A stretch of DNA of 56,744 nucleotides, filler included, from Stramenopiles sp. TOSAG23-3 (Eukaryota), in NCBI GenBank assembly GCA_900128585.1. It is 3 parts of 3 records of this genome, joined end to end, with 100 filler letters (N's around TTAATTAATTAA, not from the genome) between each part and the next. Parts side by side here need not be neighbours in the genome. Positions count along the whole stretch, not along the records: positions 1 to 18,863 come from LT642416.1; 2 more parts are not named here. The stretch is one strand, 5' to 3'. How positions within the stretch are numbered: the first letter of the stretch is position 1; the number at the start of each line of letters is the position of its first letter. Below are positions 1 through 56,744 of this stretch, piece after piece. The position numbers and the translations under genes were made by a program. Below the pieces are notes generated by a model. It made no database searches. It saw only the letters and a program-made list of their open reading frames with translations, and was not told where the DNA came from.

Positions 1-297
1 GATCAATTCGTGACTATGACTAATAAAAATCATAAAAATCAAAATCGGTCGAGACCATCATTATCATTCCTACGATATTTTACCATACGATCCTGAACCC
101 AATCATAATCCTCATAACTACGTAAAATATAATACAATAATTATAGTAGGTTGGCTGACGGGACGACGGGCACCCTAGCATGCGCTGGATCTATGGACTG
201 CAAGAATGACAAGGCAGTGGCAGAGAATGCACTTAAGGCCTCCAACTACTCACGCAATAACGAAGGCATCTTAAGCAACGGAGTAGACGTGGTTTAT

Positions 298-502
298 TAT
301 TAAAAAAACAAATTATTATATATGTTTTAAGACTCTCATTTTAAATCAAATACTACTTCAAATCCAACCCTAATCCTAACTCGCTTTTTATTTGATTTTT
401 AGTTTCAGTTCGTCGTGGATGATTATTAGTCATCATCACAGAGGAATTATTTTTATTCCTAATCCAAAGAGAAGAATTATTACCAGATGATAATATTTCT
501 TT
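298..502 (+). repeat. Repeat family A, ~200-bp copy (left arm of a diverged inverted repeat)
   Basis: Aligns colinearly with the reverse complement of 1493-1736, including TATGTTTTAAGACTCTCA, ATCCAACCCTAATCCTA and AGAAGAATTATTACCAGATGATAATATTTCTTT. Confidence 0.9.
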
Positions 503-567
503 ATTATTTATTATGTATTATGTGCTGAATTATAAACCAACCGTCCACAATCGAAGCGCATATCCGT

Positions 568-1308
568 CTACTTGGCCTCACCAGTGGTAGCGACAGCTGG
601 GTTTCCCACACCAGTAGACTTGCTGTACGTGGGAAATGGAGCCTTATAAATGGTAGATGCATTTTCAAGTAGAGTGACTTCCCAGTCTGCCAAGTCAGTA
701 AAGCTGCACGTGTCCTGGGTGGGTTTGTCGCTTCCTGACACCGTTCCCTTTGAATCCTTATGCTCAAGCATACCAGGACGAGTAACAGTCCAGTCGATTG
801 ACGAATTCTTGGTCTGCAAAAAGTCGGCGATGACTTGGTTCTCTTTCAGCGAAACCTTCTCTCCGAGGCATCTCGATAAGATACAGTCACGAATGCAGCA
901 GGCCGCAAAGCAGCCTGTCTTTGGCTCCCCTTTCAGCATCGTAAATCCCCCTGCCTGAAATAGGAAACGTTTAACACCTTGCTGTTCCATGGCAGCGACG
1001 ATGTCACGTATTGATTTAGACATGAAACCGTCCATCTTACTTCCCGCCTTGGTGTGGCGAGGTACTCCAGCAAGAACAACCACGGCATCCACGCCCTGGA
1101 TGGCTTTCTTTATGTCTTCAGGATTTGTCATGTCACCTTTGAACTTTGTGAGGCCTTCAGCGTCTTCGACCTTGGAGGGCGTGCGCAGGAAGGCGACTAC
1201 TTCCCACCCAGCCTTGAGCGCTGATTGCAGGAAGTATCTGCCAGTGTTTCCGGTCCCGCCAAAGAGACAGAGTTTTCCTTTTGTTGCTGCTGCCGATGTG
1301 TCTGACAT
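568..1308 (-). CDS. NAD(P)H-binding atypical SDR, flavin reductase/biliverdin reductase B-like
   Basis: Rossmann motif LFGGTGNTG, FLRTPSK, GDMT, DWTVTRPG. First ATG at 1308. Confidence 0.85.
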   Translation of the reverse strand: MSDTSAAATKGKLCLFGGTGNTGRYFLQSALKAGWEVVAFLRTPSKVEDAEGLTKFKGDMTNPEDIKKAIQGVDAVVVLAGVPRHTKAGSKMDGFMSKSIRDIVAAMEQQGVKRFLFQAGGFTMLKGEPKTGCFAACCIRDCILSRCLGEKVSLKENQVIADFLQTKNSSIDWTVTRPGMLEHKDSKGTVSGSDKPTQDTCSFTDLADWEVTLLENASTIYKAPFPTYSKSTGVGNPAVATTGEAK

Positions 1309-1492
1309 GATGTCTGTTCTCAACTTTTGGTAGTGCTAAACTTGTGTGTATAAATAAATATGTTTTAGTTTAATCGTGGGCGATGGCTGGGAAGGACGAA
1401 GGACCGGAGTCTCCAAAGATGGTTGGTATTATCACGGATTTTGATACTGGGATTCGGGTCGCTTTGTTGAGTTCAAATCGCCTTTCACAAGA

Positions 1493-1736
1493 AAAGAAAT
1501 ATTATCATCTGGTAATAATTCTTCTTTCTCATTTTGGAATAAAAATAATACCTCTGCTGTGATTATAGTAATACTGCTGACAACCATCAACGACGAAATT
1601 AAGAAGAAATTAAAAAATCAAATAAAAAATCAAGATAACTAGGATTAGGGTTGGATCTGAAATAATAGTAATTGATTTAAATTGAGAGTCTTAAAACATA
1701 CTACAGTATAGACACTATATATTTTGTTTTTTATTA
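1493..1736 (-). repeat. Repeat family A, ~240-bp copy (right arm)
   Basis: Reverse complement of 298-502 with small indels. Confidence 0.9.
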
Positions 1737-2552
1737 TAGTAGGATTAGTACCCTCCTATCTTGATGAATTTTTGTAGTTCGTGGGAGGATGATTTTATTT
1801 ATTTTAATAGGCATATTGGTAGTCTAGTAAGTAGAATACATGGTAGAATAAAAAAACAATCCATAATTAAACTATATAGACTAGCGACCTTTTAAATTAT
1901 ATCTTATTTTTCGTATTCCTATTTAGATTCGTAAAATAAGATTCATAGTAATACTTTGAGACCCAACATGGTTCTAAAAAGCGCAAATAAAAATAATTTA
2001 TTCGTTGAGAGTTGAGAAGAATATGAAATCCTTCATTCATTCATTCATAATGAAGAATTATTAGTAGTCTATATTTTAAGGAACATGAATTTTAAATCCC
2101 ATATTTATCACTTTCTATCATACATTATTTATAGTTGACAACAGTTTTAGCAAAAAACAAAATATTATTTATTTACTGATATAATTCCTTATTAATTGTC
2201 GATTGTACAGGAGGGTGTACGTTGGGGGGTCGAACGTTTCTATTATATTTTATTTAATAAAAAATATATAAAAATAATTACTTGTTATATTCCCCTTCTT
2301 ATTGTAACGTTATTATTATTATATGAAGAAAAAGTACAACACATCAACTAAAAAAATGCATTTTTATTATCGTTTCCGGTCCGAACGTACTTTATGTGAA
2401 GGCAATGATAAATGATAAACAATACCGGGATATTTTTCCTTCGTTCTTCTTCTTTACTCGTATATAACTGACCAATTTCAAGGTGGGAACGTTTGTTTAC
2501 CTCAAAAGATTTTGCCACGTAATATTTTGGAACCAATTTCTCTCCTCCGACC

Positions 2553-4687
2553 ATGTCCAATTACAGCGTTGGGGAAGACAAAGATGTGGACTTAGAATCC
2601 TTGGCAGTAGACGATGCCGTAGCTTTTGCCGATCCGGGTCGTGCGAGGATTCCGGCCGATGCAAAGTGTATTGTAGACCCAAAAGGGGATTTTCAAGGCA
2701 ACTGGGACCTTGTGATGGTCGCCTGCTTGATGTTTACGGCAATAGTCACCCCATTTGAGGTAGCATACATTGAGCCCGCATTTAACGGCTTGTTCATCAT
2801 CAACCGTCTCGTTGATCTCCTCTTTTTAATTGACTTAATCTGTCAATTCTTTACTCCCTTTTACAACGGGAAGATGGGGGGGTATGTAATTGGGAAGGGT
2901 CAGATTGCAAAACACTACTTAATGGGGTGGTTCACGATCGATTTCGTGTCCATCCTTCCATTCGACTCTGTCGGTATGTTGCTGCAGAATGAGACGGTCA
3001 ATCAGCTGAAAATATTTCGTATCGTACGCTTGGCACGTTTGCTAAAGCTCCTGCGCGTACTTAAAGGTTCGCGCATATTCAAACGCTGGCAATCCCGCAT
3101 TGGAATGCAGCACTCTACCATGACGATGTGGAAGTATTTGATTACCGTCTTTGCTCTGTGCCATTGGCTGGCGTGCTTATGGTGGATTGTTATCGGTATC
3201 GATGATCAAACGGAACAGAAGTTCACCAGCATTTATGATGATGGGGTTGGGATGTGGAAAGTGACCAACATCACGGAAACAGTTCCACTTTCTTGGGCAA
3301 CGGGGTACGGCATGGGCACAAACGAACAGTGGGAGCAGTACCTGACCTCGGTGTACTGGTCGTGCATGACCGTAACGACCATTGGGTACGGGGACGTGAC
3401 CCCAAAGACAAACGCAGAGCGGGGCGTTGCGATATTCGGAATGTGCGTCGGTGCAGCTGCTTATGCGTTTATCGTTGGTAATATCTGTGGAATTATTGCT
3501 ACCATGGACCAAGCAACGACTGAGTTCAACGCCACGCTGGACGATTTGAACTTGTACATGGCAGAAAACAGGATTCCTCCAGAGATGCGCATTCGACTTC
3601 GCGAGTATTTCATGTACTGCAAAGGGATGCAGCGCCAAGAATATTACAAGGAACTCCTGGTGAAAATGTCGCCCGCTCTGCGTGGTGAGGTGTGCGTGTT
3701 TATAAATAAAACGTGGATCAACAGCGTGCCTTTCTTCAGTCGAAGGGGGAAGCTGGCCGCAAAGATCGGAGAAGACGAACACCGCCTCTTCATCACTGCC
3801 GTAGCAATGAAACTCACCCCGGCAGCATACGCACCCCAAGAAGTCCTCGTCCACATTGGGGAGCGAGCAGAAACGATGTTTATTATGCAGCGTGGGGTTG
3901 TCGCGAAGAAAGGTCAAATTATTGCAAGTGGAAAATATTTCGGAGAAGACATCATCCTGAAGTCTGACCGCCGAGCATACATGGTGCGTGCGTTGACGTT
4001 TGTCGATGCATTTTGTCTGACAAAGACCAGTTTGCGAGAGATCATGAACCAGGCGAGTTTCCCTGGGGTTGCGCAACAACTCCGGCGGGCGCGCTCTGCG
4101 AATCCTTTCGGCAAAGCTTTGTGCGCTTGGCAAAAATATCTGCGGGATTCGGGGGGAGCATTAGTCATAACTTGGACGCTGCTGCCGAGCAGGAAAAGAA
4201 CGCGCGGAGAGTCCATCGAACAAATGCATTCACTGGGTCTAGACCTTCCAGTGCGACCCAGACCGAACGCCCAACCGAAATGTACGTGCAAGAGTTGGAC
4301 GAACAGAAACACCAATCGGTAAGTATCAGCCCACAGAGTGGGCGCATGGTCCCCGTTGCGCATACTGCACCTCATACGCCGCATACGCCGCACTCTCAAG
4401 CGCCCAGTTCAAGTCAGCTGTCCCGATCTCGAGGAGGAAAAGTGGCTCGGTCGGGAGGACGGTCCAAACCCCCTCGTATCTTAGAGATGTTACAAAGTAG
4501 ACACGATGAATTGGTGCAAGCAATTGCGCAGGTTTCCCACCGATCCGACAAACGTGCCGATATGCTGGCCGAGCGGGTAGAAGACGTGTCGAATAAGAAA
4601 GTTTTGTTATTGACAATAATGTGCATGATTCTGAGCGGTATTTGCATTGGACTCTTGGTCAGCAATGGGCAGAAATGTTCCTCATAA
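2553..4687 (+). CDS. Cyclic-nucleotide-binding-domain K+ channel (KCNH/HCN-like), with apparent frameshift near 4090
   Basis: S1-S6 helices, S4 RIVRLARLLKLLRVLK, pore TVTTIGYGD, C-linker and CNBD (YFGE...R...VRALT). After AQQLRRA the sensible sequence continues in the 4013..4687 frame. Confidence 0.85.
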
Positions 4688-5182
4688 AAATTGTTAAGAT
4701 AGTAATAAATCATAAAATCACTTTTACTAACTACTAAGCACTAACGAACTGAGTATTTCGTACATTATACGAAGTATATTTATTAACTTCGAAATATTGG
4801 ATTCTTTGTGTTCACGTTTGTGTTAGGGTTTGGAGATTTGTCTCTCGCCAACGAGAGAACGAGAGCAAAATTTAAACTCCCCCCTCCTGTCTCCGTCCTA
4901 CTGTACTACTAGTATCTAATATTAGCTAATATAATGCTGCTGCTTCTTCTTGTCAATTTGTTGTTTTGTCGAGAAAAGTTATTAGTACGTAGTAGTCGGT
5001 ACGAAATTTTCAATAAAATATATCTATCTTCTAAGTGTTTCTCTACATCGAACCGTTTGGATATAAGCGTGCAAATTGGTTCATTAGCGATGTGCAGTAT
5101 CGCGAAGGATTCGTTTACTGCCTGAACGATTCCATTGCACTCGTATCCATCGGCTCGGCGCGATTCCTGTTCACAAGTTTCA

Positions 5183-5431
5183 ATGTTAAATCTCCTGGAG
5201 CCTGGTTCCACCCCTTTGGTAGTCTATCGTATCTTTCAACTGTCGACGGTTCTTTTGTTTCTCCTGTTGGTATTTTTGTACCTTACCGGGCTTGTTGCCA
5301 ACGTACACTTGATCGTATTGTCTGTTTTGGGACTGGGCCTTGTTGGGAGCGTAACATTTGTAGTGGGTGAACTCGGGCTGGAGGCAACGCCAGAACAGCG
5401 AAAGGAGATCGAGAAGAAAAAGGACAAGTAA
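5183..5431 (+). CDS. PKR1: ER V-ATPase assembly factor Pkr1-like (82 aa)
   Basis: EPGSTP, TM helix, NVHLIVLSVLGLGLVGSVTFVVGEL match the recalled Pkr1 pattern (EPGTSP...NIHF...W.INEL). ATG at 5183. Confidence 0.75.
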   Translation: MLNLLEPGSTPLVVYRIFQLSTVLLFLLLVFLYLTGLVANVHLIVLSVLGLGLVGSVTFVVGELGLEATPEQRKEIEKKKDK

Positions 5432-5438
5432 ACCCCAC

Positions 5439-5741
5439 ATGCCTGGGCCAGAACAGTTTAGTAAGCACCAAAGATCGTTGTTTTCCTTGTATCGCCATAC
5501 GATCCGAGTGGCCAGATCGTTTCCGGACATTGTACCTCCTCAGATCAAAGAGAAGTTCGAATACAACGTCAACTGGGCGTTTAGAACATACCGCGACGAG
5601 CCAGACCTGGAGGAGGCAAAAAGGCTTCTGGAAAGAGGAAGAAAGGCGGTCGAAGGGTTCGAAGTTCTGGCTGAATCCGAACCTGAGGTATTGGAGCACT
5701 TCTTGCGGAAGAAGGTACCGATTAGGGACCAGAAGAAATGA
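5439..5741 (+). CDS. LYR-motif (Complex1_LYR) protein
   Basis: SLYRHTIRVARSFP...AFRTYRDEPDLEEAKRLLERG fits the LYRM pattern. ATG at 5439. Confidence 0.8.
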   Translation: MPGPEQFSKHQRSLFSLYRHTIRVARSFPDIVPPQIKEKFEYNVNWAFRTYRDEPDLEEAKRLLERGRKAVEGFEVLAESEPEVLEHFLRKKVPIRDQKK

Positions 5742-6589
5742 CGTCTCTTGTTGTGGGTGACCCAAGCGACCAGGGCGCATTAAATAGCGGTGCCCCCTCG
5801 GGAAAGTACGACCCCGTGAAAGACGTGTTTTTGCGCATCAACCATTTTATTTCATCGTTTACCCCCAATGACTACGATGCGACGAAGCTTGAGTTTGCGG
5901 TCCACGCGGAAATTCGCGGCATCATTCAGCGGTACGGGAAGGTACAGGAAGAAAACGAGCTGTGCAAGAATCTCCTGGTAGAATTGAGGCAACACCTCGT
6001 GATGATCCAAACGGAAAAAAGCGTGATGCGAACCCAATATGAAAAGGACGCGGAGTTCTTGGCGTTGGAAAACAAGCGATTGGAAAAGTTGTTGAAGCAA
6101 GAGCAGGTGCGCAGCGAGTCTTTGGAGACTCAGCTCAAGTCCCAGGACCACCTGTTGAAAGAGTGGAAAGCTCGTGACTCCAACTTGCAGCGTGTGCAAG
6201 AGGCGAAAGAGTACGCGAACGACGAATGGAATCGCCAGAAGGATGTGGATTGGATGAAAAAGGTAGACGATCTCGAGCAGAAAATTGCGGGACTGACGTT
6301 GGCCCTGACCAAAGAGAAAACAAAACGCACCGTGCTGGAGGAACAAATGAATTCGGACGAAAGCAAGAACTTGATGGAGGCGAGCCTGAGGCGCCGCCTC
6401 CAAGTCACCCAGGACCGGTTAAGCTCGGAGACGGAGTCCAGCGCCCAAAACGAAAAGCATTGGCAACGATTGCTAACCGACCGTGTAGGCGAAATACGAA
6501 GCGAGTACGATGAAAAACTCCAACATTACGAAGGAACCATCCTTCGTATGCAAAGAGAAATTCAACTAATGAAAAAGCTTTGCGATTAA
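5738..6589 (+). CDS. Coiled-coil hypothetical protein
   Basis: 283-aa ORF with E/K/L/Q heptad composition and coding-like GC. ATG overlaps the upstream stop (ATGA). Confidence 0.75.
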   Translation: MTSLVVGDPSDQGALNSGAPSGKYDPVKDVFLRINHFISSFTPNDYDATKLEFAVHAEIRGIIQRYGKVQEENELCKNLLVELRQHLVMIQTEKSVMRTQYEKDAEFLALENKRLEKLLKQEQVRSESLETQLKSQDHLLKEWKARDSNLQRVQEAKEYANDEWNRQKDVDWMKKVDDLEQKIAGLTLALTKEKTKRTVLEEQMNSDESKNLMEASLRRRLQVTQDRLSSETESSAQNEKHWQRLLTDRVGEIRSEYDEKLQHYEGTILRMQREIQLMKKLCD

Positions 6590-7344
6590 CATCATTGGAT
6601 ATTTTTTACCTGGTAGGCAAATGTACTCCTAAAAGAAAATAGAGGTAAAAAATATAATAATAAGAAAAAAAAGAAATATAATAATATAATACTCGAGAGG
6701 CCCTCGGTTGCTCCTTTGATAGGATGAACACGTACTGTATTGGTACTGAAGTACAAAAAACAAAAAAGTGTAGTAAAAAAACAACGAATATTTATTTAAA
6801 CCTCCTTGAATATGAACTACGAGGATTAATAATCGCGTGCCTCCTTATTTTCATACTTCAATAGAATATTCGATTGTATATATTATATTCATAGGTACAT
6901 AGAATACGCAAATACCGTAATAAGTACCTACACCACCACCGTAGTTAGTCTAATTAAAAAAAATTAAAAATTTCATTCTTATTTGTTGTTGTTTGTTATT
7001 AAACACTATTTATTTTATTATTATTATAAATTTAAAAAATGGTCGTCCATAGTAATACGACTAAACAAATAATATTAATATACTTGGTAGTAGTATAAAA
7101 AAACAAAAATTTATTATTTTACTAATAATAATAAAGAAGCGGCGGTAGGTGGTAATAAAAATACAACAAACAACTAATACAAAGATGTTTGGCATTATTA
7201 TTCATGTTGATTAAAGAATGAATGATCAAGTGTGGGAATTGGAACGAGCAATTGAAACTGTTACTACAAGTGGGAAATTACATAACAGATTGCGTACCGA
7301 CAAGCGTTTGTATTATTTATTTGTTTCTGGAACCGTGTGAAAGA

Positions 7345-9015
7345 ATGCCAACAACGAGACGTCGTGCGACGTCCAAGAAACGTGCCGCTGCCAAGTCGCC
7401 CAAAGCGGCGGCGAAGCGAAAGAGTACCCGTTCCAAAAAGAAGGCTGCGGCGAAGAAGAGGACTGCATCAAAGCCTCGCGTAACGAATGCAGTGGCCGCT
7501 GCGGCGAAGCCCGTCGCAAAATCTCCCCACGCGGGCAAGGTGGACGGTCCCATAAAGTTCTCGGCGCCCCGAGGGCACCTGGAAATTCCGATTTTCGTCG
7601 CCGTCACGACCTACTTTGGCTACGCCATTCTTACCCTGTTTGGAAAAATTCGCGATTTTTTTGCGTCCCTGACGGGCACTGGAAGATACTATGGGAAGTC
7701 ACGCAAGGATGGGGTTGCGCCACTGATTAACAAGACTGAGAATTTTTACGACCGGCGCATGTACCACCGTATTCAAGACGTGTTCAACCGCCCAATCACG
7801 GGGCCACCCGGTGCGGGGAAAATGAAGGTGTTGGAGCGCGAGAGCACAGACTCTAACTTTAGCTTCAAGCAGACTGGGAACGAGCTGGACGTGGTCAATT
7901 TCGGGTCGTACAACTATTTGGGCTTCGCGGACGACTGGCAGGAGACTTGCGCCGCCGAAGTCTTGGAAAGTTTTGACGACTTCGGGGTTGGCCTTTGCTC
8001 CGCCCCAGCCGACGCGGGGTTCTGCAAGTACCACGTTCAACTGGAGAACATGATGGCTGAGTTTTTGGACAAAGAAGCCTGCATCGTGTACAACATGGGG
8101 TACGGGACAAATGCGACCACGATCCCTGCGCTCATGGGGAAGGGGTGCTTGGTTGTGAGTGATAGCCTGAACCACACCTCCCTCGTCAATGGAATCCGGG
8201 CGAGCGGGAGTACCGTCCGCGTCTTCAAGCACGATGACGCGTCGCATTTGGAGCAAGTGTTGCGAAAATCCATCGTGGAGGGCCAGCCCAACCGTAACCG
8301 GCCCTGGCGAAAAATCCTTGTCGTGTGCGAAGGGGTGTACAGCATGGAAGGAGAGATTTCACACTTGAAAGAGATCGTGCAGGTGTGCAAAAAGTACCGC
8401 GCGTACGTCTACTTGGACGAAGCGCACAGCATCGGGGCGATGGGACCGACTGGGCGTGGGATCACGGAGCACGCAGGGGTAGACACGGCCGACATCGACA
8501 TAATGATGGGAACATTTACAAAATCGTTTGGCGGCATGGGCGGATACATTGTCGGCTCGAAAGATTTGATCAATCACTTGCGGGAGAACGCTGGCGGGAG
8601 CGTCTACGGAATGTCCATGGCCCCTGCCATCTGCAAACAGATCATCCGGGCCCTCGAAATCATCATGCACGAGAAGGTTGGCCAGAAGAAAATTAAGGCG
8701 CTGAAAGACAATTCCAACTACTTTCGCGATGGGCTGACGAAACTAGGGCTCCAAGTGCTAGGGGACTACGATAGCCCGGTCATGCCCATACTGCTGTACA
8801 ACCCAACAAAAATTGCTGCGTTCTCGAGAGAGTGCTTGAAGAGAGGCCTGGCCGTAGTTTCCGTCGGCTTTCCTGCAACACCAGTGATATCCAGCCGCGC
8901 TCGTTTCTGTGTAAGCGCAGGGCACACGAAAGAAAACTTAGATTTCGCTTTAAAAGTCATCGACGAGGTGGCGGAATTTATGAACCTGAGATATGCCAGA
9001 AGCTGGAGCGGGTAA
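7345..9015 (+). CDS. LCB2: Serine palmitoyltransferase catalytic subunit
   Basis: FGSYNYLGFA, SDSLNHTS, EGVYSMEG, DEAHSIGA, PLP lysine GTFTKSFG, SRARFCVSAGH. Confidence 0.95.
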   Translation: MPTTRRRATSKKRAAAKSPKAAAKRKSTRSKKKAAAKKRTASKPRVTNAVAAAAKPVAKSPHAGKVDGPIKFSAPRGHLEIPIFVAVTTYFGYAILTLFGKIRDFFASLTGTGRYYGKSRKDGVAPLINKTENFYDRRMYHRIQDVFNRPITGPPGAGKMKVLERESTDSNFSFKQTGNELDVVNFGSYNYLGFADDWQETCAAEVLESFDDFGVGLCSAPADAGFCKYHVQLENMMAEFLDKEACIVYNMGYGTNATTIPALMGKGCLVVSDSLNHTSLVNGIRASGSTVRVFKHDDASHLEQVLRKSIVEGQPNRNRPWRKILVVCEGVYSMEGEISHLKEIVQVCKKYRAYVYLDEAHSIGAMGPTGRGITEHAGVDTADIDIMMGTFTKSFGGMGGYIVGSKDLINHLRENAGGSVYGMSMAPAICKQIIRALEIIMHEKVGQKKIKALKDNSNYFRDGLTKLGLQVLGDYDSPVMPILLYNPTKIAAFSRECLKRGLAVVSVGFPATPVISSRARFCVSAGHTKENLDFALKVIDEVAEFMNLRYARSWSG

Positions 9016-9325
9016 TGGAGTGTATAGTACGAAGTGTTTACACGCGCGTAATACAAAAAACAAATTTTATGAAAAACAAAATATATAGTATCTTATGTTT
9101 TAAGGATCAAGTCTCTAGTTTTTATGTATACACAAAGTAAAATTAATCTTAAAATATGTGAACTTATCGAACTGATTTTGAAAAACGTATGCATACAAAT
9201 ACTACAAACTCTGCATGCACGCGCGTACCTTATCTAAAGCCCACGATTTAAAATGAGAGTCTTAAAACATACTATATAATTTGTTTTTTTCTAAAGCCCA
9301 CTCTTTAAGTCGGGACAACATATCA

Positions 9326-10087
9326 TCAGACCGTCATACCACCATCGATCCCGATTACTTGCCCAGTGATGTAACTCGACAATGAAGAGTTGCACAAAAA
9401 CCCAACCAAGTTGGCAACGTCCTCGGCTTCACCGAACCGATTCAATGGTATTCGCTTCGATCCAATAATGCCATCCACGTCCATTCCAGCAGTCATCTCC
9501 GTGTGTATGTAGCCCGGCTCAATCATATTTACGCGGATGCTCCGCGGCCCTACTTCTTTGGCCAACGAACGGGTAAACCCAAGGAGGCCACTCTTCGACG
9601 CGGAGTACACGCTTTGGCCAACATTGCCCTGCGATCCAATGATGCTGCCGACGTTGACTATCGAGCCGTGGGTCACCCTGTTCTTCACCATGCTCTTAAC
9701 GGCAATTCTCGACGCTTGTATTGTACCAACGAGGTTGGTTTGAATCATGCTTTGCACGTGAGCATCCTTTGCTCGCAGCAACAAAGAGTCCTGTGCAATG
9801 CCGGCGCAGTTCACCAAACAGTCTATATGGTACGGTGATAGCGCGCCTTCCAGCTCATCCGCCTCTGCAACATCACACGGTTCAAAAGATATGGCCACGT
9901 TTTCAAAACTTCCACCCTTTTCATTTTTTAAAGCTTTCATAGCCTCCATCCCTGCGGCTTCATCCCTCCCAACAACGACAAGGTTGCGCGCCGAAGAACT
10001 CGCACCCAACTGCCGTAACAAAACCCTGCACGCTGCAAGCCCAATGCCCCGAGTCCCACCCGTCACTACCGTCGTTGGAACTGACAT
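9326..10087 (-). CDS. 3-oxoacyl-ACP reductase (FabG/CBR4-like SDR)
   Basis: TGGTRGIG, NCAGI, GNVGQSVYSASKSG, YITGQVIGIDGG. Confidence 0.9.
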   Translation of the reverse strand: MSVPTTVVTGGTRGIGLAACRVLLRQLGASSSARNLVVVGRDEAAGMEAMKALKNEKGGSFENVAISFEPCDVAEADELEGALSPYHIDCLVNCAGIAQDSLLLRAKDAHVQSMIQTNLVGTIQASRIAVKSMVKNRVTHGSIVNVGSIIGSQGNVGQSVYSASKSGLLGFTRSLAKEVGPRSIRVNMIEPGYIHTEMTAGMDVDGIIGSKRIPLNRFGEAEDVANLVGFLCNSSLSSYITGQVIGIDGGMTV

Positions 10088-10264
10088 CTTTAAGCTAACT
10101 GTTTCGTTCCTCCTATGACACAAACTCTAACCTTGCATCATGACTGGATTTTCATTATTTAAAATACATCCTACACCAGTCAAACACTTCGTAACAATTT
10201 TACATTTTTACATCTTAAAACATACTGTAAAAGATACGAGTCTAATAAAATATTCTTCTTTTTT

Positions 10265-10298
<34 letters not shown>

Positions 10299-10942
10299 GA
10301 GAAGAAAAAGAAGTGTCTCGTGTTTATCAAAACTTGATCTTAATATCCTTAATATTAATATACCTTAAATGAAATCTCCAAAACACTTCCACCAACCAAT
10401 TTGTTTGTTTTTATATTTTTCTTATTTCTACAGTATTTATTTTATTATTTATAATTATATTATTTTAAGAAGAAGATCTTGAGATCAGTATAAATATTTC
10501 TATACTAATAAATGCTAAAAAATGAATAATATTTCTATTTATAATTATAAATAAATAAGACGACTAGAAGATAGAAGATATTTTAGCGAAAAATGATCGA
10601 ATCAACTACGTAGTCTAGACTAGTACCGGTATAACAAGAGAGAGAACAGGGCGTCTAATTAGACTATTAAAAATGAAATACCTTTGATAGAATAGAAGAG
10701 CGCTTGCTTTGTTGAGCTAAGTTTCTGAGTTTCTGAGCTTCCAAGTTCCAAGCAAGCAGATCCAACCAACCAAATTCTTTCTTGTACTTTCCTGTTATAA
10801 TATGTGACCGGTATCTAAAATTGCTTCGTTTATTATCTCAACCTATGGATTCCTATGGTATGATGGGTACCGTACATTTTATTAATTAAAAAAAAAGAAA
10901 GAAATTTTGTTGTTGTTCTTTGTTTGTTGGTAGTAAAGCTGT

Positions 10943-10953
10943 AGAAGAAGAAG

Positions 10954-10983
<30 letters not shown>
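10943..10983 (+). repeat. (GAA)n microsatellite
   Basis: Pure GAA run. Similar tracts at ~18964-19000, ~27555-27636, ~45193-45445 and TTC-rich at ~39220-39300. Confidence 0.95.
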
Positions 10984-10985
<2 letters not shown>

Positions 10986-11108
10986 CGGTAGTACGGTAGA
11001 ACCGTACCGAATTGGATTGAAGAAAGGAAAGAAGAATGTATTTGGTGAAAGTGCATCCTGCTCACTTTTCTCTTTCTTTTGAAAATAGTGAAACATTAGC
11101 GTCAGAAG

Positions 11109-11202
11109 AACCTTACTACTATTGATGTTTACATAAACAAAAGAGTCGCATTTATAACCTTACTACTATTGATGTTTACATAAACAAAAGAGTCGCATTT
11201 AT
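11109..11202 (+). repeat. Perfect 47-bp tandem duplication
   Basis: AACCTTACTACTATTGATGTTTACATAAACAAAAGAGTCGCATTTAT at 11109-11155 and 11156-11202. Confidence 0.95.
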
Positions 11203-11203
11203 A

Positions 11204-11470
11204 TGCACGAAATGGTGGGAAGGGACTTTCTTTCGCTTATGTGCTGAAAGGCTGTCCCTTGCCTTCCATCGCTGGCTTGTCAAAGTCTTGCCGTTGGACG
11301 GCACTTAACTTTGACTTGCAAGCTTTGGGCAGGTGGCATGCGGTCCATCCTCCTGCTCGTACCGTTGAGTTTATCTCTTCGGCCAAGGCGTACTCGCTCG
11401 TGCCGAAAGTGCAGGCGCCAAACGCCCGTGGCGACCACCGCCTTTGGGGGCGGCGAAAGTGCAAACAAAG
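11204..11470 (+). ncRNA. Unassigned structured RNA candidate
   Basis: Stems AAGGGAC/GTCCCTT, GTCAAAGT/ACTTTGAC, TGCCGT/ACGGCA, GGGCAGG/CCTGCTC, CCGCC/GGCGG. Closing stem TGCAC/GTGCA, followed by ACA. Confidence 0.5.
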
Positions 11471-11580
11471 TAAGTGTAGAACCCCCCCCTCCGTTTTCCC
11501 TTCCTGACTGCCCCCCTCCCCCCTGTTCTCAGTTTCGTTCCCTCCAGCATTGATTGTCCTTTGCGCCAGAATCTTCATTG

Positions 11581-11668
11581 TTGCAAATGATAGTACGCAT
11601 ATATAATCTGTCAATCCCCTGAGCATTGCCAGTGACGATAACATATATTTTTTAAACTTTTGATGCAA
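11581..11668 (+). ncRNA. Box C/D snoRNA, SSU guide (U in GGAUUGACAGAUU)
   Basis: Stem TTGCA/TGCAA. C ATGATAG, guide AATCTGTCAATCC (13-nt antisense to 18S) before D' CTGA, C' GTGACGA, D TTGA. Confidence 0.85.
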
Positions 11669-11723
11669 TGAAGGAGTTCGAACTAGGCTCCCCTCTCTCC
11701 GTGAATTGACTTTACCGCTTGGG

Positions 11724-11808
11724 TACACAATGAAGATAATTGTTTAGCTATCGTATGCAACATCATAACGCAGTGACGATTCAACACCTCCTACTCATTC
11801 AGAGTGTA
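11724..11808 (+). ncRNA. Box C/D snoRNA, LSU Am1449-equivalent guide (snR24/SNORD76-type site)
   Basis: Stem TACAC/GTGTA. C ATGAAGA, C' GTGACGA, guide CCTCCTACTCAT antisense to LSU AUGAGUAGGAGG, D CAGA. The +5 rule gives the A of AUGAG. Confidence 0.8.
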
Positions 11809-11914
11809 TTTGCATAGTCAAACCAACGCACGAAAATTGGAGCCCAGCCCTGGGGCTCGTGCAATCCTCACACGCACACCGCTTGCGGCACCTGTCCGCT
11901 GCCCTCACGATTTT

Positions 11915-12042
11915 TTTTTTATGATGATAAAGTTCATGCACCATACTTAAAGTAGGCTCAATTGCTGGAGGTGCGATAGCACAAAGGCGGTTGTCCGTTA
12001 CGTGTGGAGAAACGATACCCATTTCAGTCTTTCTGAAGAAAA
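11915..12042 (+). ncRNA. Box C/D snoRNA, probable SSU guide (AAGGCUGAAA, snR41-type region)
   Basis: ATGATGA at 11921, CTGA at 12033. TTTCAGTCTT pairs with one G-U. ACCATACT matches the adjacent 18S AGUAUGGU. Confidence 0.65.
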
Positions 12043-12140
12043 AAAACCTGTGAGCGAAAGCAAAGTGGCGGCGACAAGGTTTTACCCAACAGCGCATTTT
12101 TGGGGCCTTGCGACGATATGGCGGGCGCAACTGTTGAAAT

Positions 12141-12221
12141 CCGGTGATGATCACATACCCATTTAATCTGAGACTGCAATATGTTGGTGGTTTAAATTGA
12201 AGAAAAATTATGATCTGAGCT
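12141..12221 (+). ncRNA. Box C/D snoRNA, LSU guide (UUAAAUGGGUA)
   Basis: C GTGATGA at 12144, guide TACCCATTTAA, D' CTGA at 12168, C' TTGAAGA, D CTGA at 12215. Confidence 0.75.
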
Positions 12222-12413
12222 TTTCTGGTTGTCTTTCCCTGGCCCGTGAATATCCTACCCTCTCTAAATTCTCTTCTTTAGCATGAGGTATCTCCACTCT
12301 TATTGACTTTTCAACAACGGAGTGATCATTTTTTGCATGCGAGACCAAACGCAAGCATGCATTTAGTTTGACAGTTTCTGAACACCTCTAATGTTGAAAA
12401 GCGTGTGCTCTCC

Positions 12414-12475
12414 GTGAGCCGCTTTTTGCATGGTTTGTTTCTGTGAAATTGCTCATGGTAGCGGCTTGCACATTG
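12414..12475 (+). ncRNA. H/ACA-type 3' hairpin candidate
   Basis: Basal stem GAGCCGCT/AGCGGCTT with internal loop, followed by ACA-TTG. Confidence 0.5.
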
Positions 12476-12666
12476 CGTCGTTTCTCCCCTCTCTTACTCG
12501 CCTGCCACGTATCGTACAAAACAAACTAACACAAAAATTGTTGAATAATGACAGCTTCCGTGTGGAACAGAAGAAAATCGCACACTTGGTGTGGACAGCT
12601 ATGCTTGACGTAAGTAAACAGAGAGTTTCTCCCCCGCCGCCTTTCTTGTTTGCACGCTGGGGTATT

Positions 12667-12757
12667 TTTTTGAAAAAGCTGATGAATTCACTATAATTAA
12701 CCATCTTTCGGGTCTGAGAGAAATCGATGAGAGATAAATAGTAATACCTGATTCAAA
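12667..12757 (+). ncRNA. Box C/D snoRNA, LSU Gm805-equivalent guide (snR39b-like)
   Basis: Stem TTTTTGAA/TTCAAAAA. C CTGATGA, 14-nt guide ACCATCTTTCGGGT antisense to ACCCGAAAGAUGGU directly before CTGA, D CTGA at 12746. Confidence 0.9.
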
Positions 12758-13031
12758 AATGTCTGCAGCGGACAAACGTTTCCGTCCTCTACTACCACGT
12801 TCAAAACCCGTCTCTTGGGCGTGCGTCTTCATCGAAGCCGAGGGTGCTCGACCTTCTCATGCATTTTCGGTCAATAGAAAGACCAGATCAACGAGTTCAC
12901 TTATGGGTGGGTTGGCTCTAGAATAATGGAGACCAATCCAATGGTGTCTCTACATCATTACTGTCCCTTCTTTAACTTTCGTTATTGCTCGTTTCAAGTT
13001 TCAACTAACCCGTCGTTCGCTTTGCTATTAA

Positions 13032-13167
13032 AGGAACCTTCCGGGAATGCTCCCGAAAGGACACTGGCAGGATCTGCCGAAGGGGCTTCCTGAGACCGTA
13101 AGTAGCTTCATGGACCTCTGCCCTGTACTTAATGGTAATCGTGCATCACTTTCCTTGCTTTACAGCT
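13032..13167 (+). ncRNA. Structured RNA / H/ACA candidate
   Basis: Nested stems AGGAA/TTCCT, CCTTC/GAAGG, CGGGA/TCCCG, GGCAG/CTGCC, then a second domain ending ACA-GCT. H box is not canonical. Confidence 0.45.
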
Positions 13168-13513
13168 TTCTCTACTAAGGTTTGGCATACATGACACGTA
13201 CAAAAAAGGAGCCTTTATCATACTCACCTTGCAGCTGAATTCCACGGCTTCATGGTCTTACTGGCCACGACATTTTTTCAAGTTTTCCTTCTTGCCCCTC
13301 TCGATTTATCCACTGCGAATTGCACTTTGCTAACATAATCGCGCCGTACTTGCCTTGCGCCTGTAGCCCCTCGAGGGAGGAGAACCCGGCAGCAGAGTTT
13401 GCTGTTTGTGAATGTGTGCTGTAAGTTTGCCTTTGCTTTCATGTCTACAAGTCCCCACCTCTCGAAGAAACGCAATTGCCCAGAATGGATTCCGAAAAAG
13501 AAATGTGTATTGC

Positions 13514-13615
13514 TTGATATGATGAATATTTTTCATGCGCGTCAATTGAGTCACGGGGTAATTACCGTGGCAAACGTGAAAAGAACTGCTCTTTTAATCC
13601 ATAATCTCTGATTCT
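13514..13615 (+). ncRNA. Box C/D snoRNA, LSU guide for C in GUGACGCGCAUGAA (SNORD10-type site)
   Basis: C ATGATGA at 13519, guide TTCATGCGCGTCA before D' TTGA, extra antisense TTAATCCAT, D CTGA at 13608. Confidence 0.85.
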
Positions 13616-13678
13616 ACATACACGTATAATTTCTGGGAACGTCATTGTGGCAGATCATGCACGACAGATCGCGTTTTG

Positions 13679-13802
13679 TGGCAGAAGGTTTCACTCTTGC
13701 GCTTTGCACTCGTGCCAAATGAACTTCTTGGTGGTCACTCTGGTGCTTTTCAGTTCCGTTATGGAGCGTATGAGATGAACCTGGGAAAGCCATCGTACAT
13801 AA
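13679..13802 (+). ncRNA. H/ACA snoRNA, copy 1 of the repeated 3' hairpin
   Basis: H box AAATGA, hairpin GGTGGT...GCCATC, ACA at 13797. Confidence 0.65.
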
Positions 13803-14272
13803 TTTTCTCGTTTTCAAACTTTGCAAAAAATTTTACCCTCGGCGCCTAACACAGACAATTTTTTTTTGCGTAGTATGCGACCAGCCGTAAGTACAGCCTT
13901 AAAAAACCCACGTCTTTCTTTCCCGCAGGTCCTCTGCCACGACTATCTTACCACAAAATGGATGAATAGTTGCCATGGACAATGCGAAGAGCTACAGTTA
14001 AGGATGCTAGTGCCAAAGGGGAGTTCGAAGGCCTCTAGGTACGCCGAAGCTTTGATGGATGATGAGTTTCACTAGTTTCCCAACGAAATTTTGCCGCAAC
14101 CCTCTTTCTCTCACAACCATCAAGGTCCAAGTATCTAACAAGAACCATCGCATTTTTATGTACGTAGCACGTGTGCCAATGTCGGTACCAATAAAAAGAT
14201 GAAAGCGACAAAGGTAAGTGAATCGATCGAAATCTCTCAACCGCATCTATCCCTTGCTCGTCTTTGCACTAG

Positions 14273-14375
14273 TTCCGATGATAGATATTTATACTTTCGT
14301 TCTATTGAGTCTGGGGTCATGCCTGGGCGTGAAAATTATTTGAATATGTTCTACACCAAGATCCGATCTGAGGAA
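14273..14375 (+). ncRNA. Dual-guide box C/D snoRNA (SSU Am974/snR54-type site plus LSU GAUCUUGGUG region)
   Basis: Stem TTCC/GGAA. C ATGATAG, ACTTTCGTTCT before D' TTGA, CACCAAGATC upstream of D CTGA at 14368. Confidence 0.8.
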
Positions 14376-14449
14376 TTTTTGTACTGACCCCGAGCCGAGA
14401 ACTGGAAGCAACCGTTCCCCGAAGCTGCACAAACGCTTTGCACAACAAT

Positions 14450-14532
14450 CAAGATATGAAGAAAACTATTGGTCCGTGTTTACGATCGCTACTAAAACTA
14501 GCATGAACTCACCTATAACCATGCCGATCTTG
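14450..14532 (+). ncRNA. Box C/D snoRNA U18/snR18-like (LSU Am649 equivalent)
   Basis: Stem CAAGA/TCTTG. C ATGAAGA, guide TTGGTCCGTGTTT antisense to AAACACGGACCAA, D' ACGA, D CCGA. Confidence 0.85.
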
Positions 14533-14573
14533 CAGAAGCATTGCCGTGTGCTGGTTCGGAAGGAAACGCAACT

Positions 14574-14665
14574 TGTCCTGATGATTATCGTATTTCTGAC
14601 ACCTCTTGTACGATGTTATGTAGGCGACTGCATATCAATGAACGTATATACGATTGTCTGAACAT
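14574..14665 (+). ncRNA. Box C/D snoRNA, snR48-type LSU region guide
   Basis: C CTGATGA at 14578, TTTCTGACACCTCT antisense to AGAGGUGUCAGAAA, degenerate D', D CTGA at 14658. Confidence 0.8.
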
Positions 14666-14731
14666 TTGCGCAAAGCTTTCCGGTTCGAGCGCGTCGACCC
14701 CCTCTTCTCTCTCTCCCTCCCTCCCTCCCTG

Positions 14732-14837
14732 TTCGTGATGCACCGCTGATTATATTATAGCAAAACATAGCCGTTTACCCGTCGTACTAATTACCATGGC
14801 GACTATCGACTTGAATGAGGTGTGTATGAGCTGAAAA
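14732..14837 (+). ncRNA. Box C/D snoRNA, LSU guide (CGGGUAAACGGC)
   Basis: C-like GTGATGC, 12-nt antisense GCCGTTTACCCG (14770-14781), D CTGA at 14831. Confidence 0.7.
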
Positions 14838-14859
14838 CTTAGTCAAAACACGAATAGAC

Positions 14860-14933
14860 GAAGATGACGAAACTTATGGATTCCCCTTCTTGATTTGCAG
14901 GTAGTCCAACTTGTATGTAGATTAATCTGAAGG
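14860..14933 (+). ncRNA. Box C/D snoRNA, LSU guide (AAGGGGAAUCC)
   Basis: C ATGACGA at 14864, GGATTCCCCTT before D' TTGA, D CTGA at 14927. Confidence 0.75.
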
Positions 14934-15181
14934 CTTTAGCCACCCGATTCGTATGCGATGGCACTTGGCATCATCGTAATACTGCCGTGTTTTACTATTT
15001 GATTTATATCAGCGTCCCCGTTCTTTTGTTGTCGAAGTGATCATGTTTTCAGTCCGCCACGAAAGAAAAGCATATTCTAATGCACGATTTGGTTTTGAGT
15101 TGCCACGCAATTCACTGTACTATCCCTTGTGCTTCGCTTTTATGCAAGAGAACCAATAAAAGTTTTTTGTTAAGCTTGGTC

Positions 15182-15241
15182 GGTGGTCATTCTGGCGCTT
15201 TTCAGCCAATGAGAAGAACCTGGGAAAGCCATCGTACAATT
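15182..15241 (+). ncRNA. H/ACA hairpin, copy 2
   Basis: Near-identical to 15490-15549 and 13730-13802. ACA at 15236. 5' half unclear. Confidence 0.65.
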
Positions 15242-15412
15242 TTATTATCTCCCTCTTCAAAAGAAATATGACAAAAGACATTTTATCTAACTCTTTCAAA
15301 CTCTTAGAACTACAAACAGCGGCACGGAATTGCCGAGGCACTGAAGTGCAACGTGAAAACGAACAGCAGGGTAAGTGGATTCTTCAAACGCTCCTCTTTA
15401 TGCTCTTTTTTA

Positions 15413-15549
15413 CCACCCCGCCAAACCAGCTTGCGTTGCATACTATTTCCCATAATCGCGAGTTAAACTGGGCGGGTAGAAAAACTTTTGGTGGTCATTC
15501 TGGCGCTTCTCAGTCAATGTGAAGAACCTGGGAAAGCCACCATACATTT
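15413..15549 (+). ncRNA. Two-hairpin H/ACA snoRNA (copy 3 of the repeated hairpin)
   Basis: 5' hairpin CCCGCC/GGCGGG plus AGCTTGCG/CGCGAGTT, H box AGAAAA at 15478, 3' hairpin GGTGGT/GCCACC, ACA-TTT at 15544. Confidence 0.8.
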
Positions 15550-15704
15550 GTTTGTCTCTTCACGCATCGCAAAATATTAAATTACTAACCTCACTCGTAG
15601 CACTCGGTCTGAGTGACCCAATAGTCCCAAGAATGATTTGTCGAGTAAGTATTGTCCATGGTGTTGAATCTCCACCCCTTCCTGCACACGTATCTAGAAG
15701 TCGA

Positions 15705-15790
15705 GGCTAATGATGAATAAACCTAACCTAAGAAACTTGAATTCAGAGTTCACGCTGTGATGAACCAAATTTGCACGTCAGTCTGAAGTC
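15705..15790 (+). ncRNA. Box C/D snoRNA snR72-like (LSU Am876 equivalent)
   Basis: C ATGATGA at 15710, D' TTGA, C' GTGATGA, guide ATTTGCACGTCAG antisense to CUGACGUGCAAAU, D CTGA at 15783. Confidence 0.9.
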
Positions 15791-16209
15791 TTTTGTACTT
15801 TACTAGTTTGTTGGTGCTTGGAAAGCTCTCTCCACCCTTCTTTTCCAAAAATGTATACGCTAACACGTCTTTCTCGTAAATCTTTTCTTTCAGTTCGGTG
15901 CTGAACGTGCTTCATTTATCGTATTTAAAAATGAAATATAAAATTAAAAACAATTTTCTTAATATCAGTAAAACTTTACCGGACAGAAATTTAAGTTCTT
16001 AAATACTTCGTTAATTCTTTTAACTTTTATCAATATGAACGTAATATATATATATGTTTTTTTTTATTCATATGTAAAATTCATACACACGGCTACCCTC
16101 TCGCACATCTTATGTCCTCAACCAGTGTAAAAATGCGTACGTAACGAGTTGCGAAGAAATCCGAACCGAACCTTCTTCTCCTGCTGATCTCTCGGCCTTT
16201 CCTTATAGC

Positions 16210-18357
16210 TCATAGTCCCCGCGCCCTTTGTTCAAAAATGCGGACCACCCCTTTGCTATCACCAACTAGGACAAACCTGGAATCGTTGGTGACGTTCGTT
16301 GTGCCTTCGTTTGATTTTGTGTCGCGAAGCAGAACGCCACTCTCCGTTCTCCCGATCTGTTCAGCCATCAGGGACGGTCCAAACATGGCACAAAAGGAAA
16401 CCGAATCGGTTCCCACGAAGCTTTCGTAGGCGTAGTTCTTGTTGCTGAATCGGTTAAAATCGAAGGACCGCTTGCCTTTCTTGCTACTGTCGTCGGTAAA
16501 CCAAATTACGACTCTCCCGTCCTCGCTGCCCCCGATTACTTTCGTTCCACTCTCGTTGAACGAGGTTATGATCAATGTCTGCTCAACTTTTGCACCTTTC
16601 AACTTCATCAACGGGTTGTAGTCCCGTATACGGTACAAGCGAACTCTCGAGTCACTCGTGGTTACGAGCAGCTCTTGGCCGTCTTTTCTCCAAGAGAACC
16701 CTGTCACCTTCTTGCCAACGCCACTTTTCAGTTTGTTTCTTCGGTTGCGGCATTCGATTTGCGTGTGGAAGTGCAGATTATTCTCAATGTAGAAAATACA
16801 GGCACCGTTGTACAGCCCTACCACGACCAGCTTCCCGTCCGGCGAGTACGAAATCGCGCTTATCTTGTGGGGGGTTTGCTGGAACTGAACTACACGATTT
16901 TTTGTAATGTTATAGACCCGGATCTTGCAATCGGAGCATCCAGTAACGAAGCGACCGACGTTGGTGGGGTGGAACGCAACGCAAGTGACTGCACTGGGAT
17001 GTGGGTATTTCTGCAGGCACTTCTTTTTGTCCACGTGCCACAACCGAACAGTTCTGTCAAGGCTTGCTGAGAGGAGAAAGCCTTTGTTCCAGGCCAGGGA
17101 GCAAACCCACTGCTCGTGCCCCTCGAATACGCGAAAAGGTTTTGCTTTGAAGGCTGGCTTTTCGCTCGGGTGGGGCTTCGGGTACACCCTGGACTCCGCA
17201 GTGGCACTGGCGCTTGCCTGCTCCGGTAAAACCTTCCCTGCGCTTTCGGCACCGTCGTTGGCTATTTCCCAAATACAAATTTTTTTGTCCTGCCCCGCTG
17301 TGGCCAGGTACAGCGGCCTCACAATTTTGTCGTTCAAGTCCGGTTCGCTCAACTGCATAGTAAATAAATAGCCTTTGTGACCACGCAACTCTTGGCGCAG
17401 GTACAACCCAGTATACTCTGCTGCTTTCCTCTTGTACATTTTTACAGGCGTCACGTTAGCGTCAAGGTCGGAGTGGTACGCGCTTTTCCGCCGGAGGCGG
17501 CTCCACAAGCCGCTGCGCGCGGCGCGGTCGGTACCGTGCCCGCCAACGGCGGAGGGCTTCGAGGCAGCCTGAGAGCCGTTTGGCCTGCTTCCGTCCTTGG
17601 TCATATTTCTCGAAAAGGCCGCAAAACCGTCTTTGTTCTCGTTGATTTGCCTAACAATCTCGTCGACGTTTCCAAGCACGTCCTCGGCCGTGTCTGCCCG
17701 AGAGTGGCCGCCGCCACGAACCGCGTCCACGGGGGCGGCGTCACGGTCTTCCGCCTCATCCCTTTTCAAATGGTCGCTGTCCCCCGCTTGATTTGTTTTG
17801 TCCAATGGGACTATGTCCCCATTATCATTGGTGTGCACTAAAATCCTGTACTTTTCGCCCTCATCGTTTATCTTTGTAAGATAAAATTGCCCTTCTGGCA
17901 GAACCTCTTCCCGCAACAAATCGGACTCGTTCCGTTGCCGCGGCTTGACTGCTTCTATTGTGGTGGTGTCCTCCGTTTGGACCGGCTCAGGGGCGGTGAC
18001 TAAATTTGGCGCCACTGGTTTCGCTTCCGCTTCTGCGTTCATCTCTGGCGTGGTTTCGGCCACTGACATCGCCCCTAGGAGCGAACTGTCCATCAAACCC
18101 GACAAATCGTCTACAGAGTGGCGGAGCCTCGACCCTACGCCCACGCCGGACTCGTCCATACTCGGGGAGTGCTGCCTAGCGTCCATGAATTCGTCCTCGT
18201 CCAAATTGCTCTGGTAATCGCTCTCGTATATGGAGTCAATAGACGTGGCAGTCCCACGAGCACTCCGAGGGCTACTGAGCCCGGCATCATCGTCACTGTC
18301 TACTATAATCTCTGTATCGGCACGCTCTCGAGAGGTGTCCAGCGTGAAAGAAGCCAT
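16210..18357 (-). CDS. WD40-repeat protein, WDR44-like
   Basis: LATAGQD, GH...LAW...FLLSASLDRTVRLWH, HP..VTCVAFHP, KKVTG, LLVTTSDSRVRLY. Acidic disordered N-terminus. Confidence 0.85.
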   Translation of the reverse strand: MASFTLDTSRERADTEIIVDSDDDAGLSSPRSARGTATSIDSIYESDYQSNLDEDEFMDARQHSPSMDESGVGVGSRLRHSVDDLSGLMDSSLLGAMSVAETTPEMNAEAEAKPVAPNLVTAPEPVQTEDTTTIEAVKPRQRNESDLLREEVLPEGQFYLTKINDEGEKYRILVHTNDNGDIVPLDKTNQAGDSDHLKRDEAEDRDAAPVDAVRGGGHSRADTAEDVLGNVDEIVRQINENKDGFAAFSRNMTKDGSRPNGSQAASKPSAVGGHGTDRAARSGLWSRLRRKSAYHSDLDANVTPVKMYKRKAAEYTGLYLRQELRGHKGYLFTMQLSEPDLNDKIVRPLYLATAGQDKKICIWEIANDGAESAGKVLPEQASASATAESRVYPKPHPSEKPAFKAKPFRVFEGHEQWVCSLAWNKGFLLSASLDRTVRLWHVDKKKCLQKYPHPSAVTCVAFHPTNVGRFVTGCSDCKIRVYNITKNRVVQFQQTPHKISAISYSPDGKLVVVGLYNGACIFYIENNLHFHTQIECRNRRNKLKSGVGKKVTGFSWRKDGQELLVTTSDSRVRLYRIRDYNPLMKLKGAKVEQTLIITSFNESGTKVIGGSEDGRVVIWFTDDSSKKGKRSFDFNRFSNKNYAYESFVGTDSVSFCAMFGPSLMAEQIGRTESGVLLRDTKSNEGTTNVTNDSRFVLVGDSKGVVRIFEQRARGL

Positions 18358-18863
18358 GGGTGGGCTGAAATTTTTCTGGAAGAATTGCTTGTCAAGAACT
18401 CCTCCTCCTGCGGTCTATCCTGTTGTCTGTGCTCGGGTACCGCTCCGGACGAAACTATACGCTCTGCAACAACACTCTCTATGCGTTAACAAACCTTTTT
18501 CACTCAACTTGCATTTAAATAATTCTCAATCCGTACGAGAAGCTGTTGTACGTTGGTGCGTTTGGCCAATTGGGAATTGGGAAATCGCGGACATCATTTA
18601 AAAAAATTTAATAATGAATGTTGTACAAAAAAAAAAAATAATAATGAGAGCAGCCGAGCAGCCGGACACACATATTATAAGACCTGCTGTTTCCCCTTAT
18701 GTACTATTAGTAGCGTACTTATAGTAGAACAAAAAATCTATTTGCTGTTGTTAAAAATGTTGGTGCAATTCCATGTACTTTGGACATTTTTGTTAAAAAA
18801 TAAAAGGACGACCGTCGTTGGTTTTTTTTAAGTAAAAGGCCATGATAGACAGATGTTCTACAA

Positions 18864-18963
18864 NNNNNNNNNNNNNNNNNNNNNNNNNNNNNNNNNNNNN
18901 NNNNNNNTTAATTAATTAANNNNNNNNNNNNNNNNNNNNNNNNNNNNNNNNNNNNNNNNNNNN
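18864..18963. other. Artificial contig linker
   Basis: N44-TTAATTAATTAA-N44, with stops in all six frames. Confidence 0.97.
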
Positions 18964-19346
18964 AAGAAGAAGAAGAAGAAGAAGAAAGAGAAGAAGAAGG
19001 CAGAGGGAGGCAGGGAGGAGGCAGCTAGAAGAATATTTAGACTATAGACTATTATATGTGTTTAATAATTTTTTATACTACAACACACACCATCATCCAA
19101 GATCCAAGAAGTAATATTCTATGGACTAGAAAATTGGACTCGGCTGCGTGCGGACTGCGGACAGAGGAGTACATTATTATAGCTATGACGTATACTTTCG
19201 ACGAGCAATAATTGTTGCAGTTTGCATTTGCTTTCGAAACGTTCAACATATTCGTATACGCGAGTTATTTTTTACGACTTACCAAGTGCGAAAGAGTCAA
19301 AGGAGCAAGAGACTGCGGTGCAATAGGAAAATCGGATACAAAGTGC

Positions 19347-22049
19347 ATGAGTGGCCAGAAGAAAAGACCCTCCCCCTCGTTGTCGCGGCGGCAAAGAAGG
19401 GCGTCTGCCGGCGACATAATGGAGCCTTTAAGGGACACGGTAACCTCTCCTGTTCAGACGTCCTCCAGTGGAAGTTCGCGCCCCAGCAGCAGGAATTCGG
19501 GCAAGGAACTTGGCTTGGGCATTAAAAGTCCGGTAACTCGTACAAGCCGTTCGTTCTCCATATCCAAAACGAGCTTCTCGCCTATTAGCAAGTCGTGCCC
19601 GTATGAGAACTTGAGGGAGATGGGGCTCAGGATGAGTCAAGAAATATCTTGTCGCGACGTGCGCCCACATATTTTATGGCCAACGTATACTTCTGTTTTT
19701 CGAGGAAAAGAAGCTTTTATTTGGATAAAAGGTTCGCAAGAAATCGAGGATCAGTATGGCACGGCAATCAACTCTGAAGGCTCTTTATCCGACGATCAAA
19801 ATAGTAACGATAACCAGGTGGACAAGAGAGAGTGGGCATTAGATATTTTGAACTGGATGCTCCGAGAAAAAATGATCTTTCGCGTATTTAGCGGAGTTAT
19901 GCCAAAGATATCGCTTGGGAAAAAGACACAAAGAACATTTATAGCTAGAGATGAGAAGTCCGTGCACCCTAAAGATAGATTTATTGCGTCGTCTAAGGCC
20001 CTTTATCGGTTCAATGACGCCTTGATTGCGGACAAGCACGTTCATGTAGTTGTGCACTGTGCCCGTGATCTTTTAGGAAAATCGAGAGATGGAACGTCTT
20101 CGCCATTCGTCCGTTTGGAATTTGGAAGGCAGCGGGCAGAAACAAAGGTTGTTACTAAGGAGTTAAACCCAACGTGGGAAGAGCATTTCACGTTTGGTAT
20201 GGTAGAGCGAGAAGAACGCACGTCGCTGTTGCGAATCAGCGTATGGGACAGTCAGGTAAACAAGAGTGCATTTTTGGGACAAGTCTCCGTCTTTATTGCG
20301 AGTAATGGTGTGGTAAAAGTGCCTTTGGTAAAGGACACCGACACGAATGGATACGCCACCAAAGACTCCTGCCCTCCTTCGCATTGGTCTAAATTGCTTC
20401 AGAGGAGCATGAAATCCAAAGTAACGGGCTCGTTACTTATTACTACATATGCGACAGACTTCAACTTCAACCCCCACCTAAAAATTCGGTCGTCTGCGGG
20501 AAAAAAGTATTTTCAAAGCGACCCCATGTTAATGAGACAAGCAATGCGGGAAACGTTTGGGTGCGTCCTGTCCCACGAAGAAATGGGTCAACAGGGAGCT
20601 TTAGCTGCTGCGGCATCCTCTGGTTTGTGGGACCTGGTTATTCGGCTAAAAAGTCTGCACAAAGTTCACCTGGAACACGAATGCGAAGATTTAAAAATCG
20701 CGAGTGCCCTTCTGCTTCCAGGGATGCAATGGAAAAACAGAGTCATTGCGCGGGTTCGTTGGAGCAAAAGCCAGTGCGCCGAACTGGAGTCGCAATGGAT
20801 ATTGAGAAAAAATGGGAAATGGAAAAACGACAAAGGCGTTCTGCGAATGAGCCATTTGCTTCACGAAGACATTCGCCAAGGTCAAATTGAGCTTGAAGTT
20901 GTAATGCGCGACAATTGGGCTGCAGAGTGGGACAAGAATGCTCGAATTCTCGGTACCACTGCGCGATTTACGCTCGAGGAGTTGCCGCGCCTGATTGGAA
21001 GTGCAGAAAGCCATGTGATTCAAGAATTTGAAGACGATGAAATCAACGGTTTAGCCAATGACGATCACAACGTTTCCGGGAGCGAGGTAGTGCAAGATTT
21101 TCCGATCTACATTCGTACGTATGCAGGGAAGTCTCATTTGGTGAGAAATGGTAGTTTGCGAGCAGCGTTGTACTTGGTCCCATCGAAAACGCCTTCTGGG
21201 ACCTGGAACAGTGCCAACAATTGGAACGATGAGATCAAAATTGTGCACAAAGAGAATGAGGACGTAAAAAAGATTAAGATTTCTAACAAGGTGCCAAGCG
21301 GGTTGACAGATCCTATTTTGGACATTGTTGTCGACACCCCGTTCCCGCGGCTGAAACGGTATCTGTTTTCTAACGATAGCTCCTTTCTGCTCTCATTCTA
21401 CAACTTGCTGTCCTACCGGCACATAAATTTGGGGTCATGGGAGCACGGGAACGGAGTCACAAACACTGGGAAGACCCCAAGCAAATATGAAAAACACGTT
21501 CCTGGAAATATCAAAGGCATGTCTCGCAGCATCACCTTCCTGCTACCAGAGGGTCGCGCCGTTTCTCAGAGTCAGACCGTGGAAGTGCAGTACGTAAAGG
21601 CAGATCAGGAAGGTGTGTGCATAGTTGAAATATCGAACATGACTGCGGATTTACCGTTGCGGGACCTCTTTGATGCGAAAATCGAAATAGCAATTATCTG
21701 TGAGGGTGCAAAGTATTCAAGAATTCGTGTGTCTGCAGAGTTGTTGTGGTACAAAAAAGATTGGAAAGAGAAAAATAAGGTGGCGATAAAAACCGGTTTT
21801 CTTAGTGGGTGCAGAGAAAAATATGGCTCGTTGAAGCAAGCGTTGGACTGGGCCGCGAATGTGCAATGGACGAGCTCAATGGAAGGCTCACCTAATCAAC
21901 GGAACTCAAATAATTATGCATACGCTTCTGGCGATGGAAGTAGCTGGAAGTCGTACGCGATGAAGTCCTGCGGGAGACACTCGTCCCGAATCCTATGGAC
22001 TTCAGCCGTTGTGTTAATGATCAGTATTGCGTGGGGGACGTTGTTGTAA
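19347..22049 (+). CDS. DEP + C2 + VASt-like lipid-transfer protein with C-terminal TM anchor
   Basis: DEP-like TYTSVFRGKEAFIWI...ALYRF; C2 HCARDL...SPFVRLEFG...ELNPTWEEHF; VASt-like LFSNDSSFL...DLPLRDLF; hydrophobic C-terminus. Confidence 0.75.
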   Translation: MSGQKKRPSPSLSRRQRRASAGDIMEPLRDTVTSPVQTSSSGSSRPSSRNSGKELGLGIKSPVTRTSRSFSISKTSFSPISKSCPYENLREMGLRMSQEISCRDVRPHILWPTYTSVFRGKEAFIWIKGSQEIEDQYGTAINSEGSLSDDQNSNDNQVDKREWALDILNWMLREKMIFRVFSGVMPKISLGKKTQRTFIARDEKSVHPKDRFIASSKALYRFNDALIADKHVHVVVHCARDLLGKSRDGTSSPFVRLEFGRQRAETKVVTKELNPTWEEHFTFGMVEREERTSLLRISVWDSQVNKSAFLGQVSVFIASNGVVKVPLVKDTDTNGYATKDSCPPSHWSKLLQRSMKSKVTGSLLITTYATDFNFNPHLKIRSSAGKKYFQSDPMLMRQAMRETFGCVLSHEEMGQQGALAAAASSGLWDLVIRLKSLHKVHLEHECEDLKIASALLLPGMQWKNRVIARVRWSKSQCAELESQWILRKNGKWKNDKGVLRMSHLLHEDIRQGQIELEVVMRDNWAAEWDKNARILGTTARFTLEELPRLIGSAESHVIQEFEDDEINGLANDDHNVSGSEVVQDFPIYIRTYAGKSHLVRNGSLRAALYLVPSKTPSGTWNSANNWNDEIKIVHKENEDVKKIKISNKVPSGLTDPILDIVVDTPFPRLKRYLFSNDSSFLLSFYNLLSYRHINLGSWEHGNGVTNTGKTPSKYEKHVPGNIKGMSRSITFLLPEGRAVSQSQTVEVQYVKADQEGVCIVEISNMTADLPLRDLFDAKIEIAIICEGAKYSRIRVSAELLWYKKDWKEKNKVAIKTGFLSGCREKYGSLKQALDWAANVQWTSSMEGSPNQRNSNNYAYASGDGSSWKSYAMKSCGRHSSRILWTSAVVLMISIAWGTLL

Positions 22050-22065
22050 ATTTTTGGCACACTCT

Positions 22066-22158
22066 AATAACACAGCCAATTTTTTGTTTTTTCTAAGTAA
22101 TTAAATTTAATGTATCATACTAATTTAAATAAAAGCAAGAAAATTGGCTGTTATTTAA
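22066..22158. repeat. Repeat family B inverted pair (CAAGAAAATTGGCTGT core)
   Basis: ACAGCCAATTTT at 22072 and GCAAGAAAATTGGCTGTTATTTAA at 22135, between convergent genes. Confidence 0.8.
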
Positions 22159-22303
22159 CTAATTTAAAAGAAAAGTTTAGACAAGGAATAAGATAAAAAT
22201 AAAAACTAATTTTTATCTCTTCAAATCGCATCGCATTTTGTAAAGGAATGAAATTTCTTCTCTCATCAATGTAACCCTTGAGTGTTAATGCTAAAAATAA
22301 AAC

Positions 22304-23968
22304 TTACTCGTAATCTTTCTTCGGACTTTGTGGCTCCACCGAAATAAAGTCGAAGTCAAATTTGGTCGGCAAACCGAAGTGTTGGTTTTTGTTGAAAGGT
22401 CCGGTGAACTCAAAAGGGGGTAGCTCACCTCCGCTGTACTTACTTGTTGGTCCATTCAAAGCCTGGGCTCGAAGATCTTTTGCACCGTTTTTATACGATG
22501 TAACCTTGGTGTCATAGCAGCCTCCCGCGGACGGATTTGTCGGCTTCAAGTCTCCTCTGCTGCATATTGCATACATCGGGTTAGGGTTGCCAGTGGTATC
22601 AATGGAGTACGGATCATTTTTGAAGTTGTTGTAACGCATTTGCAACTTCAAGGAGTCTAAATCGACCACTTTTCCTTGGTCTCGCCTGAAGATTTGTGCG
22701 CGAGGGCATAAATCATGGGTGAAATAGTTTCCAAACTTCTGCCGCATCGCTGGATACCCCATCCAATCGTACACTGATTCGAAAAAGGGCACATTAAAAG
22801 AACCCCAATAGCCCATTCTGATCTGCTCCGTCATGTCTGCCCCAACAATGATACCTGGTGCCTCTTCAACCACCCACAAAGTGCCATTTACTAATGGCTT
22901 CTCCGGTTCGAAAAGGTTCATGTTAACAACCATGTACTGGTTTGCATATGTTCCTGAGTGGTAGCGACGAAAATTTTCGTACCATTCCTCCCCAGTACCA
23001 CTCATGGCAGAAGCAATCCGAACCCGCTGCCATGCTAACAAACTCTGTGGAACGACGTTCTTGTAAATTGAATGATCAATGACCCCATTGGACGTTTGCG
23101 TCCAGGTTAGTCCGCTTTCTAGAAGATAGAAGTCGTCCAGACTTTCTAAAAAGCCAGGGTAGGAGCTAAACGAGATTTTTCGGGATTTTGTAGATTCGTC
23201 TTTGAACTGCAAGTTGTAATGCTTGAATATTCTGTTCATATTTGAGTATGTGTACCAACTCGAGTGAGCCATAAAAAGGTCAGACATGTCACCAGTTACT
23301 TTAATCAACCCGGAGCAATGACCTTGTTTTTGGTGCAAATCCTCTGCCTCTGTTTGATTCAAATGCATCCAATCTATACGTTTTTCTTCATCGCATGCTG
23401 GAATTATATCAAACAAGTCGCCGACGCCATTCAGCATTTGAAAGGCAAACGAAGGAAGGCTCTTTGCTGCACCTCTTTCAACCGCTTCTTCATATCCAAA
23501 CGCTAAACCGAGGTACTGCTGGTAAACATAGTTTGCTTGCCTCCAGAAAGGATCGGTACCTTTCGCTTCCTCAACGGACTTTACCAGAAACGCTTCCTGG
23601 TCGTTCAGAAAGGCTTGAACAGCAGATGATGGCGCGGACGTGTTGCCGAAAACGTTTGGTGCCAAGTTAAGAAACGTATTGTGTATTTGTTCCGATGTAA
23701 GGAAACCTTCGGCCACGCCAGCTGCGAAAGCTTGGTTTTGGTCCGAAAACACAGGGTTCGTTTCGATATTTAACACGCCCCATCCCGTGGACTGCAGCCC
23801 ATCTTGAAACGTTCCCCAAGCGACCCCTTTTGGATCAAAGCCTTTGGCCACGGACCAAGTACTCTCGCCTCTCAAATATACCGTTGCAGCTGATTCTGTG
23901 CTAGAACTGGACGCCAGGGCGGCGGCTACACAACTACTCAATACCAGTAGCTGAGTGAACGAAAACAT
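22304..23968 (-). CDS. Phospholipase B-like protein (PLBD/LamA family, Ntn hydrolase)
   Basis: Signal peptide, GHCSGLIK, FSSYPG..ESLDDFY, SGTYANQYM, PRAQIFRRD, GCYDTKVT. Confidence 0.95.
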   Translation of the reverse strand: MFSFTQLLVLSSCVAAALASSSSTESAATVYLRGESTWSVAKGFDPKGVAWGTFQDGLQSTGWGVLNIETNPVFSDQNQAFAAGVAEGFLTSEQIHNTFLNLAPNVFGNTSAPSSAVQAFLNDQEAFLVKSVEEAKGTDPFWRQANYVYQQYLGLAFGYEEAVERGAAKSLPSFAFQMLNGVGDLFDIIPACDEEKRIDWMHLNQTEAEDLHQKQGHCSGLIKVTGDMSDLFMAHSSWYTYSNMNRIFKHYNLQFKDESTKSRKISFSSYPGFLESLDDFYLLESGLTWTQTSNGVIDHSIYKNVVPQSLLAWQRVRIASAMSGTGEEWYENFRRYHSGTYANQYMVVNMNLFEPEKPLVNGTLWVVEEAPGIIVGADMTEQIRMGYWGSFNVPFFESVYDWMGYPAMRQKFGNYFTHDLCPRAQIFRRDQGKVVDLDSLKLQMRYNNFKNDPYSIDTTGNPNPMYAICSRGDLKPTNPSAGGCYDTKVTSYKNGAKDLRAQALNGPTSKYSGGELPPFEFTGPFNKNQHFGLPTKFDFDFISVEPQSPKKDYE

Positions 23969-24470
23969 GTGGTGGTGGAAGTGGGTGTAATAAAATGAAA
24001 CTACTTTCTACTTCTTATATTTCTCGTCGGCAATAAGTGTCAAGAATCTTTTTCTTCACATCGTCTATAGATGTCTGAGAAAAAATAACTTATCGCCTGG
24101 TTCTTCTGGTTATTTATTTGTCTCTATCAAAATACAAAAAGTCGTCTCGTCAGATCGACCTCGTCGACCATCATCGGACCAACTTCTTCGTTCTCTTTCT
24201 TTCTTTTCTTCTTCTCTTCTTTTCTTCGCGCTTCTTCCCCCTCCCTAATACTACCGGGGTCGTAACCGTACTATGCCCCTATCACTAGTATATAAAAATC
24301 TTGATTTATACGATCTTCACGGGAAGTTAGTCCTCACTCTGTGCCTGTATTTTTGCGTCTTGATAAAAAAAGACAAGCAATAGCATCACAATACTTTTGT
24401 ACTTAATTTTTGAAACAAAATATAATACCAAGGTAATAGGATAGCATAGGGCCCTGGTCGTATTTTTTTG

Positions 24471-25379
24471 CTACCGTTCAACTCCTTCAAAGAATTGAAG
24501 CAGGTAGTCAAAGGTCGGCAGATAAAGTGCGTGTATAGGAATCGCTCTTACCAAAACGGTGGAGAGTCCCCGGTAAAGCGCCCTCTCGCAAGCAAGTTCT
24601 ACTATCATACCTCTCATTCCCTGTGAAGTGCAAAATTTACCGTTTGAGCGCACTTGTACCCTGGCTTTCGCACTGTCGATGGGGTAAGTGAGCAAGCAGC
24701 TGGTCCATCCGCTCAATATACCACAAGCGCTAAGGTACGAGTAGGACTGCTGTCGGCTACAGTCTGAGCCGGAGGACAATAGAAATTTCCACATTGGGTA
24801 CGAACCGAACAACAAGCAGTTACCAAGAGTAGAGCGCGTCATTGTGAGAGCATGGCCTGTCCACATCGCTTTGATGCCCCCTTGGGCAATCATGGACCGG
24901 CTCACCGAAAGGAGACCTCGAGGTTTGCTGGCCGTTTGCTTTTTGCACTTTAAAAGTTCCAAAGGAGTCGTCAAAAGGGGAAGAATCACGCCCACGGCGG
25001 CCCCGCCTAGTGCTTCAGACGCAATGCGGTATGATATGGGAAGTTGTTCAAACGAACAGCAGCTTAACCCTTTGCAAAAAATACTGCCGACCTGCGTGTT
25101 CAACTTGCTCTGTATTCCAAACCTAATCGCCGACGTGGACACTGCACCAAAGAGAGCTGGCGTAAAGCCACTGTAAAAGATTTTAAACCCTTCCTTTTTC
25201 ACTATCGACCGTACGCACTGTTGAGTGGATGCGTACACATTGCTGTTCGCTTGCATGCGCACCTTCACCGTGTCCAATGGGTGACCAATAAAAGACAAAA
25301 TAGAGCCGGAAATGGCCCCTGACACCATCGGCGCCCAACTCGACCCGTTGCCTCTTGCGCACCGTGAACGACTTTTCAT
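24471..25379 (-). CDS. Mitochondrial carrier (SLC25, ornithine/carnitine-carrier-like)
   Basis: Three signature motifs: HPLDTVKVR, TPLELLKCK, YPIDSAKAR. Confidence 0.9.
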   Translation of the reverse strand: MKSRSRCARGNGSSWAPMVSGAISGSILSFIGHPLDTVKVRMQANSNVYASTQQCVRSIVKKEGFKIFYSGFTPALFGAVSTSAIRFGIQSKLNTQVGSIFCKGLSCCSFEQLPISYRIASEALGGAAVGVILPLLTTPLELLKCKKQTASKPRGLLSVSRSMIAQGGIKAMWTGHALTMTRSTLGNCLLFGSYPMWKFLLSSGSDCSRQQSYSYLSACGILSGWTSCLLTYPIDSAKARVQVRSNGKFCTSQGMRGMIVELACERALYRGLSTVLVRAIPIHALYLPTFDYLLQFFEGVER

Positions 25380-26420
25380 TGTTTCCGTTTCCTGGAGAGT
25401 GTATGTAAGTTAATTAATAAAACCTAAGATGATTTATTCGAGAATTTCCGATGCGTGAACTTTGAGTAATGTCAAGGTAGGTTGCTTGCTATAGAATTTA
25501 TCCCTTCCGAAGACCATTATGTGGAAACGAAACATATAACAAGAAACTTTTACAGTTCAGTGCCATTTTCCTATTGTTATTTTTTTGGTTGTTGCTTTTT
25601 CCTCTCAAGATTCATTTTATTAATATAGACACAGCAAGAGTACCCGTTTTTTTTTCCAAAAATCATCAGTTTTTTGTTGTACTTGTATTATATGTTGTTA
25701 GTTTTTCAGATTATTTTTTTTTTAAATATTTATCGTATAATAGTCTTCTAGCCAATACTATTGCCTTCTATTAGATCTTGTGAATGTATTAATTATTTTA
25801 TATCTAATAAATACTACAAACAAACAAACAACAAAAAACCAAAACAAATTTTAAAATGAAGGGGAAAAAAAATGATCGATGAAAGAAGGAAGATATGCTG
25901 TGTGCCTATATACTTTTCTGAAATTGTTTTTGACACCTGTATACCGGTAGTATAATAATCTCAATCAACCAACTCCAATATAACCCTGAAGCTAACTCTA
26001 ATTTGGTAGAAGAAGATCACATGTGTCACATGATGATGGGGAATGGGGAAGAATAAATAATAAAAAATAGCTATTTTAATTAAAAACACAACGTTCAAAG
26101 TTCATCAAACGAAAGATCAACTTGAAGTACCAATATAGTAAAATTTCTTGTTCTCTTCTTCTTCTTCCCGAGCAAGAGAGATGTTTTTTGAACATTTTTA
26201 CAAACAATTATGTTTAAAGGTGATTTAGAGTATATATTACTATGCTTGAAACAGAGATTTTTCTTTTTACACTCTAAGGGGTGGGGGGAGCAAATTTATG
26301 TGTAGACAAACCATTTTTCTCTAAAATTGCTTCTTCCACGACAACACTACATTTGGAGTTCATCTGGCTCCATCCTCTCGTGATAAATTACCACAGCATC
26401 TAAGACAAATTTTGACGAAT

Positions 26421-26741
26421 TTACTGTCCGCTGCCGTGCTTAACTCGCCCTTGAGGTTGTCCCAACTTACCGTTGCGTCGAAGGTCTTTGTTGATGGATT
26501 TACCTTGCTTTTGCTGACGGCTGGCCTGTGGCTTCTCATAGGTTTGTTTGACCCCAGAGCTGATTTGTTTCTTTGAATCCATTCCAATGTCAGGTTCGTC
26601 CGTAACAACTGTACCATCGTTATTTGCTGCCGCAATCAATATATTGGCAGCTTGTGGCTGCCCTTGAGTCTTTGCGTGCGAAATTCCTTTCGCAACACGT
26701 TTTCCTCCAGCGCGTTCAGCTGGGGCATGTCCGGAGTTCAT
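26421..26741 (-). CDS. Death-associated protein 1 (DAP1/DAPL1)-like small protein
   Basis: 106 aa, disordered. GHAPAERAGGKRV resembles GHPPAVKAGGMRI, and C-terminal LGQPQ resembles IQQPR. Confidence 0.65.
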   Translation of the reverse strand: MNSGHAPAERAGGKRVAKGISHAKTQGQPQAANILIAAANNDGTVVTDEPDIGMDSKKQISSGVKQTYEKPQASRQQKQGKSINKDLRRNGKLGQPQGRVKHGSGQ

Positions 26742-27865
26742 GATTGGTCTTAAAGTGTGGGTGTGTCTTCTCGTCAACTGATGTGCCTGGTACAAGAAAT
26801 GTAACAGCTGAAATAATATTTGGTCGTGATTTAAAATTTTTAGTCGTTCGATATGCTTGTTTGCAGAAGAAATCGTTTTGTCTAATACTTTGTTTCCTGT
26901 TCTTTTTCCTAACAGAATTCCTATATACAATGAAATGATCACATCAGAAGTTAGTGACTTCCATGTTTGGTAGTTCTTTTTAGAAGAAGGTGGTAACTAA
27001 GAACACAACGTGAATATGATGATGATGACATATTATTTTACTTTTTTTTTGATAAACAAATAACAATGCTGTGCAATGTAATGTTGGGTCATTTATTTCA
27101 TCAACACCTCAAGAAGATTCTTCTTTTTTTCTTCTTCTTCTTCTTCTCGAATAATTCTTTTGAATACCCAAAAAACAGGTATCTAATATTAGACTATTAT
27201 ACCACAGCAGAAAGACACGCACAAGAAGTATAATTAAATATATATGCAGGTAGAAAGAAAAAAGAAAAAATTACGATCTTTTGTTTTTTCACAAGTGTCG
27301 GTCCACCAGGACCCAGCACTACGCGTATTTCACCGCAAAAATAAAAAAAATCCAAGGTATATTTATTATAGTCTATTTAAATACAGTAGAAAAATAATAT
27401 ACATTACTATATAAATATATTATTTATATTATATCTTTATATAAATTATGTTGTATTTTCCTATTCAAATTTATACTTAGACACTATTATATTAGGATTT
27501 TTTGGAATCGACTTGAAGATGAAGTTAGGTACGAGATATAAATCGAAAAAAAAAAGAAGAAAAAAAAGAAGAAGAAGAAGAAGAAGAAGAAGAAGAAGAA
27601 GAAGAAGAAGAAGAAGAAGAAGAAGAAGAAGAAGAATATATAATTCCCCCCAGCACCACCCACCCACCAACCTCCTTCCTACCGTGTCAAACCAGAACCC
27701 GTTCCTTTACTTCAAACAACATTAAAAAAATCATCTAAAATGAATGTACAGACTATAATGAAGATAGAAAGAAATGTGCTGTATGTATTTATATCATTTA
27801 TTTATTTGCGAAATCATTCATTTCAACACAACGAACTGTGCCCAGAAATTACTACAATCACTACC

Positions 27866-30800
27866 ATGCCTGTCGTTTTGTCCACAGAGTTTTTCAAAGC
27901 GGCTTTAAGGGTACAACCGACCGAGCCTGCTGCTTCAGAGGCTGGGGTTGCAAAAATGTCCCTATACGCAAAACGCCCGAGAAGTTTGAGTGCTAGCGTG
28001 CAAAATAAGGCGTTCTTTCACTGGCTGAACTTGGTCGCTGTTGACTTGGCGTACGCGGCGATTAAGGTACAAAAGAATAAGTTGGGCAAGTCCTTCTCAG
28101 TGCTTGATCTACGCTCGTGTTTAGCCCTGAAAACAACCTGTTCGGAAGCCACGTTGCTAATGGACACATCGCCCCTGTGGCTCGCAGAGGTTCGTCATGA
28201 AATTATGAACCCCGGGGATCTGCAGGACAATTTTTCTCTATTTCTCTTGTCTGCAAAAATTTTCCAAGCCTTGAAGCATGGACACTGGACACGCAAAGTA
28301 ATGAAAGGAGTATTGGAAACCCCCCCCGACAACTCCCAGTGGACCTCAATCGTTGCCCATACAAACGCAGAAGAGACCGAAAGCTATTTTTGGGACAAAC
28401 TAAAGAAGCATTTTGCTACCCGAGCTGTTCCCACCCTTTCCAATGTCAAAGATATGACTGTTTGTGTGATTTCACTGATTCAACTCAGCTTGCCAAAGCA
28501 AGAAAGCGAGGGCGCCCCTTCTGCTGAAGCGGAGAATTCGCTGTGCCCGCAAGACATTGTTGACAAAGTGGCTACGTTTGAGTCCCTGAACAAAGTATTT
28601 TGCTCCATTTTATGCGCCATGATGATGTCCCCCAAGGTATTCATGGAGCTCTTGCCGGACGGCTCTTATCGACAACAAGTAGTGGACCACATTGGCTCCA
28701 AGAAAATTGTCGACACACGCACGCTCTTGCCGACGGTAGACAGCATTGGGCACACGGTAGCAACTCTGAACGGCCTGACCGTGGAACAACTACGAGTGAA
28801 ACCGTGGGTATTTCCCCATAAGCGCTCCATTCCAAAGAGCACGCGAAGGGTGCTTGTTGGAGCGTTGGCAAAGCTGAGTCCCCTCCAGCTATTTGGCACG
28901 TTTACCTCTCGAGGTCTCTGGAAAACCATTTATCACTCGATCCACATTCGCTCTATGCTTTCCTCCAAAAGATTTTCAGAAGATGGGCTGAGCAAGGGAA
29001 AAGTTACTAGCAACGAATTAAAGGACATGCAGAAAATGTACCTGTTTGTCCTGATGCTTATGGAAGAAAAGTACCCCAAGAATGAGGAGGAATTCGAAAC
29101 GTCGCTGTGGCGTGAAAGGGTAGTCGCTCCGTTAAAAGCGCTATGCGATGCCGCTGGCAGTATCTTCAAAGCAAAGGACCCTGCGTGGTTGCAGCCTACC
29201 TTTCAAAGCAGTTTGTCCCGCAAAAGATTGCCCAAGCCTGATCGAGTGACAGTCACGAATTTGTTGTCGATGAGAGGAAATACGAAGGAAACGTGGACAA
29301 TGATGTTCGAAGAGAAAATTCTATCGGAGTCCCAAGTTTATATGAATATTCGCAACCTTATCTTGCTGAATTTCCCAGTCTCTGTGGTGAAGGACTACGT
29401 GGTAAAGAAAAGGGCTTCGCAAAAGGAACAAAAAATTGATTTGATTCATCTGATGAAAATAAAACACTTGATTGAAAACGATTTCACGAACGACTTTATC
29501 CGAGAAGTTGCTGGACTCATTCAATCTTGCATTCTTGATTGCGTCTCTGCTTGGGCCAACTCTTCCTCCAGCTCAGCTAATATGGTTCCCCCGTCGGAGA
29601 AGTTGAAGTTGGTTCAGAGTTCGAACCCCATTGGAGAAGATGAAATCTTTGTTGAAATGCCTTTGCGTGCTTATACCGATTTGAAAGGCCAGGTGTACGC
29701 CGCTCGTAAATACAAAGTGGTCTCGAAAGGCTTCAACGAATCTTCGGTACAAGAGTACTTGGCTTTTGTTATGAACGATATTGAATGCCTCTTGGCGGCC
29801 ACCCGCCAGTCTCTGGCCCTGGACACAAAGAAGGTAATACCCCTTATATCTTTGACTCCAGAATTGCACGATAACGTTATCAGGTCGGGCCTTCCTCCGA
29901 TTGAGCCCCCGTACTCAAAGGTTTCAATGTGGCGTGGCGAAGTAGTCTGTATCAATCAACTTTTGGAAGGTGGTGAGAACACTGACTCCAAAACTGGTAT
30001 CTCCGAAGAAGACGGTTTGGAGCTCATTCTTGGGATTTCGTGGTGCGAGAAGAAAAACGGCCCAGGGGTCGACCTTGACCTCAGTTGTACCATGTACGAT
30101 GACAAATGGGAACCCAGCGGGGTCTGCAATTTTCAAAACATGAATCCTACTGGGATGAAGCACTCAGGAGATATACTGACAGCTCCGTATCCAAAAGGGG
30201 CCCGAGAAAATATTCGCATTCAATTTTCAAAGTTGCCGAAAAACATCAAATATGTAGTTTTGACAGTGCACAATTACACTAGGCAACCTATTTCAGAATG
30301 CTGTAGCGATGCGTCTATCTTTGTAGCAGACGGAAAGAGAACAGGGAGAGGGCCGGGGGGGCTTGCAATGATTGCAGCTTCTTCCCTAAAAAGTGAAGGC
30401 ACTACAGTCGTTGCTGGCGCCATGATTGTTGATAGAAAAAACATGGACGGGCAGGGCCGACCTGTGCTTCGGCTCCTTTCGATCGACTCGGCTCCAAAGA
30501 AGGTCACTAGCACTGTGGCAACAGAATCTACGAACATGAATCGAGATTTTACAAAACGGTCGGTGGACAATTCTGGGTACATGGGCAAACCTTCAAAGCT
30601 ACCGTTGGTTGTCGTAGCGGCATTAAACGCTGTGCTCGTTTCAAGTGGGGGCATGGTCGTAATTGAGCACGGTGAAGACGAGAACCTAAGCTCGCCAACG
30701 ATTGTAAGAAGACAGGAAGGTGACACACTGTCTTCATTTTTGCAAGCCATTTTAAGAAAATTGGAAACGTTGCCTGTGACGCTTGAGCCAAACTACGCCA

Positions 30801-31069
30801 ACGCTTTTGGGAAGGTCACTAATGCGGACTGTTTTGTCGTTTTGGGGTGCGAGTGTGACACTAAACGAGCCCGAGAGATGAGAAGCTACCTACCATACAA
30901 TGGTGAAGACAAACGCGAAGGCGGGAAGAAACTTTGCGTCGTTAATCAGCGAACCCACAAGGCGGATTCTGACGTTGTAGATTTTAAGAACATTGGAGAA
31001 GTCATGGTGCTGGAAAACATGCTAGTTGCAAATGAGGTTATTTCGTATGTATATGATAAGAATCCTTAG
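27866..31069 (+). CDS. Large TROVE-like + TerD domain protein
   Basis: KYP...F.TS...LSMRGNTKETW...MNIRNL resembles TEP1/Ro60 TROVE. LGISW...VDLDLS...HSGD...E.IRI...LP fits TerD. Confidence 0.75.
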   Translation: MPVVLSTEFFKAALRVQPTEPAASEAGVAKMSLYAKRPRSLSASVQNKAFFHWLNLVAVDLAYAAIKVQKNKLGKSFSVLDLRSCLALKTTCSEATLLMDTSPLWLAEVRHEIMNPGDLQDNFSLFLLSAKIFQALKHGHWTRKVMKGVLETPPDNSQWTSIVAHTNAEETESYFWDKLKKHFATRAVPTLSNVKDMTVCVISLIQLSLPKQESEGAPSAEAENSLCPQDIVDKVATFESLNKVFCSILCAMMMSPKVFMELLPDGSYRQQVVDHIGSKKIVDTRTLLPTVDSIGHTVATLNGLTVEQLRVKPWVFPHKRSIPKSTRRVLVGALAKLSPLQLFGTFTSRGLWKTIYHSIHIRSMLSSKRFSEDGLSKGKVTSNELKDMQKMYLFVLMLMEEKYPKNEEEFETSLWRERVVAPLKALCDAAGSIFKAKDPAWLQPTFQSSLSRKRLPKPDRVTVTNLLSMRGNTKETWTMMFEEKILSESQVYMNIRNLILLNFPVSVVKDYVVKKRASQKEQKIDLIHLMKIKHLIENDFTNDFIREVAGLIQSCILDCVSAWANSSSSSANMVPPSEKLKLVQSSNPIGEDEIFVEMPLRAYTDLKGQVYAARKYKVVSKGFNESSVQEYLAFVMNDIECLLAATRQSLALDTKKVIPLISLTPELHDNVIRSGLPPIEPPYSKVSMWRGEVVCINQLLEGGENTDSKTGISEEDGLELILGISWCEKKNGPGVDLDLSCTMYDDKWEPSGVCNFQNMNPTGMKHSGDILTAPYPKGARENIRIQFSKLPKNIKYVVLTVHNYTRQPISECCSDASIFVADGKRTGRGPGGLAMIAASSLKSEGTTVVAGAMIVDRKNMDGQGRPVLRLLSIDSAPKKVTSTVATESTNMNRDFTKRSVDNSGYMGKPSKLPLVVVAALNAVLVSSGGMVVIEHGEDENLSSPTIVRRQEGDTLSSFLQAILRKLETLPVTLEPNYANAFGKVTNADCFVVLGCECDTKRAREMRSYLPYNGEDKREGGKKLCVVNQRTHKADSDVVDFKNIGEVMVLENMLVANEVISYVYDKNP

Positions 31070-31672
31070 CATTAAAAAAAAAACAAGTTATGTAGTAAGT
31101 TTTAAGACACTCCAATATCATATATCAAATATAATAACCTATTAAATAAGATAACCTATATTTGAATTCTTCATAAATTATCTTCCTAAAAAAGAAGTTA
31201 AATTCAGTGAATGGACAGTATAAAAGTAATTTTTCGGTCTTCGTCCCAATCATAATCTTCCCATTCAGAACATATATCCGGTGTCCCGTAGTCGACTTCT
31301 TCAGATAATTGTGAAGTATGATTGTATGAGAGGCTTGATTGTCCATTGCTTTCGAGTCCTTATTTTTTAAGCAATGACTTGATTGATTTGTAAGATTTCT
31401 GGATCTGCTTGGTTGAGGATCTGGTTTAATAATATTCACAGTTAATTCAAATCTAAAATCAGAGAGTAGAAAAGAGAGAGAAATTCTGATAAATACACCC
31501 CGCCCGTAAAAATTAATATATTCTCACAATTAAATTTTTATTTGTTTTTCTTACCCTTGACATATCGTATATTTATCTTTTTGCCACTTTCGCTGAGAAA
31601 AGTTCTTTTTTGTCTTGTTTCCAGTTAAATTTAGACAATTTTAATTTACAAGCGCTTTTCGTGAAAACTATT

Positions 31673-33547
31673 TTACATTCCTGGGGGGCTTAACAACCTG
31701 ATGACTGCATCCCAATCGGTTCGTTTTCTTTTGCTTGGGGAAGATGAAGACGATTGAGACGATGAAGACTGGGAGTACGACTGAGATGGGTAGCGTTGAG
31801 CAGCTGCTGGCATTTTTCTCTTTTGAAAGGACTGCGCATGGCACGCTTCTCTCGCGCTCGGTGGTATCGACGCTGGAGGTGGGGCCGTTTGCGGTACATC
31901 CCATCCAAAGAAGTTGCATTTCAGTGGATCGTTGCGCTGCTTGCTACAACAAAAGAAAAATCGCCCTTGGTTGGTCCCTGCCTTTCTGACCTGCACTCGC
32001 TTTGATTCAACGTTGCACTGGCAATTAGGATATACCCTTGCATCTTCCAAATCAAATTCCTCTAATATTTTTCGTCGAACATCATCCCATGTTTTTCTTG
32101 CTTCCTCCAACCAAGATACGATGTCTGCGTGACCACTCTCAAAGTCCACGGCTAACGAAGACGTTTTGATGCACCTGTCTGAAAACCCAACTACTTGAAG
32201 GCCAGTTTTGCTTGTGCTTCGTGAGAGCGCTACGTACGCCTGGCCGTCTGCGAACGCATCTTGAAGAAACACAATTAGTCGATCGATGCTCATACCTTGA
32301 GACTTGTGAATCGTAATGGCCCATGCAAGTTTCAAGGGAATTTGAAACCGAATCGCGCTCCCTAAGCCACGAACCTCCCTGGAAAATCCGTGGGGTAGGA
32401 TAGTGTAAGGCTCTGCTCGAGAAGTAAATTTCACAACCGGCAGAAACGGAAAGTCGTGGGTCTCTGCTTGGGCCAACTCTCTCTCCAGCTCAGCTGCAGC
32501 GCTTGGGTCACCCTGCTGCAAAGCCTTTTTAATTCTTTCATTTAGCTCTTTGCAGTGCTCAATCGCCGTTTTGATCCCGACCACTACACCTCGTGACCCA
32601 TTCACCAGCTTGGAGCCTATGTTTTCATTCTGGAGCAGCATCACTTGGGCCCCCACCTTCAACTCGAGCACCTTCTTCACGCGGCACTGGTGCGGTTCGA
32701 AAAAGCGATTCAGTAGGTATCGCTCGTTTCGTGACAGACTCCGCTGCTTCACCTCGGCTTCAATCTGATCCTTAGCGAGAAACGTTACAAGGCCGCCTTC
32801 CAGTGTCATTAGTTCCCCATGGTTCTCCCTATCTACATCAATGTTCTTGCAGTACAATTTTGTGGGGATGATGCCATTCACCGTTTCCAGCGCCGCTCGG
32901 CAGTCTGTCACGAGTTGGGTGACATCGCTGGTTATGTTGCCCTGGCGAATAGCTTGGAGCGCTTGCACCATCTGCTTTTCCCCCCCTTGCCTATGTACAT
33001 GCGTTAGTCTTACGGTTTGAATTTCGGCATACCCTCTGTTCAGAAACACTTCGTCCACTCTGGCCAAGTGGACCTTCCCGTGTTTTTTGTACCGAAGGTC
33101 GTTGGCCCCGGGCGGTACTTGTACAGGTGGCAGTTGGAGAAAATCGCCGCACACAATAACCTGGACGCCGCCAAAAGCCCTGTTTCCGGGGTCTTGCCTT
33201 ATCGTTCGGATCTGAGCTTCAATGTTGTCCAGCATCTCACCGCTGCACATGGATATTTCATCGATTATCATGACCTCGACCTTCCGCAGCTGTTTTTTTC
33301 GACTCCACATCTTTTCAAAATCGGACCTCGTTTTGGGCATTCCTATGCCACAATACGAATTCAATGTGCAACCATTGACGTTTACCGCTGCTATTCCTGT
33401 GGGAGCCATAACCACAAATTCCCTGTCTTTCAACGCCATCTGGATGTGCTTCAACAACAAGCTCTTCCCAGTACCAGCAACCCCTGTAATGAAGACATTT
33501 TGACCCTTCATAACCATATCTAACGCGGCTTGTTGGGTCGTCCACAT
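31673..33547 (-). CDS. Pif1-family SF1B helicase with C-terminal GRF zinc finger
   Basis: GVAGTGKS, APTGIAA, IIDEISM, GDFLQLPPV, LVNGSRG, QIPLKLAWAITIHKSQGMS, GQAYVALSR; C-terminal CQC...NQGRFFFCC...CNFFGWD. Confidence 0.95.
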   Translation of the reverse strand: MWTTQQAALDMVMKGQNVFITGVAGTGKSLLLKHIQMALKDREFVVMAPTGIAAVNVNGCTLNSYCGIGMPKTRSDFEKMWSRKKQLRKVEVMIIDEISMCSGEMLDNIEAQIRTIRQDPGNRAFGGVQVIVCGDFLQLPPVQVPPGANDLRYKKHGKVHLARVDEVFLNRGYAEIQTVRLTHVHRQGGEKQMVQALQAIRQGNITSDVTQLVTDCRAALETVNGIIPTKLYCKNIDVDRENHGELMTLEGGLVTFLAKDQIEAEVKQRSLSRNERYLLNRFFEPHQCRVKKVLELKVGAQVMLLQNENIGSKLVNGSRGVVVGIKTAIEHCKELNERIKKALQQGDPSAAAELERELAQAETHDFPFLPVVKFTSRAEPYTILPHGFSREVRGLGSAIRFQIPLKLAWAITIHKSQGMSIDRLIVFLQDAFADGQAYVALSRSTSKTGLQVVGFSDRCIKTSSLAVDFESGHADIVSWLEEARKTWDDVRRKILEEFDLEDARVYPNCQCNVESKRVQVRKAGTNQGRFFFCCSKQRNDPLKCNFFGWDVPQTAPPPASIPPSAREACHAQSFQKRKMPAAAQRYPSQSYSQSSSSQSSSSSPSKRKRTDWDAVIRLLSPPGM

Positions 33548-33980
33548 AGCAGGACAGGTCGATTGAACTTTTTTTTAACTCTTCGAGATCCCTCGCCCGC
33601 ATTATCTCGGTGACATCCTCCACTTCGTCGTCGCTGTCTTCAGCCTCTCCGTCCTTCGGCAGCTCGGGGGCTAGCGGCAGATCTGGTAATGGACGGGGCA
33701 GCGCGCTCTGCGCGCTGTACGGGGCGGCACTATTCGGTGGAACCCTCTCCGCCTTTACTTTCGGTTCCGACGCAGTCCCCGTTTCTGGCGACGCGGCACC
33801 ACCGTCGCTTAAACCGCTCTGCATCGCCTCCTCGAAGTACGCGGAGGCCTCATGCCTTGTGTTAAATCCTCTAAAGCGAGTCCCAGGAAGGCCCTCGGTC
33901 AGTTCCAACACTTTGGAAAAATCTGTGTGCACCCCTGCGTCGGCTCCTACGACTACGGCGTAAAAAGCTTTCGGCTTCAT
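33548..33980 (-). CDS. RNase H1 N-terminal hybrid-binding (Cauli_VI) domain, probable N-terminus of the Pif1 gene (frameshifted)
   Basis: FYAVVVG...GVHTDF...TEG.PG.RFRGF.T..EA..Y. The ORF runs out of frame into the Pif1 ORF with no AT-rich spacer. Confidence 0.75.
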
Positions 33981-34369
33981 GGGCGGCACCGTTCGTTCCG
34001 AAGTGCAACGTAGGTGTCTCTTCCTCTTTGAATCAAAGCGTTTTCATCGGATAGGTGTTCTCTCCTTTTCTTGTTCAATTTATTTATTATTTTTAGGGTT
34101 AGGGTAACACACAAAAATACAAATACACACATGCACACCGATCTTATCTTCGATTATTTCATGTCATTATAAATAGATCATAATAAATCAATAATGGAGT
34201 TTTTAATTCAAATTCTAAAGTCTAATAAAGAAGCCCAACGCGCAGAACCCAACAACAACAACAAACAAACTCAAAGAAGAAGAGAATGAAAGAGAGGAGA
34301 AAGAGAAAAAAAATAATATAATATATATAGTAGAAGAAAAGAAAAGAAAGAAAGAAAGAAAGAAAGAAG

Positions 34370-34400
<31 letters not shown>

Positions 34401-35104
34401 AAAAAGAATAAAGAAAATTAAATAAATGTAAATAAAATATATCTCATAATTTAAGTAATACCAAGTATACCAGGTAAAACTCCATGCCCTAATCATAACT
34501 CTTTTTCTCTACGGTCGTCTCTCTGCTCTCCCCTCTCTTCTCGCTTGTATTATTATTATTAGTATACATTATTTTTGATGTTTCTTCCTTTCTTTCAAAT
34601 ATATTATTATTATAGACTACTAGACACTATAATAAGTTAAGCAAAGGTAGGAGGGTTTGTATTTATTTGTCTTGTTTGTATGGTGTTGTAGACTACCGAT
34701 ATTAAATAGTATTTGTTCACACCACAAATTTGGTTGGGGAGAAGGAAAAGGACATGCTGACGAGCCGATCTGATTAATGCTAATCACTCGTTATTTATCC
34801 TCGTATATTATTTTACATTAATATTCTCTCTCGAACACCACCCCACTCTCCTAGACTACTCCTATTATTTATTAGGTGTATTATTATATTAAAATAAATC
34901 CGATATTTATATATAGACTATAGTATCTTAAAAAAATGGAATCAACATGTCAGTACAGAAAAAGTGAACAAAAGAAAGTGTTTCGACATTTTTGGTTCTC
35001 GCATGTCATATTGTTCTGCCTAGTATTTACTTTGTTTGAATACTTTTACTGCATCGTTCCACGCACAATCTCTCTGAACTTTTCGTTTTTTTTTCAACAT
35101 CATC

Positions 35105-36295
35105 ATGGCTGTGAGCTTGACAGTAGGCTTTCTTTGCGCTGGGATTTCTGTGCTGTTCTTCGGGTCCAACTTTGTCCCCGTGAAGCGGGTGGAAACTGGT
35201 GACGGGGTCTTTTATGCCTGGGTTATGTGCTCTGGCATATGGACCGTTGGACTCCTTGTGAACATGTATCTCGGCTTTCCGAGCTTCGAGCCTTGGGCCA
35301 TGCTCGGCGGTGCGATTTGGACAACCGGGAACATGATGAGCGTGCCCACTATTAAGTTCATCGGCTTAGGGTTAGGTATGCTCCTATGGGGCACCTCGAA
35401 CATGCTCATAGGGTGGGCAACCGGGAGGTTCGGGCTCTTTGGAGTAGACCCGCAGCTGCCGTGCGACGATCCAGAGAGCGTTGCAGCAACTTGCATCCAC
35501 GACGTCGGGTTGAATTATGCAGGAATGTGCCTTGCCTGCCTCTCCCTCGTCGTTTACATACTGGTGCAACCGGAGGACATGTCGTCCGGGGGAAAGGGAA
35601 GCCAGGCCACGGACAAGCAGGCGGAAGCTGACCGGTTGATCGACCACGTAAGGAACGATGACTACATGTCCTTTATGCCGACGCCACGGATCATTGGCAA
35701 CAAGCCGTTTCGAGAAATCAACCAAGTTCCATCCTTCCACGACGATTTGGACAAGCTGGAGGGGCTCCCGAACGTAGAGTCCGTGAACGTGAAGCAGGCC
35801 GCAGCGAGCGTTATCGACAAACTCTCCAGGGGGACGAAACGCACGATCGGTGTCACGCTTGCCCTCGTGTCCGGGCTGTTCTACGGCACGAACTTGACCC
35901 CCCCGCAGGTTGTCCACGACCATGGAGGGGATCCATACTTGATGGATTACATTTTTTCACACTTTTGCGGCATTTACTTTACGATGACAGTGTATTTCAT
36001 GGCGTACTGTGCGATCAAAGGCAACGAAGCGCTGATCTACCCCAAAGCTATCGTCCCGGCCTTCTTCAGCGGTGTAATGTGGGCGATCGCTCAGGTGTCT
36101 TGGTTCATAGCGAATTCAAGTGGGATGGGTTTTGCCGTTTCATTTCCGATTATTGCCTGCGGTCCCGGGCTCGTCGCGTCGCTGTGGGGTATATTTGTAT
36201 TTAAAGAAATCAAGGGCAGGAGGAATATGATCGTCATATCAATCGCCGCGCTGTTGACCGTTACCAGCGGTTTGGTCATTGGCATGAGTAAATAG
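35105..36295 (+). CDS. TMEM144: TMEM144-like DMT-superfamily transporter
   Basis: FGSNFVPVK..ETGDG, AMLGGAIWTTGN, FSHFCGIY, SFPII..GPG.VASLWG. Confidence 0.9.
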   Translation: MAVSLTVGFLCAGISVLFFGSNFVPVKRVETGDGVFYAWVMCSGIWTVGLLVNMYLGFPSFEPWAMLGGAIWTTGNMMSVPTIKFIGLGLGMLLWGTSNMLIGWATGRFGLFGVDPQLPCDDPESVAATCIHDVGLNYAGMCLACLSLVVYILVQPEDMSSGGKGSQATDKQAEADRLIDHVRNDDYMSFMPTPRIIGNKPFREINQVPSFHDDLDKLEGLPNVESVNVKQAAASVIDKLSRGTKRTIGVTLALVSGLFYGTNLTPPQVVHDHGGDPYLMDYIFSHFCGIYFTMTVYFMAYCAIKGNEALIYPKAIVPAFFSGVMWAIAQVSWFIANSSGMGFAVSFPIIACGPGLVASLWGIFVFKEIKGRRNMIVISIAALLTVTSGLVIGMSK

Positions 36296-36586
36296 ATTTC
36301 GTATTTTGTGCGAGCGCGAGTGTACAATATTAGCCGTAACAGAGAGCGGTCAGTAAAAATATGCAAAAGGATAAAGCATACTATATATTTTGTTTTTTTT
36401 TGCAAAAGAAGAAAGAATTAAGCTTACCTCTCTCTGTTTATAAACATATGATATTATAAACTTATCATACTAAGTATTGGATTTAAAATGAGAGTCTTAA
36501 AACATACTATATATTTTGGTTTATATCATACTCTGTATTCTGTTATATTCATCTCTCGGCACCGGTACCTGCCCCTCTCCCAAAAT

Positions 36587-37740
36587 TCACAAGAACTCTT
36601 TCAGACTGTCTCGGACAAGAAAGTACAGCGCCAACCCCATGGCTGAAATTACTGCGGACCCAACTTGGTACAAGAGCCGCATTGTGACTCTTATCCCGGC
36701 GACACGGGTGGCAGCCAGCTCGTGCCCTTGCAACCATTCATCCCAAAGTTCTGGGCCGATAAATTGTCGGTTACCCACAAGGTCCTTTATTCGAGCATCG
36801 TTGAGCAATGTTCGCTTCCAGTACAGCCAGTCCCGGTCCGCACGAGTCAGACCAAACCATGCCAAAAAGAAGAAGCACAACATTACTACCCCCATGAAGC
36901 ACATGAAAAATACCTGCACAATTCTCCCCGTGTCGCTCACGTTCGGGTTCGTACCCGCAGCAATAATAATAAAAACCGCCACAATGAGTGCCAAGGGCAC
37001 CGTGCCCATGAAGGCCATCACTGTGCCAACGCCTTTCGTGACTTCACGCGCAAACTTGTCCCCGTCGTCCTGGAGCGTAGCAATTTCGTTCAAAATCCGA
37101 CGATAGTTGGGCCCTTTGGTATTGATGTCGTCCGTGCAGGACATTTTCAGCAAAAGCGATCTCAGTTTCCGAACATGGCGCTCCTCTTCCCTGGCCCACG
37201 CCTCGTTGATATATTTTATCATGTGCATGGATAGAAACTGTTGTTGCCCTGCGTTCCATGTAGAGATCCACCCGAGGATAAAAACGATAACGGCAATCGT
37301 CCAGGAATGCGGCCCGAACGGTTGCGAGGACACCATCTCCCCCTCCAGGGGCAAGATAAAAAAGTACCCCAGAAGGGGGGTCGCCACCAGCATGTTGAAC
37401 CCTGTCCCAAAAAATTGTCCCTTCAACCGTTTCTCTAAAACAGCGACGTGTTTCCTGTCGGACAAAAGAAAGCGGTTCCATATCGACCCTGATTCCGAAA
37501 AGTTCGGGGAATTCCATTGCGCTGAAATCATCGAAATCGGCATCAGTATGGCCATGCTAACCGCAAACGCAGCAAGCCTCGTTACGCCATAAAAGAGCAA
37601 GCCAAACATAAGCTGCTGAAATACCGCTGCAACAGCAAAGATCATTTTGTTTCGCTTCGAACTGCTTGCGCTAATACCCAACAAGTGTCGAACGACAGGA
37701 GGGAGCTCGGTGTTGCTCTGAAAGGGTTCTAGGCCGGGCT
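36587..37740 (-). CDS. Multi-pass membrane protein (7TMIC/GR-like candidate), 5'-truncated
   Basis: About 7 hydrophobic segments. 5' end abuts an inverted duplicate of Pif1 sequence. Confidence 0.7.
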
Positions 37741-37819
37741 CCAACAAGCCGCGTTAGATATGGTTATGAAGGGTCAAAATGTCTTCATTACAGGGGTTGC
37801 TGGTACTGGGAAGAGCTTG
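37741..37819 (+). repeat. 79-bp exact inverted copy of 33458-33536 (probable chimera)
   Basis: Identical reverse complement located at the very end of the contig. Confidence 0.9.
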
Positions 37820-37919
37820 NNNNNNNNNNNNNNNNNNNNNNNNNNNNNNNNNNNNNNNNNNNNTTAATTAATTAANNNNNNNNNNNNNNNNNNNNNNNNN
37901 NNNNNNNNNNNNNNNNNNN
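37820..37919. other. Artificial contig linker
   Basis: N44-TTAATTAATTAA-N44. Confidence 0.97.
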
Positions 37920-38927
37920 CATGTCCGCGGACAGAGTGTCCGTCATTCTGTGCAGGTGCGCGACGATGAGGTAGTAACTCTTCAAGTGGGGCAGCGCCTT
38001 TGGGTTGCTGCTGAGATCAAAAAAATTCTTTAAGGCCTGGCGAAACTTCGGGACCACGCCTTCGCCGTCCAACCGTTTCTTCAATTTTTCGAACTCGCGC
38101 GCGTTCGCCTTCGTCATCTTGAGCTTTTCGAATTCTTTCGACATCGCCAGCACCTCGGGCAAATGCTTGATGTTGATGTGGTCGGACAAAATCTGCGGGT
38201 GCTGGTATAGGCGCTGGGTTTCGAACAGTATCCCGTCGTCCCCAAACTGCTGGCTCCAACTGTAGTAGTACCAGACGGCCGTCGGGATGCAAATGATCAG
38301 GGTCACCATGTAGAAGATGAGGACAATGTTCTGGTTGTCCCCATCGACCAAGAATTTTGGAAGGCCAATACTGACCTCCATCGATTGCCGCCCATCTGGG
38401 TTACCCCACTTTTCCCAGTTCTCTCTCGCCTCCTTGTCGGTGAGGGCGGCGTAGGCTTTGGCAATGGCCATAAACCGTCGCTCCGCGTCAGGGTCCTTGT
38501 TCTTGTCCGGGTGCCACTTCAAACTCTGCACCCTGTAGGCCCTCTTGATCTGCCGCTCGTTCGAGCCGTGCTCGACCTCCAATATCTTGAACGGGTCGTA
38601 CGAGGCGATCTCGCTGTCTTCGTTGACGAGCCCAAGGACGAAGAAGAAAATGTACCATCCCGCCACGACGACGAACAGCTTGACCAGGAAGCTTTTGGTG
38701 AAGAGCGAGCTCCACTTTCGCTTGTCCTGCTCGATCTTGGTGAACTTTTCCGTCTCCTCCTTGGTCCGCGCTTTCTCGCTAAGCTCATACTTTTGCGTTC
38801 TTAAATACAAAAAACTAGCGATTCGCTTCACCAAGTAGTAACTGAACGGCGTCAGAAATATCACCAGGATGGTGGTGAAGAAGTAGTAAAACGCAGAGTT
38901 ATCATAGTCCAAACGCGACCCTGGCAT
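37920..38927 (-). CDS. SEC63: Translocon subunit Sec63, 3'-truncated by contig end
   Basis: LDYDNSAFYYF, three TMs, J domain with WHPDKN, WGNPDGRQ...IGLP. Confidence 0.95.
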
Positions 38928-39678
38928 TGTTCTGTCGGTTCTCCGGTTGGTTGCTTTGACAAGAAGTCCAAAAGGGTTATTCTCTCTCTCTCAAAGGCAC
39001 TAAAATAACAGCGGTAAGAAAAATGTTTCTCTGTTAACCGTGTAAGACGTACCGATTCTTTCTTTCAAACTAGAAATGGAAAATGTGAACAGCATATGAT
39101 TGGTACGAGCTTTTTGATTGTTCATAGTTTTTGCATTCCATTTGACTTCAGTGTGTTGTTAGCTAACTTGGTTTAGTTTGGCTTGGCTTGACTTGACTTG
39201 CTTGATGGTACCGTAACTTTCTTCTTTCTTCTATCATCTTCTTCTTTCTTCTATCTTCTTCTTTCTTCTTTCTTCTTTCTTCTTCTTCTTCTTCTTCTCT
39301 TTTTTTTATTTTTACTTTTACCGTCCATCCATTTGTTATTATTTTAAATACTTAGATAAGTTTAAATAGAATAGTTTTAAATGAATATTATACAATAAGG
39401 ACTAATTGTGTATTGAAAATATTGAACCAAGGTAAAATGTGTCAGTTGATGATTAAGTCAGTTCTATATGTACATTATGTACAATAAATAGAAAGAAAGA
39501 CTATAATAAATATAATATAAGTATAGTATAATACAGCGAAGAAGTGACTAAAATAAAATTAATTAAAAAATGGATATTTTATTATATTTTTTAAGTATTA
39601 CGTTATTATGAATACGTATTTTATAACACAAAGCAATGAATATTCCCTATATAAAAAATCGTATTTAAATGGTAGGAT

Positions 39679-40012
39679 GGAAGGAAAAGGAAGGAAAAGG
39701 AAGGAAAAGGAAAAGGAAGAAGGAAAAGGAAGAAGGAAAAGGAAGAAGGAAAAGGAAGAAGGAAGAAGGAAAAGGAAGAAGGAAAAGGAAGAAGGAAAAG
39801 GAAGAAGGAAAAGGAAGAAGGAAAAGGAAGAAGGAAANNNNNNNNNNNNNNNNAGGAAGAAGGAAAAGGAAGAAGGAAAAGGAAGAAGGAAAAGGAAGAA
39901 GGAAAAGGAAGAAGGAAAAGGAAGAAGGAAAACGAAGGAAAGAAGGAAGGAACGAAGAGGAAAGGAGAAAGACGAAGGAAGGAAGGAACGAAGGAACGAA
40001 GGAAGGAAGGAA
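39679..40012 (+). repeat. Purine-rich 13-bp minisatellite (AGGAAAAGGAAGA)n with internal N gap
   Basis: Tandem copies visible. N run at 39838-39853. Confidence 0.95.
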
Positions 40013-40596
40013 TGAGAAAGAATTGTGATTATTATAGTCGTCTAGTATACGATATTGTATCTTAAGTACACTTATTAAGATTCAATTTTTAAGTATATAT
40101 ATACGACGTTATAGTATGGACAGTGTCACATCCAAATAAAAATACAGTACTACTATCCTTAATATTATAGTTGTATGAGTGAATTTTCTGTGTGCGTGTG
40201 TGTTTGTTGTTTGTGTGTGTTGTGTGTCTCTCATAATAATTTTTTAAAAATAATTCTTCTATATTTTTTTATAAATTCTTCATTATTATATAAACAACAA
40301 CAACAACAACAAAAAACACAAAAAAAGAAAGATACTCCTCTTCTCCTCTGCTGCGACGAACAATGAATGCGCAATTTAGAAACTACTCTGTACAAGAATA
40401 TTGATTAATGAATGAACGAATAAAATTATAAAACCCAATTTTAGGTTCTTTATTGAGGGTTCGTTCTACGTTTCGTTTCCTTTTCTGATTATTGAACGTT
40501 TTGAAACGGAACAACATTTATTTAGCGCCGGCGTGTACATACACACATACATAGAGATTTGTAGAAGAAGAAAAAAGGGTCGCTCACTCACTCTAT

Positions 40597-41574
40597 ATGG
40601 CAGAGAATTCTTCCGCCGCCGAGGCTAAGGCGTTGGGTTCGAAAGAGGACTGGTACGTAAAGTTGATGAATGACAGGGTCATGGACATCATGAAACGAAT
40701 GGACGACCAGCACCTGCAATGCTGTCTTTTTTGTGGGCTGGTCCCGTCAAACCGGCGAGAAAACCGTTCAGCAATCCGGGGCCACATGGCAAATTGCACC
40801 ACTAGGAAAACTTTGGCGTGCGTGGAAGCATTGCGACAAAACAGTAGCAACGCTCCCCCCACCTTCAAAGACAGAAAAGCAAAGGACTTCGTCGATGCCT
40901 TCTACGAACGTGCCGGGTCCGTGGCGTTGGTTACGGAGGCCGTTGCGGCGATGGTGGCCCGCTGCCGTGCCGTAGTGGCGCCTCTTCTCGCAGAACACAC
41001 CGATGCGAAAAAGAGGGGCGATTGGGACAACAAAGTGAGCGCAGCGTTGAGGTTGGTCCAAGAGATAGTGCCGACGTACTTGCGGACGTTGCCCATTCCG
41101 ATGGCGCTGGGCGCGCCAGGTCGTGGGGGGGGCACATGTTCCGTTCTTCCCAACAAGGTAATCAACCCCCTGTTTGTGGAAGGGATGACCCTCTGTTTTT
41201 TCGCGCATATCGTGCAGCAGAACTTTCCATATCAAATCACGGCAGCGTTTCAGCACACCGTATTCGGCGAAAGGGCAGCCTCCCACGGGATAAAGGACCA
41301 GTCCCGAATCATTGCAAAGCAAATGTGGGCAGCATCCATCGTCGCGGCGAGCGAAGACGCGGAACGCCCAAGCGGCGGCAGCAGCAGCAGCCGCAGCAAA
41401 CGTGTAAACGGCGACAGTGTCGTGGTCCGGGTCCGACCGGACGCGGGGGACGGGACCACGATTAACAACTCAGGGACCGACTGGGCGGGCGGGGGCGGGG
41501 CACTCTGCGGGGGGGGGCGTCGCCCACGAGCTAATCCGGTACGGTTCCCGTTCTTTTGGGCGTGGGGAAAGTAG
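40597..41574 (+). CDS. Hypothetical protein (possible N-terminal part of the Myb gene)
   Basis: 325-aa GC-rich ORF with a possible zinc site (CLFC...H...C). Overlaps the Myb frame. Confidence 0.6.
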   Translation: MAENSSAAEAKALGSKEDWYVKLMNDRVMDIMKRMDDQHLQCCLFCGLVPSNRRENRSAIRGHMANCTTRKTLACVEALRQNSSNAPPTFKDRKAKDFVDAFYERAGSVALVTEAVAAMVARCRAVVAPLLAEHTDAKKRGDWDNKVSAALRLVQEIVPTYLRTLPIPMALGAPGRGGGTCSVLPNKVINPLFVEGMTLCFFAHIVQQNFPYQITAAFQHTVFGERAASHGIKDQSRIIAKQMWAASIVAASEDAERPSGGSSSSRSKRVNGDSVVVRVRPDAGDGTTINNSGTDWAGGGGALCGGGRRPRANPVRFPFFWAWGK

Positions 41575-41584
41575 TGGTCTAAAA

Positions 41585-42715
41585 ATGTGTGATGCGCAAA
41601 TCCGAGCGATCGCTCTGTCCGTTGGGGTGGTGGAGACAGATATGGTGGAGAGCAGCACCGACGAAGCCCCACAGTCAAAAACGTTAGAACCGCTATTTTC
41701 CAGCCTTCTGACCTCGTATGCTTGCGACCAGAGGGTCCAAGACGTAGTCAGGACGGACAACATCAGAAAGGCTTCAAGAAGAAAACATGTCGTGCGAGAA
41801 AGAAAATACCCATTGAAGGGAGGGCAGATACTGCTCCGTGCAAATCTCAACGAGTACGGACCCGCCCCCAATCCAGGCTACATCGATTTCATCAATAGCA
41901 TGGGCGAGGGGATCGAAGCCGAAGTTTCCGTCCAAGATGACCCGAAACTACAGCCTCATCCCAATCCACCGACGCCCGTAGCCTCCCGGGTCCAGGGCGC
42001 GGCAGTACACCACAAACGGAAACGAGAGAATATTGCAAGCAACGTGCCAGGCCGGCTAAGTATTACGGATCTTGTGGGCAGCACGGAAACGAACCCATTC
42101 ATGGGCGTAATGCTGATTCCAAAAAACGTCAGAAACAAAGGCGAGCGGAGGAGGAAGAAGAGCAAGTACCCGGTAAAGAAAAAACAATGGACGGAAGCGG
42201 CAGATGCAGAGCTGAAACGACTCATTGGCGCAGGGGGAAAAGATTGGAGGGAGATTACACTTCTGATGGACGGGTATAGCGAGGCCTCAGTGAAGCAGCG
42301 ATGGTATGAAAACCTTGCCCCGGGAATCACAAAGGGCTATTGGCTGACGGAGGAAGACGAAACCATACTGATGCTGAAGCAGAAGTTGGGAAATAAATGG
42401 ATCGAGATTGCCTCGTGCATGCCGGGGAGGACGGACAATATGATAAAGAACAGGTATTACAGTACCATGCGTCGTGTACGTAGAAATTTGACAGAATTCG
42501 GTAGGCGCAAGTTCATGAAAGGCGCGTACATTGCCCAAACGCACCTCGAGCGGGTGATTGTGGCACAACTTCGCTCTGGAAAACTTAACCCAAACCTGGA
42601 GATAAAGTTACACGATACCGCCAGCAGACAAAACAACTCGAGTGCTGGGTCCAGCAAAAGAAACACGAGCGCTGCGTCCAGCACAACAACTGGTGACCCC
42701 GAGACGAAGGTTTAG
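41585..42715 (+). CDS. R2R3-type Myb transcription factor
   Basis: WTEAADAELK...W..I...QRWYENLAPGITKGYWLTEEDETIL...GNKWIEIA..MPGRTDNMIKNRYY. Start uncertain. Confidence 0.9.
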   Translation: MCDAQIRAIALSVGVVETDMVESSTDEAPQSKTLEPLFSSLLTSYACDQRVQDVVRTDNIRKASRRKHVVRERKYPLKGGQILLRANLNEYGPAPNPGYIDFINSMGEGIEAEVSVQDDPKLQPHPNPPTPVASRVQGAAVHHKRKRENIASNVPGRLSITDLVGSTETNPFMGVMLIPKNVRNKGERRRKKSKYPVKKKQWTEAADAELKRLIGAGGKDWREITLLMDGYSEASVKQRWYENLAPGITKGYWLTEEDETILMLKQKLGNKWIEIASCMPGRTDNMIKNRYYSTMRRVRRNLTEFGRRKFMKGAYIAQTHLERVIVAQLRSGKLNPNLEIKLHDTASRQNNSSAGSSKRNTSAASSTTTGDPETKV

Positions 42716-43021
42716 CGGGGAAGGGGGGGGCGAACGATTTTGGAATTTGCATGTGGTATGTCCGTAAATGAAACTACTCGCACGTAATATTTACAAAAAA
42801 TTAATCCGACGCCTTGGGTAAATATATTTTTTAAATCCCAAAAAAACCTGAGAGAACACACCCAAATAAAATTATTAAGACTACACCGTGTCTGATAACA
42901 TCGATTTGCCAGTGCTATGTTTGAAAGAGACAAAGACATTTCTTTTCAAGGCACTCAAAAGTCATCCTAACCACCCTCCAGGGCGCTCGTGATGTTACCT
43001 TTTTTAGTCGGCCTTTCCCTC

Positions 43022-43327
43022 TCAGTGCCCTTTCGTTTTCGCGATATGCTCCTTCATCTTTTCCTCCATTTCGGTAAAATTATTCTGCGCTTGCATCAGC
43101 GCGTCTCTTCCTACTACCAGTAACCGTGCTATTATCATGGGGTCCATCTCCATTCGCGCCTGCTCAAACTCGCTTCTTGCGGAGTGAGCCAATACTTTCG
43201 ACCACTCTTCCCCGTCCTCGTTAGGCCAGTAGAACGCCCGAGCGGTCCTCAATATTTCCCTGTACAGCTGGATCGCTTCACGGTTCGTAGGTGGTCGAAA
43301 AATCTGTATTGGCGGTTTTGGTGGCAT
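43022..43327 (-). CDS. LYR-motif protein
   Basis: AIQLYREILRTARAF.W...SARSEFEQAR.E.DP..IARLL..GR. Confidence 0.85.
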   Translation of the reverse strand: MPPKPPIQIFRPPTNREAIQLYREILRTARAFYWPNEDGEEWSKVLAHSARSEFEQARMEMDPMIIARLLVVGRDALMQAQNNFTEMEEKMKEHIAKTKGH

Positions 43328-43922
43328 GCTCACTCTTCTTCTCCTCGACGGCCCTCGAATATCAAACCAAACAAGGTAGCGAACCACACAACAATCCTAA
43401 ATTGTTTCCTCCCGGCCTATGTTTGCAGTGCCTACAGAAATGTTTCTTGTGCTTATTGCTACGCGATCAATTTCAACCACGTGAAAACTAATAATCCAAG
43501 TACCTCTCTACTACTTCGTCAAAGACAAATGAGGAGACGGTAAGACGGAGAACTTTCTTCGCTTTTTTTCTTTCTTCTTCTTCCGCGCTTCTTGCTTCTT
43601 CTTCGTTGTTTGTTCTCTCTCTTTTTCCTTTCGTTCTTCTTCTATTTTAGCCTCTATGAAATTTAATAATGTAAAGAATACATATATATACAGTCATCCA
43701 TTTTTTTTCTGGTATTGTTGTTGTACAACTACTGAATAATATTATTTAATATATTTCATACGGAGAGGAGTAAAAATATATCATTCATTCATTATGTTGT
43801 GTCTCTCTAAAAAAAAAATTCCTAATAACTGGCACCAATACCATGCATTGTATTTTTAAATTAATATCTCCTTTTTTTCTTCTCGACCACCGACCATTTG
43901 AAACAACGTTTGCTGCAACAAA

Positions 43923-44528
43923 CTACCCCGTGTGTGAAGTTCTTTGGTACAGCTGCACCCATGGTTCTTTCGTGTAAAACTTCGGGTCGCCCAAGCGCAA
44001 CACCGTGCGCACGCTGACGACGTAATAGATGCATGCGACCAATTTGTGGCCGACGGTCAACGGGAAGTATAGCGAACGGGTCCATAGCGACAAGTACGGG
44101 TTGCCGGCCTGGATGTGCGCCATACGTTCTAACCCAAGAATTGCCGTCCAAACAATGTATACGACCGTCACGACTAAAACTTCTTTGAAATGTTTGCTCA
44201 ACAAGCTGATCAAGCCTACCCTGAACAGGTAGGTCCCACAAAGCAAAAGGAAAAAAATGACGAAGGACAATATTTGCCCTACAACTTGAGCGCCAAACAA
44301 AATCATCGTAACGGTGTTCCGTTGTCGCGCCGACACTGGTTCGTCGTGATCGACAGAGCTATTGAACCCAATATCTATAAGAACAAATATGCACATGAAA
44401 ACGATCTTGACCATGTACCACAACCGAATCTCTGAATAATCGACTGCTGTCTTCGTCGTCCAATCATGGTTATGACTATCTATCTCAGCGTAATCCAACC
44501 GCTGCTGCAAGGTTTTTGAAAGCACCAT
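43923..44528 (-). CDS. TMEM138: Ciliary transmembrane protein 138
   Basis: TYLFRVGL..L...F and YY....T.LRLGDPKFY motifs. Confidence 0.85.
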   Translation of the reverse strand: MVLSKTLQQRLDYAEIDSHNHDWTTKTAVDYSEIRLWYMVKIVFMCIFVLIDIGFNSSVDHDEPVSARQRNTVTMILFGAQVVGQILSFVIFFLLLCGTYLFRVGLISLLSKHFKEVLVVTVVYIVWTAILGLERMAHIQAGNPYLSLWTRSLYFPLTVGHKLVACIYYVVSVRTVLRLGDPKFYTKEPWVQLYQRTSHTG

Positions 44529-45813
44529 TGTTCCACGCACGACTGGCTGGCTGGGACTCCTTTCTTTTTTCTAACGACTCCTTGAATTAATCTATACTGT
44601 ATCTACAGCGAGCAAGATATTCAACTTACCGCTTAATATTTTTCCCGTTCTATCATTTCATCAAACGCATCCGTTGCAAATATGTTTACTCTGTTGGTTC
44701 TCGGCGTTCCTTCTTCTTCTTTTTTTTTCTTTTTCTTCATCATCACTACTACTACAGCTACTACAACAAACAAAAACAACTCACATTCTTCCTTCTTCTT
44801 TTTTTTCCTCCACCATGTTGTGTTTATGTTTTATATTTAAAAAAAAGCAAATAATAATTATTATTTTATTTTGAAATGGTATTATACATTGAATAGCATA
44901 AAAAGCTGAAATAACCGTCATCAGTCAGCAGTGTAAATAATAAATAAATAAAAAATGTTTTTTTAATTTATTTTGGATTATTGCTTTTGTCAAGTTAAAC
45001 GTTACATGGTACACGGTGTGTTATTATTATTTCAATAATAAATATGAAATTATCAAATTCAATGGAATAATTATATACTATTATATAGTCTAATATTATA
45101 TTATACCTATTTAAATGTTGTTTAAACTTAAACAGAATATAGCTGCATCAGCACAGGCCGGCAGCAAATAAGAAAAAGAATAAAAAATAAAAGAGAAGAA
45201 GAAGAAGAAGAAGAAGAAGAAGAAGAAGAAGAAGAAGAAGAAGAAGAAGAAGAAGAAAGAAGAAGAAAGAAAAAAAAGAAGAAGAAAGAAGAAGAAAGAA
45301 GAAGAAAGAAGAAGAAAGAAGAAGAAAGAAGAAGAAAGAAGAAGAAGACGAAATAAAAGAAGAAAAAAGAAGAAGAAAAAAAGAAGAAAAAAGAAGACGA
45401 AAGAAAAAAAGAAAAAAAAAAGAAGAAAAAAAGAAAGAAGAAGAAAACAACAACAAAACAAACAAAAAATACAAAAAAAATTATACTATTACAGCAGTAT
45501 TAATAGTCTAATAATTAATTTTAAAAAATATAATAATAATAATTAATAATAAATACACCCCCCCCCACACCACCACAGACCACCACAGATTACACAATAA
45601 AAAAAATAATAATAAATATAATGAAAAAAATTGAATTGAAATTGAAGTTGGAACAGATGCACATAGATGTATATAAATAAAATGGAAAGAATGAAAAGAA
45701 AAGTAAGAAAAAAAAGGGTACAAGGTATTTAAACATTTTTTATTGCCATTAGGAAGAAAAATCGTTTTTCTGTTTACAACCCAGTGTGCATACGCCTGTT
45801 CGAAAGAACCATC

Positions 45814-46821
45814 ATGGTAAAAGTAAATTCGAGTGCCGGGCCATCGTCGGCACCCTCGACGCTCCAAACCTCTGTGGGTGCCCCGTTGCCAGGAGGCTCC
45901 AACCCGAAGTTGACAACTGGTTCAAACGCGAAGGTTTTAAAATCTCCCGATCCCGCCCCCCTGAAACATACGGCGGCGATAACGCACCTTGACAAGATCA
46001 TAGAACTTGGTCAGTTCCCGAAGACGCAAGAGTTCATCAGAGCCCGTCGGTCCGCGCAGAGGTGCACGAAATACAACGTCAAACGCTTGAACCTACTGCA
46101 GGAAGAGGTTACGCAGTTGAAGGCGACGATTCGAACTTTGAAACGACCGAGGACAACGGAGAAGGATCTTGCCAAAATAGGGTTGCAAAATGGAAAGCTA
46201 GCTATTCGCGCGATCAAGCGAGAACATTTTATGTTTAAAAGTGTCGCGGAAATTACCGACGAATATTTCAAATCTCTTCTGGATCAAACCCCAATTGGGA
46301 AACCAGATTGGAAGTTATTGCGAAAGAAACTTATAGCGGACAGGAGAAACAGGGTTATTGTTCAAAAACACACGACCTTGTGCACGTCGACTCACGCAAC
46401 TCAAAACACAATGTGGGACTTCGAACGCAAAGACCAAATGGGGATTCTCCTGATGCTTGCGCAGCGGGCCACGGGGTCGCAGCGCGGTTTGAAATATTTT
46501 CGGACGTACATGACGGAATCGAAGTTTCTCCTGTCCGACTGCTGGACGCTGGATGCCGCAACCATAAAGAAAAACCGTTCCTTGAAAAAACGAAGGGAAA
46601 CTATAGCGATGAAAAAGGCCGCAGCCGGGTTGTTGCCGCCAGGGCACACGCCGGCTCCGAAGTCCAAGTCGAAAAGAGTACCGCTCCCAAGCCGTCGGCC
46701 GGCCGCCATGACTGCCCGGGGTGATAAGCAAACAGAAGTGGATCCGAATGTGGATCATTCTGAATTGCAGCCGGAAGACGGTGAGGAAGACGATGAGGGA
46801 CAACTTTTGGCGACTATTTGA
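45814..46821 (+). CDS. Hypothetical basic protein
   Basis: 335-aa ORF with coding-like GC between AT-rich flanks. No family recognised. Confidence 0.65.
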   Translation: MVKVNSSAGPSSAPSTLQTSVGAPLPGGSNPKLTTGSNAKVLKSPDPAPLKHTAAITHLDKIIELGQFPKTQEFIRARRSAQRCTKYNVKRLNLLQEEVTQLKATIRTLKRPRTTEKDLAKIGLQNGKLAIRAIKREHFMFKSVAEITDEYFKSLLDQTPIGKPDWKLLRKKLIADRRNRVIVQKHTTLCTSTHATQNTMWDFERKDQMGILLMLAQRATGSQRGLKYFRTYMTESKFLLSDCWTLDAATIKKNRSLKKRRETIAMKKAAAGLLPPGHTPAPKSKSKRVPLPSRRPAAMTARGDKQTEVDPNVDHSELQPEDGEEDDEGQLLATI

Positions 46822-47546
46822 ATTGGTATATTATCGTGTGCCCATGCGGGCAGTGCCTTAAATTCACGTTCGCGCTCGCAAATAGATTTAATACTGTTTA
46901 ATATATATGAGATGTTTTAGAAATTTGCCAATTAGTGACAGTTCACAAGAAATGGAGGAAGTGGATTATGGCACGCCAGAATTTAGGGAGGAATTTGAAG
47001 ATTATAATTGGGATGAAGAGCGGACAATCATTTATTCTACACTTAGAAGTAACAAAAATATTGAGAAATTGTTTCATTGGTTTAATATTCATGGCTCGGT
47101 TTATTGAATTCATTATAGAGTGATAAAAATATTTTAATTACAGAACCAAGTTAAATGATATTCATATGATTCCAATGATATCACTTTCGGTAATATTTTA
47201 ATATTCTTTTTATTGTATTATTTTTTATTATCACCACATCGTCGTCGTTGTTGAGGAGTGGTGGTGAGAAATTTATATTTTTTTTATGAGGGAGAGAGGA
47301 GAGAGGAGTGATTGTTGTGAATAATAATTAGTGAGCATCAAAAATATTCTTTGTACTTAAAAGCAGAACATGTGATTAAAGAAAATAGAATGACTAATAA
47401 TGTTTATTTTGATCGATTTAGTGGTGGTGCGTTATCCAATTTTTTCTGTTAAGAGTTTGTTTTCAAACCTAAATGTTTGTGTATTATAGCTATACTATTT
47501 GTATTTATCGGCATTGAATGCATACGGAGCTGGTCAATACGAGATC

Positions 47547-48392
47547 ATGAACGGTTTGGATCGTGGTGGGATCTTTCGCTTGAAAGAAGAACTTTCTAAT
47601 TTGAGGCAAACGTTTGTAAAGTCTACTTCCGATGAATATAGAAGGTCTTCGGGCCTGGAAAAACTTGTTCGTTTTGAACAATCGGGCTCCGCGTTGGCAA
47701 AGCTTCAAGAACTTTCAAAGCAGGCTACCCGAAACTCCGACGGGTATGAAAAATCCATGGCCGGCTATGATGCATCGCCGTCATCATCAGAATCCCTTAG
47801 GGACTCGAATGCCAGCTCTTCCTCGGAGACAATGCGAAAGCAAGGCCAACGTGACCATTTGAGTTACAGGCAACCATTCCTGGTATCACAGTTGCAAGAG
47901 AGCCGGAGACATAGTGACATTGCTTGGGAAAAACTAATGGGCCTCCGAAAGGATAGATTAGCAGACAATGAGGTGAAAAATAGACACAAAACAAAATTGC
48001 TCTTAGACTTGATGGTATCTCGATCTACACTTACTGAAAAAATCCAATACTCACCACAAAAGTGTGATCGCATACTGGTTGATGGCCCGAAAGAAAAGGA
48101 GCTCTCTATGGGGTCTTTCCTAAACTTGGATTCAAAACGAACACCCTTCTTAGACTACCAACCGAGGACGAGGGCATTCAAAACGTGGGAAGACAACCTT
48201 AGAAACAGGTGCAGCAATGCACTGATTCGGAAAGCCCATGGACACCCGGGCGAACCCCCCGTGCCCTGTGAAGAACGCTTCAGCACTGCTAGTGATCATG
48301 GGATTAATGATGAGGCTCTAGAACGGCTTAATCAAGAGCGTGAGACAATAAGTAAAAACCATTTTGCAAGCGACTGGGCAAAGAGTTTTTAA
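47547..48392 (+). CDS. Hypothetical protein
   Basis: ~280-aa ORF with coding-like composition. Start uncertain. Confidence 0.6.
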   Translation: MNGLDRGGIFRLKEELSNLRQTFVKSTSDEYRRSSGLEKLVRFEQSGSALAKLQELSKQATRNSDGYEKSMAGYDASPSSSESLRDSNASSSSETMRKQGQRDHLSYRQPFLVSQLQESRRHSDIAWEKLMGLRKDRLADNEVKNRHKTKLLLDLMVSRSTLTEKIQYSPQKCDRILVDGPKEKELSMGSFLNLDSKRTPFLDYQPRTRAFKTWEDNLRNRCSNALIRKAHGHPGEPPVPCEERFSTASDHGINDEALERLNQERETISKNHFASDWAKSF

Positions 48393-48565
48393 AACAGTTC
48401 CCCTGGTTATGAAAAACAAATTATATATAGTATGATATGTTTTTAAGTCAATAAAGAAAAGAAAAAAGAAGGTAAAACCGTTCAAGAACCCAAACTCCTC
48501 CTTGATATTAAATTATTCCTGGTGTTATAATTTTTTGTTCTTTAATCATTATGTTAAATAAAAAG

Positions 48566-48616
48566 CAAGAAAATTGGCTGTTATTTAAGTTACTTAAATA
48601 ACAGCCAATTTTCTTG
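48566..48616. repeat. Perfect 25-bp-arm palindrome (family B)
   Basis: CAAGAAAATTGGCTGTTATTTAAGT-T-ACTTAAATAACAGCCAATTTTCTTG. Confidence 0.95.
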
Positions 48617-48674
48617 TGTTTTAAATTAAATTTAGCTTCCTCATACAAAAGCCAATTTGTTTCAATACTTTAAA

Positions 48675-48893
48675 ATGGCTTCTTTATCCGATATGATGAC
48701 TCACAAACTAATAAAACGAGGTGACACTATTTCGTTCACCTTCAAAGGCAATCATTTCAGTGCAACTATCCTGGACGGAGGCATGATAGGAAAGTGTACT
48801 ATAAAGAGGGTCCACGATACGGAACCACAGGTAAATTTTTTTATGCGGAGCCACTACATTTTACTGAAAAAAGGCCAATTTATTGAGCGATAA
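48675..48893 (+). pseudogene. RAMA-domain-like gene fragment
   Basis: SLSDMMTHKLIKRGDTISFTFKGNHFSATILDGGMI resembles the RAMA N-terminal half. Followed by CAG|GTAAAT and AT-rich sequence. Confidence 0.45.
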
Positions 48894-48941
48894 TGGTATA
48901 ATACACCTGTATATAAAAAAACCTTTTCTGCGCCACAGCTT

Positions 48942-50477
48942 CTATGAGCCACTGTCTCCAAAATCTTTTCCGGCTGTCTCCGGCACACATTTCCATACGA
49001 ATATAGCAGAGAAAATGGACATGAGAATGTAAAGGCCAAACAGGAAAACGCTCCCTAGTGCAGCTGAGTCACCTGCTATAGAGGCAAAAAAATCCTTTAG
49101 TATGGGAAAAGACAAAGTAACTCCGAAGTTTGCAATCCAGTTTGCAGCCCATGATATAGCAACTCCTTTCGTCCGAAAATCATTTGAGAAAAGCTCGCTG
49201 GTTACGATGTATGGCATGGGTCCTAGAGACAAAGAAAAGGCAATCCGGAAGAGAAGCATACCAAGAACTGCTAGCCATGGAGCAAGCATTGACTGTGATG
49301 TCTGGACTGAAATAACATAAAATGCTGAGGCAAGAATGGAAAGCCCAACAATCATGAGTGCAATACCAATCATAGCCAAGGGTTTTCTGCCTACACGATC
49401 GATCAAGCGCATCAATACAAAGATGACAACCAATTGCGCAACTGACACTCCTGCTGATAACGATATTGCTGCAACATCTTGAAAACCTGCATTATTCAAA
49501 ATTTGAGGGCCGAAATAAATAACAACATTTATTCCGCACACCTGTTGTAGTACATTTATCCCAACGCCAGCAATTAGTGCCTGTCGTATATTGCTATCGC
49601 AGATACTGGTAACAGCTGTTGTAGGCTGCGGTTGCCCTCCGTTAGGACCTAGGTGCAATGTCTGTGGATAAGATTGTAATCCAAGTGCATTTAAAGAACT
49701 CGAAGCCTCTTCGAATCGACCCTTGGCCTTTAACCAGCGGGGACTTTCAGGTAGATAACCAAAGCATGCCGTTGAAAGGATACATTGAAGCAATGCTGGG
49801 GCAGACCCAATGCCAAGCATTAATCTCCATACTTGTGCACTACCAATTTGAGCACCAACAATACTTGAAAATATGTAGGCAAACAGTATTCCTGCTGTAA
49901 CCGAAAATGCCCCATAACCACCTAATTGACCCCTACAGAACGCGGGAGAAATTTCTGAAATGTACAAGTTACAAATCGAAGAATTAATACCAACGCCAAA
50001 GCCTGTAAAAATTCGCGCAGCAACGAGTATCCAAAAAGTATTTGCGCAAGCCATGATAATGGGTCCAAAAACAAAGAATACGTTTTGGAACGTATGCGCT
50101 CCGCGAGAACCAATTATGTTGTACACGGGGCTGGCAGCAAGAGCCCCAACGCACCCACTCAATAATATACACGATACAAGAACGCCCTTTTTCCAGTCTG
50201 TCAGATATCCTCCACTTTTGGACGATGGCAAAGACTCTGAACTCCAAAATTTAGCATCTTTGTCCAAGTAAAGCTCAGCGCCTGCTATGGATGCAGTGTT
50301 GTATCCAAAACAAAAGGCGCCAATTGCTGCGTTGAGTACCACCTGGCGTAACTTCGATGGTATGTTGTGGTTGTCTTTCCGAGTGCCTGAGGCTCTTCCA
50401 TTTTCAGCGCGGACAACTACACTCCCCTCGACGACGGTTAAAAATTCTTTTGGTTGATTTAAAAGCGGGTCTTCCAT
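48942..50477 (-). CDS. MFS sugar porter family transporter
   Basis: FGYNTA, YISEISP...RG, PESPRWL, QQVCGINVVIYF, DRVGRK, PETAG. Confidence 0.95.
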   Translation of the reverse strand: MEDPLLNQPKEFLTVVEGSVVVRAENGRASGTRKDNHNIPSKLRQVVLNAAIGAFCFGYNTASIAGAELYLDKDAKFWSSESLPSSKSGGYLTDWKKGVLVSCILLSGCVGALAASPVYNIIGSRGAHTFQNVFFVFGPIIMACANTFWILVAARIFTGFGVGINSSICNLYISEISPAFCRGQLGGYGAFSVTAGILFAYIFSSIVGAQIGSAQVWRLMLGIGSAPALLQCILSTACFGYLPESPRWLKAKGRFEEASSSLNALGLQSYPQTLHLGPNGGQPQPTTAVTSICDSNIRQALIAGVGINVLQQVCGINVVIYFGPQILNNAGFQDVAAISLSAGVSVAQLVVIFVLMRLIDRVGRKPLAMIGIALMIVGLSILASAFYVISVQTSQSMLAPWLAVLGMLLFRIAFSLSLGPMPYIVTSELFSNDFRTKGVAISWAANWIANFGVTLSFPILKDFFASIAGDSAALGSVFLFGLYILMSIFSAIFVWKCVPETAGKDFGDSGS

Positions 50478-51288
50478 TGCATTGCTTCGATATCCTCTAC
50501 GTTTATTACACACATCGCTCGCAACGATTATATCCGTGCTGTGGGAACGCAGCAGCTGATACATGCGTCACGCTGCGTGGTTTGGCTCGGATTTGTGGCG
50601 GTGTGCAACAAGGTCGATTCACTACAGTAGTAATAATAATATTCTATTTCACATTCTTCTTCTTCGTTTACTTTTATTTGTTTATTTTAATTATTATATT
50701 ATATTAAAAATTACATCAAAATAAATCATATTTTTTTTTTTTTAAAAAATTATTTATTATTAATAATTGACTACTGTAGTCGTCTATTATATTTTTATTA
50801 TCTTTTTTTTTACTATTTTATTATTACTAGTCTAACTAGTATTTATTACAACGCAGACTACGATTACCGGTAGCCCTATAGAGTATACATATATAAGAAA
50901 AGACACTGGTGGTATCCAGAAGATGCCATCGTAGTCGTCTATTAATAATTAACCTATCTAGAATAATTAAAGGTTAATAAATATTATGCTGTTATCATAT
51001 TAATTATGTTACGAGAGAGGCGCCGAACGCCGGATGAACGAACGAACTAACGACGCTCTCAGTGGAACCTTGCGACGCCACTTTGACTCCTCCGTTTTAC
51101 AAGCACCGTTTGCACGCATCACGTCTGGGTGATCATCAGATTGCTCGTAGTATGTTATACGGCACTCAAAAATTTATACATAAGAAAGAAGATAAACCGT
51201 TCAAGAACCAAAACTCCTCTTTATTCCAGAATAAATACAAATTCTGGCGATAGCGACCGACTCTGTTTTGTATTTGTTTGGGTACTTG

Positions 51289-52671
51289 CTATACTCTTAA
51301 CGCAAAATTTGGCCCGAACTTATGCCGGCCGCCGCCTCCTTTGATCAGTTCAAGCGGGCTAGTATCTTCTGGTTCCCATCTCGTAACCCCTACAGGCCTT
51401 CTCTGACCATTGTACAAAAAATTTCCTGCAGTGCTAGCTATTTCTACTGTCCCATTGAATACCCACTTCCCGCCCCCAAATTTAAGCACTGCACCATCGC
51501 GAACAGATATGCACCCTTCGAGCCAGACATTTCCGGAACCACATTTCAAAACTACCCCTGCGAGGATGATGTGATCAATGAACTTGGAGCAAACACGAAT
51601 GTCATGGCTCGTGTTTCGTGGTGGAACCACTAAGCGGAAGACTGGGAGACCCACCAGAGTCTTTTCTTGCTTCAAGGCAAAGCCATTGCTTAAAATAATT
51701 TTGGACGCTGCAAACGTCTTATTGACAAAAACATGCTTGCCTTGATAGGGTGGTGCAGAGAGTCGGGGAGGTACTTGCATCAATATGTCCGTAGTCGAAT
51801 AATGAATGTTGAAGTCTGGGCCAAATGTGTGCCATCGGTGGGCACCCCCTAAATACTCTGCGTGTGAACTATCTTTGTTCCATGGGACGTAAGTAATGCC
51901 TTTCCCGCATATAGCAGGAATAAGAGAGGTGCTTGAAATAAACCAGTTGCCGTCAAAAGTCATATTGCGAGCTCTTGGGCACCAGCACGCGCCATCTAGA
52001 ATACGAATTTCCCCAGCCACCCAGGCCGAGTCGAAATTTATCACCAAATCAATTCCTTCAACAATTAGTAAGTCTACAAATGGGGCTGGGGAAGCTGCAA
52101 GCGACGCTTTACCCTTTCCTATGGAACTGGAGCCCGAAGAAGGCGTTGGACACATTGTCCACCTGTTTCTCTGAGTACGTTGACAGACTTCTGTCAGAGA
52201 AAGAGTCCAACCATTGGAAAGTTCTATAGTACCTGAAGACTGAGGCCCGATGCCAACTTTCACAGGTTCCAATTGCTCTATCTCGGCATTCTTACTGACG
52301 GTATCCCCCAAAGTAGATTGGCACCCTTTAGTGCCAGCTTCCGGAGTCTCCGAAGGTGGGGAGGGGGAAGGAGGCTCAATAACTGTTCGTTGGGGAGCGG
52401 ATGGGATCGGTTGTTGGGTTGACAATATTTCCGTGGCTACGGGCACTTCGACTTGCGCCGATGAACTGCAGCATAAGACACATACACGCTGACGCTCTGA
52501 ATATCCACCAACAAACAATCGGTGAGGTGTACAAGCGTCGCAAAGCACTGCCCCACATGCTCTACAGTGATGCCTACGCCGCAGGAACCCAAAGTTACGC
52601 TCACAAATACCACAATTGTTTCTTGACAAGTCAGGCTCCCATTTCGATGGTTGCAGGAATGAAGACGCCAT
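51289..52671 (-). CDS. FYVE-domain protein with duplicated unknown C-terminal domain
   Basis: WEPD...C..C...F..LRRRHHCRACG...C..C...RVC..C. Confidence 0.9.
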   Translation of the reverse strand: MASSFLQPSKWEPDLSRNNCGICERNFGFLRRRHHCRACGAVLCDACTPHRLFVGGYSERQRVCVLCCSSSAQVEVPVATEILSTQQPIPSAPQRTVIEPPSPSPPSETPEAGTKGCQSTLGDTVSKNAEIEQLEPVKVGIGPQSSGTIELSNGWTLSLTEVCQRTQRNRWTMCPTPSSGSSSIGKGKASLAASPAPFVDLLIVEGIDLVINFDSAWVAGEIRILDGACWCPRARNMTFDGNWFISSTSLIPAICGKGITYVPWNKDSSHAEYLGGAHRWHTFGPDFNIHYSTTDILMQVPPRLSAPPYQGKHVFVNKTFAASKIILSNGFALKQEKTLVGLPVFRLVVPPRNTSHDIRVCSKFIDHIILAGVVLKCGSGNVWLEGCISVRDGAVLKFGGGKWVFNGTVEIASTAGNFLYNGQRRPVGVTRWEPEDTSPLELIKGGGGRHKFGPNFALRV

Positions 52672-53288
52672 AGGGCGTACCACAATGCACCCAATCAAAG
52701 TAACCCGAGCTAAGCGCGATTTACCGCGTCTTCAGTTCTACTCGCCGGAGACTTTGTATCAAGACGTGGCCAGCAAATGCCGTGGTATGTTGTTGTGTAA
52801 TGTAGTGAATACGGTTGGTGATAAAGTTTGGTGTGACTGAAACATATTAAACGACTGTTCAAAAATAAAAAATAATTTATTATTATTATTATTATTATAT
52901 AATTTCGACAATAATACTCCCATCCCTGTTGTTGTATTATATCCCTCTCGGTTCTCTCGGTGTCAACAATGACAAATATTTTTTTTTAAAAAACTTATTA
53001 TTATTATTATTCGAGACCTGCTTAGCTGGTATAATAGTCTATAAAATTAAATCATATAGTGTCTAATAGATTGGGTTACAGATCGATCATATCATCTCGT
53101 AGGTAATGTGGACTATACATAATATAAATAACATCACACAGCATTTACATTTGGAGTCAGTTCGAAAATTAAAAGAAGATCGATCGAAAACATTGAACAC
53201 CACATGAATGATGAAATAAAAAAATAAAAATAATTATATATAATACTACAGTACTAGTCCAACAGTATTATACTACTTGCATAAAAAG

Positions 53289-53621
53289 GTGAAAATTAAT
53301 AAAAAGATTTGTCCCAAGAAAATAAAAAAAAATTAAAACAAAGAAAATTTGGCTGTGTTATTTAAGAAAGTGTATAATTATTAAAATTAAATTCGGATCG
53401 TGCATGGAGTCCATCTGAGATTGATAGCCAAGACCAAGTGACAAGGGTATATCGATTTTAGTAAAATCACAAGAGCAAAGATAAGTTCGCAGTTCATGAA
53501 GGAATGCAAACCTAGAATGTCTAAATCTAGATTTCAGTTCGCAGTGTACATTTATAATACAGCCAATTTTCTTGTTTTAATTTTTTTTTATTTTCTTGGG
53601 ACAAATCTTTTTAATTTTCAC
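53289..53621. mobile_element. MITE-like element (family B) with ~65-bp inverted arms
   Basis: 53289-53356 and 53559-53621 are near-perfect reverse complements. No clear target-site duplication. Confidence 0.7.
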
Positions 53622-53676
53622 ACCAGAATAATTAAATTTAATGTCGCGTAACTTTCCGCCTTTCGTTTCTAAACGC

Positions 53677-54531
53677 TCATACCTGTGTTTCTTTCGCCGC
53701 GTTCTTGGCGTGAGCCTTTGCAAGCGCACTACGTTTGGGAACTAACGCGTATGTTATAACTGGGAGCATTTCGTCCGGAAAATTGGACTGTGTGGCGGAC
53801 AGAAGAATTTCTAGCCCTGCCTTTTCAAATATTGCACGCATCAGTTCGTCCGATCGTGTGACACTGCTATCGTCCTTGTCCACTAGAAAGGCCTTCTTCG
53901 TAACGGGGTTCATCACGTTCTCCTTGATCACAATCACACCCCCGGATTTCAAACCTTTCATACATCGGCGCAAAAATGTAATAAAATCGACGTCAGTCAA
54001 GTAAATAATTACCCATTGTATCCAAACGCATTCGTAATGGTTTTCCTTTGGTACCACAGCCTGTAAAGTTTCACAGAACCGCTCTCCCAAGAAAGGAGCA
54101 GGTACAAACTTGACGGACTCTTCCAGTAATCGGGGGTTACTTTCTACAAGGTCGCACTTCTTAAAGAACTTTGATAACAAATTTTTTGAGACGCGACCTA
54201 TTCCTGCGCCACAATCTAAGCAACGCCCAGATCTGGGTCCTAGACTCAGAGCCTCGTGCTTCAAAAGCTGGATCAAAAACGTGCATGACTGCGCTACGTC
54301 CAGCGGGTCCAATTGCCCGAATCCACCCAGAACGCCGTCCACTGTAGATGGGCAATTTTCTTCGTACCAGACATGGGCTTTCTTGTACCATGTGTCGTCT
54401 TTCAGCTCCTCGGCCCACATTTCATCTATCGAACTATACGAGCGCCCCTCACTATCTTCCCCCGGAGTTTCAATTCCAAAAGTCGGCGACAACGCCGCCG
54501 CCGGCTTCTGTTCGCCACCAGCAAAATTCAT
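53677..54531 (-). CDS. NTMT1: Alpha-N-terminal protein methyltransferase (NTMT1/Tae1)
   Basis: TVDGVLGGF, LDCGAGIGRVSK.LL, WIQWV..YLTD, IKEN, D.DDSSVTRS. Confidence 0.95.
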   Translation of the reverse strand: MNFAGGEQKPAAALSPTFGIETPGEDSEGRSYSSIDEMWAEELKDDTWYKKAHVWYEENCPSTVDGVLGGFGQLDPLDVAQSCTFLIQLLKHEALSLGPRSGRCLDCGAGIGRVSKNLLSKFFKKCDLVESNPRLLEESVKFVPAPFLGERFCETLQAVVPKENHYECVWIQWVIIYLTDVDFITFLRRCMKGLKSGGVIVIKENVMNPVTKKAFLVDKDDSSVTRSDELMRAIFEKAGLEILLSATQSNFPDEMLPVITYALVPKRSALAKAHAKNAAKETQV

Positions 54532-55132
54532 GCTCAAGAGTACCCAAGTAAAGTTGTGTATCAAAACAAACGTCTTTTGTCTTTTTGTCCTGCGCACTAC
54601 TTTCTGTCAAAGGCTGGTCGTTATTTTTCCAACACTCTCCATCCCACGTTGGTAACAATGTCATAATCATTTGTTATAATCAAACTTTCGAGAAGAAGAA
54701 AAGAACAACACAAACAACAACTCCAATCATCATTTTTTTTTTAAAACAAAAATAATAATAATAAATATAATAAATATTTTATAATAATATTATTATAAAA
54801 TATCCTGATGATAGAAAGTGTATGTACTTGTATTTACAAAACAATACAACATAAATAAAAATCGATCGTCACGGTTGCGGTTACGTGGGACATGATCGGC
54901 TGGACCGCCACCAGCACAGGGGCTGAAAATGTGAAAATGCCAGTTTACTGGAGGATACAATGCTACGATTGATGCTCGCGACGTGCAAATGCTGCGCGTT
55001 AAGAAGGTGTAACAAATATGTTACGAAGTACTTGTTAAGCTCAAGTCTTACTCTATTAAGAATAAGAAGTACCATATACGAGAAGTAAATTAACATATAA
55101 GAGCGTAAGTCATTTTAAAATATAAAAGGTTC

Positions 55133-56443
55133 TTACATGATGTTGCTGCTGCTGCTGCTGCCGACGCCGCTACCGGTGGGTGTATATATTGTTTTTGAAT
55201 TCATTTTTCCTTTCGGTGAATGCACGTCACAAGCAACGTTCCACTCTAGTTTGCCGTTGCTTCCCAGCCGAAGGTTTAACGTACAATTATTTTCAACCCC
55301 ACACGTGGGATGAAATCTTTTGCCGCAATTCGACGAGCAGGAAAGAATCGCCCCAGTGTTCCCTTTGCATATAAAGCACGGGACCGTGTGCTTCGCTTTC
55401 AATACCTTCTTTACACCAGCAATTGGTTCCATTTTATCTGCATTTACAAAATACGTCCCTTCGCCCCACATACAGCACATTATATGCGCCCATTCCTGTT
55501 TTTTTCCAGCGGCGCGTTCTGAACCATCTTGTTGGACGGGCTTCAAGGCGCCTCCCTTGACCGGACAAAGAACGCAAATGCGTTCTTCCATTCTAACCTT
55601 CTCTGCGCACGGCCGACAGTACCACGGTCCCTCCGGGATTACTTTAAGTCCACCATAGCACGCTTGGTGCACGGCAGTGTTGCACTCCGTATTTTCGCAA
55701 ATAACTATTAAGTTGTTCTCTTCGTTGTCACCATTGTAGCAAACGGAACATTTAATCTCGTCGAGAGGGTCCATGGCCTTGTCAGACCCTTCCCTGGGTT
55801 CTGCGATGGTAACTTCAGGTTCATTTTCGATGTCTGTTTTTTGGTTCTGTTCATCAACCAGCACTGTCGAAGTGCAATTAGCGAGGCCTTCCGACTTGTT
55901 GCTGTCCGGTGTCGTGTCATCGCCGCGTGTTTCGCCCACGGCTTTGTTCAACTCTTCGTCGGGCTCTGCGATGGTAACTCCATTAACATTTTCGATTTCT
56001 GTTTTTTTGTGCTGTTCTTCCGGTGCCAGCGCGGTGTCTTCTTCTTCGGGTATCTTGTCGCCTTCGTGCGTCTCGTTGCCTTCCGCCTTGTTGCTCTCCG
56101 GTGTCGTGTCGCCGTCGGGTGCCGTGTCGACGTCGAGTACGTTGTTGCTTTTTTGCGAACCAATCCCGCCCTCCTGTTCTTTCTGCACTATTGTCGAAGT
56201 CTCCGTCTTCTTCGCTGGGGCTGCTGTGCTGGCCATGTGCGACGTTTTTGGTTTTTTATGCTTCGGATGGAGGTAATGCACAGATGATGGGGCATTGATA
56301 ATGTCCCACATTTCTAAAGTCGAGCGCGAGAGATGGGAGCAATCCATCTCAAGCTCCATAATGTCGGCATCTAATCCTTGCCGCTCGTCCAGAAGCAACT
56401 TAATTTGCCCTAATATCAAATCACGGGATGTCACCTCACTCAT
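55133..56443 (-). CDS. PHD-zinc knuckle-PHD (PZP) chromatin protein, BRPF/JADE/AF10-like
   Basis: CSVC...C...C..AVHQACYG...PEGPWYCRPC, C.LCP..GGALKP, WAH..C, C.IC...GA...C...C...FH.TC...C..H. Confidence 0.9.
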   Translation of the reverse strand: MSEVTSRDLILGQIKLLLDERQGLDADIMELEMDCSHLSRSTLEMWDIINAPSSVHYLHPKHKKPKTSHMASTAAPAKKTETSTIVQKEQEGGIGSQKSNNVLDVDTAPDGDTTPESNKAEGNETHEGDKIPEEEDTALAPEEQHKKTEIENVNGVTIAEPDEELNKAVGETRGDDTTPDSNKSEGLANCTSTVLVDEQNQKTDIENEPEVTIAEPREGSDKAMDPLDEIKCSVCYNGDNEENNLIVICENTECNTAVHQACYGGLKVIPEGPWYCRPCAEKVRMEERICVLCPVKGGALKPVQQDGSERAAGKKQEWAHIMCCMWGEGTYFVNADKMEPIAGVKKVLKAKHTVPCFICKGNTGAILSCSSNCGKRFHPTCGVENNCTLNLRLGSNGKLEWNVACDVHSPKGKMNSKTIYTPTGSGVGSSSSSNIM

Positions 56444-56744
56444 AATACCTAATCGACTACTATTCTGATATCTACAATGTATAGTTGGAATGCAATTGAT
56501 TTTAAAAAATGAACTCTAGACGCGCTTGGACAGTTGAAACACTACTACCAAAGGGGCAATAAAAACTACTTTGGTTCTGTTTTAACGGTTGCTTCATTCT
56601 TTTTAAAACAATTCTTTCATTCATCGCATTCTTCTTCATTACAACCTCCTCTGATTCAATATATAGACTTTCTTTTTCAATAAGGTATTAATTATGCCTT
56701 CTTCATCTCTCTTCTTCTCTCTCTTTTGCTCTTCTTTTTTTTTA

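Follow-up and report, generated by a model that had tools for sequence, protein, structure and literature searches.

Results

Three closely packed reading frames

The window, by which we mean the whole stretch of DNA analysed, comprises 56,744 nucleotides, filler included, from Stramenopiles sp. TOSAG23-3 (GCA_900128585.1), and consists of three parts of three records of this genome that were joined end to end with filler and are not necessarily neighbours in it. On the plus strand, between positions 5,183 and 6,589, lie three open reading frames, referred to here as ORF1, ORF2 and ORF3; ORF2 is out of frame with the other two, which have a frame in common. The features of the locus are listed below, together with the contigs of the RNA sequencing runs X1, X3 and X13 that bear on them.

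5131-5182, plus strand: minimal 5' leader, free of ATG; RNA contigs start at 5131 (X1) and 5152 (X3)
5183-5431, plus strand: ORF1, 82-aa Pkr1-family membrane protein; ATG at 5183, TAA at 5429-5431, start context tcaATGt
5432-5438, plus strand: 7-nt spacer separating ORF1 from ORF2, taken from the sequence itself and crossed by RNA contigs of X1 and X13
5439-5741, plus strand: ORF2, 100-aa LYR-motif protein; ATG at 5439, TGA at 5739-5741, start context cacATGc
5738-5741, plus strand: ATGA, the overlap of the ORF2 stop with the ORF3 start, read directly from the sequence and crossed by RNA contigs of X1 and X3
5738-6589, plus strand: ORF3, 283-aa predicted coiled-coil protein without a named family; ATG at 5738-5740, start context gaaATGa
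6590-6618, plus strand: minimal 3' untranslated stretch, to the end of the X1 RNA contig at 6618

An initial annotation of this DNA had described the 7-nt spacer and the ATGA overlap, and on re-reading of the sequence both features, along with all of its coordinates, proved exact. It had also set this packing against the AT-rich spacers of hundreds of base pairs that separate genes elsewhere in the window, and the contrast is real (spacers of 495-1005 nt with 25-30% GC). The same-strand spacers beside the locus measure about 495 nt (4688-5182) and about 755 nt (6590-7344), and five further pairs of same-strand neighbours in the window (ORFs of 150 aa or more) are separated by 502-1005 nt, as against inter-ORF distances of 7 nt and -4 nt at the locus itself, so that its packing is exceptional in the window. 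GC-poor stretches (the spacers) alternate with GC-rich ones (the ORFs, at about 50% GC), and in most cases each GC-rich stretch holds one long ORF.

Four other tight or overlapping pairs of ORFs are present in the window, some of them with the look of a split gene. As a candidate polycistron, the pair 40597-41574 and 41585-42715 was rejected: 14 ATGs lie upstream of its second start, which makes leaky scanning unlikely and a split gene the more likely explanation. The pair 2553-4322 and 4280-4687 was likewise rejected, with 36 upstream ATGs and, in the DNA-like run X18, a 1-letter gap somewhere in 3883-4393. The small ORFs checked in the window matched no Pfam family, and their exact sequences were absent from the protein collection.

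Identity of the three products

ORF1 matches the Pfam family Pkr1 (PF08636) with 34.1 bits against a cut-off of 27.7 (E 3.1e-8), over profile positions 11-68 of 73, and its product has a single long hydrophobic stretch (residues 10-66), as befits a membrane protein of the Pkr1 kind. The Pkr1 family has a role in V-ATPase assembly. In a related species the homologue is called as a protein of its own with 83% identity, and where over-extended ORF1 calls from the two species are compared, similarity begins at about the ORF1 Met and the parts upstream of it do not align. Judging by these sequences, the related species is diverged enough for non-coding sequence to stop aligning, and the onset of similarity at the Met supports the start at 5183.

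ORF2 matches Complex1_LYR (PF05347) with 36.7 bits against a cut-off of 24.8 (E 4.1e-9), and carries the L-Y-R tripeptide near its N-terminus, at residues 17-19. LYR-motif proteins form a family of mitochondrial assembly factors. The Atlas clusters closest to ORF2 are LYR families carrying PF05347, with Oomycota the most frequent group in the nearest of them, and the homologue in the related species, of 99 aa, is 86% identical. A sequence search of the PDB matched ORF2 to no solved LYR structure.

ORF3 proved harder to place. A Pfam profile search of its product returned no family above threshold, none of the six members of the ORF3 family examined has a Pfam family, a profile search of the PDB gave no meaningful match, and its Atlas neighbours are generic coiled-coil proteins only. 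An exhaustive search of 1.84 billion representatives nevertheless yielded five homologues. One of these, of 270 aa and 37% identity, aligns from ORF3 residue 19, and given that the next in-frame Met after the start is M89, this alignment places the ORF3 start at or very near 5738 and indicates that the N-terminus before M89 is coding. The cluster to which this homologue belongs includes a member whose source label assigns it to the MAST-4 stramenopiles. In the related species the ORF3 homologue is separately called and 73% identical. We describe the ORF3 product as a predicted coiled-coil protein that is lineage-restricted.

Three genes or one broken gene

The initial annotation had argued that Pkr1 and LYRM are complete and unrelated proteins and that the arrangement is not one broken gene. 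The opposite case, in which an assembly error, a missed intron or a frameshift has broken one gene, or one real gene is accompanied by chance ORFs, draws some plausibility from the split-looking pairs elsewhere in the window (2553-4322 with 4280-4687, and 40597-41574 with 41585-42715).

All three ORFs have the composition of coding sequence. GC at codon positions 3, 1 and 2 is 0.55, 0.59 and 0.28 in ORF1, 0.58, 0.55 and 0.36 in ORF2, and 0.64, 0.56 and 0.30 in ORF3, with position 2 the lowest in each, as it is in the neighbouring genes (0.69, 0.53 and 0.44 in one, 0.58, 0.51 and 0.41 in the other), and the stretch upstream of the locus, 4934-5125, is flat (0.39, 0.35 and 0.38). In public collections each of the three ORFs is called separately, as identical copies and as strain variants, in clusters of 13, 5 and 14 members; the collections with these proteins are marine metagenomes and a protist protein set. 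Each ORF thus presents itself as an independent conserved coding gene, by its homologues, its codon-position GC and, for ORF1 and ORF2, its Pfam family.

These observations weigh directly against a broken gene. Two different and complete Pfam families match above cut-off, with separate homologues; strain variants and the related species yield the same separate calls; the frames of ORF2 and ORF3 are closed by stops 78 nt and 15 nt before their respective ATGs; and neither the RNA contigs nor the DNA-like run X18 shows an indel at either ORF junction. Given the coding pattern, the separate homologues, the supported starts and the in-frame stops, a single broken gene is not tenable, and we consider it scarcely credible that the locus is anything of that sort. 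On this point the initial annotation was borne out.

In the relative, the contigs that carry the ORF3 and LYR calls (1013 and 1018 nt) would just fit ORF2 together with ORF3, which is suggestive only, and the gene order and junctions may be conserved there, as judged from protein ends and contig sizes only. A metagenome scan for the locus gave 269 pattern matches, of which one was confirmed, on a contig of 1280 nt that belongs to this same species, and in a scan of viral contigs none of 525 pattern matches was confirmed.

RNA contigs across the locus

All or part of the stretch is found in 20 of 23 sequencing runs (13 studies; 12 recorded as RNA). We aligned to positions 2400-9200 the contigs of three RNA runs from three studies, X1, X3 and X13, the last of which is a poly(A) library, and those of the DNA-like run X18; word shares in the other runs carry no weight in what follows.

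A single metatranscriptome contig of X1, 1488 nt in length, covers 5131-6618 without a gap and with two differing letters, and so contains all three ORFs. This is the case in one of the three RNA runs; in the other two, X3 and X13, the assembly of the locus is fragmented. The junction between ORF1 and ORF2 is crossed in two of the three by contigs that extend over 31 nt to either side of it (X1, and a contig of X13 at 5317-5586), and that between ORF2 and ORF3 also in two (X1, and a contig of X3 at 5433-6174). Record 17 of X3 (5152-5458), which extends only 20 nt into ORF2, was left out of the bridge count.

The initial annotation had recognized that splicing or read-level correction might fuse the ORFs into one protein, and we looked for both in the RNA contigs. 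No splice joint was present in the locus on the contigs of any RNA run, and the sole indel within it, a gap of 2 nt at 6257, falls in a run of A in one X3 contig; both ORF junctions are free of indels. With neither a joint nor a junction indel, the ORFs are not brought into one frame in the RNA by splicing or correction.

The starts of the RNA contigs at 5131 (X1) and 5152 (X3), in two studies, are a weak hint of a true 5' end. RNA contig cover is nil at about 4698-5130 and at 6619-7271, both of which are covered by the DNA-like X18, and the neighbouring gene lies on separate RNA contigs of different depth; neither missing cover nor contig depth counts as evidence. ORF calls that start at 4934 are present on strain contigs, which may be DNA or RNA, and if they are RNA the leader gains two ATGs, at 4934 and 5090.

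Assembled contigs merge overlapping transcripts, and single molecules, starts, ends and strand are beyond their reach. It was thus reasonable to consider that the locus is expressed as three overlapping monocistronic transcripts, with promoters located in the upstream ORFs and poly(A) sites in the downstream ones, which short-read assembly has merged; contigs cannot separate overlapping molecules, and the assembly of the locus in pieces in X3 and X13 would accord with this. Overlapping transcription occurs in very compact eukaryotic genomes. This genome is not that compact, however, with same-strand neighbours 495-1005 nt apart and AT-rich spacers between them, and AATAAA is absent from 5100-6800 and hence from the interior of the locus, although the poly(A) signal of the lineage may differ.

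It was also conceivable that a polycistronic precursor is cleaved into mRNAs of one gene each, with spliced-leader trans-splicing as one possible means. This is a known route of expression for tightly packed eukaryotic genes, and nothing specific to this locus speaks for it. No cut can yield two complete, non-overlapping mRNAs from ORF2 and ORF3, since the two overlap; a contig from the poly(A)-selected library crosses the junction of ORF1 and ORF2; and the RNA contigs have no loose ends in the locus, of the kind that a foreign leader sequence would leave, though contigs drop rare forms. Processing of this kind is in our estimation very improbable.

Start codons and their contexts

Within 5000-5760 there are only four ATGs, at 5090, 5183, 5439 and 5738, and the last three are the starts of ORF1, ORF2 and ORF3. 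The sequence from 5093 up to the ORF1 start at 5183 has no ATG, and in the 552 nt from the ORF1 ATG to the ORF3 ATG there is one, that of ORF2; there is no internal ATG in ORF1 in any frame and none in ORF2, as compared with 13 in ORF3. A ribosome scanning from about 5131 would consequently meet exactly three start codons, in order, there being no other ATG in its path.

Such an interval is rare among the coding sequences of the window: in 20 other ORFs (ORF3 included), 552-nt windows hold a mean of 9.6 ATGs, and only 2 of 597 hold one or none. Across the window as a whole, 0.8% of 552-nt windows on the plus strand and 1.7% on the minus strand are equally poor in ATG. The absence of an internal Met from ORF1 and ORF2 together (180 aa) has a probability of about 0.009 at the local Met frequency of 2.6%, and the homologues of both in the related species likewise have none. 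Once the amino acids are given, the scarcity of out-of-frame ATGs is not significant (5000 synonymous resamples, mean 2.17, with one or none in 23%), from which it follows that the ATG desert is for the most part a matter of missing Met and of residue composition. AUG depletion of the type described for green algae is thus found here at the amino-acid level.

At position -3, A is found in 14 of 20 other genes of the window, and none of the three ORFs has it, the residue being T in ORF1, C in ORF2 and G in ORF3. Relative to this small sample of 20 genes, ORF1 and ORF2 have weak start contexts; the chance that both lack a purine at -3 is about 0.09, a weak signal. G at -3, as in ORF3, occurs in none of the 20 local genes, and it is only by the general eukaryotic purine rule that the context of ORF3 counts as strong.

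The same features bear on the overlapping monocistronic transcripts considered above, which leave unexplained both the absence of ATG and Met from ORF1 and ORF2, here and in the relative, and the lack of the local A at -3. Taking this together with the spacing of genes in the window, we regard such a set of transcripts as unlikely.

RNA structure at the two junctions did not exceed that of shuffled sequence (z = +1.62 and -0.07), and there is thus no sign of an internal ribosome entry element.

A model for expression of the locus

The initial annotation had proposed one polycistronic mRNA, and this proposal gains support from the colinear RNA contig over all ORFs, the contigs that bridge the junctions, the coding character of the ORFs and the ATG desert. 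We infer that individual mRNA molecules bear the full set of ORFs and serve as template for all three proteins.

In the model that we favour, the locus would be one transcription unit of three separate genes, with a mature mRNA of about 1.5 kb that covers at least 5131-6618. Ribosomes would load at the 5' end and scan. Some would start at the ORF1 AUG, in its weak context, and for those that pass it the next AUG would be that of ORF2, in a weak context too; ribosomes that pass the ORF2 AUG as well would next meet that of ORF3. Some termination-reinitiation at ORF3 through the ATGA overlap may add to the output. The combination of an ATG desert with weak ORF1 and ORF2 contexts is the pattern that leaky scanning predicts, and we consider that the locus probably gives rise to a tricistronic mRNA read mainly in this way.

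As to the route of translation, leaky scanning and reinitiation had initially been offered as alternatives. Were reinitiation after termination the main means by which ribosomes on one tricistronic mRNA reach the downstream ORFs, this would take place 7 nt after ORF1 and at the ATGA after ORF2, and the short spacer and the overlap are both suited to it. The relative provides a further, weak point in its favour: the LYR protein there has one residue fewer, and the ORF3 homologue opens with M-N, as an ATGA overlap would allow given that A is the first letter of every Asn codon, although about one third of residues would fit. However, ribosomes that have translated ORFs as long as these (82 and 100 codons) generally reinitiate poorly unless a dedicated upstream element is present, and the RNA before the ATGA has no excess structure (z of -0.07, as above). 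Moreover, reinitiation on its own requires neither an ATG desert nor weak upstream contexts. We therefore hold it quite unlikely, somewhat more so than the overlapping transcripts, to be the principal route; the desert and the contexts leave leaky scanning the better supported of the two mechanisms, with reinitiation a possible contributor at ORF3.

Discussion

Relation to known polycistronic loci

The closest parallels are in green algae. Green algae have hundreds of polycistronic nuclear mRNAs, and the LYR motif is common among the proteins so expressed (PMC7896298); their curated bicistrons have a median ORF1 of 291-357 nt, a leader of 54-83 nt and an inter-ORF gap of 40-183 nt, with a weak Kozak-like sequence at ORF1 and depletion of AUG before ORF2, and leaky scanning was shown experimentally; mutation of the ORF1 context alters the output of ORF2 (PMC11892635). 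The present locus resembles those of Chlamydomonas, Chromochloris and Auxenochlorella in its small upstream ORF (249 nt, against medians of 291-357 nt), its short leader (at least 52 nt, against medians of 54-83 nt), the very short distance between ORFs, the weak upstream context, the depletion of AUG before the downstream start, and the bringing together of unrelated small proteins, one of which has a LYR motif.

It differs from the green-algal loci in several respects. The host is probably a heterotrophic marine stramenopile and not a green alga; there are three ORFs, and their 7-nt gap and 4-nt overlap are tighter than the published medians of 40-183 nt; and the locus is known from sequence and RNA contigs. 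Other genes of the window, encoding lysosomal phospholipase B, TMEM144 and TMEM138, fit a heterotrophic flagellate.

A second parallel involves the LYR motif itself. In the human MiD51/MIEF1 mRNA the 5' leader encodes altMiD51, a LYR-motif protein of 70 aa, and co-expression has been shown (PMC5703645). A LYR-motif protein there precedes an unrelated protein on one mRNA, as it probably does at the present locus; the human case has two ORFs of which the LYR protein is the first, whereas here it is the middle one of three.

Two other kinds of system share single features with the locus.

Viral termination-reinitiation at an overlapping stop and start is known from caliciviruses and from influenza B segment 7, and needs an upstream element that pairs with 18S rRNA. 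The ATGA at the junction of ORF2 and ORF3 is an overlap of this sort, with no excess structure upstream of it, but unlike in the viral systems the ATG desert points to scanning here. In the spliced-leader operons of nematodes and kinetoplastids a precursor is cut into single-gene mRNAs. The locus resembles these in that several genes would share one transcription unit, and differs from them in that ORF2 and ORF3 overlap and that RNA contigs, one of them from a poly(A) library, cross the junctions with no leader sequence seen.

The locus is thus seemingly a polycistron like those of green algae in what appears to be a different branch of the eukaryotes, notable for its probable lineage, for its very tight packing of three ORFs and for the recurrence of a LYR protein. 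A search of the literature, with subscription journals and supplements outside its range, found no report of nuclear polycistrons in stramenopiles, and one on the genome features of MAST-4 returned no paper.

Implications

If confirmed, the locus would extend the green-algal kind of polycistronic nuclear mRNA to a second, distant lineage, represented by a heterotrophic marine protist that is known mainly from environmental sequence. The case can be examined through public metatranscriptomes. Gene finders for eukaryotes that permit only a single ORF on each transcript would miss or fuse such protist genes.

For the LYR family, the locus would be a third independent instance in which a LYR-motif protein shares an mRNA with unrelated proteins, and why polycistrony is so frequent in the family would become a directly testable question. 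It is possible, though we put it forward only tentatively and consider it rather doubtful, that polycistrons read by leaky scanning are widespread in eukaryotes as a means of producing small proteins, uncultured marine stramenopiles among them, and that LYR assembly factors were recruited into these messengers either several times or at an early date, in the green algal, vertebrate and stramenopile lineages. Were this so, fixed translation ratios set by start context would appear to have been selected for this class of proteins.

The stretch ahead of ORF1 and variation within ORF3

The stretch ahead of ORF1, which encodes the Pkr1-family protein, holds an ORF of its own:

4934-5182, + strand: ORF from 4934 in frame with ORF1, from which only the stop at 5123-5125 separates it

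This stop is strain-variable, being TGA in the window and Trp or Ser in other strains, and the assembled contigs of the DNA-like run X18 carry a G>C change within it, at 5124; because of this variation, gene callers return extended Pkr1 proteins of 165-167 aa. Because no codon periodicity is seen in the extension from 4934, and the related species that carries homologues of all three ORFs does not conserve it, the sequence is probably a non-coding leader or promoter.

At the other end of the locus, the related species' homologue of ORF3 (P0002/P0041, 73% identical) has an N-terminus shorter by 49 residues and is missing the FTPxxYDxTKLEFAVH block, which is kept in the more distant homologues P0043 and P0044. 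Within ORF3, one contig of the RNA run X3 is missing 2 nt in a run of A at 6257, and L001, a metagenome contig of the window's own species, has a G>A change inside the same run. Since the remaining runs match the window, the missing letters at 6257 are likely to reflect either variation between strains or a slip in assembly.

Other unusual gene structures in the window

In two places a pair of ORFs in different frames overlaps or nearly touches:

2553-4322: cyclic-nucleotide-gated-type channel ORF, overlapping the next by 43 nt
4280-4687: 135-aa ORF with a hydrophobic tail, in a different frame
40597-42715: 325-aa ORF without a family and 376-aa ORF with a Myb domain, same strand, 10 nt apart, in different frames

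In the channel pair, 36 ATGs lie upstream of the second ORF, a number that makes leaky scanning unlikely; X18 has a one-letter gap at some point within 3883-4393, and the pair could be one gene split by a frameshift in the assembly or strain. In the Myb pair 14 ATGs precede the second start, which makes a gene split by an intron or frameshift more likely than a polycistron.

A smaller frame precedes a long one:

27519-27739: 68-aa ORF, ending 14 nt ahead of the ATG (27740) of a 1109-aa ORF

The 218 nt from one start codon to the other contain no ATG. The 68-aa ORF has no Pfam family, its exact sequence is absent from the protein collection searched, and it is possibly an upstream ORF or a second small cistron.

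Three further regions were noted:

11158-15925: 4.8 kb, gene-like GC (0.42-0.56), no ORF >135 aa on either strand
31673-33980, - strand: PIF1-type helicase ORF overlapping, by 233 nt, an ORF with an RNase H1 N-terminal domain
36587-38927, - strand: pair of ~350-aa ORFs, 226 nt apart

The first could be a gene rich in introns, a gene in decay or a lengthy stretch without coding function, and the helicase pair may be split or frameshifted. In the last, which spans the filler joining LT642417.1 to LT642418.1 (records that need not be genome neighbours), the upstream ORF carries a DnaJ domain and also matches Sec63 weakly, and the two ORFs are probably a single intron-containing gene. If so, introns would be shown to exist in this genome.

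What the first reader, a model, noticed from the sequence alone, without database searches (positions are those of the whole stretch)
11204..15790. Dense ~4.6-kb same-strand snoRNA cluster hidden in an ORF-free block
Seen: GC-balanced DNA without credible ORFs, containing 11 C...D box units on the + strand. Each has a 10-14-nt segment antisense to conserved rRNA, several have terminal stems, and ACA-terminated hairpins are interleaved. Known: the +5 rule puts several guides on conserved methylation sites (yeast LSU Am649/U18, Gm805/snR39b, Am876/snR72, Am1449/snR24; SSU Am974/snR54). Inference: one independently transcribed polycistronic mixed C/D + H/ACA precursor, unusually large and probably unannotated in this lineage. 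More RNAs likely fill the gaps (e.g. 12320-12381, 12780-12960, 13200-13450, 13950-14260, 14950-15100).
Basis: partly seen in the sequence, partly recalled or inferred. Interest (0 to 1): 0.9.

Follow-up and report, generated by a model that had tools for sequence, protein, structure and literature searches.

The report
Spliced non-coding snoRNA host gene
This ORF-free stretch is a spliced, non-coding gene of an uncultured marine protist whose introns carry about a dozen small RNAs that guide ribosomal RNA methylation; this kind of gene is already known from animals, fungi and algae.

Summary
Window 11.1-15.9 kb (+) has no credible ORF and is packed with box C/D snoRNA units, all on the + strand.

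- Rfam gives 15 C/D-family rows of 17 there. An equal-sized control stretch gives 0 of 5.
- 11-mers antisense to conserved rRNA number 12 on the + strand and 1 on the - strand. Other 5-kb tiles give 0-4.
- Eleven units carry a guide supported in this way. Two or three more are orphans.

This is one dedicated non-coding transcription unit, but not a plain polycistron.

- Contigs from four marine metatranscriptomes (three studies) show six GT..AG joints.
- These define seven introns and eight exons, one of them a 13-nt micro-exon.
- Every intron has GTAAGT and a CTAAC branch site.
- The spliced RNA is about 0.7-1.0 kb, and its longest ATG ORF is 61 codons.
- All the snoRNAs lie in introns. Two introns of about 1.09 kb hold five or six units each.

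So this is a UHG/GAS5-like host gene combined with intronic clusters.

The interleaved ACA-tailed hairpins exist, and three are paralogues. No Rfam H/ACA match or conserved pseudouridylation pocket was found for them. The organism's own rRNA and the mature RNA ends could not be examined. Verdict: new member of a known kind.

The parts
11156..11469 (+). Exon 1 as seen in RNA contigs. Loose ends show it begins about 15 nt further upstream, near 11094 if only one copy of the 47-nt duplication is counted.
   Evidence: tables 5, 7 and 8
11470..12554 (+). Intron 1 (1085 nt). GTAAGT at the 5' end, CTAAC 25 nt before the AG. Holds U1-U5 and hairpin HA_a.
   Evidence: Joint 11469>12555 in 3 of 4 runs; splice signals
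11581..11668 (+). C/D unit U1. C-like AUGAUAG 11587, D' CUGA 11619, C' GUGACGA 11632, D-like UUGA 11660. The D' guide is antisense to SSU GGAUUGACAGAUU.
   Evidence: SNORD110-like, 32.4 bits, below gathering score 64; 14-bp duplex, 5 of 8 SSU panel members; 8-bp terminal stem
11721..11810 (+). C/D unit U2. C AUGAAGA 11730, C' GUGACGA 11773, D-like CAGA 11800. The D guide is antisense to LSU GAUGAGUAGGAGG.
   Evidence: snoZ105 30.5 bits and snoZ162 28.4 bits, both below gathering score; 13 bp, 5 of 9 LSU; 6-bp stem
11911..12045 (+). C/D unit U3, long. C AUGAUGA 11921, D CUGA 12033, U-run/A-run terminal stem. Guides are antisense to SSU GGUGCAUGG and LSU GAAGACUGAAGUGG.
   Evidence: Strict box-and-stem scan; Me18S-Gm1358-like, 23.7 bits
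12137..12222 (+). C/D-like unit U4, an orphan. C GUGAUGA 12144, CUGA at 12168 and 12215. No conserved rRNA target.
12307..12400 (+). C/D-like unit U5. C-like GUGAUCA 12322, D CUGA 12378, 10-bp outer stem. Weak LSU match only. A 71% paralogue of its 5' part lies at 15033-15073.
   Evidence: Fold z = -2.8; repeat family D5
12385..12475 (+). Hairpin HA_a followed by ACA (12470-12472), 57 nt before the branch A. An H/ACA-like candidate.
   Evidence: RNA contig 12356-12506 in X1
12555..12609 (+). Exon 2 (55 nt)
12610..13033 (+). Intron 2 (424 nt). Holds U6 and HA_b.
   Evidence: Joint in 4 of 4 runs
12668..12758 (+). C/D unit U6. C CUGAUGA 12679, D' CUGA 12714, D CUGA 12748. The 18-21-nt D' guide is antisense to LSU ACCCGAAAGAUGGU.
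   Evidence: snoR29 28.5 bits and SNORD96 21.8 bits; 20 of 21 WC pairs to L040; 0 of 200 shuffles reach it
12775..12957 (+). Structured segment HA_b with ACA at 12952-12954. Also holds box-less antisense elements to LSU (12789-12798) and 5.8S (12825-12835).
13034..13097 (+). Exon 3 (64 nt)
13098..13366 (+). Intron 3 (269 nt). Holds hairpin HA_c, about 13200-13275, with ACA at 13270-13272.
   Evidence: Joint in 4 of 4 runs
13367..13420 (+). Exon 4 (54 nt)
13421..13873 (+). Intron 4 (453 nt). Holds U7 and HA_d.
   Evidence: joint 13420>14168 carries 13 letters that match 13874-13886
13510..13615 (+). C/D unit U7. C AUGAUGA 13519, D'-like UUGA 13546, D CUGA 13608. The D' guide is antisense to LSU UGACGCGCAUGAA.
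   Evidence: SNORD10-like 20.5 bits; 13 bp, 6 of 9 LSU; 0 of 200 shuffles
13635..13802 (+). HA_d: a two-hairpin H/ACA-like candidate with ACA at 13797-13799. Its 3' hairpin is copy A of a three-member paralogue family.
13874..13886 (+). Exon 5, a 13-nt micro-exon
   Evidence: The same 13 letters lie between the two sides of the joint in 4 of 4 runs (table 5c)
13887..14167 (+). Intron 5 (281 nt). Content unresolved: a C box AUGAUGA at 14059 but no clear D box or conserved guide.
14168..14213 (+). Exon 6 (46 nt)
   Evidence: cut +2
14214..15307 (+). Intron 6 (1094 nt). Holds U9, U10, U11, U11b, U12, a U5 paralogue and HA_g. No internal GTAAGT.
   Evidence: Joint in 3 of 4 runs
14271..14377 (+). 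C/D unit U9, dual guide. The D' guide is antisense to SSU AGAACGAAAGU. The D-side element is antisense to LSU GAUCUUGGUG and lies 4 nt from the CUGA, which is atypical spacing.
   Evidence: snoZ159/U59 29.3 bits and SNORD24 20.1 bits; 7 of 8 SSU and 7 of 9 LSU; 6-bp stem
14450..14532 (+). C/D unit U10, U18-like. C AUGAAGA 14456, D'-like ACGA 14482, D-like CCGA 14524. The guide is antisense to LSU AAACACGGACCAA.
   Evidence: SNORD18 28.1 bits, below gathering score 41; 13 of 13 WC pairs, 9 of 9 LSU; 6-bp stem
14574..14664 (+). C/D unit U11, snoR1-like. C CUGAUGA 14578, D'-like ACGA 14610, D CUGA 14658. The 17-18-nt guide is antisense to LSU (U)ACAAGAGGUGUCAGAAA.
   Evidence: snoR1 39 bits, E 5e-6 to 9e-6, below gathering score 49; perfect 18-mer in L040
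14731..14838 (+). C/D unit U11b, found here. C-like GUGAUGC 14735, D CUGA 14831. An internal guide is antisense to LSU CGGGUAAACGGC. The D guide pairs with SSU UUGUACACACC through 2-3 G-U pairs.
   Evidence: 12-mer in 7 LSU panel members
14858..14935 (+). C/D unit U12. C AUGACGA 14864, D'-like UUGA 14890, D CUGA 14927. The guide is antisense to LSU AAGGGGAAUCC.
   Evidence: snoR60-like 16.7 bits, E 7.2, weak; 12 bp, 6 of 9 LSU
15120..15241 (+). HA_g: H/ACA-like candidate with ACA at 15236-15238. Copy B of the paralogous 3' hairpin.
15308..15370 (+). Exon 7 (63 nt)
   Evidence: cuts +2 and +1
15371..15600 (+). Intron 7 (230 nt). Holds HA_h, about 15405-15549, with ACA at 15544-15546. Copy C of the paralogous hairpin.
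   Evidence: Joint in 2 of 4 runs
15601..15909 (+). Exon 8 as seen, to the end of the contig. It contains candidate intron 8 (15645-15893) with GTAAGT, CTAAC and CAG, but no spliced joint was seen for it.
   Evidence: X3 contig runs 15600-15909 unspliced; signals
15702..15793 (+). C/D unit U13, snoZ122. C AUGAUGA 15710, C' GUGAUGA 15757, D CUGA 15783. The 13-14-nt guide is antisense to LSU (A)CUGACGUGCAAAU.
   Evidence: The only Rfam match above gathering score: 40.7 vs 38; 9 of 9 LSU (though this guide helped fetch the panel); L040 match, 1 of 200 shuffles; 6-bp stem

Best explanation
The block is a single non-coding snoRNA host gene on the + strand, running from about 11.09 kb to at least 15.91 kb. 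It belongs to an uncultured marine protist.

Shown here:
- The primary transcript is spliced at seven GTAAGT...CTAAC...AG introns, possibly eight.
- The product is a short, ORF-poor RNA that is found in poly(A)-selected libraries.
- All recognisable snoRNA units sit in the introns. There are one to two per short intron and five to six in each of the two introns of about 1.09 kb.
- At least 11 C/D units carry 10-21-nt elements antisense to conserved SSU or LSU rRNA, directly upstream of a D or D'-like box.

Inferred from what is known of intronic and clustered snoRNAs:
- The excised introns are debranched.
- In the multi-unit introns they are cut between units, then trimmed by exonucleases up to the snoRNP-protected box C/D kink-turn and terminal stem.
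- The mature RNAs then direct fibrillarin to 2'-O-methylate the rRNA nucleotide paired to the fifth guide position upstream of the box.

The ACA-tailed hairpins probably give H/ACA-like RNAs, but this is unproven.
For: Splicing:
- Six GT..AG joints appear in contigs of 4 RNA runs from 3 studies. Individual joints are seen in 2 to 4 of the 4 runs.
- The same 13-nt micro-exon appears in 4 of 4 runs.
- Two of the runs are poly(A)-selected.
- All 7 seen introns have GTAAGT and a CTAAC 12-33 nt before the AG.
- GTAAGT occurs 8 times on the + strand in this 5 kb, each time at a seen or candidate 5' splice site. It occurs 8 times in the other 51.7 kb.

Non-coding nature:
- The spliced RNA is 720-969 nt. 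Its longest ATG ORF is 61 aa, and the first ATG opens a 3-codon frame.
- 0 of 8 ORFs in the region has a Pfam hit above cut-off.

snoRNAs:
- One Rfam hit lies above gathering score.
- 15 of 17 rows at E<=10 are C/D families on the + strand, against 0 of 5 in the control.
- Further family-level guide matches appear.
- 12 versus 1 conserved antisense 11-mers on the + versus the - strand.
- 12 distinct guide elements reach at least 5 panel members, against 3 of 150 random anchors.
- Five guides beat at least 199 of 200 shuffles against a single divergent rRNA.
- 8 of 12 units have terminal stems.

RNA contigs also cover intron stretches that hold units, for example 14448-14598 and 15682-15832 in X1.
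Against: - The RNA evidence consists of assembled contigs, not reads. Mature ends, strand and discrete 70-150-nt products are not shown.
- Only 1 of about 13 units passes an Rfam gathering score.
- Many boxes are degenerate: AUGAUAG, GUGAUCA, UUGA, ACGA, CCGA.
- U4 and U5 have no conserved target.
- The rRNA panel comes from other organisms, and three guides were used to fetch it.
- The last snoRNA (U13) lies in a stretch that was seen only unspliced.
- No H/ACA family match or pocket target was found.
Confidence: 0.85

Rival explanations
1. This is an independently transcribed polycistronic precursor, processed purely by endo- and exonucleases as in plant, yeast or trypanosomatid clusters. 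On this reading splicing is irrelevant to snoRNA release.
For: - Two introns hold 5-6 units each, so cuts between units are needed in any case.
- Intron stretches appear as unspliced contigs in RNA libraries.
- Splicing-independent processing of plant intronic clusters is something I recall from the literature, not something I read here.
Against: - The transcript is demonstrably spliced at seven canonical introns that bracket the units.
- The exons are tiny spacers of 13-64 nt.
- The splice signals are perfect consensus.
This layout makes little sense if splicing played no part.
Confidence: 0.1
2. The host gene is protein-coding, making a small peptide, and the snoRNAs are merely passengers in its introns.
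For: A 61-codon ATG ORF spans exon 1 into exon 2 of the spliced RNA.
Against: - The first ATG opens a 3-codon frame, and several short upstream ORFs precede the 61-codon frame.
- No Pfam signal was found on overlapping unspliced ORFs.
- The spliced ORF itself was not searched for homologues.
Confidence: 0.04
3. A sizeable share of the units are decaying paralogues or pseudogenes, and only a core of about 6-8 units makes functional snoRNPs.
For: - Degenerate C and D boxes in U1, U2, U5, U9 and U10.
- Atypical guide-to-box spacing in the D guide of U9.
- Orphan units U4 and U5.
- A box-less copy of the U9 guide at 12973-12988.
- Internal duplications.
Against: - The guides of the degenerate-box units are still perfectly complementary to conserved rRNA over 11-14 nt.
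- The same variant boxes (UUGA, ACGA, CCGA) recur in several units, which suggests lineage-specific box usage.
Confidence: 0.35
4. The block is a decayed transposon or a coding relic, and its snoRNA-like motifs are chance.
For: None beyond the lack of ORFs and some internal repeats.
Against: - Strand-specific enrichment of rRNA-antisense elements and of Rfam C/D hits.
- A spliced transcript.
- The repeated hairpin has no copy elsewhere in the 56.7-kb window.
Confidence: 0.01

Closest known systems
Vertebrate non-coding snoRNA host genes (UHG, GAS5, other SNHGs)
   Same: A multi-exon, spliced, polyadenylated RNA with only short ORFs, whose introns carry the functional products. The description of the vertebrate genes is recalled, and is echoed in passages of PMC2780460 read.
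   Different: Vertebrate hosts follow one snoRNA per intron. Here four of the seven seen introns hold more than one element, and two hold 5-6. A 5'TOP promoter was not tested.
UHG-like non-coding cluster hosts of Neurospora crassa and yeasts (PMC2780460, passages read)
   Same: Non-coding hosts with short ORFs (159-267 bp in that paper), canonical introns flanking C/D snoRNAs, and clusters of several snoRNAs in one gene.
   Different: The Neurospora clusters are C/D only and mostly one per intron. This locus is larger, with about 13 C/D units plus ACA hairpins, and has multi-unit introns. The lineage is not fungal: the best named homologues of a neighbouring gene are a dinoflagellate and labyrinthulomycetes at 49-54% identity.
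Intronic snoRNA gene clusters of rice, Drosophila, Chlamydomonas and Ostreococcus tauri (PMC7671301 passages; Chen et al. 2008 seen only as a reference there)
   Same: Several snoRNAs are packed in a single intron, which implies a polycistronic intermediate derived from the intron.
   Different: According to the passages read, the 72 single intronic O. tauri snoRNAs lie in protein-coding hosts, and only 2 of its 12 clusters are intronic. Here the host is non-coding, and it combines many introns with clusters inside introns.
Independent polycistronic snoRNA clusters of plants, trypanosomatids and Euglena
   Same: A dense same-strand array mixing classes, expressed from one promoter.
   Different: Those clusters are not interrupted by exons, and release does not involve splicing. 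Here splicing is observed.

Membership tests
Box C/D snoRNA | C box (RUGAUGA) near the 5' end and D box (CUGA) near the 3' end | tested here: met
   Canonical or one-mismatch C and D boxes in U3, U4, U6, U7, U11, U12 and U13. U1, U2, U5, U9, U10 and U11b have more degenerate boxes.
Box C/D snoRNA | Short terminal stem that brings the C and D boxes together | tested here: met
   Stems of 6 bp or more in 8 of 12 folded units. None was seen in the minimum-energy fold for U7, U11, U11b and U12.
Box C/D snoRNA | A 10-21-nt guide antisense to the target RNA, ending 1-3 nt upstream of the D or D' box | tested here: met
   12 distinct elements in 11 units, tested against rRNAs of other eukaryotes, with a background control. 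The organism's own rRNA was not available.
Box C/D snoRNA | A discrete stable RNA of about 60-150 nt bound by fibrillarin, Nop56/58 and Snu13, with the target nucleotide methylated | not testable with these tools
   Only assembled contigs were available. They show presence in RNA libraries, not RNA ends.
Named Rfam families (snoZ122, snoR1, SNORD18, snoZ159/U59, snoR29, SNORD110, snoZ105 and others) | Score at or above the family's gathering threshold | tested here: not met
   Met only by snoZ122 (40.7 vs 38). The others score 16.7-39 bits against thresholds of 37-64. They share the guide element with those families, so they work like them, but they are not filed as members.
Box H/ACA snoRNA | Hairpin-hinge(ANANNA)-hairpin-ACA layout, with the ACA 3 nt from the 3' end | tested here: inconclusive
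   Hairpins followed by ACA occur at six places, and HA_d shows a two-hairpin fold with AAAUGA in the hinge. The 3' ends are unknown. There is no H/ACA family row.
Box H/ACA snoRNA | Bipartite pocket complementary to the target around a U that lies 14-16 nt from the box | tested here: not met
   The paralogous hairpin has no conserved rRNA target. A region-wide scan gave 0 hits, but only 180 conserved U contexts were available, so the test is weak.
Non-coding snoRNA host gene (UHG/GAS5 type) | Spliced multi-exon transcript without a long ORF, with snoRNAs in the introns | tested here: met
Non-coding snoRNA host gene (UHG/GAS5 type) | One snoRNA per intron | tested here: not met
   Introns 1 and 6 hold 5-6 units each. 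Introns 2 and 4 each hold a C/D unit plus a hairpin.
Intronic snoRNA gene cluster | Two or more snoRNAs inside a single spliceosomal intron | tested here: met
   Intron 1 (11470-12554) and intron 6 (14214-15307) are each removed as one piece and have no internal GTAAGT.
Independent (intron-less) polycistronic snoRNA cluster | The array is not interrupted by exons, and release does not depend on splicing | tested here: not met
   Seven introns and eight exons were observed. Whether processing depends on splicing is not testable here.

The most novel reading that the evidence does not exclude
The genome looks intron-poor, since its neighbours are long uninterrupted ORFs. In such a genome this gene may keep seven or eight perfect-consensus introns, and even a 13-nt micro-exon, only as a delivery device for snoRNAs.

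In six of the seven seen introns the last element is an ACA-tailed hairpin that ends 42-61 nt upstream of the branch adenosine. This could mark a position-dependent, splicing-coupled assembly step for H/ACA-like RNAs. As I recall it, that would be the reverse of the vertebrate rule, where box C/D snoRNAs are the position-dependent class.
Probability: 0.12. Interest if true: 0.55.

Novelty: new member of a known kind. Interest (0 to 1): 0.33.

Why it matters
- It gives a ready-made annotation of a dozen rRNA-methylation guides and their expression unit in an uncultured, widely detected marine protist. Parts of the locus occur in RNA libraries of 12 studies.
- No close named relative exists: neighbouring proteins are at most 54% identical to named ones.
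- It adds a data point on how snoRNA gene organisation varies across eukaryotes. This locus is a hybrid of the animal and fungal host-gene mode and the plant and algal intronic-cluster mode.
- It also shows that introns persist where they carry RNA genes.

It does not reveal a new mechanism.

Tried and rejected
1. No whole genome is held for this window, so the organism's own rRNA could not be used.
2. The first rRNA proxy, L040, is a divergent eukaryote. Several SSU guides failed against it. A broader panel from contaminant rDNA in prokaryote assemblies resolved most of them.
3. A scan of viral contigs for rDNA found nothing.
4. A strict C-box, D-box and stem finder recovered only 5 pairings in the region, against 0 on the - strand. 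It is too strict for this lineage's degenerate boxes.
5. Loose duplex counting (12 nt with one mismatch) is dominated by background: 58 versus 49.
6. H/ACA pocket and target searches gave no conserved target. The three-copy hairpin alignment has no two-sided compensatory change.
7. Exact-motif searches for the other guides around 45 or so metagenomic snoR1 homologues showed no shared cluster make-up.
8. Taxonomy:
   - The atlas look-up was uninformative.
   - Protein searches give only distant named hits.
9. A paper's main text gave only the U18 site.
10. No tRNA genes were found.
11. A full-text search for snoRNA, stramenopile, cluster and intron listed no dedicated study among 12 of the 26 papers shown.
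12. Parts of the stretch without contig cover are not evidence of anything.

Full report
**What is there.** Window 11.1-15.9 kb has GC 0.40-0.46. It lies between two minus-strand protein genes: a short-chain dehydrogenase at 9326-10087 and a WD40 protein at 16210-18357. It has no credible ORF. The longest stop-free frame is 168 codons, on the minus strand. None of the eight ORFs of 80 aa or more has a Pfam match above cut-off; one has a sub-threshold row at E 0.042. No tRNA gene is present.

**Check of the C/D observation with Rfam.**
- At gathering thresholds Rfam reports a single match in the whole 56.7-kb window: snoZ122 at 15702-15793 (+), 40.7 bits against 38.
- With permissive thresholds on 10900-16100 it lists 17 rows. 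Fifteen are box C/D families, all on the + strand, at nine distinct places. The other two rows are a lncRNA fragment and a miRNA model at E 4.8.
- An equal-sized control stretch (19000-24200) gave five rows, none of them a snoRNA.
- Re-searching L104 added SNORD24-like and snoR60-like rows. L104 is a metagenome contig 100% identical to window 12536-15203.
- In each alignment, the part shared with the family consensus is the guide element next to the D or D' box.

**rRNA complementarity.** No genome is held for the window, so I obtained rRNAs from other eukaryotes.
- A scan of metagenome contigs with the 17-nt snoR1-type guide returned one complete rDNA unit, L040.
- A scan of prokaryote assemblies with two guides at LSU spacing returned 57 contaminant eukaryotic rDNA contigs. 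Ten of them were annotated with Rfam.
- This gave a panel of 8 SSU, 9 LSU (3 complete) and 7 5.8S sequences.

Unbiased test. I counted 11-mers antisense to at least three panel members. There are 12 on the + strand of 11000-16000 and 1 on the - strand. The other 20 tile-strands of the window give 0-4, mean 1.65. Two of the 12 are the guides used to fetch the panel, which leaves 10.

Box-anchored test.
- 13 of 25 guide rows (12 distinct elements) reach my score of 24 in five or more panel members.
- Only 3 of 150 random NNGA-anchored 18-mers from the rest of the window do so.
- Against the single divergent L040 rRNA, five guides beat at least 199 of 200 shuffles. Several SSU guides failed there because L040's SSU is aberrant at those sites.

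**Resulting C/D inventory.**

| Unit | Coordinates | Resembles | Guide target |
|---|---|---|---|
| U1 | 11581-11668 | SNORD110 | SSU |
| U2 | 11721-11810 | Z105 | LSU |
| U3 | 11911-12045 | Me18S-Gm1358 | SSU, plus an LSU guide |
| U6 | 12668-12758 | snoR29/SNORD96 | LSU, 18-21 nt |
| U7 | 13510-13615 | SNORD10 | LSU |
| U9 | 14271-14377 | U59 plus U24 elements | SSU and LSU |
| U10 | 14450-14532 | U18 | LSU |
| U11 | 14574-14664 | snoR1 | LSU, 17-18 nt |
| U11b | 14731-14838 | none (found here) | LSU, plus a wobble-rich SSU guide |
| U12 | 14858-14935 | snoR60 | LSU |
| U13 | 15702-15793 | snoZ122 | LSU |

- That makes 11 units with a supported guide.
- U4 (12137-12222) and U5 (12307-12400) have boxes and, for U5, a 10-bp stem. 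They have no conserved target.
- A 71% paralogue of U5's 5' part lies at 15033-15073.
- Eight of 12 folded units show terminal stems of 6 bp or more.
- Many D' and D boxes are variants (UUGA, ACGA, CCGA, CAGA) that recur between units.

At family level, the U18-, U59/snR54- and U24-type assignments agree with what I see. By my +5 reading, the Z122-type guide points at an A in CUG[A]CGUGC and the snoR29-type guide at a G in ACCC[G]AAAG. How these map to yeast numbering is recalled, not tested.

**The decisive new result: the unit is spliced.** I laid Logan contigs of four marine metatranscriptomes on 10900-16100. The four runs come from three studies, and two are poly(A)-selected. They gave six GT..AG joints:

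| Joint | Runs showing it |
|---|---|
| 11469>12555 | 3 of 4 |
| 12609>13034 | 4 of 4 |
| 13097>13367 | 4 of 4 |
| 13420>14168, carrying 13 letters that match 13874-13886 | 4 of 4 |
| 14213>15308 | 3 of 4 |
| 15370>15601 | 2 of 4 |

- These joints define eight exons (55, 64, 54, 13, 46 and 63 nt between the terminal ones) and seven introns (1085, 424, 269, 453, 281, 1094 and 230 nt).
- Every intron starts GTAAGT and has CTAAC 12-33 nt before the AG.
- GTAAGT occurs eight times on the + strand in this 5 kb, each time at one of these sites or at 15645. It occurs eight times in the remaining 51.7 kb.
- The eighth site, with CTAAC at 15860 and CAG at 15893, would make an intron around U13. No joint was seen for it, and one contig runs through it unspliced.
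- The spliced RNA is 720-969 nt. Its longest ATG ORF is 61 codons, and the first ATG opens a 3-codon frame.
- All units lie in introns. Intron 1 holds U1-U5 plus a hairpin. Intron 6 holds U9-U12, the U5 paralogue and a hairpin. Neither intron has an internal GTAAGT.

**Mechanism.**
- Shown: one transcript, splicing, the intronic position of the units, and guide complementarity.
- Inferred from established knowledge of intronic and clustered snoRNAs (passages of PMC7671301 and PMC2780460 read): debranching of the excised introns, endonucleolytic separation in the multi-unit introns, exonucleolytic trimming up to the assembled snoRNP, and fibrillarin-mediated 2'-O-methylation at the fifth paired position upstream of D or D'.
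- Not shown: mature ends, strand of the small RNAs, methylation itself, and whether release needs splicing.

**ACA hairpins.**
- Hairpins followed by ACA lie at 12470, 12952, 13270, 13797, 15236 and 15544.
- Three of them (13728-13802, 15180-15241, 15488-15549) are paralogues at 65-90% identity over 60 nt. They occur nowhere else in the window.
- Their consensus hairpin has 19 pairs. Four vary on one side only while staying paired, two are broken in one copy, and none shows a two-sided change.
- No H/ACA family appears among the Rfam rows.
- A pocket search for the paralogous hairpin and a region-wide snoGPS-like scan found no conserved rRNA target. The scan had only 180 conserved U contexts to work with, so it is weak.
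- I therefore treat these hairpins as H/ACA-like candidates only.
- Each is the last element of its intron and ends 42-61 nt before the branch adenosine. I defined this class after seeing the data, and ACA is a common triplet, so this regularity is only a lead.

**Organism.**
- Parts of the locus are held by RNA libraries labelled marine or seawater from 12 studies.
- A neighbouring phospholipase B-like protein has unnamed metagenomic relatives at 67-68% identity. Its best named hits are at 49-54%: a dinoflagellate transcriptome, Hondaea and Mucochytrium.
- The WD40 neighbour has no named hit above 36%.
- The lineage is therefore an uncultured marine protist, possibly within the stramenopile-alveolate part of the tree. 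This was not resolved.

**Comparison and novelty.**
- Non-coding multi-intron snoRNA hosts are known from vertebrates and from Neurospora and yeasts (PMC2780460).
- Intronic clusters are known from rice, Drosophila, Chlamydomonas and Ostreococcus, and independent polycistrons from plants, trypanosomatids and Euglena (PMC7671301).
- This locus combines the first two modes and is dense, with about 13 C/D units and about 6 hairpins in 4.8 kb. It introduces no new principle.
- Among some 45 metagenomic snoR1 homologues, none shared this set of neighbours by exact-motif search.
- A full-text search listed no dedicated study of snoRNA clusters in stramenopiles.
- Verdict: real, correctly spotted, interpretation to be amended from 'polycistron' to 'spliced non-coding host gene with intronic clusters'. 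It is a new member of a known kind.

Noticed in passing
window 11109-11202: A perfect 47-nt tandem duplication sits at the 5' end of the host gene. RNA contigs from three runs carry loose ends consistent with a single copy. This could be strain variation or assembly collapse.
   Followed up: partly
window 10936-11010: A (GAA)n microsatellite is followed by a GTACGGTAG-type inverted repeat just upstream of the host gene. This may be part of a promoter region shared with the divergent dehydrogenase gene.
   Followed up: no
window 13063-13074 (exon 3): A 12-nt element is perfectly antisense to the extreme 5' end of SSU rRNA (GAUCCUGCCAGU) in 8 of 8 panel SSUs. It lies in an exon and has no adjacent box. 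It may be chance or an unrecognised function.
   Followed up: partly
window 12973-12988: A box-less element is antisense to SSU AACGAAAGUUAG. It reaches the score threshold in 8 of 8 panel members and resembles the D' guide of U9 (14293-14303). It could be a relic of duplication or a degenerate extra unit between HA_b and the branch site.
   Followed up: partly
window 12789-12798 and 12825-12835: Two elements lie 27 nt apart. One is antisense to LSU GUGGUAGUAG. The other is antisense to 5.8S UCGAUGAAGAC and is followed, after 2 nt, by CCGA. Together they may be a further C/D unit with unrecognisable C box, hidden in the segment I labelled HA_b.
   Followed up: partly
window 13874-13886: A 13-nt micro-exon is included in the spliced contigs of all four runs.
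   Followed up: yes
window 14450-14665 (run X1): One X1 contig fits only this stretch (U10 plus U11) and runs on unlike the window on both sides. Two X1 contigs are 90-95% alike. This hints at a relative or paralogous locus that conserves the U18-like and snoR1-like pair while its flanks differ.
   Followed up: no
whole window: Most neighbouring genes are long uninterrupted ORFs, and GTAAGT is rare outside the host gene: 8 on the + strand and 6 on the - strand in 51.7 kb. This suggests an intron-poor genome with strict splice signals.
   Followed up: partly
L020, L024, L034, L036, L050, L057, L068, L084: snoR1-type snoRNA genes occur as tandem pairs 197-471 nt apart in several unrelated metagenome contigs.
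   Followed up: no
L121-L177: At least 57 contigs filed under bacterial or archaeal assemblies carry eukaryotic LSU rDNA. This is contamination or mis-binning in public prokaryote genomes.
   Followed up: partly
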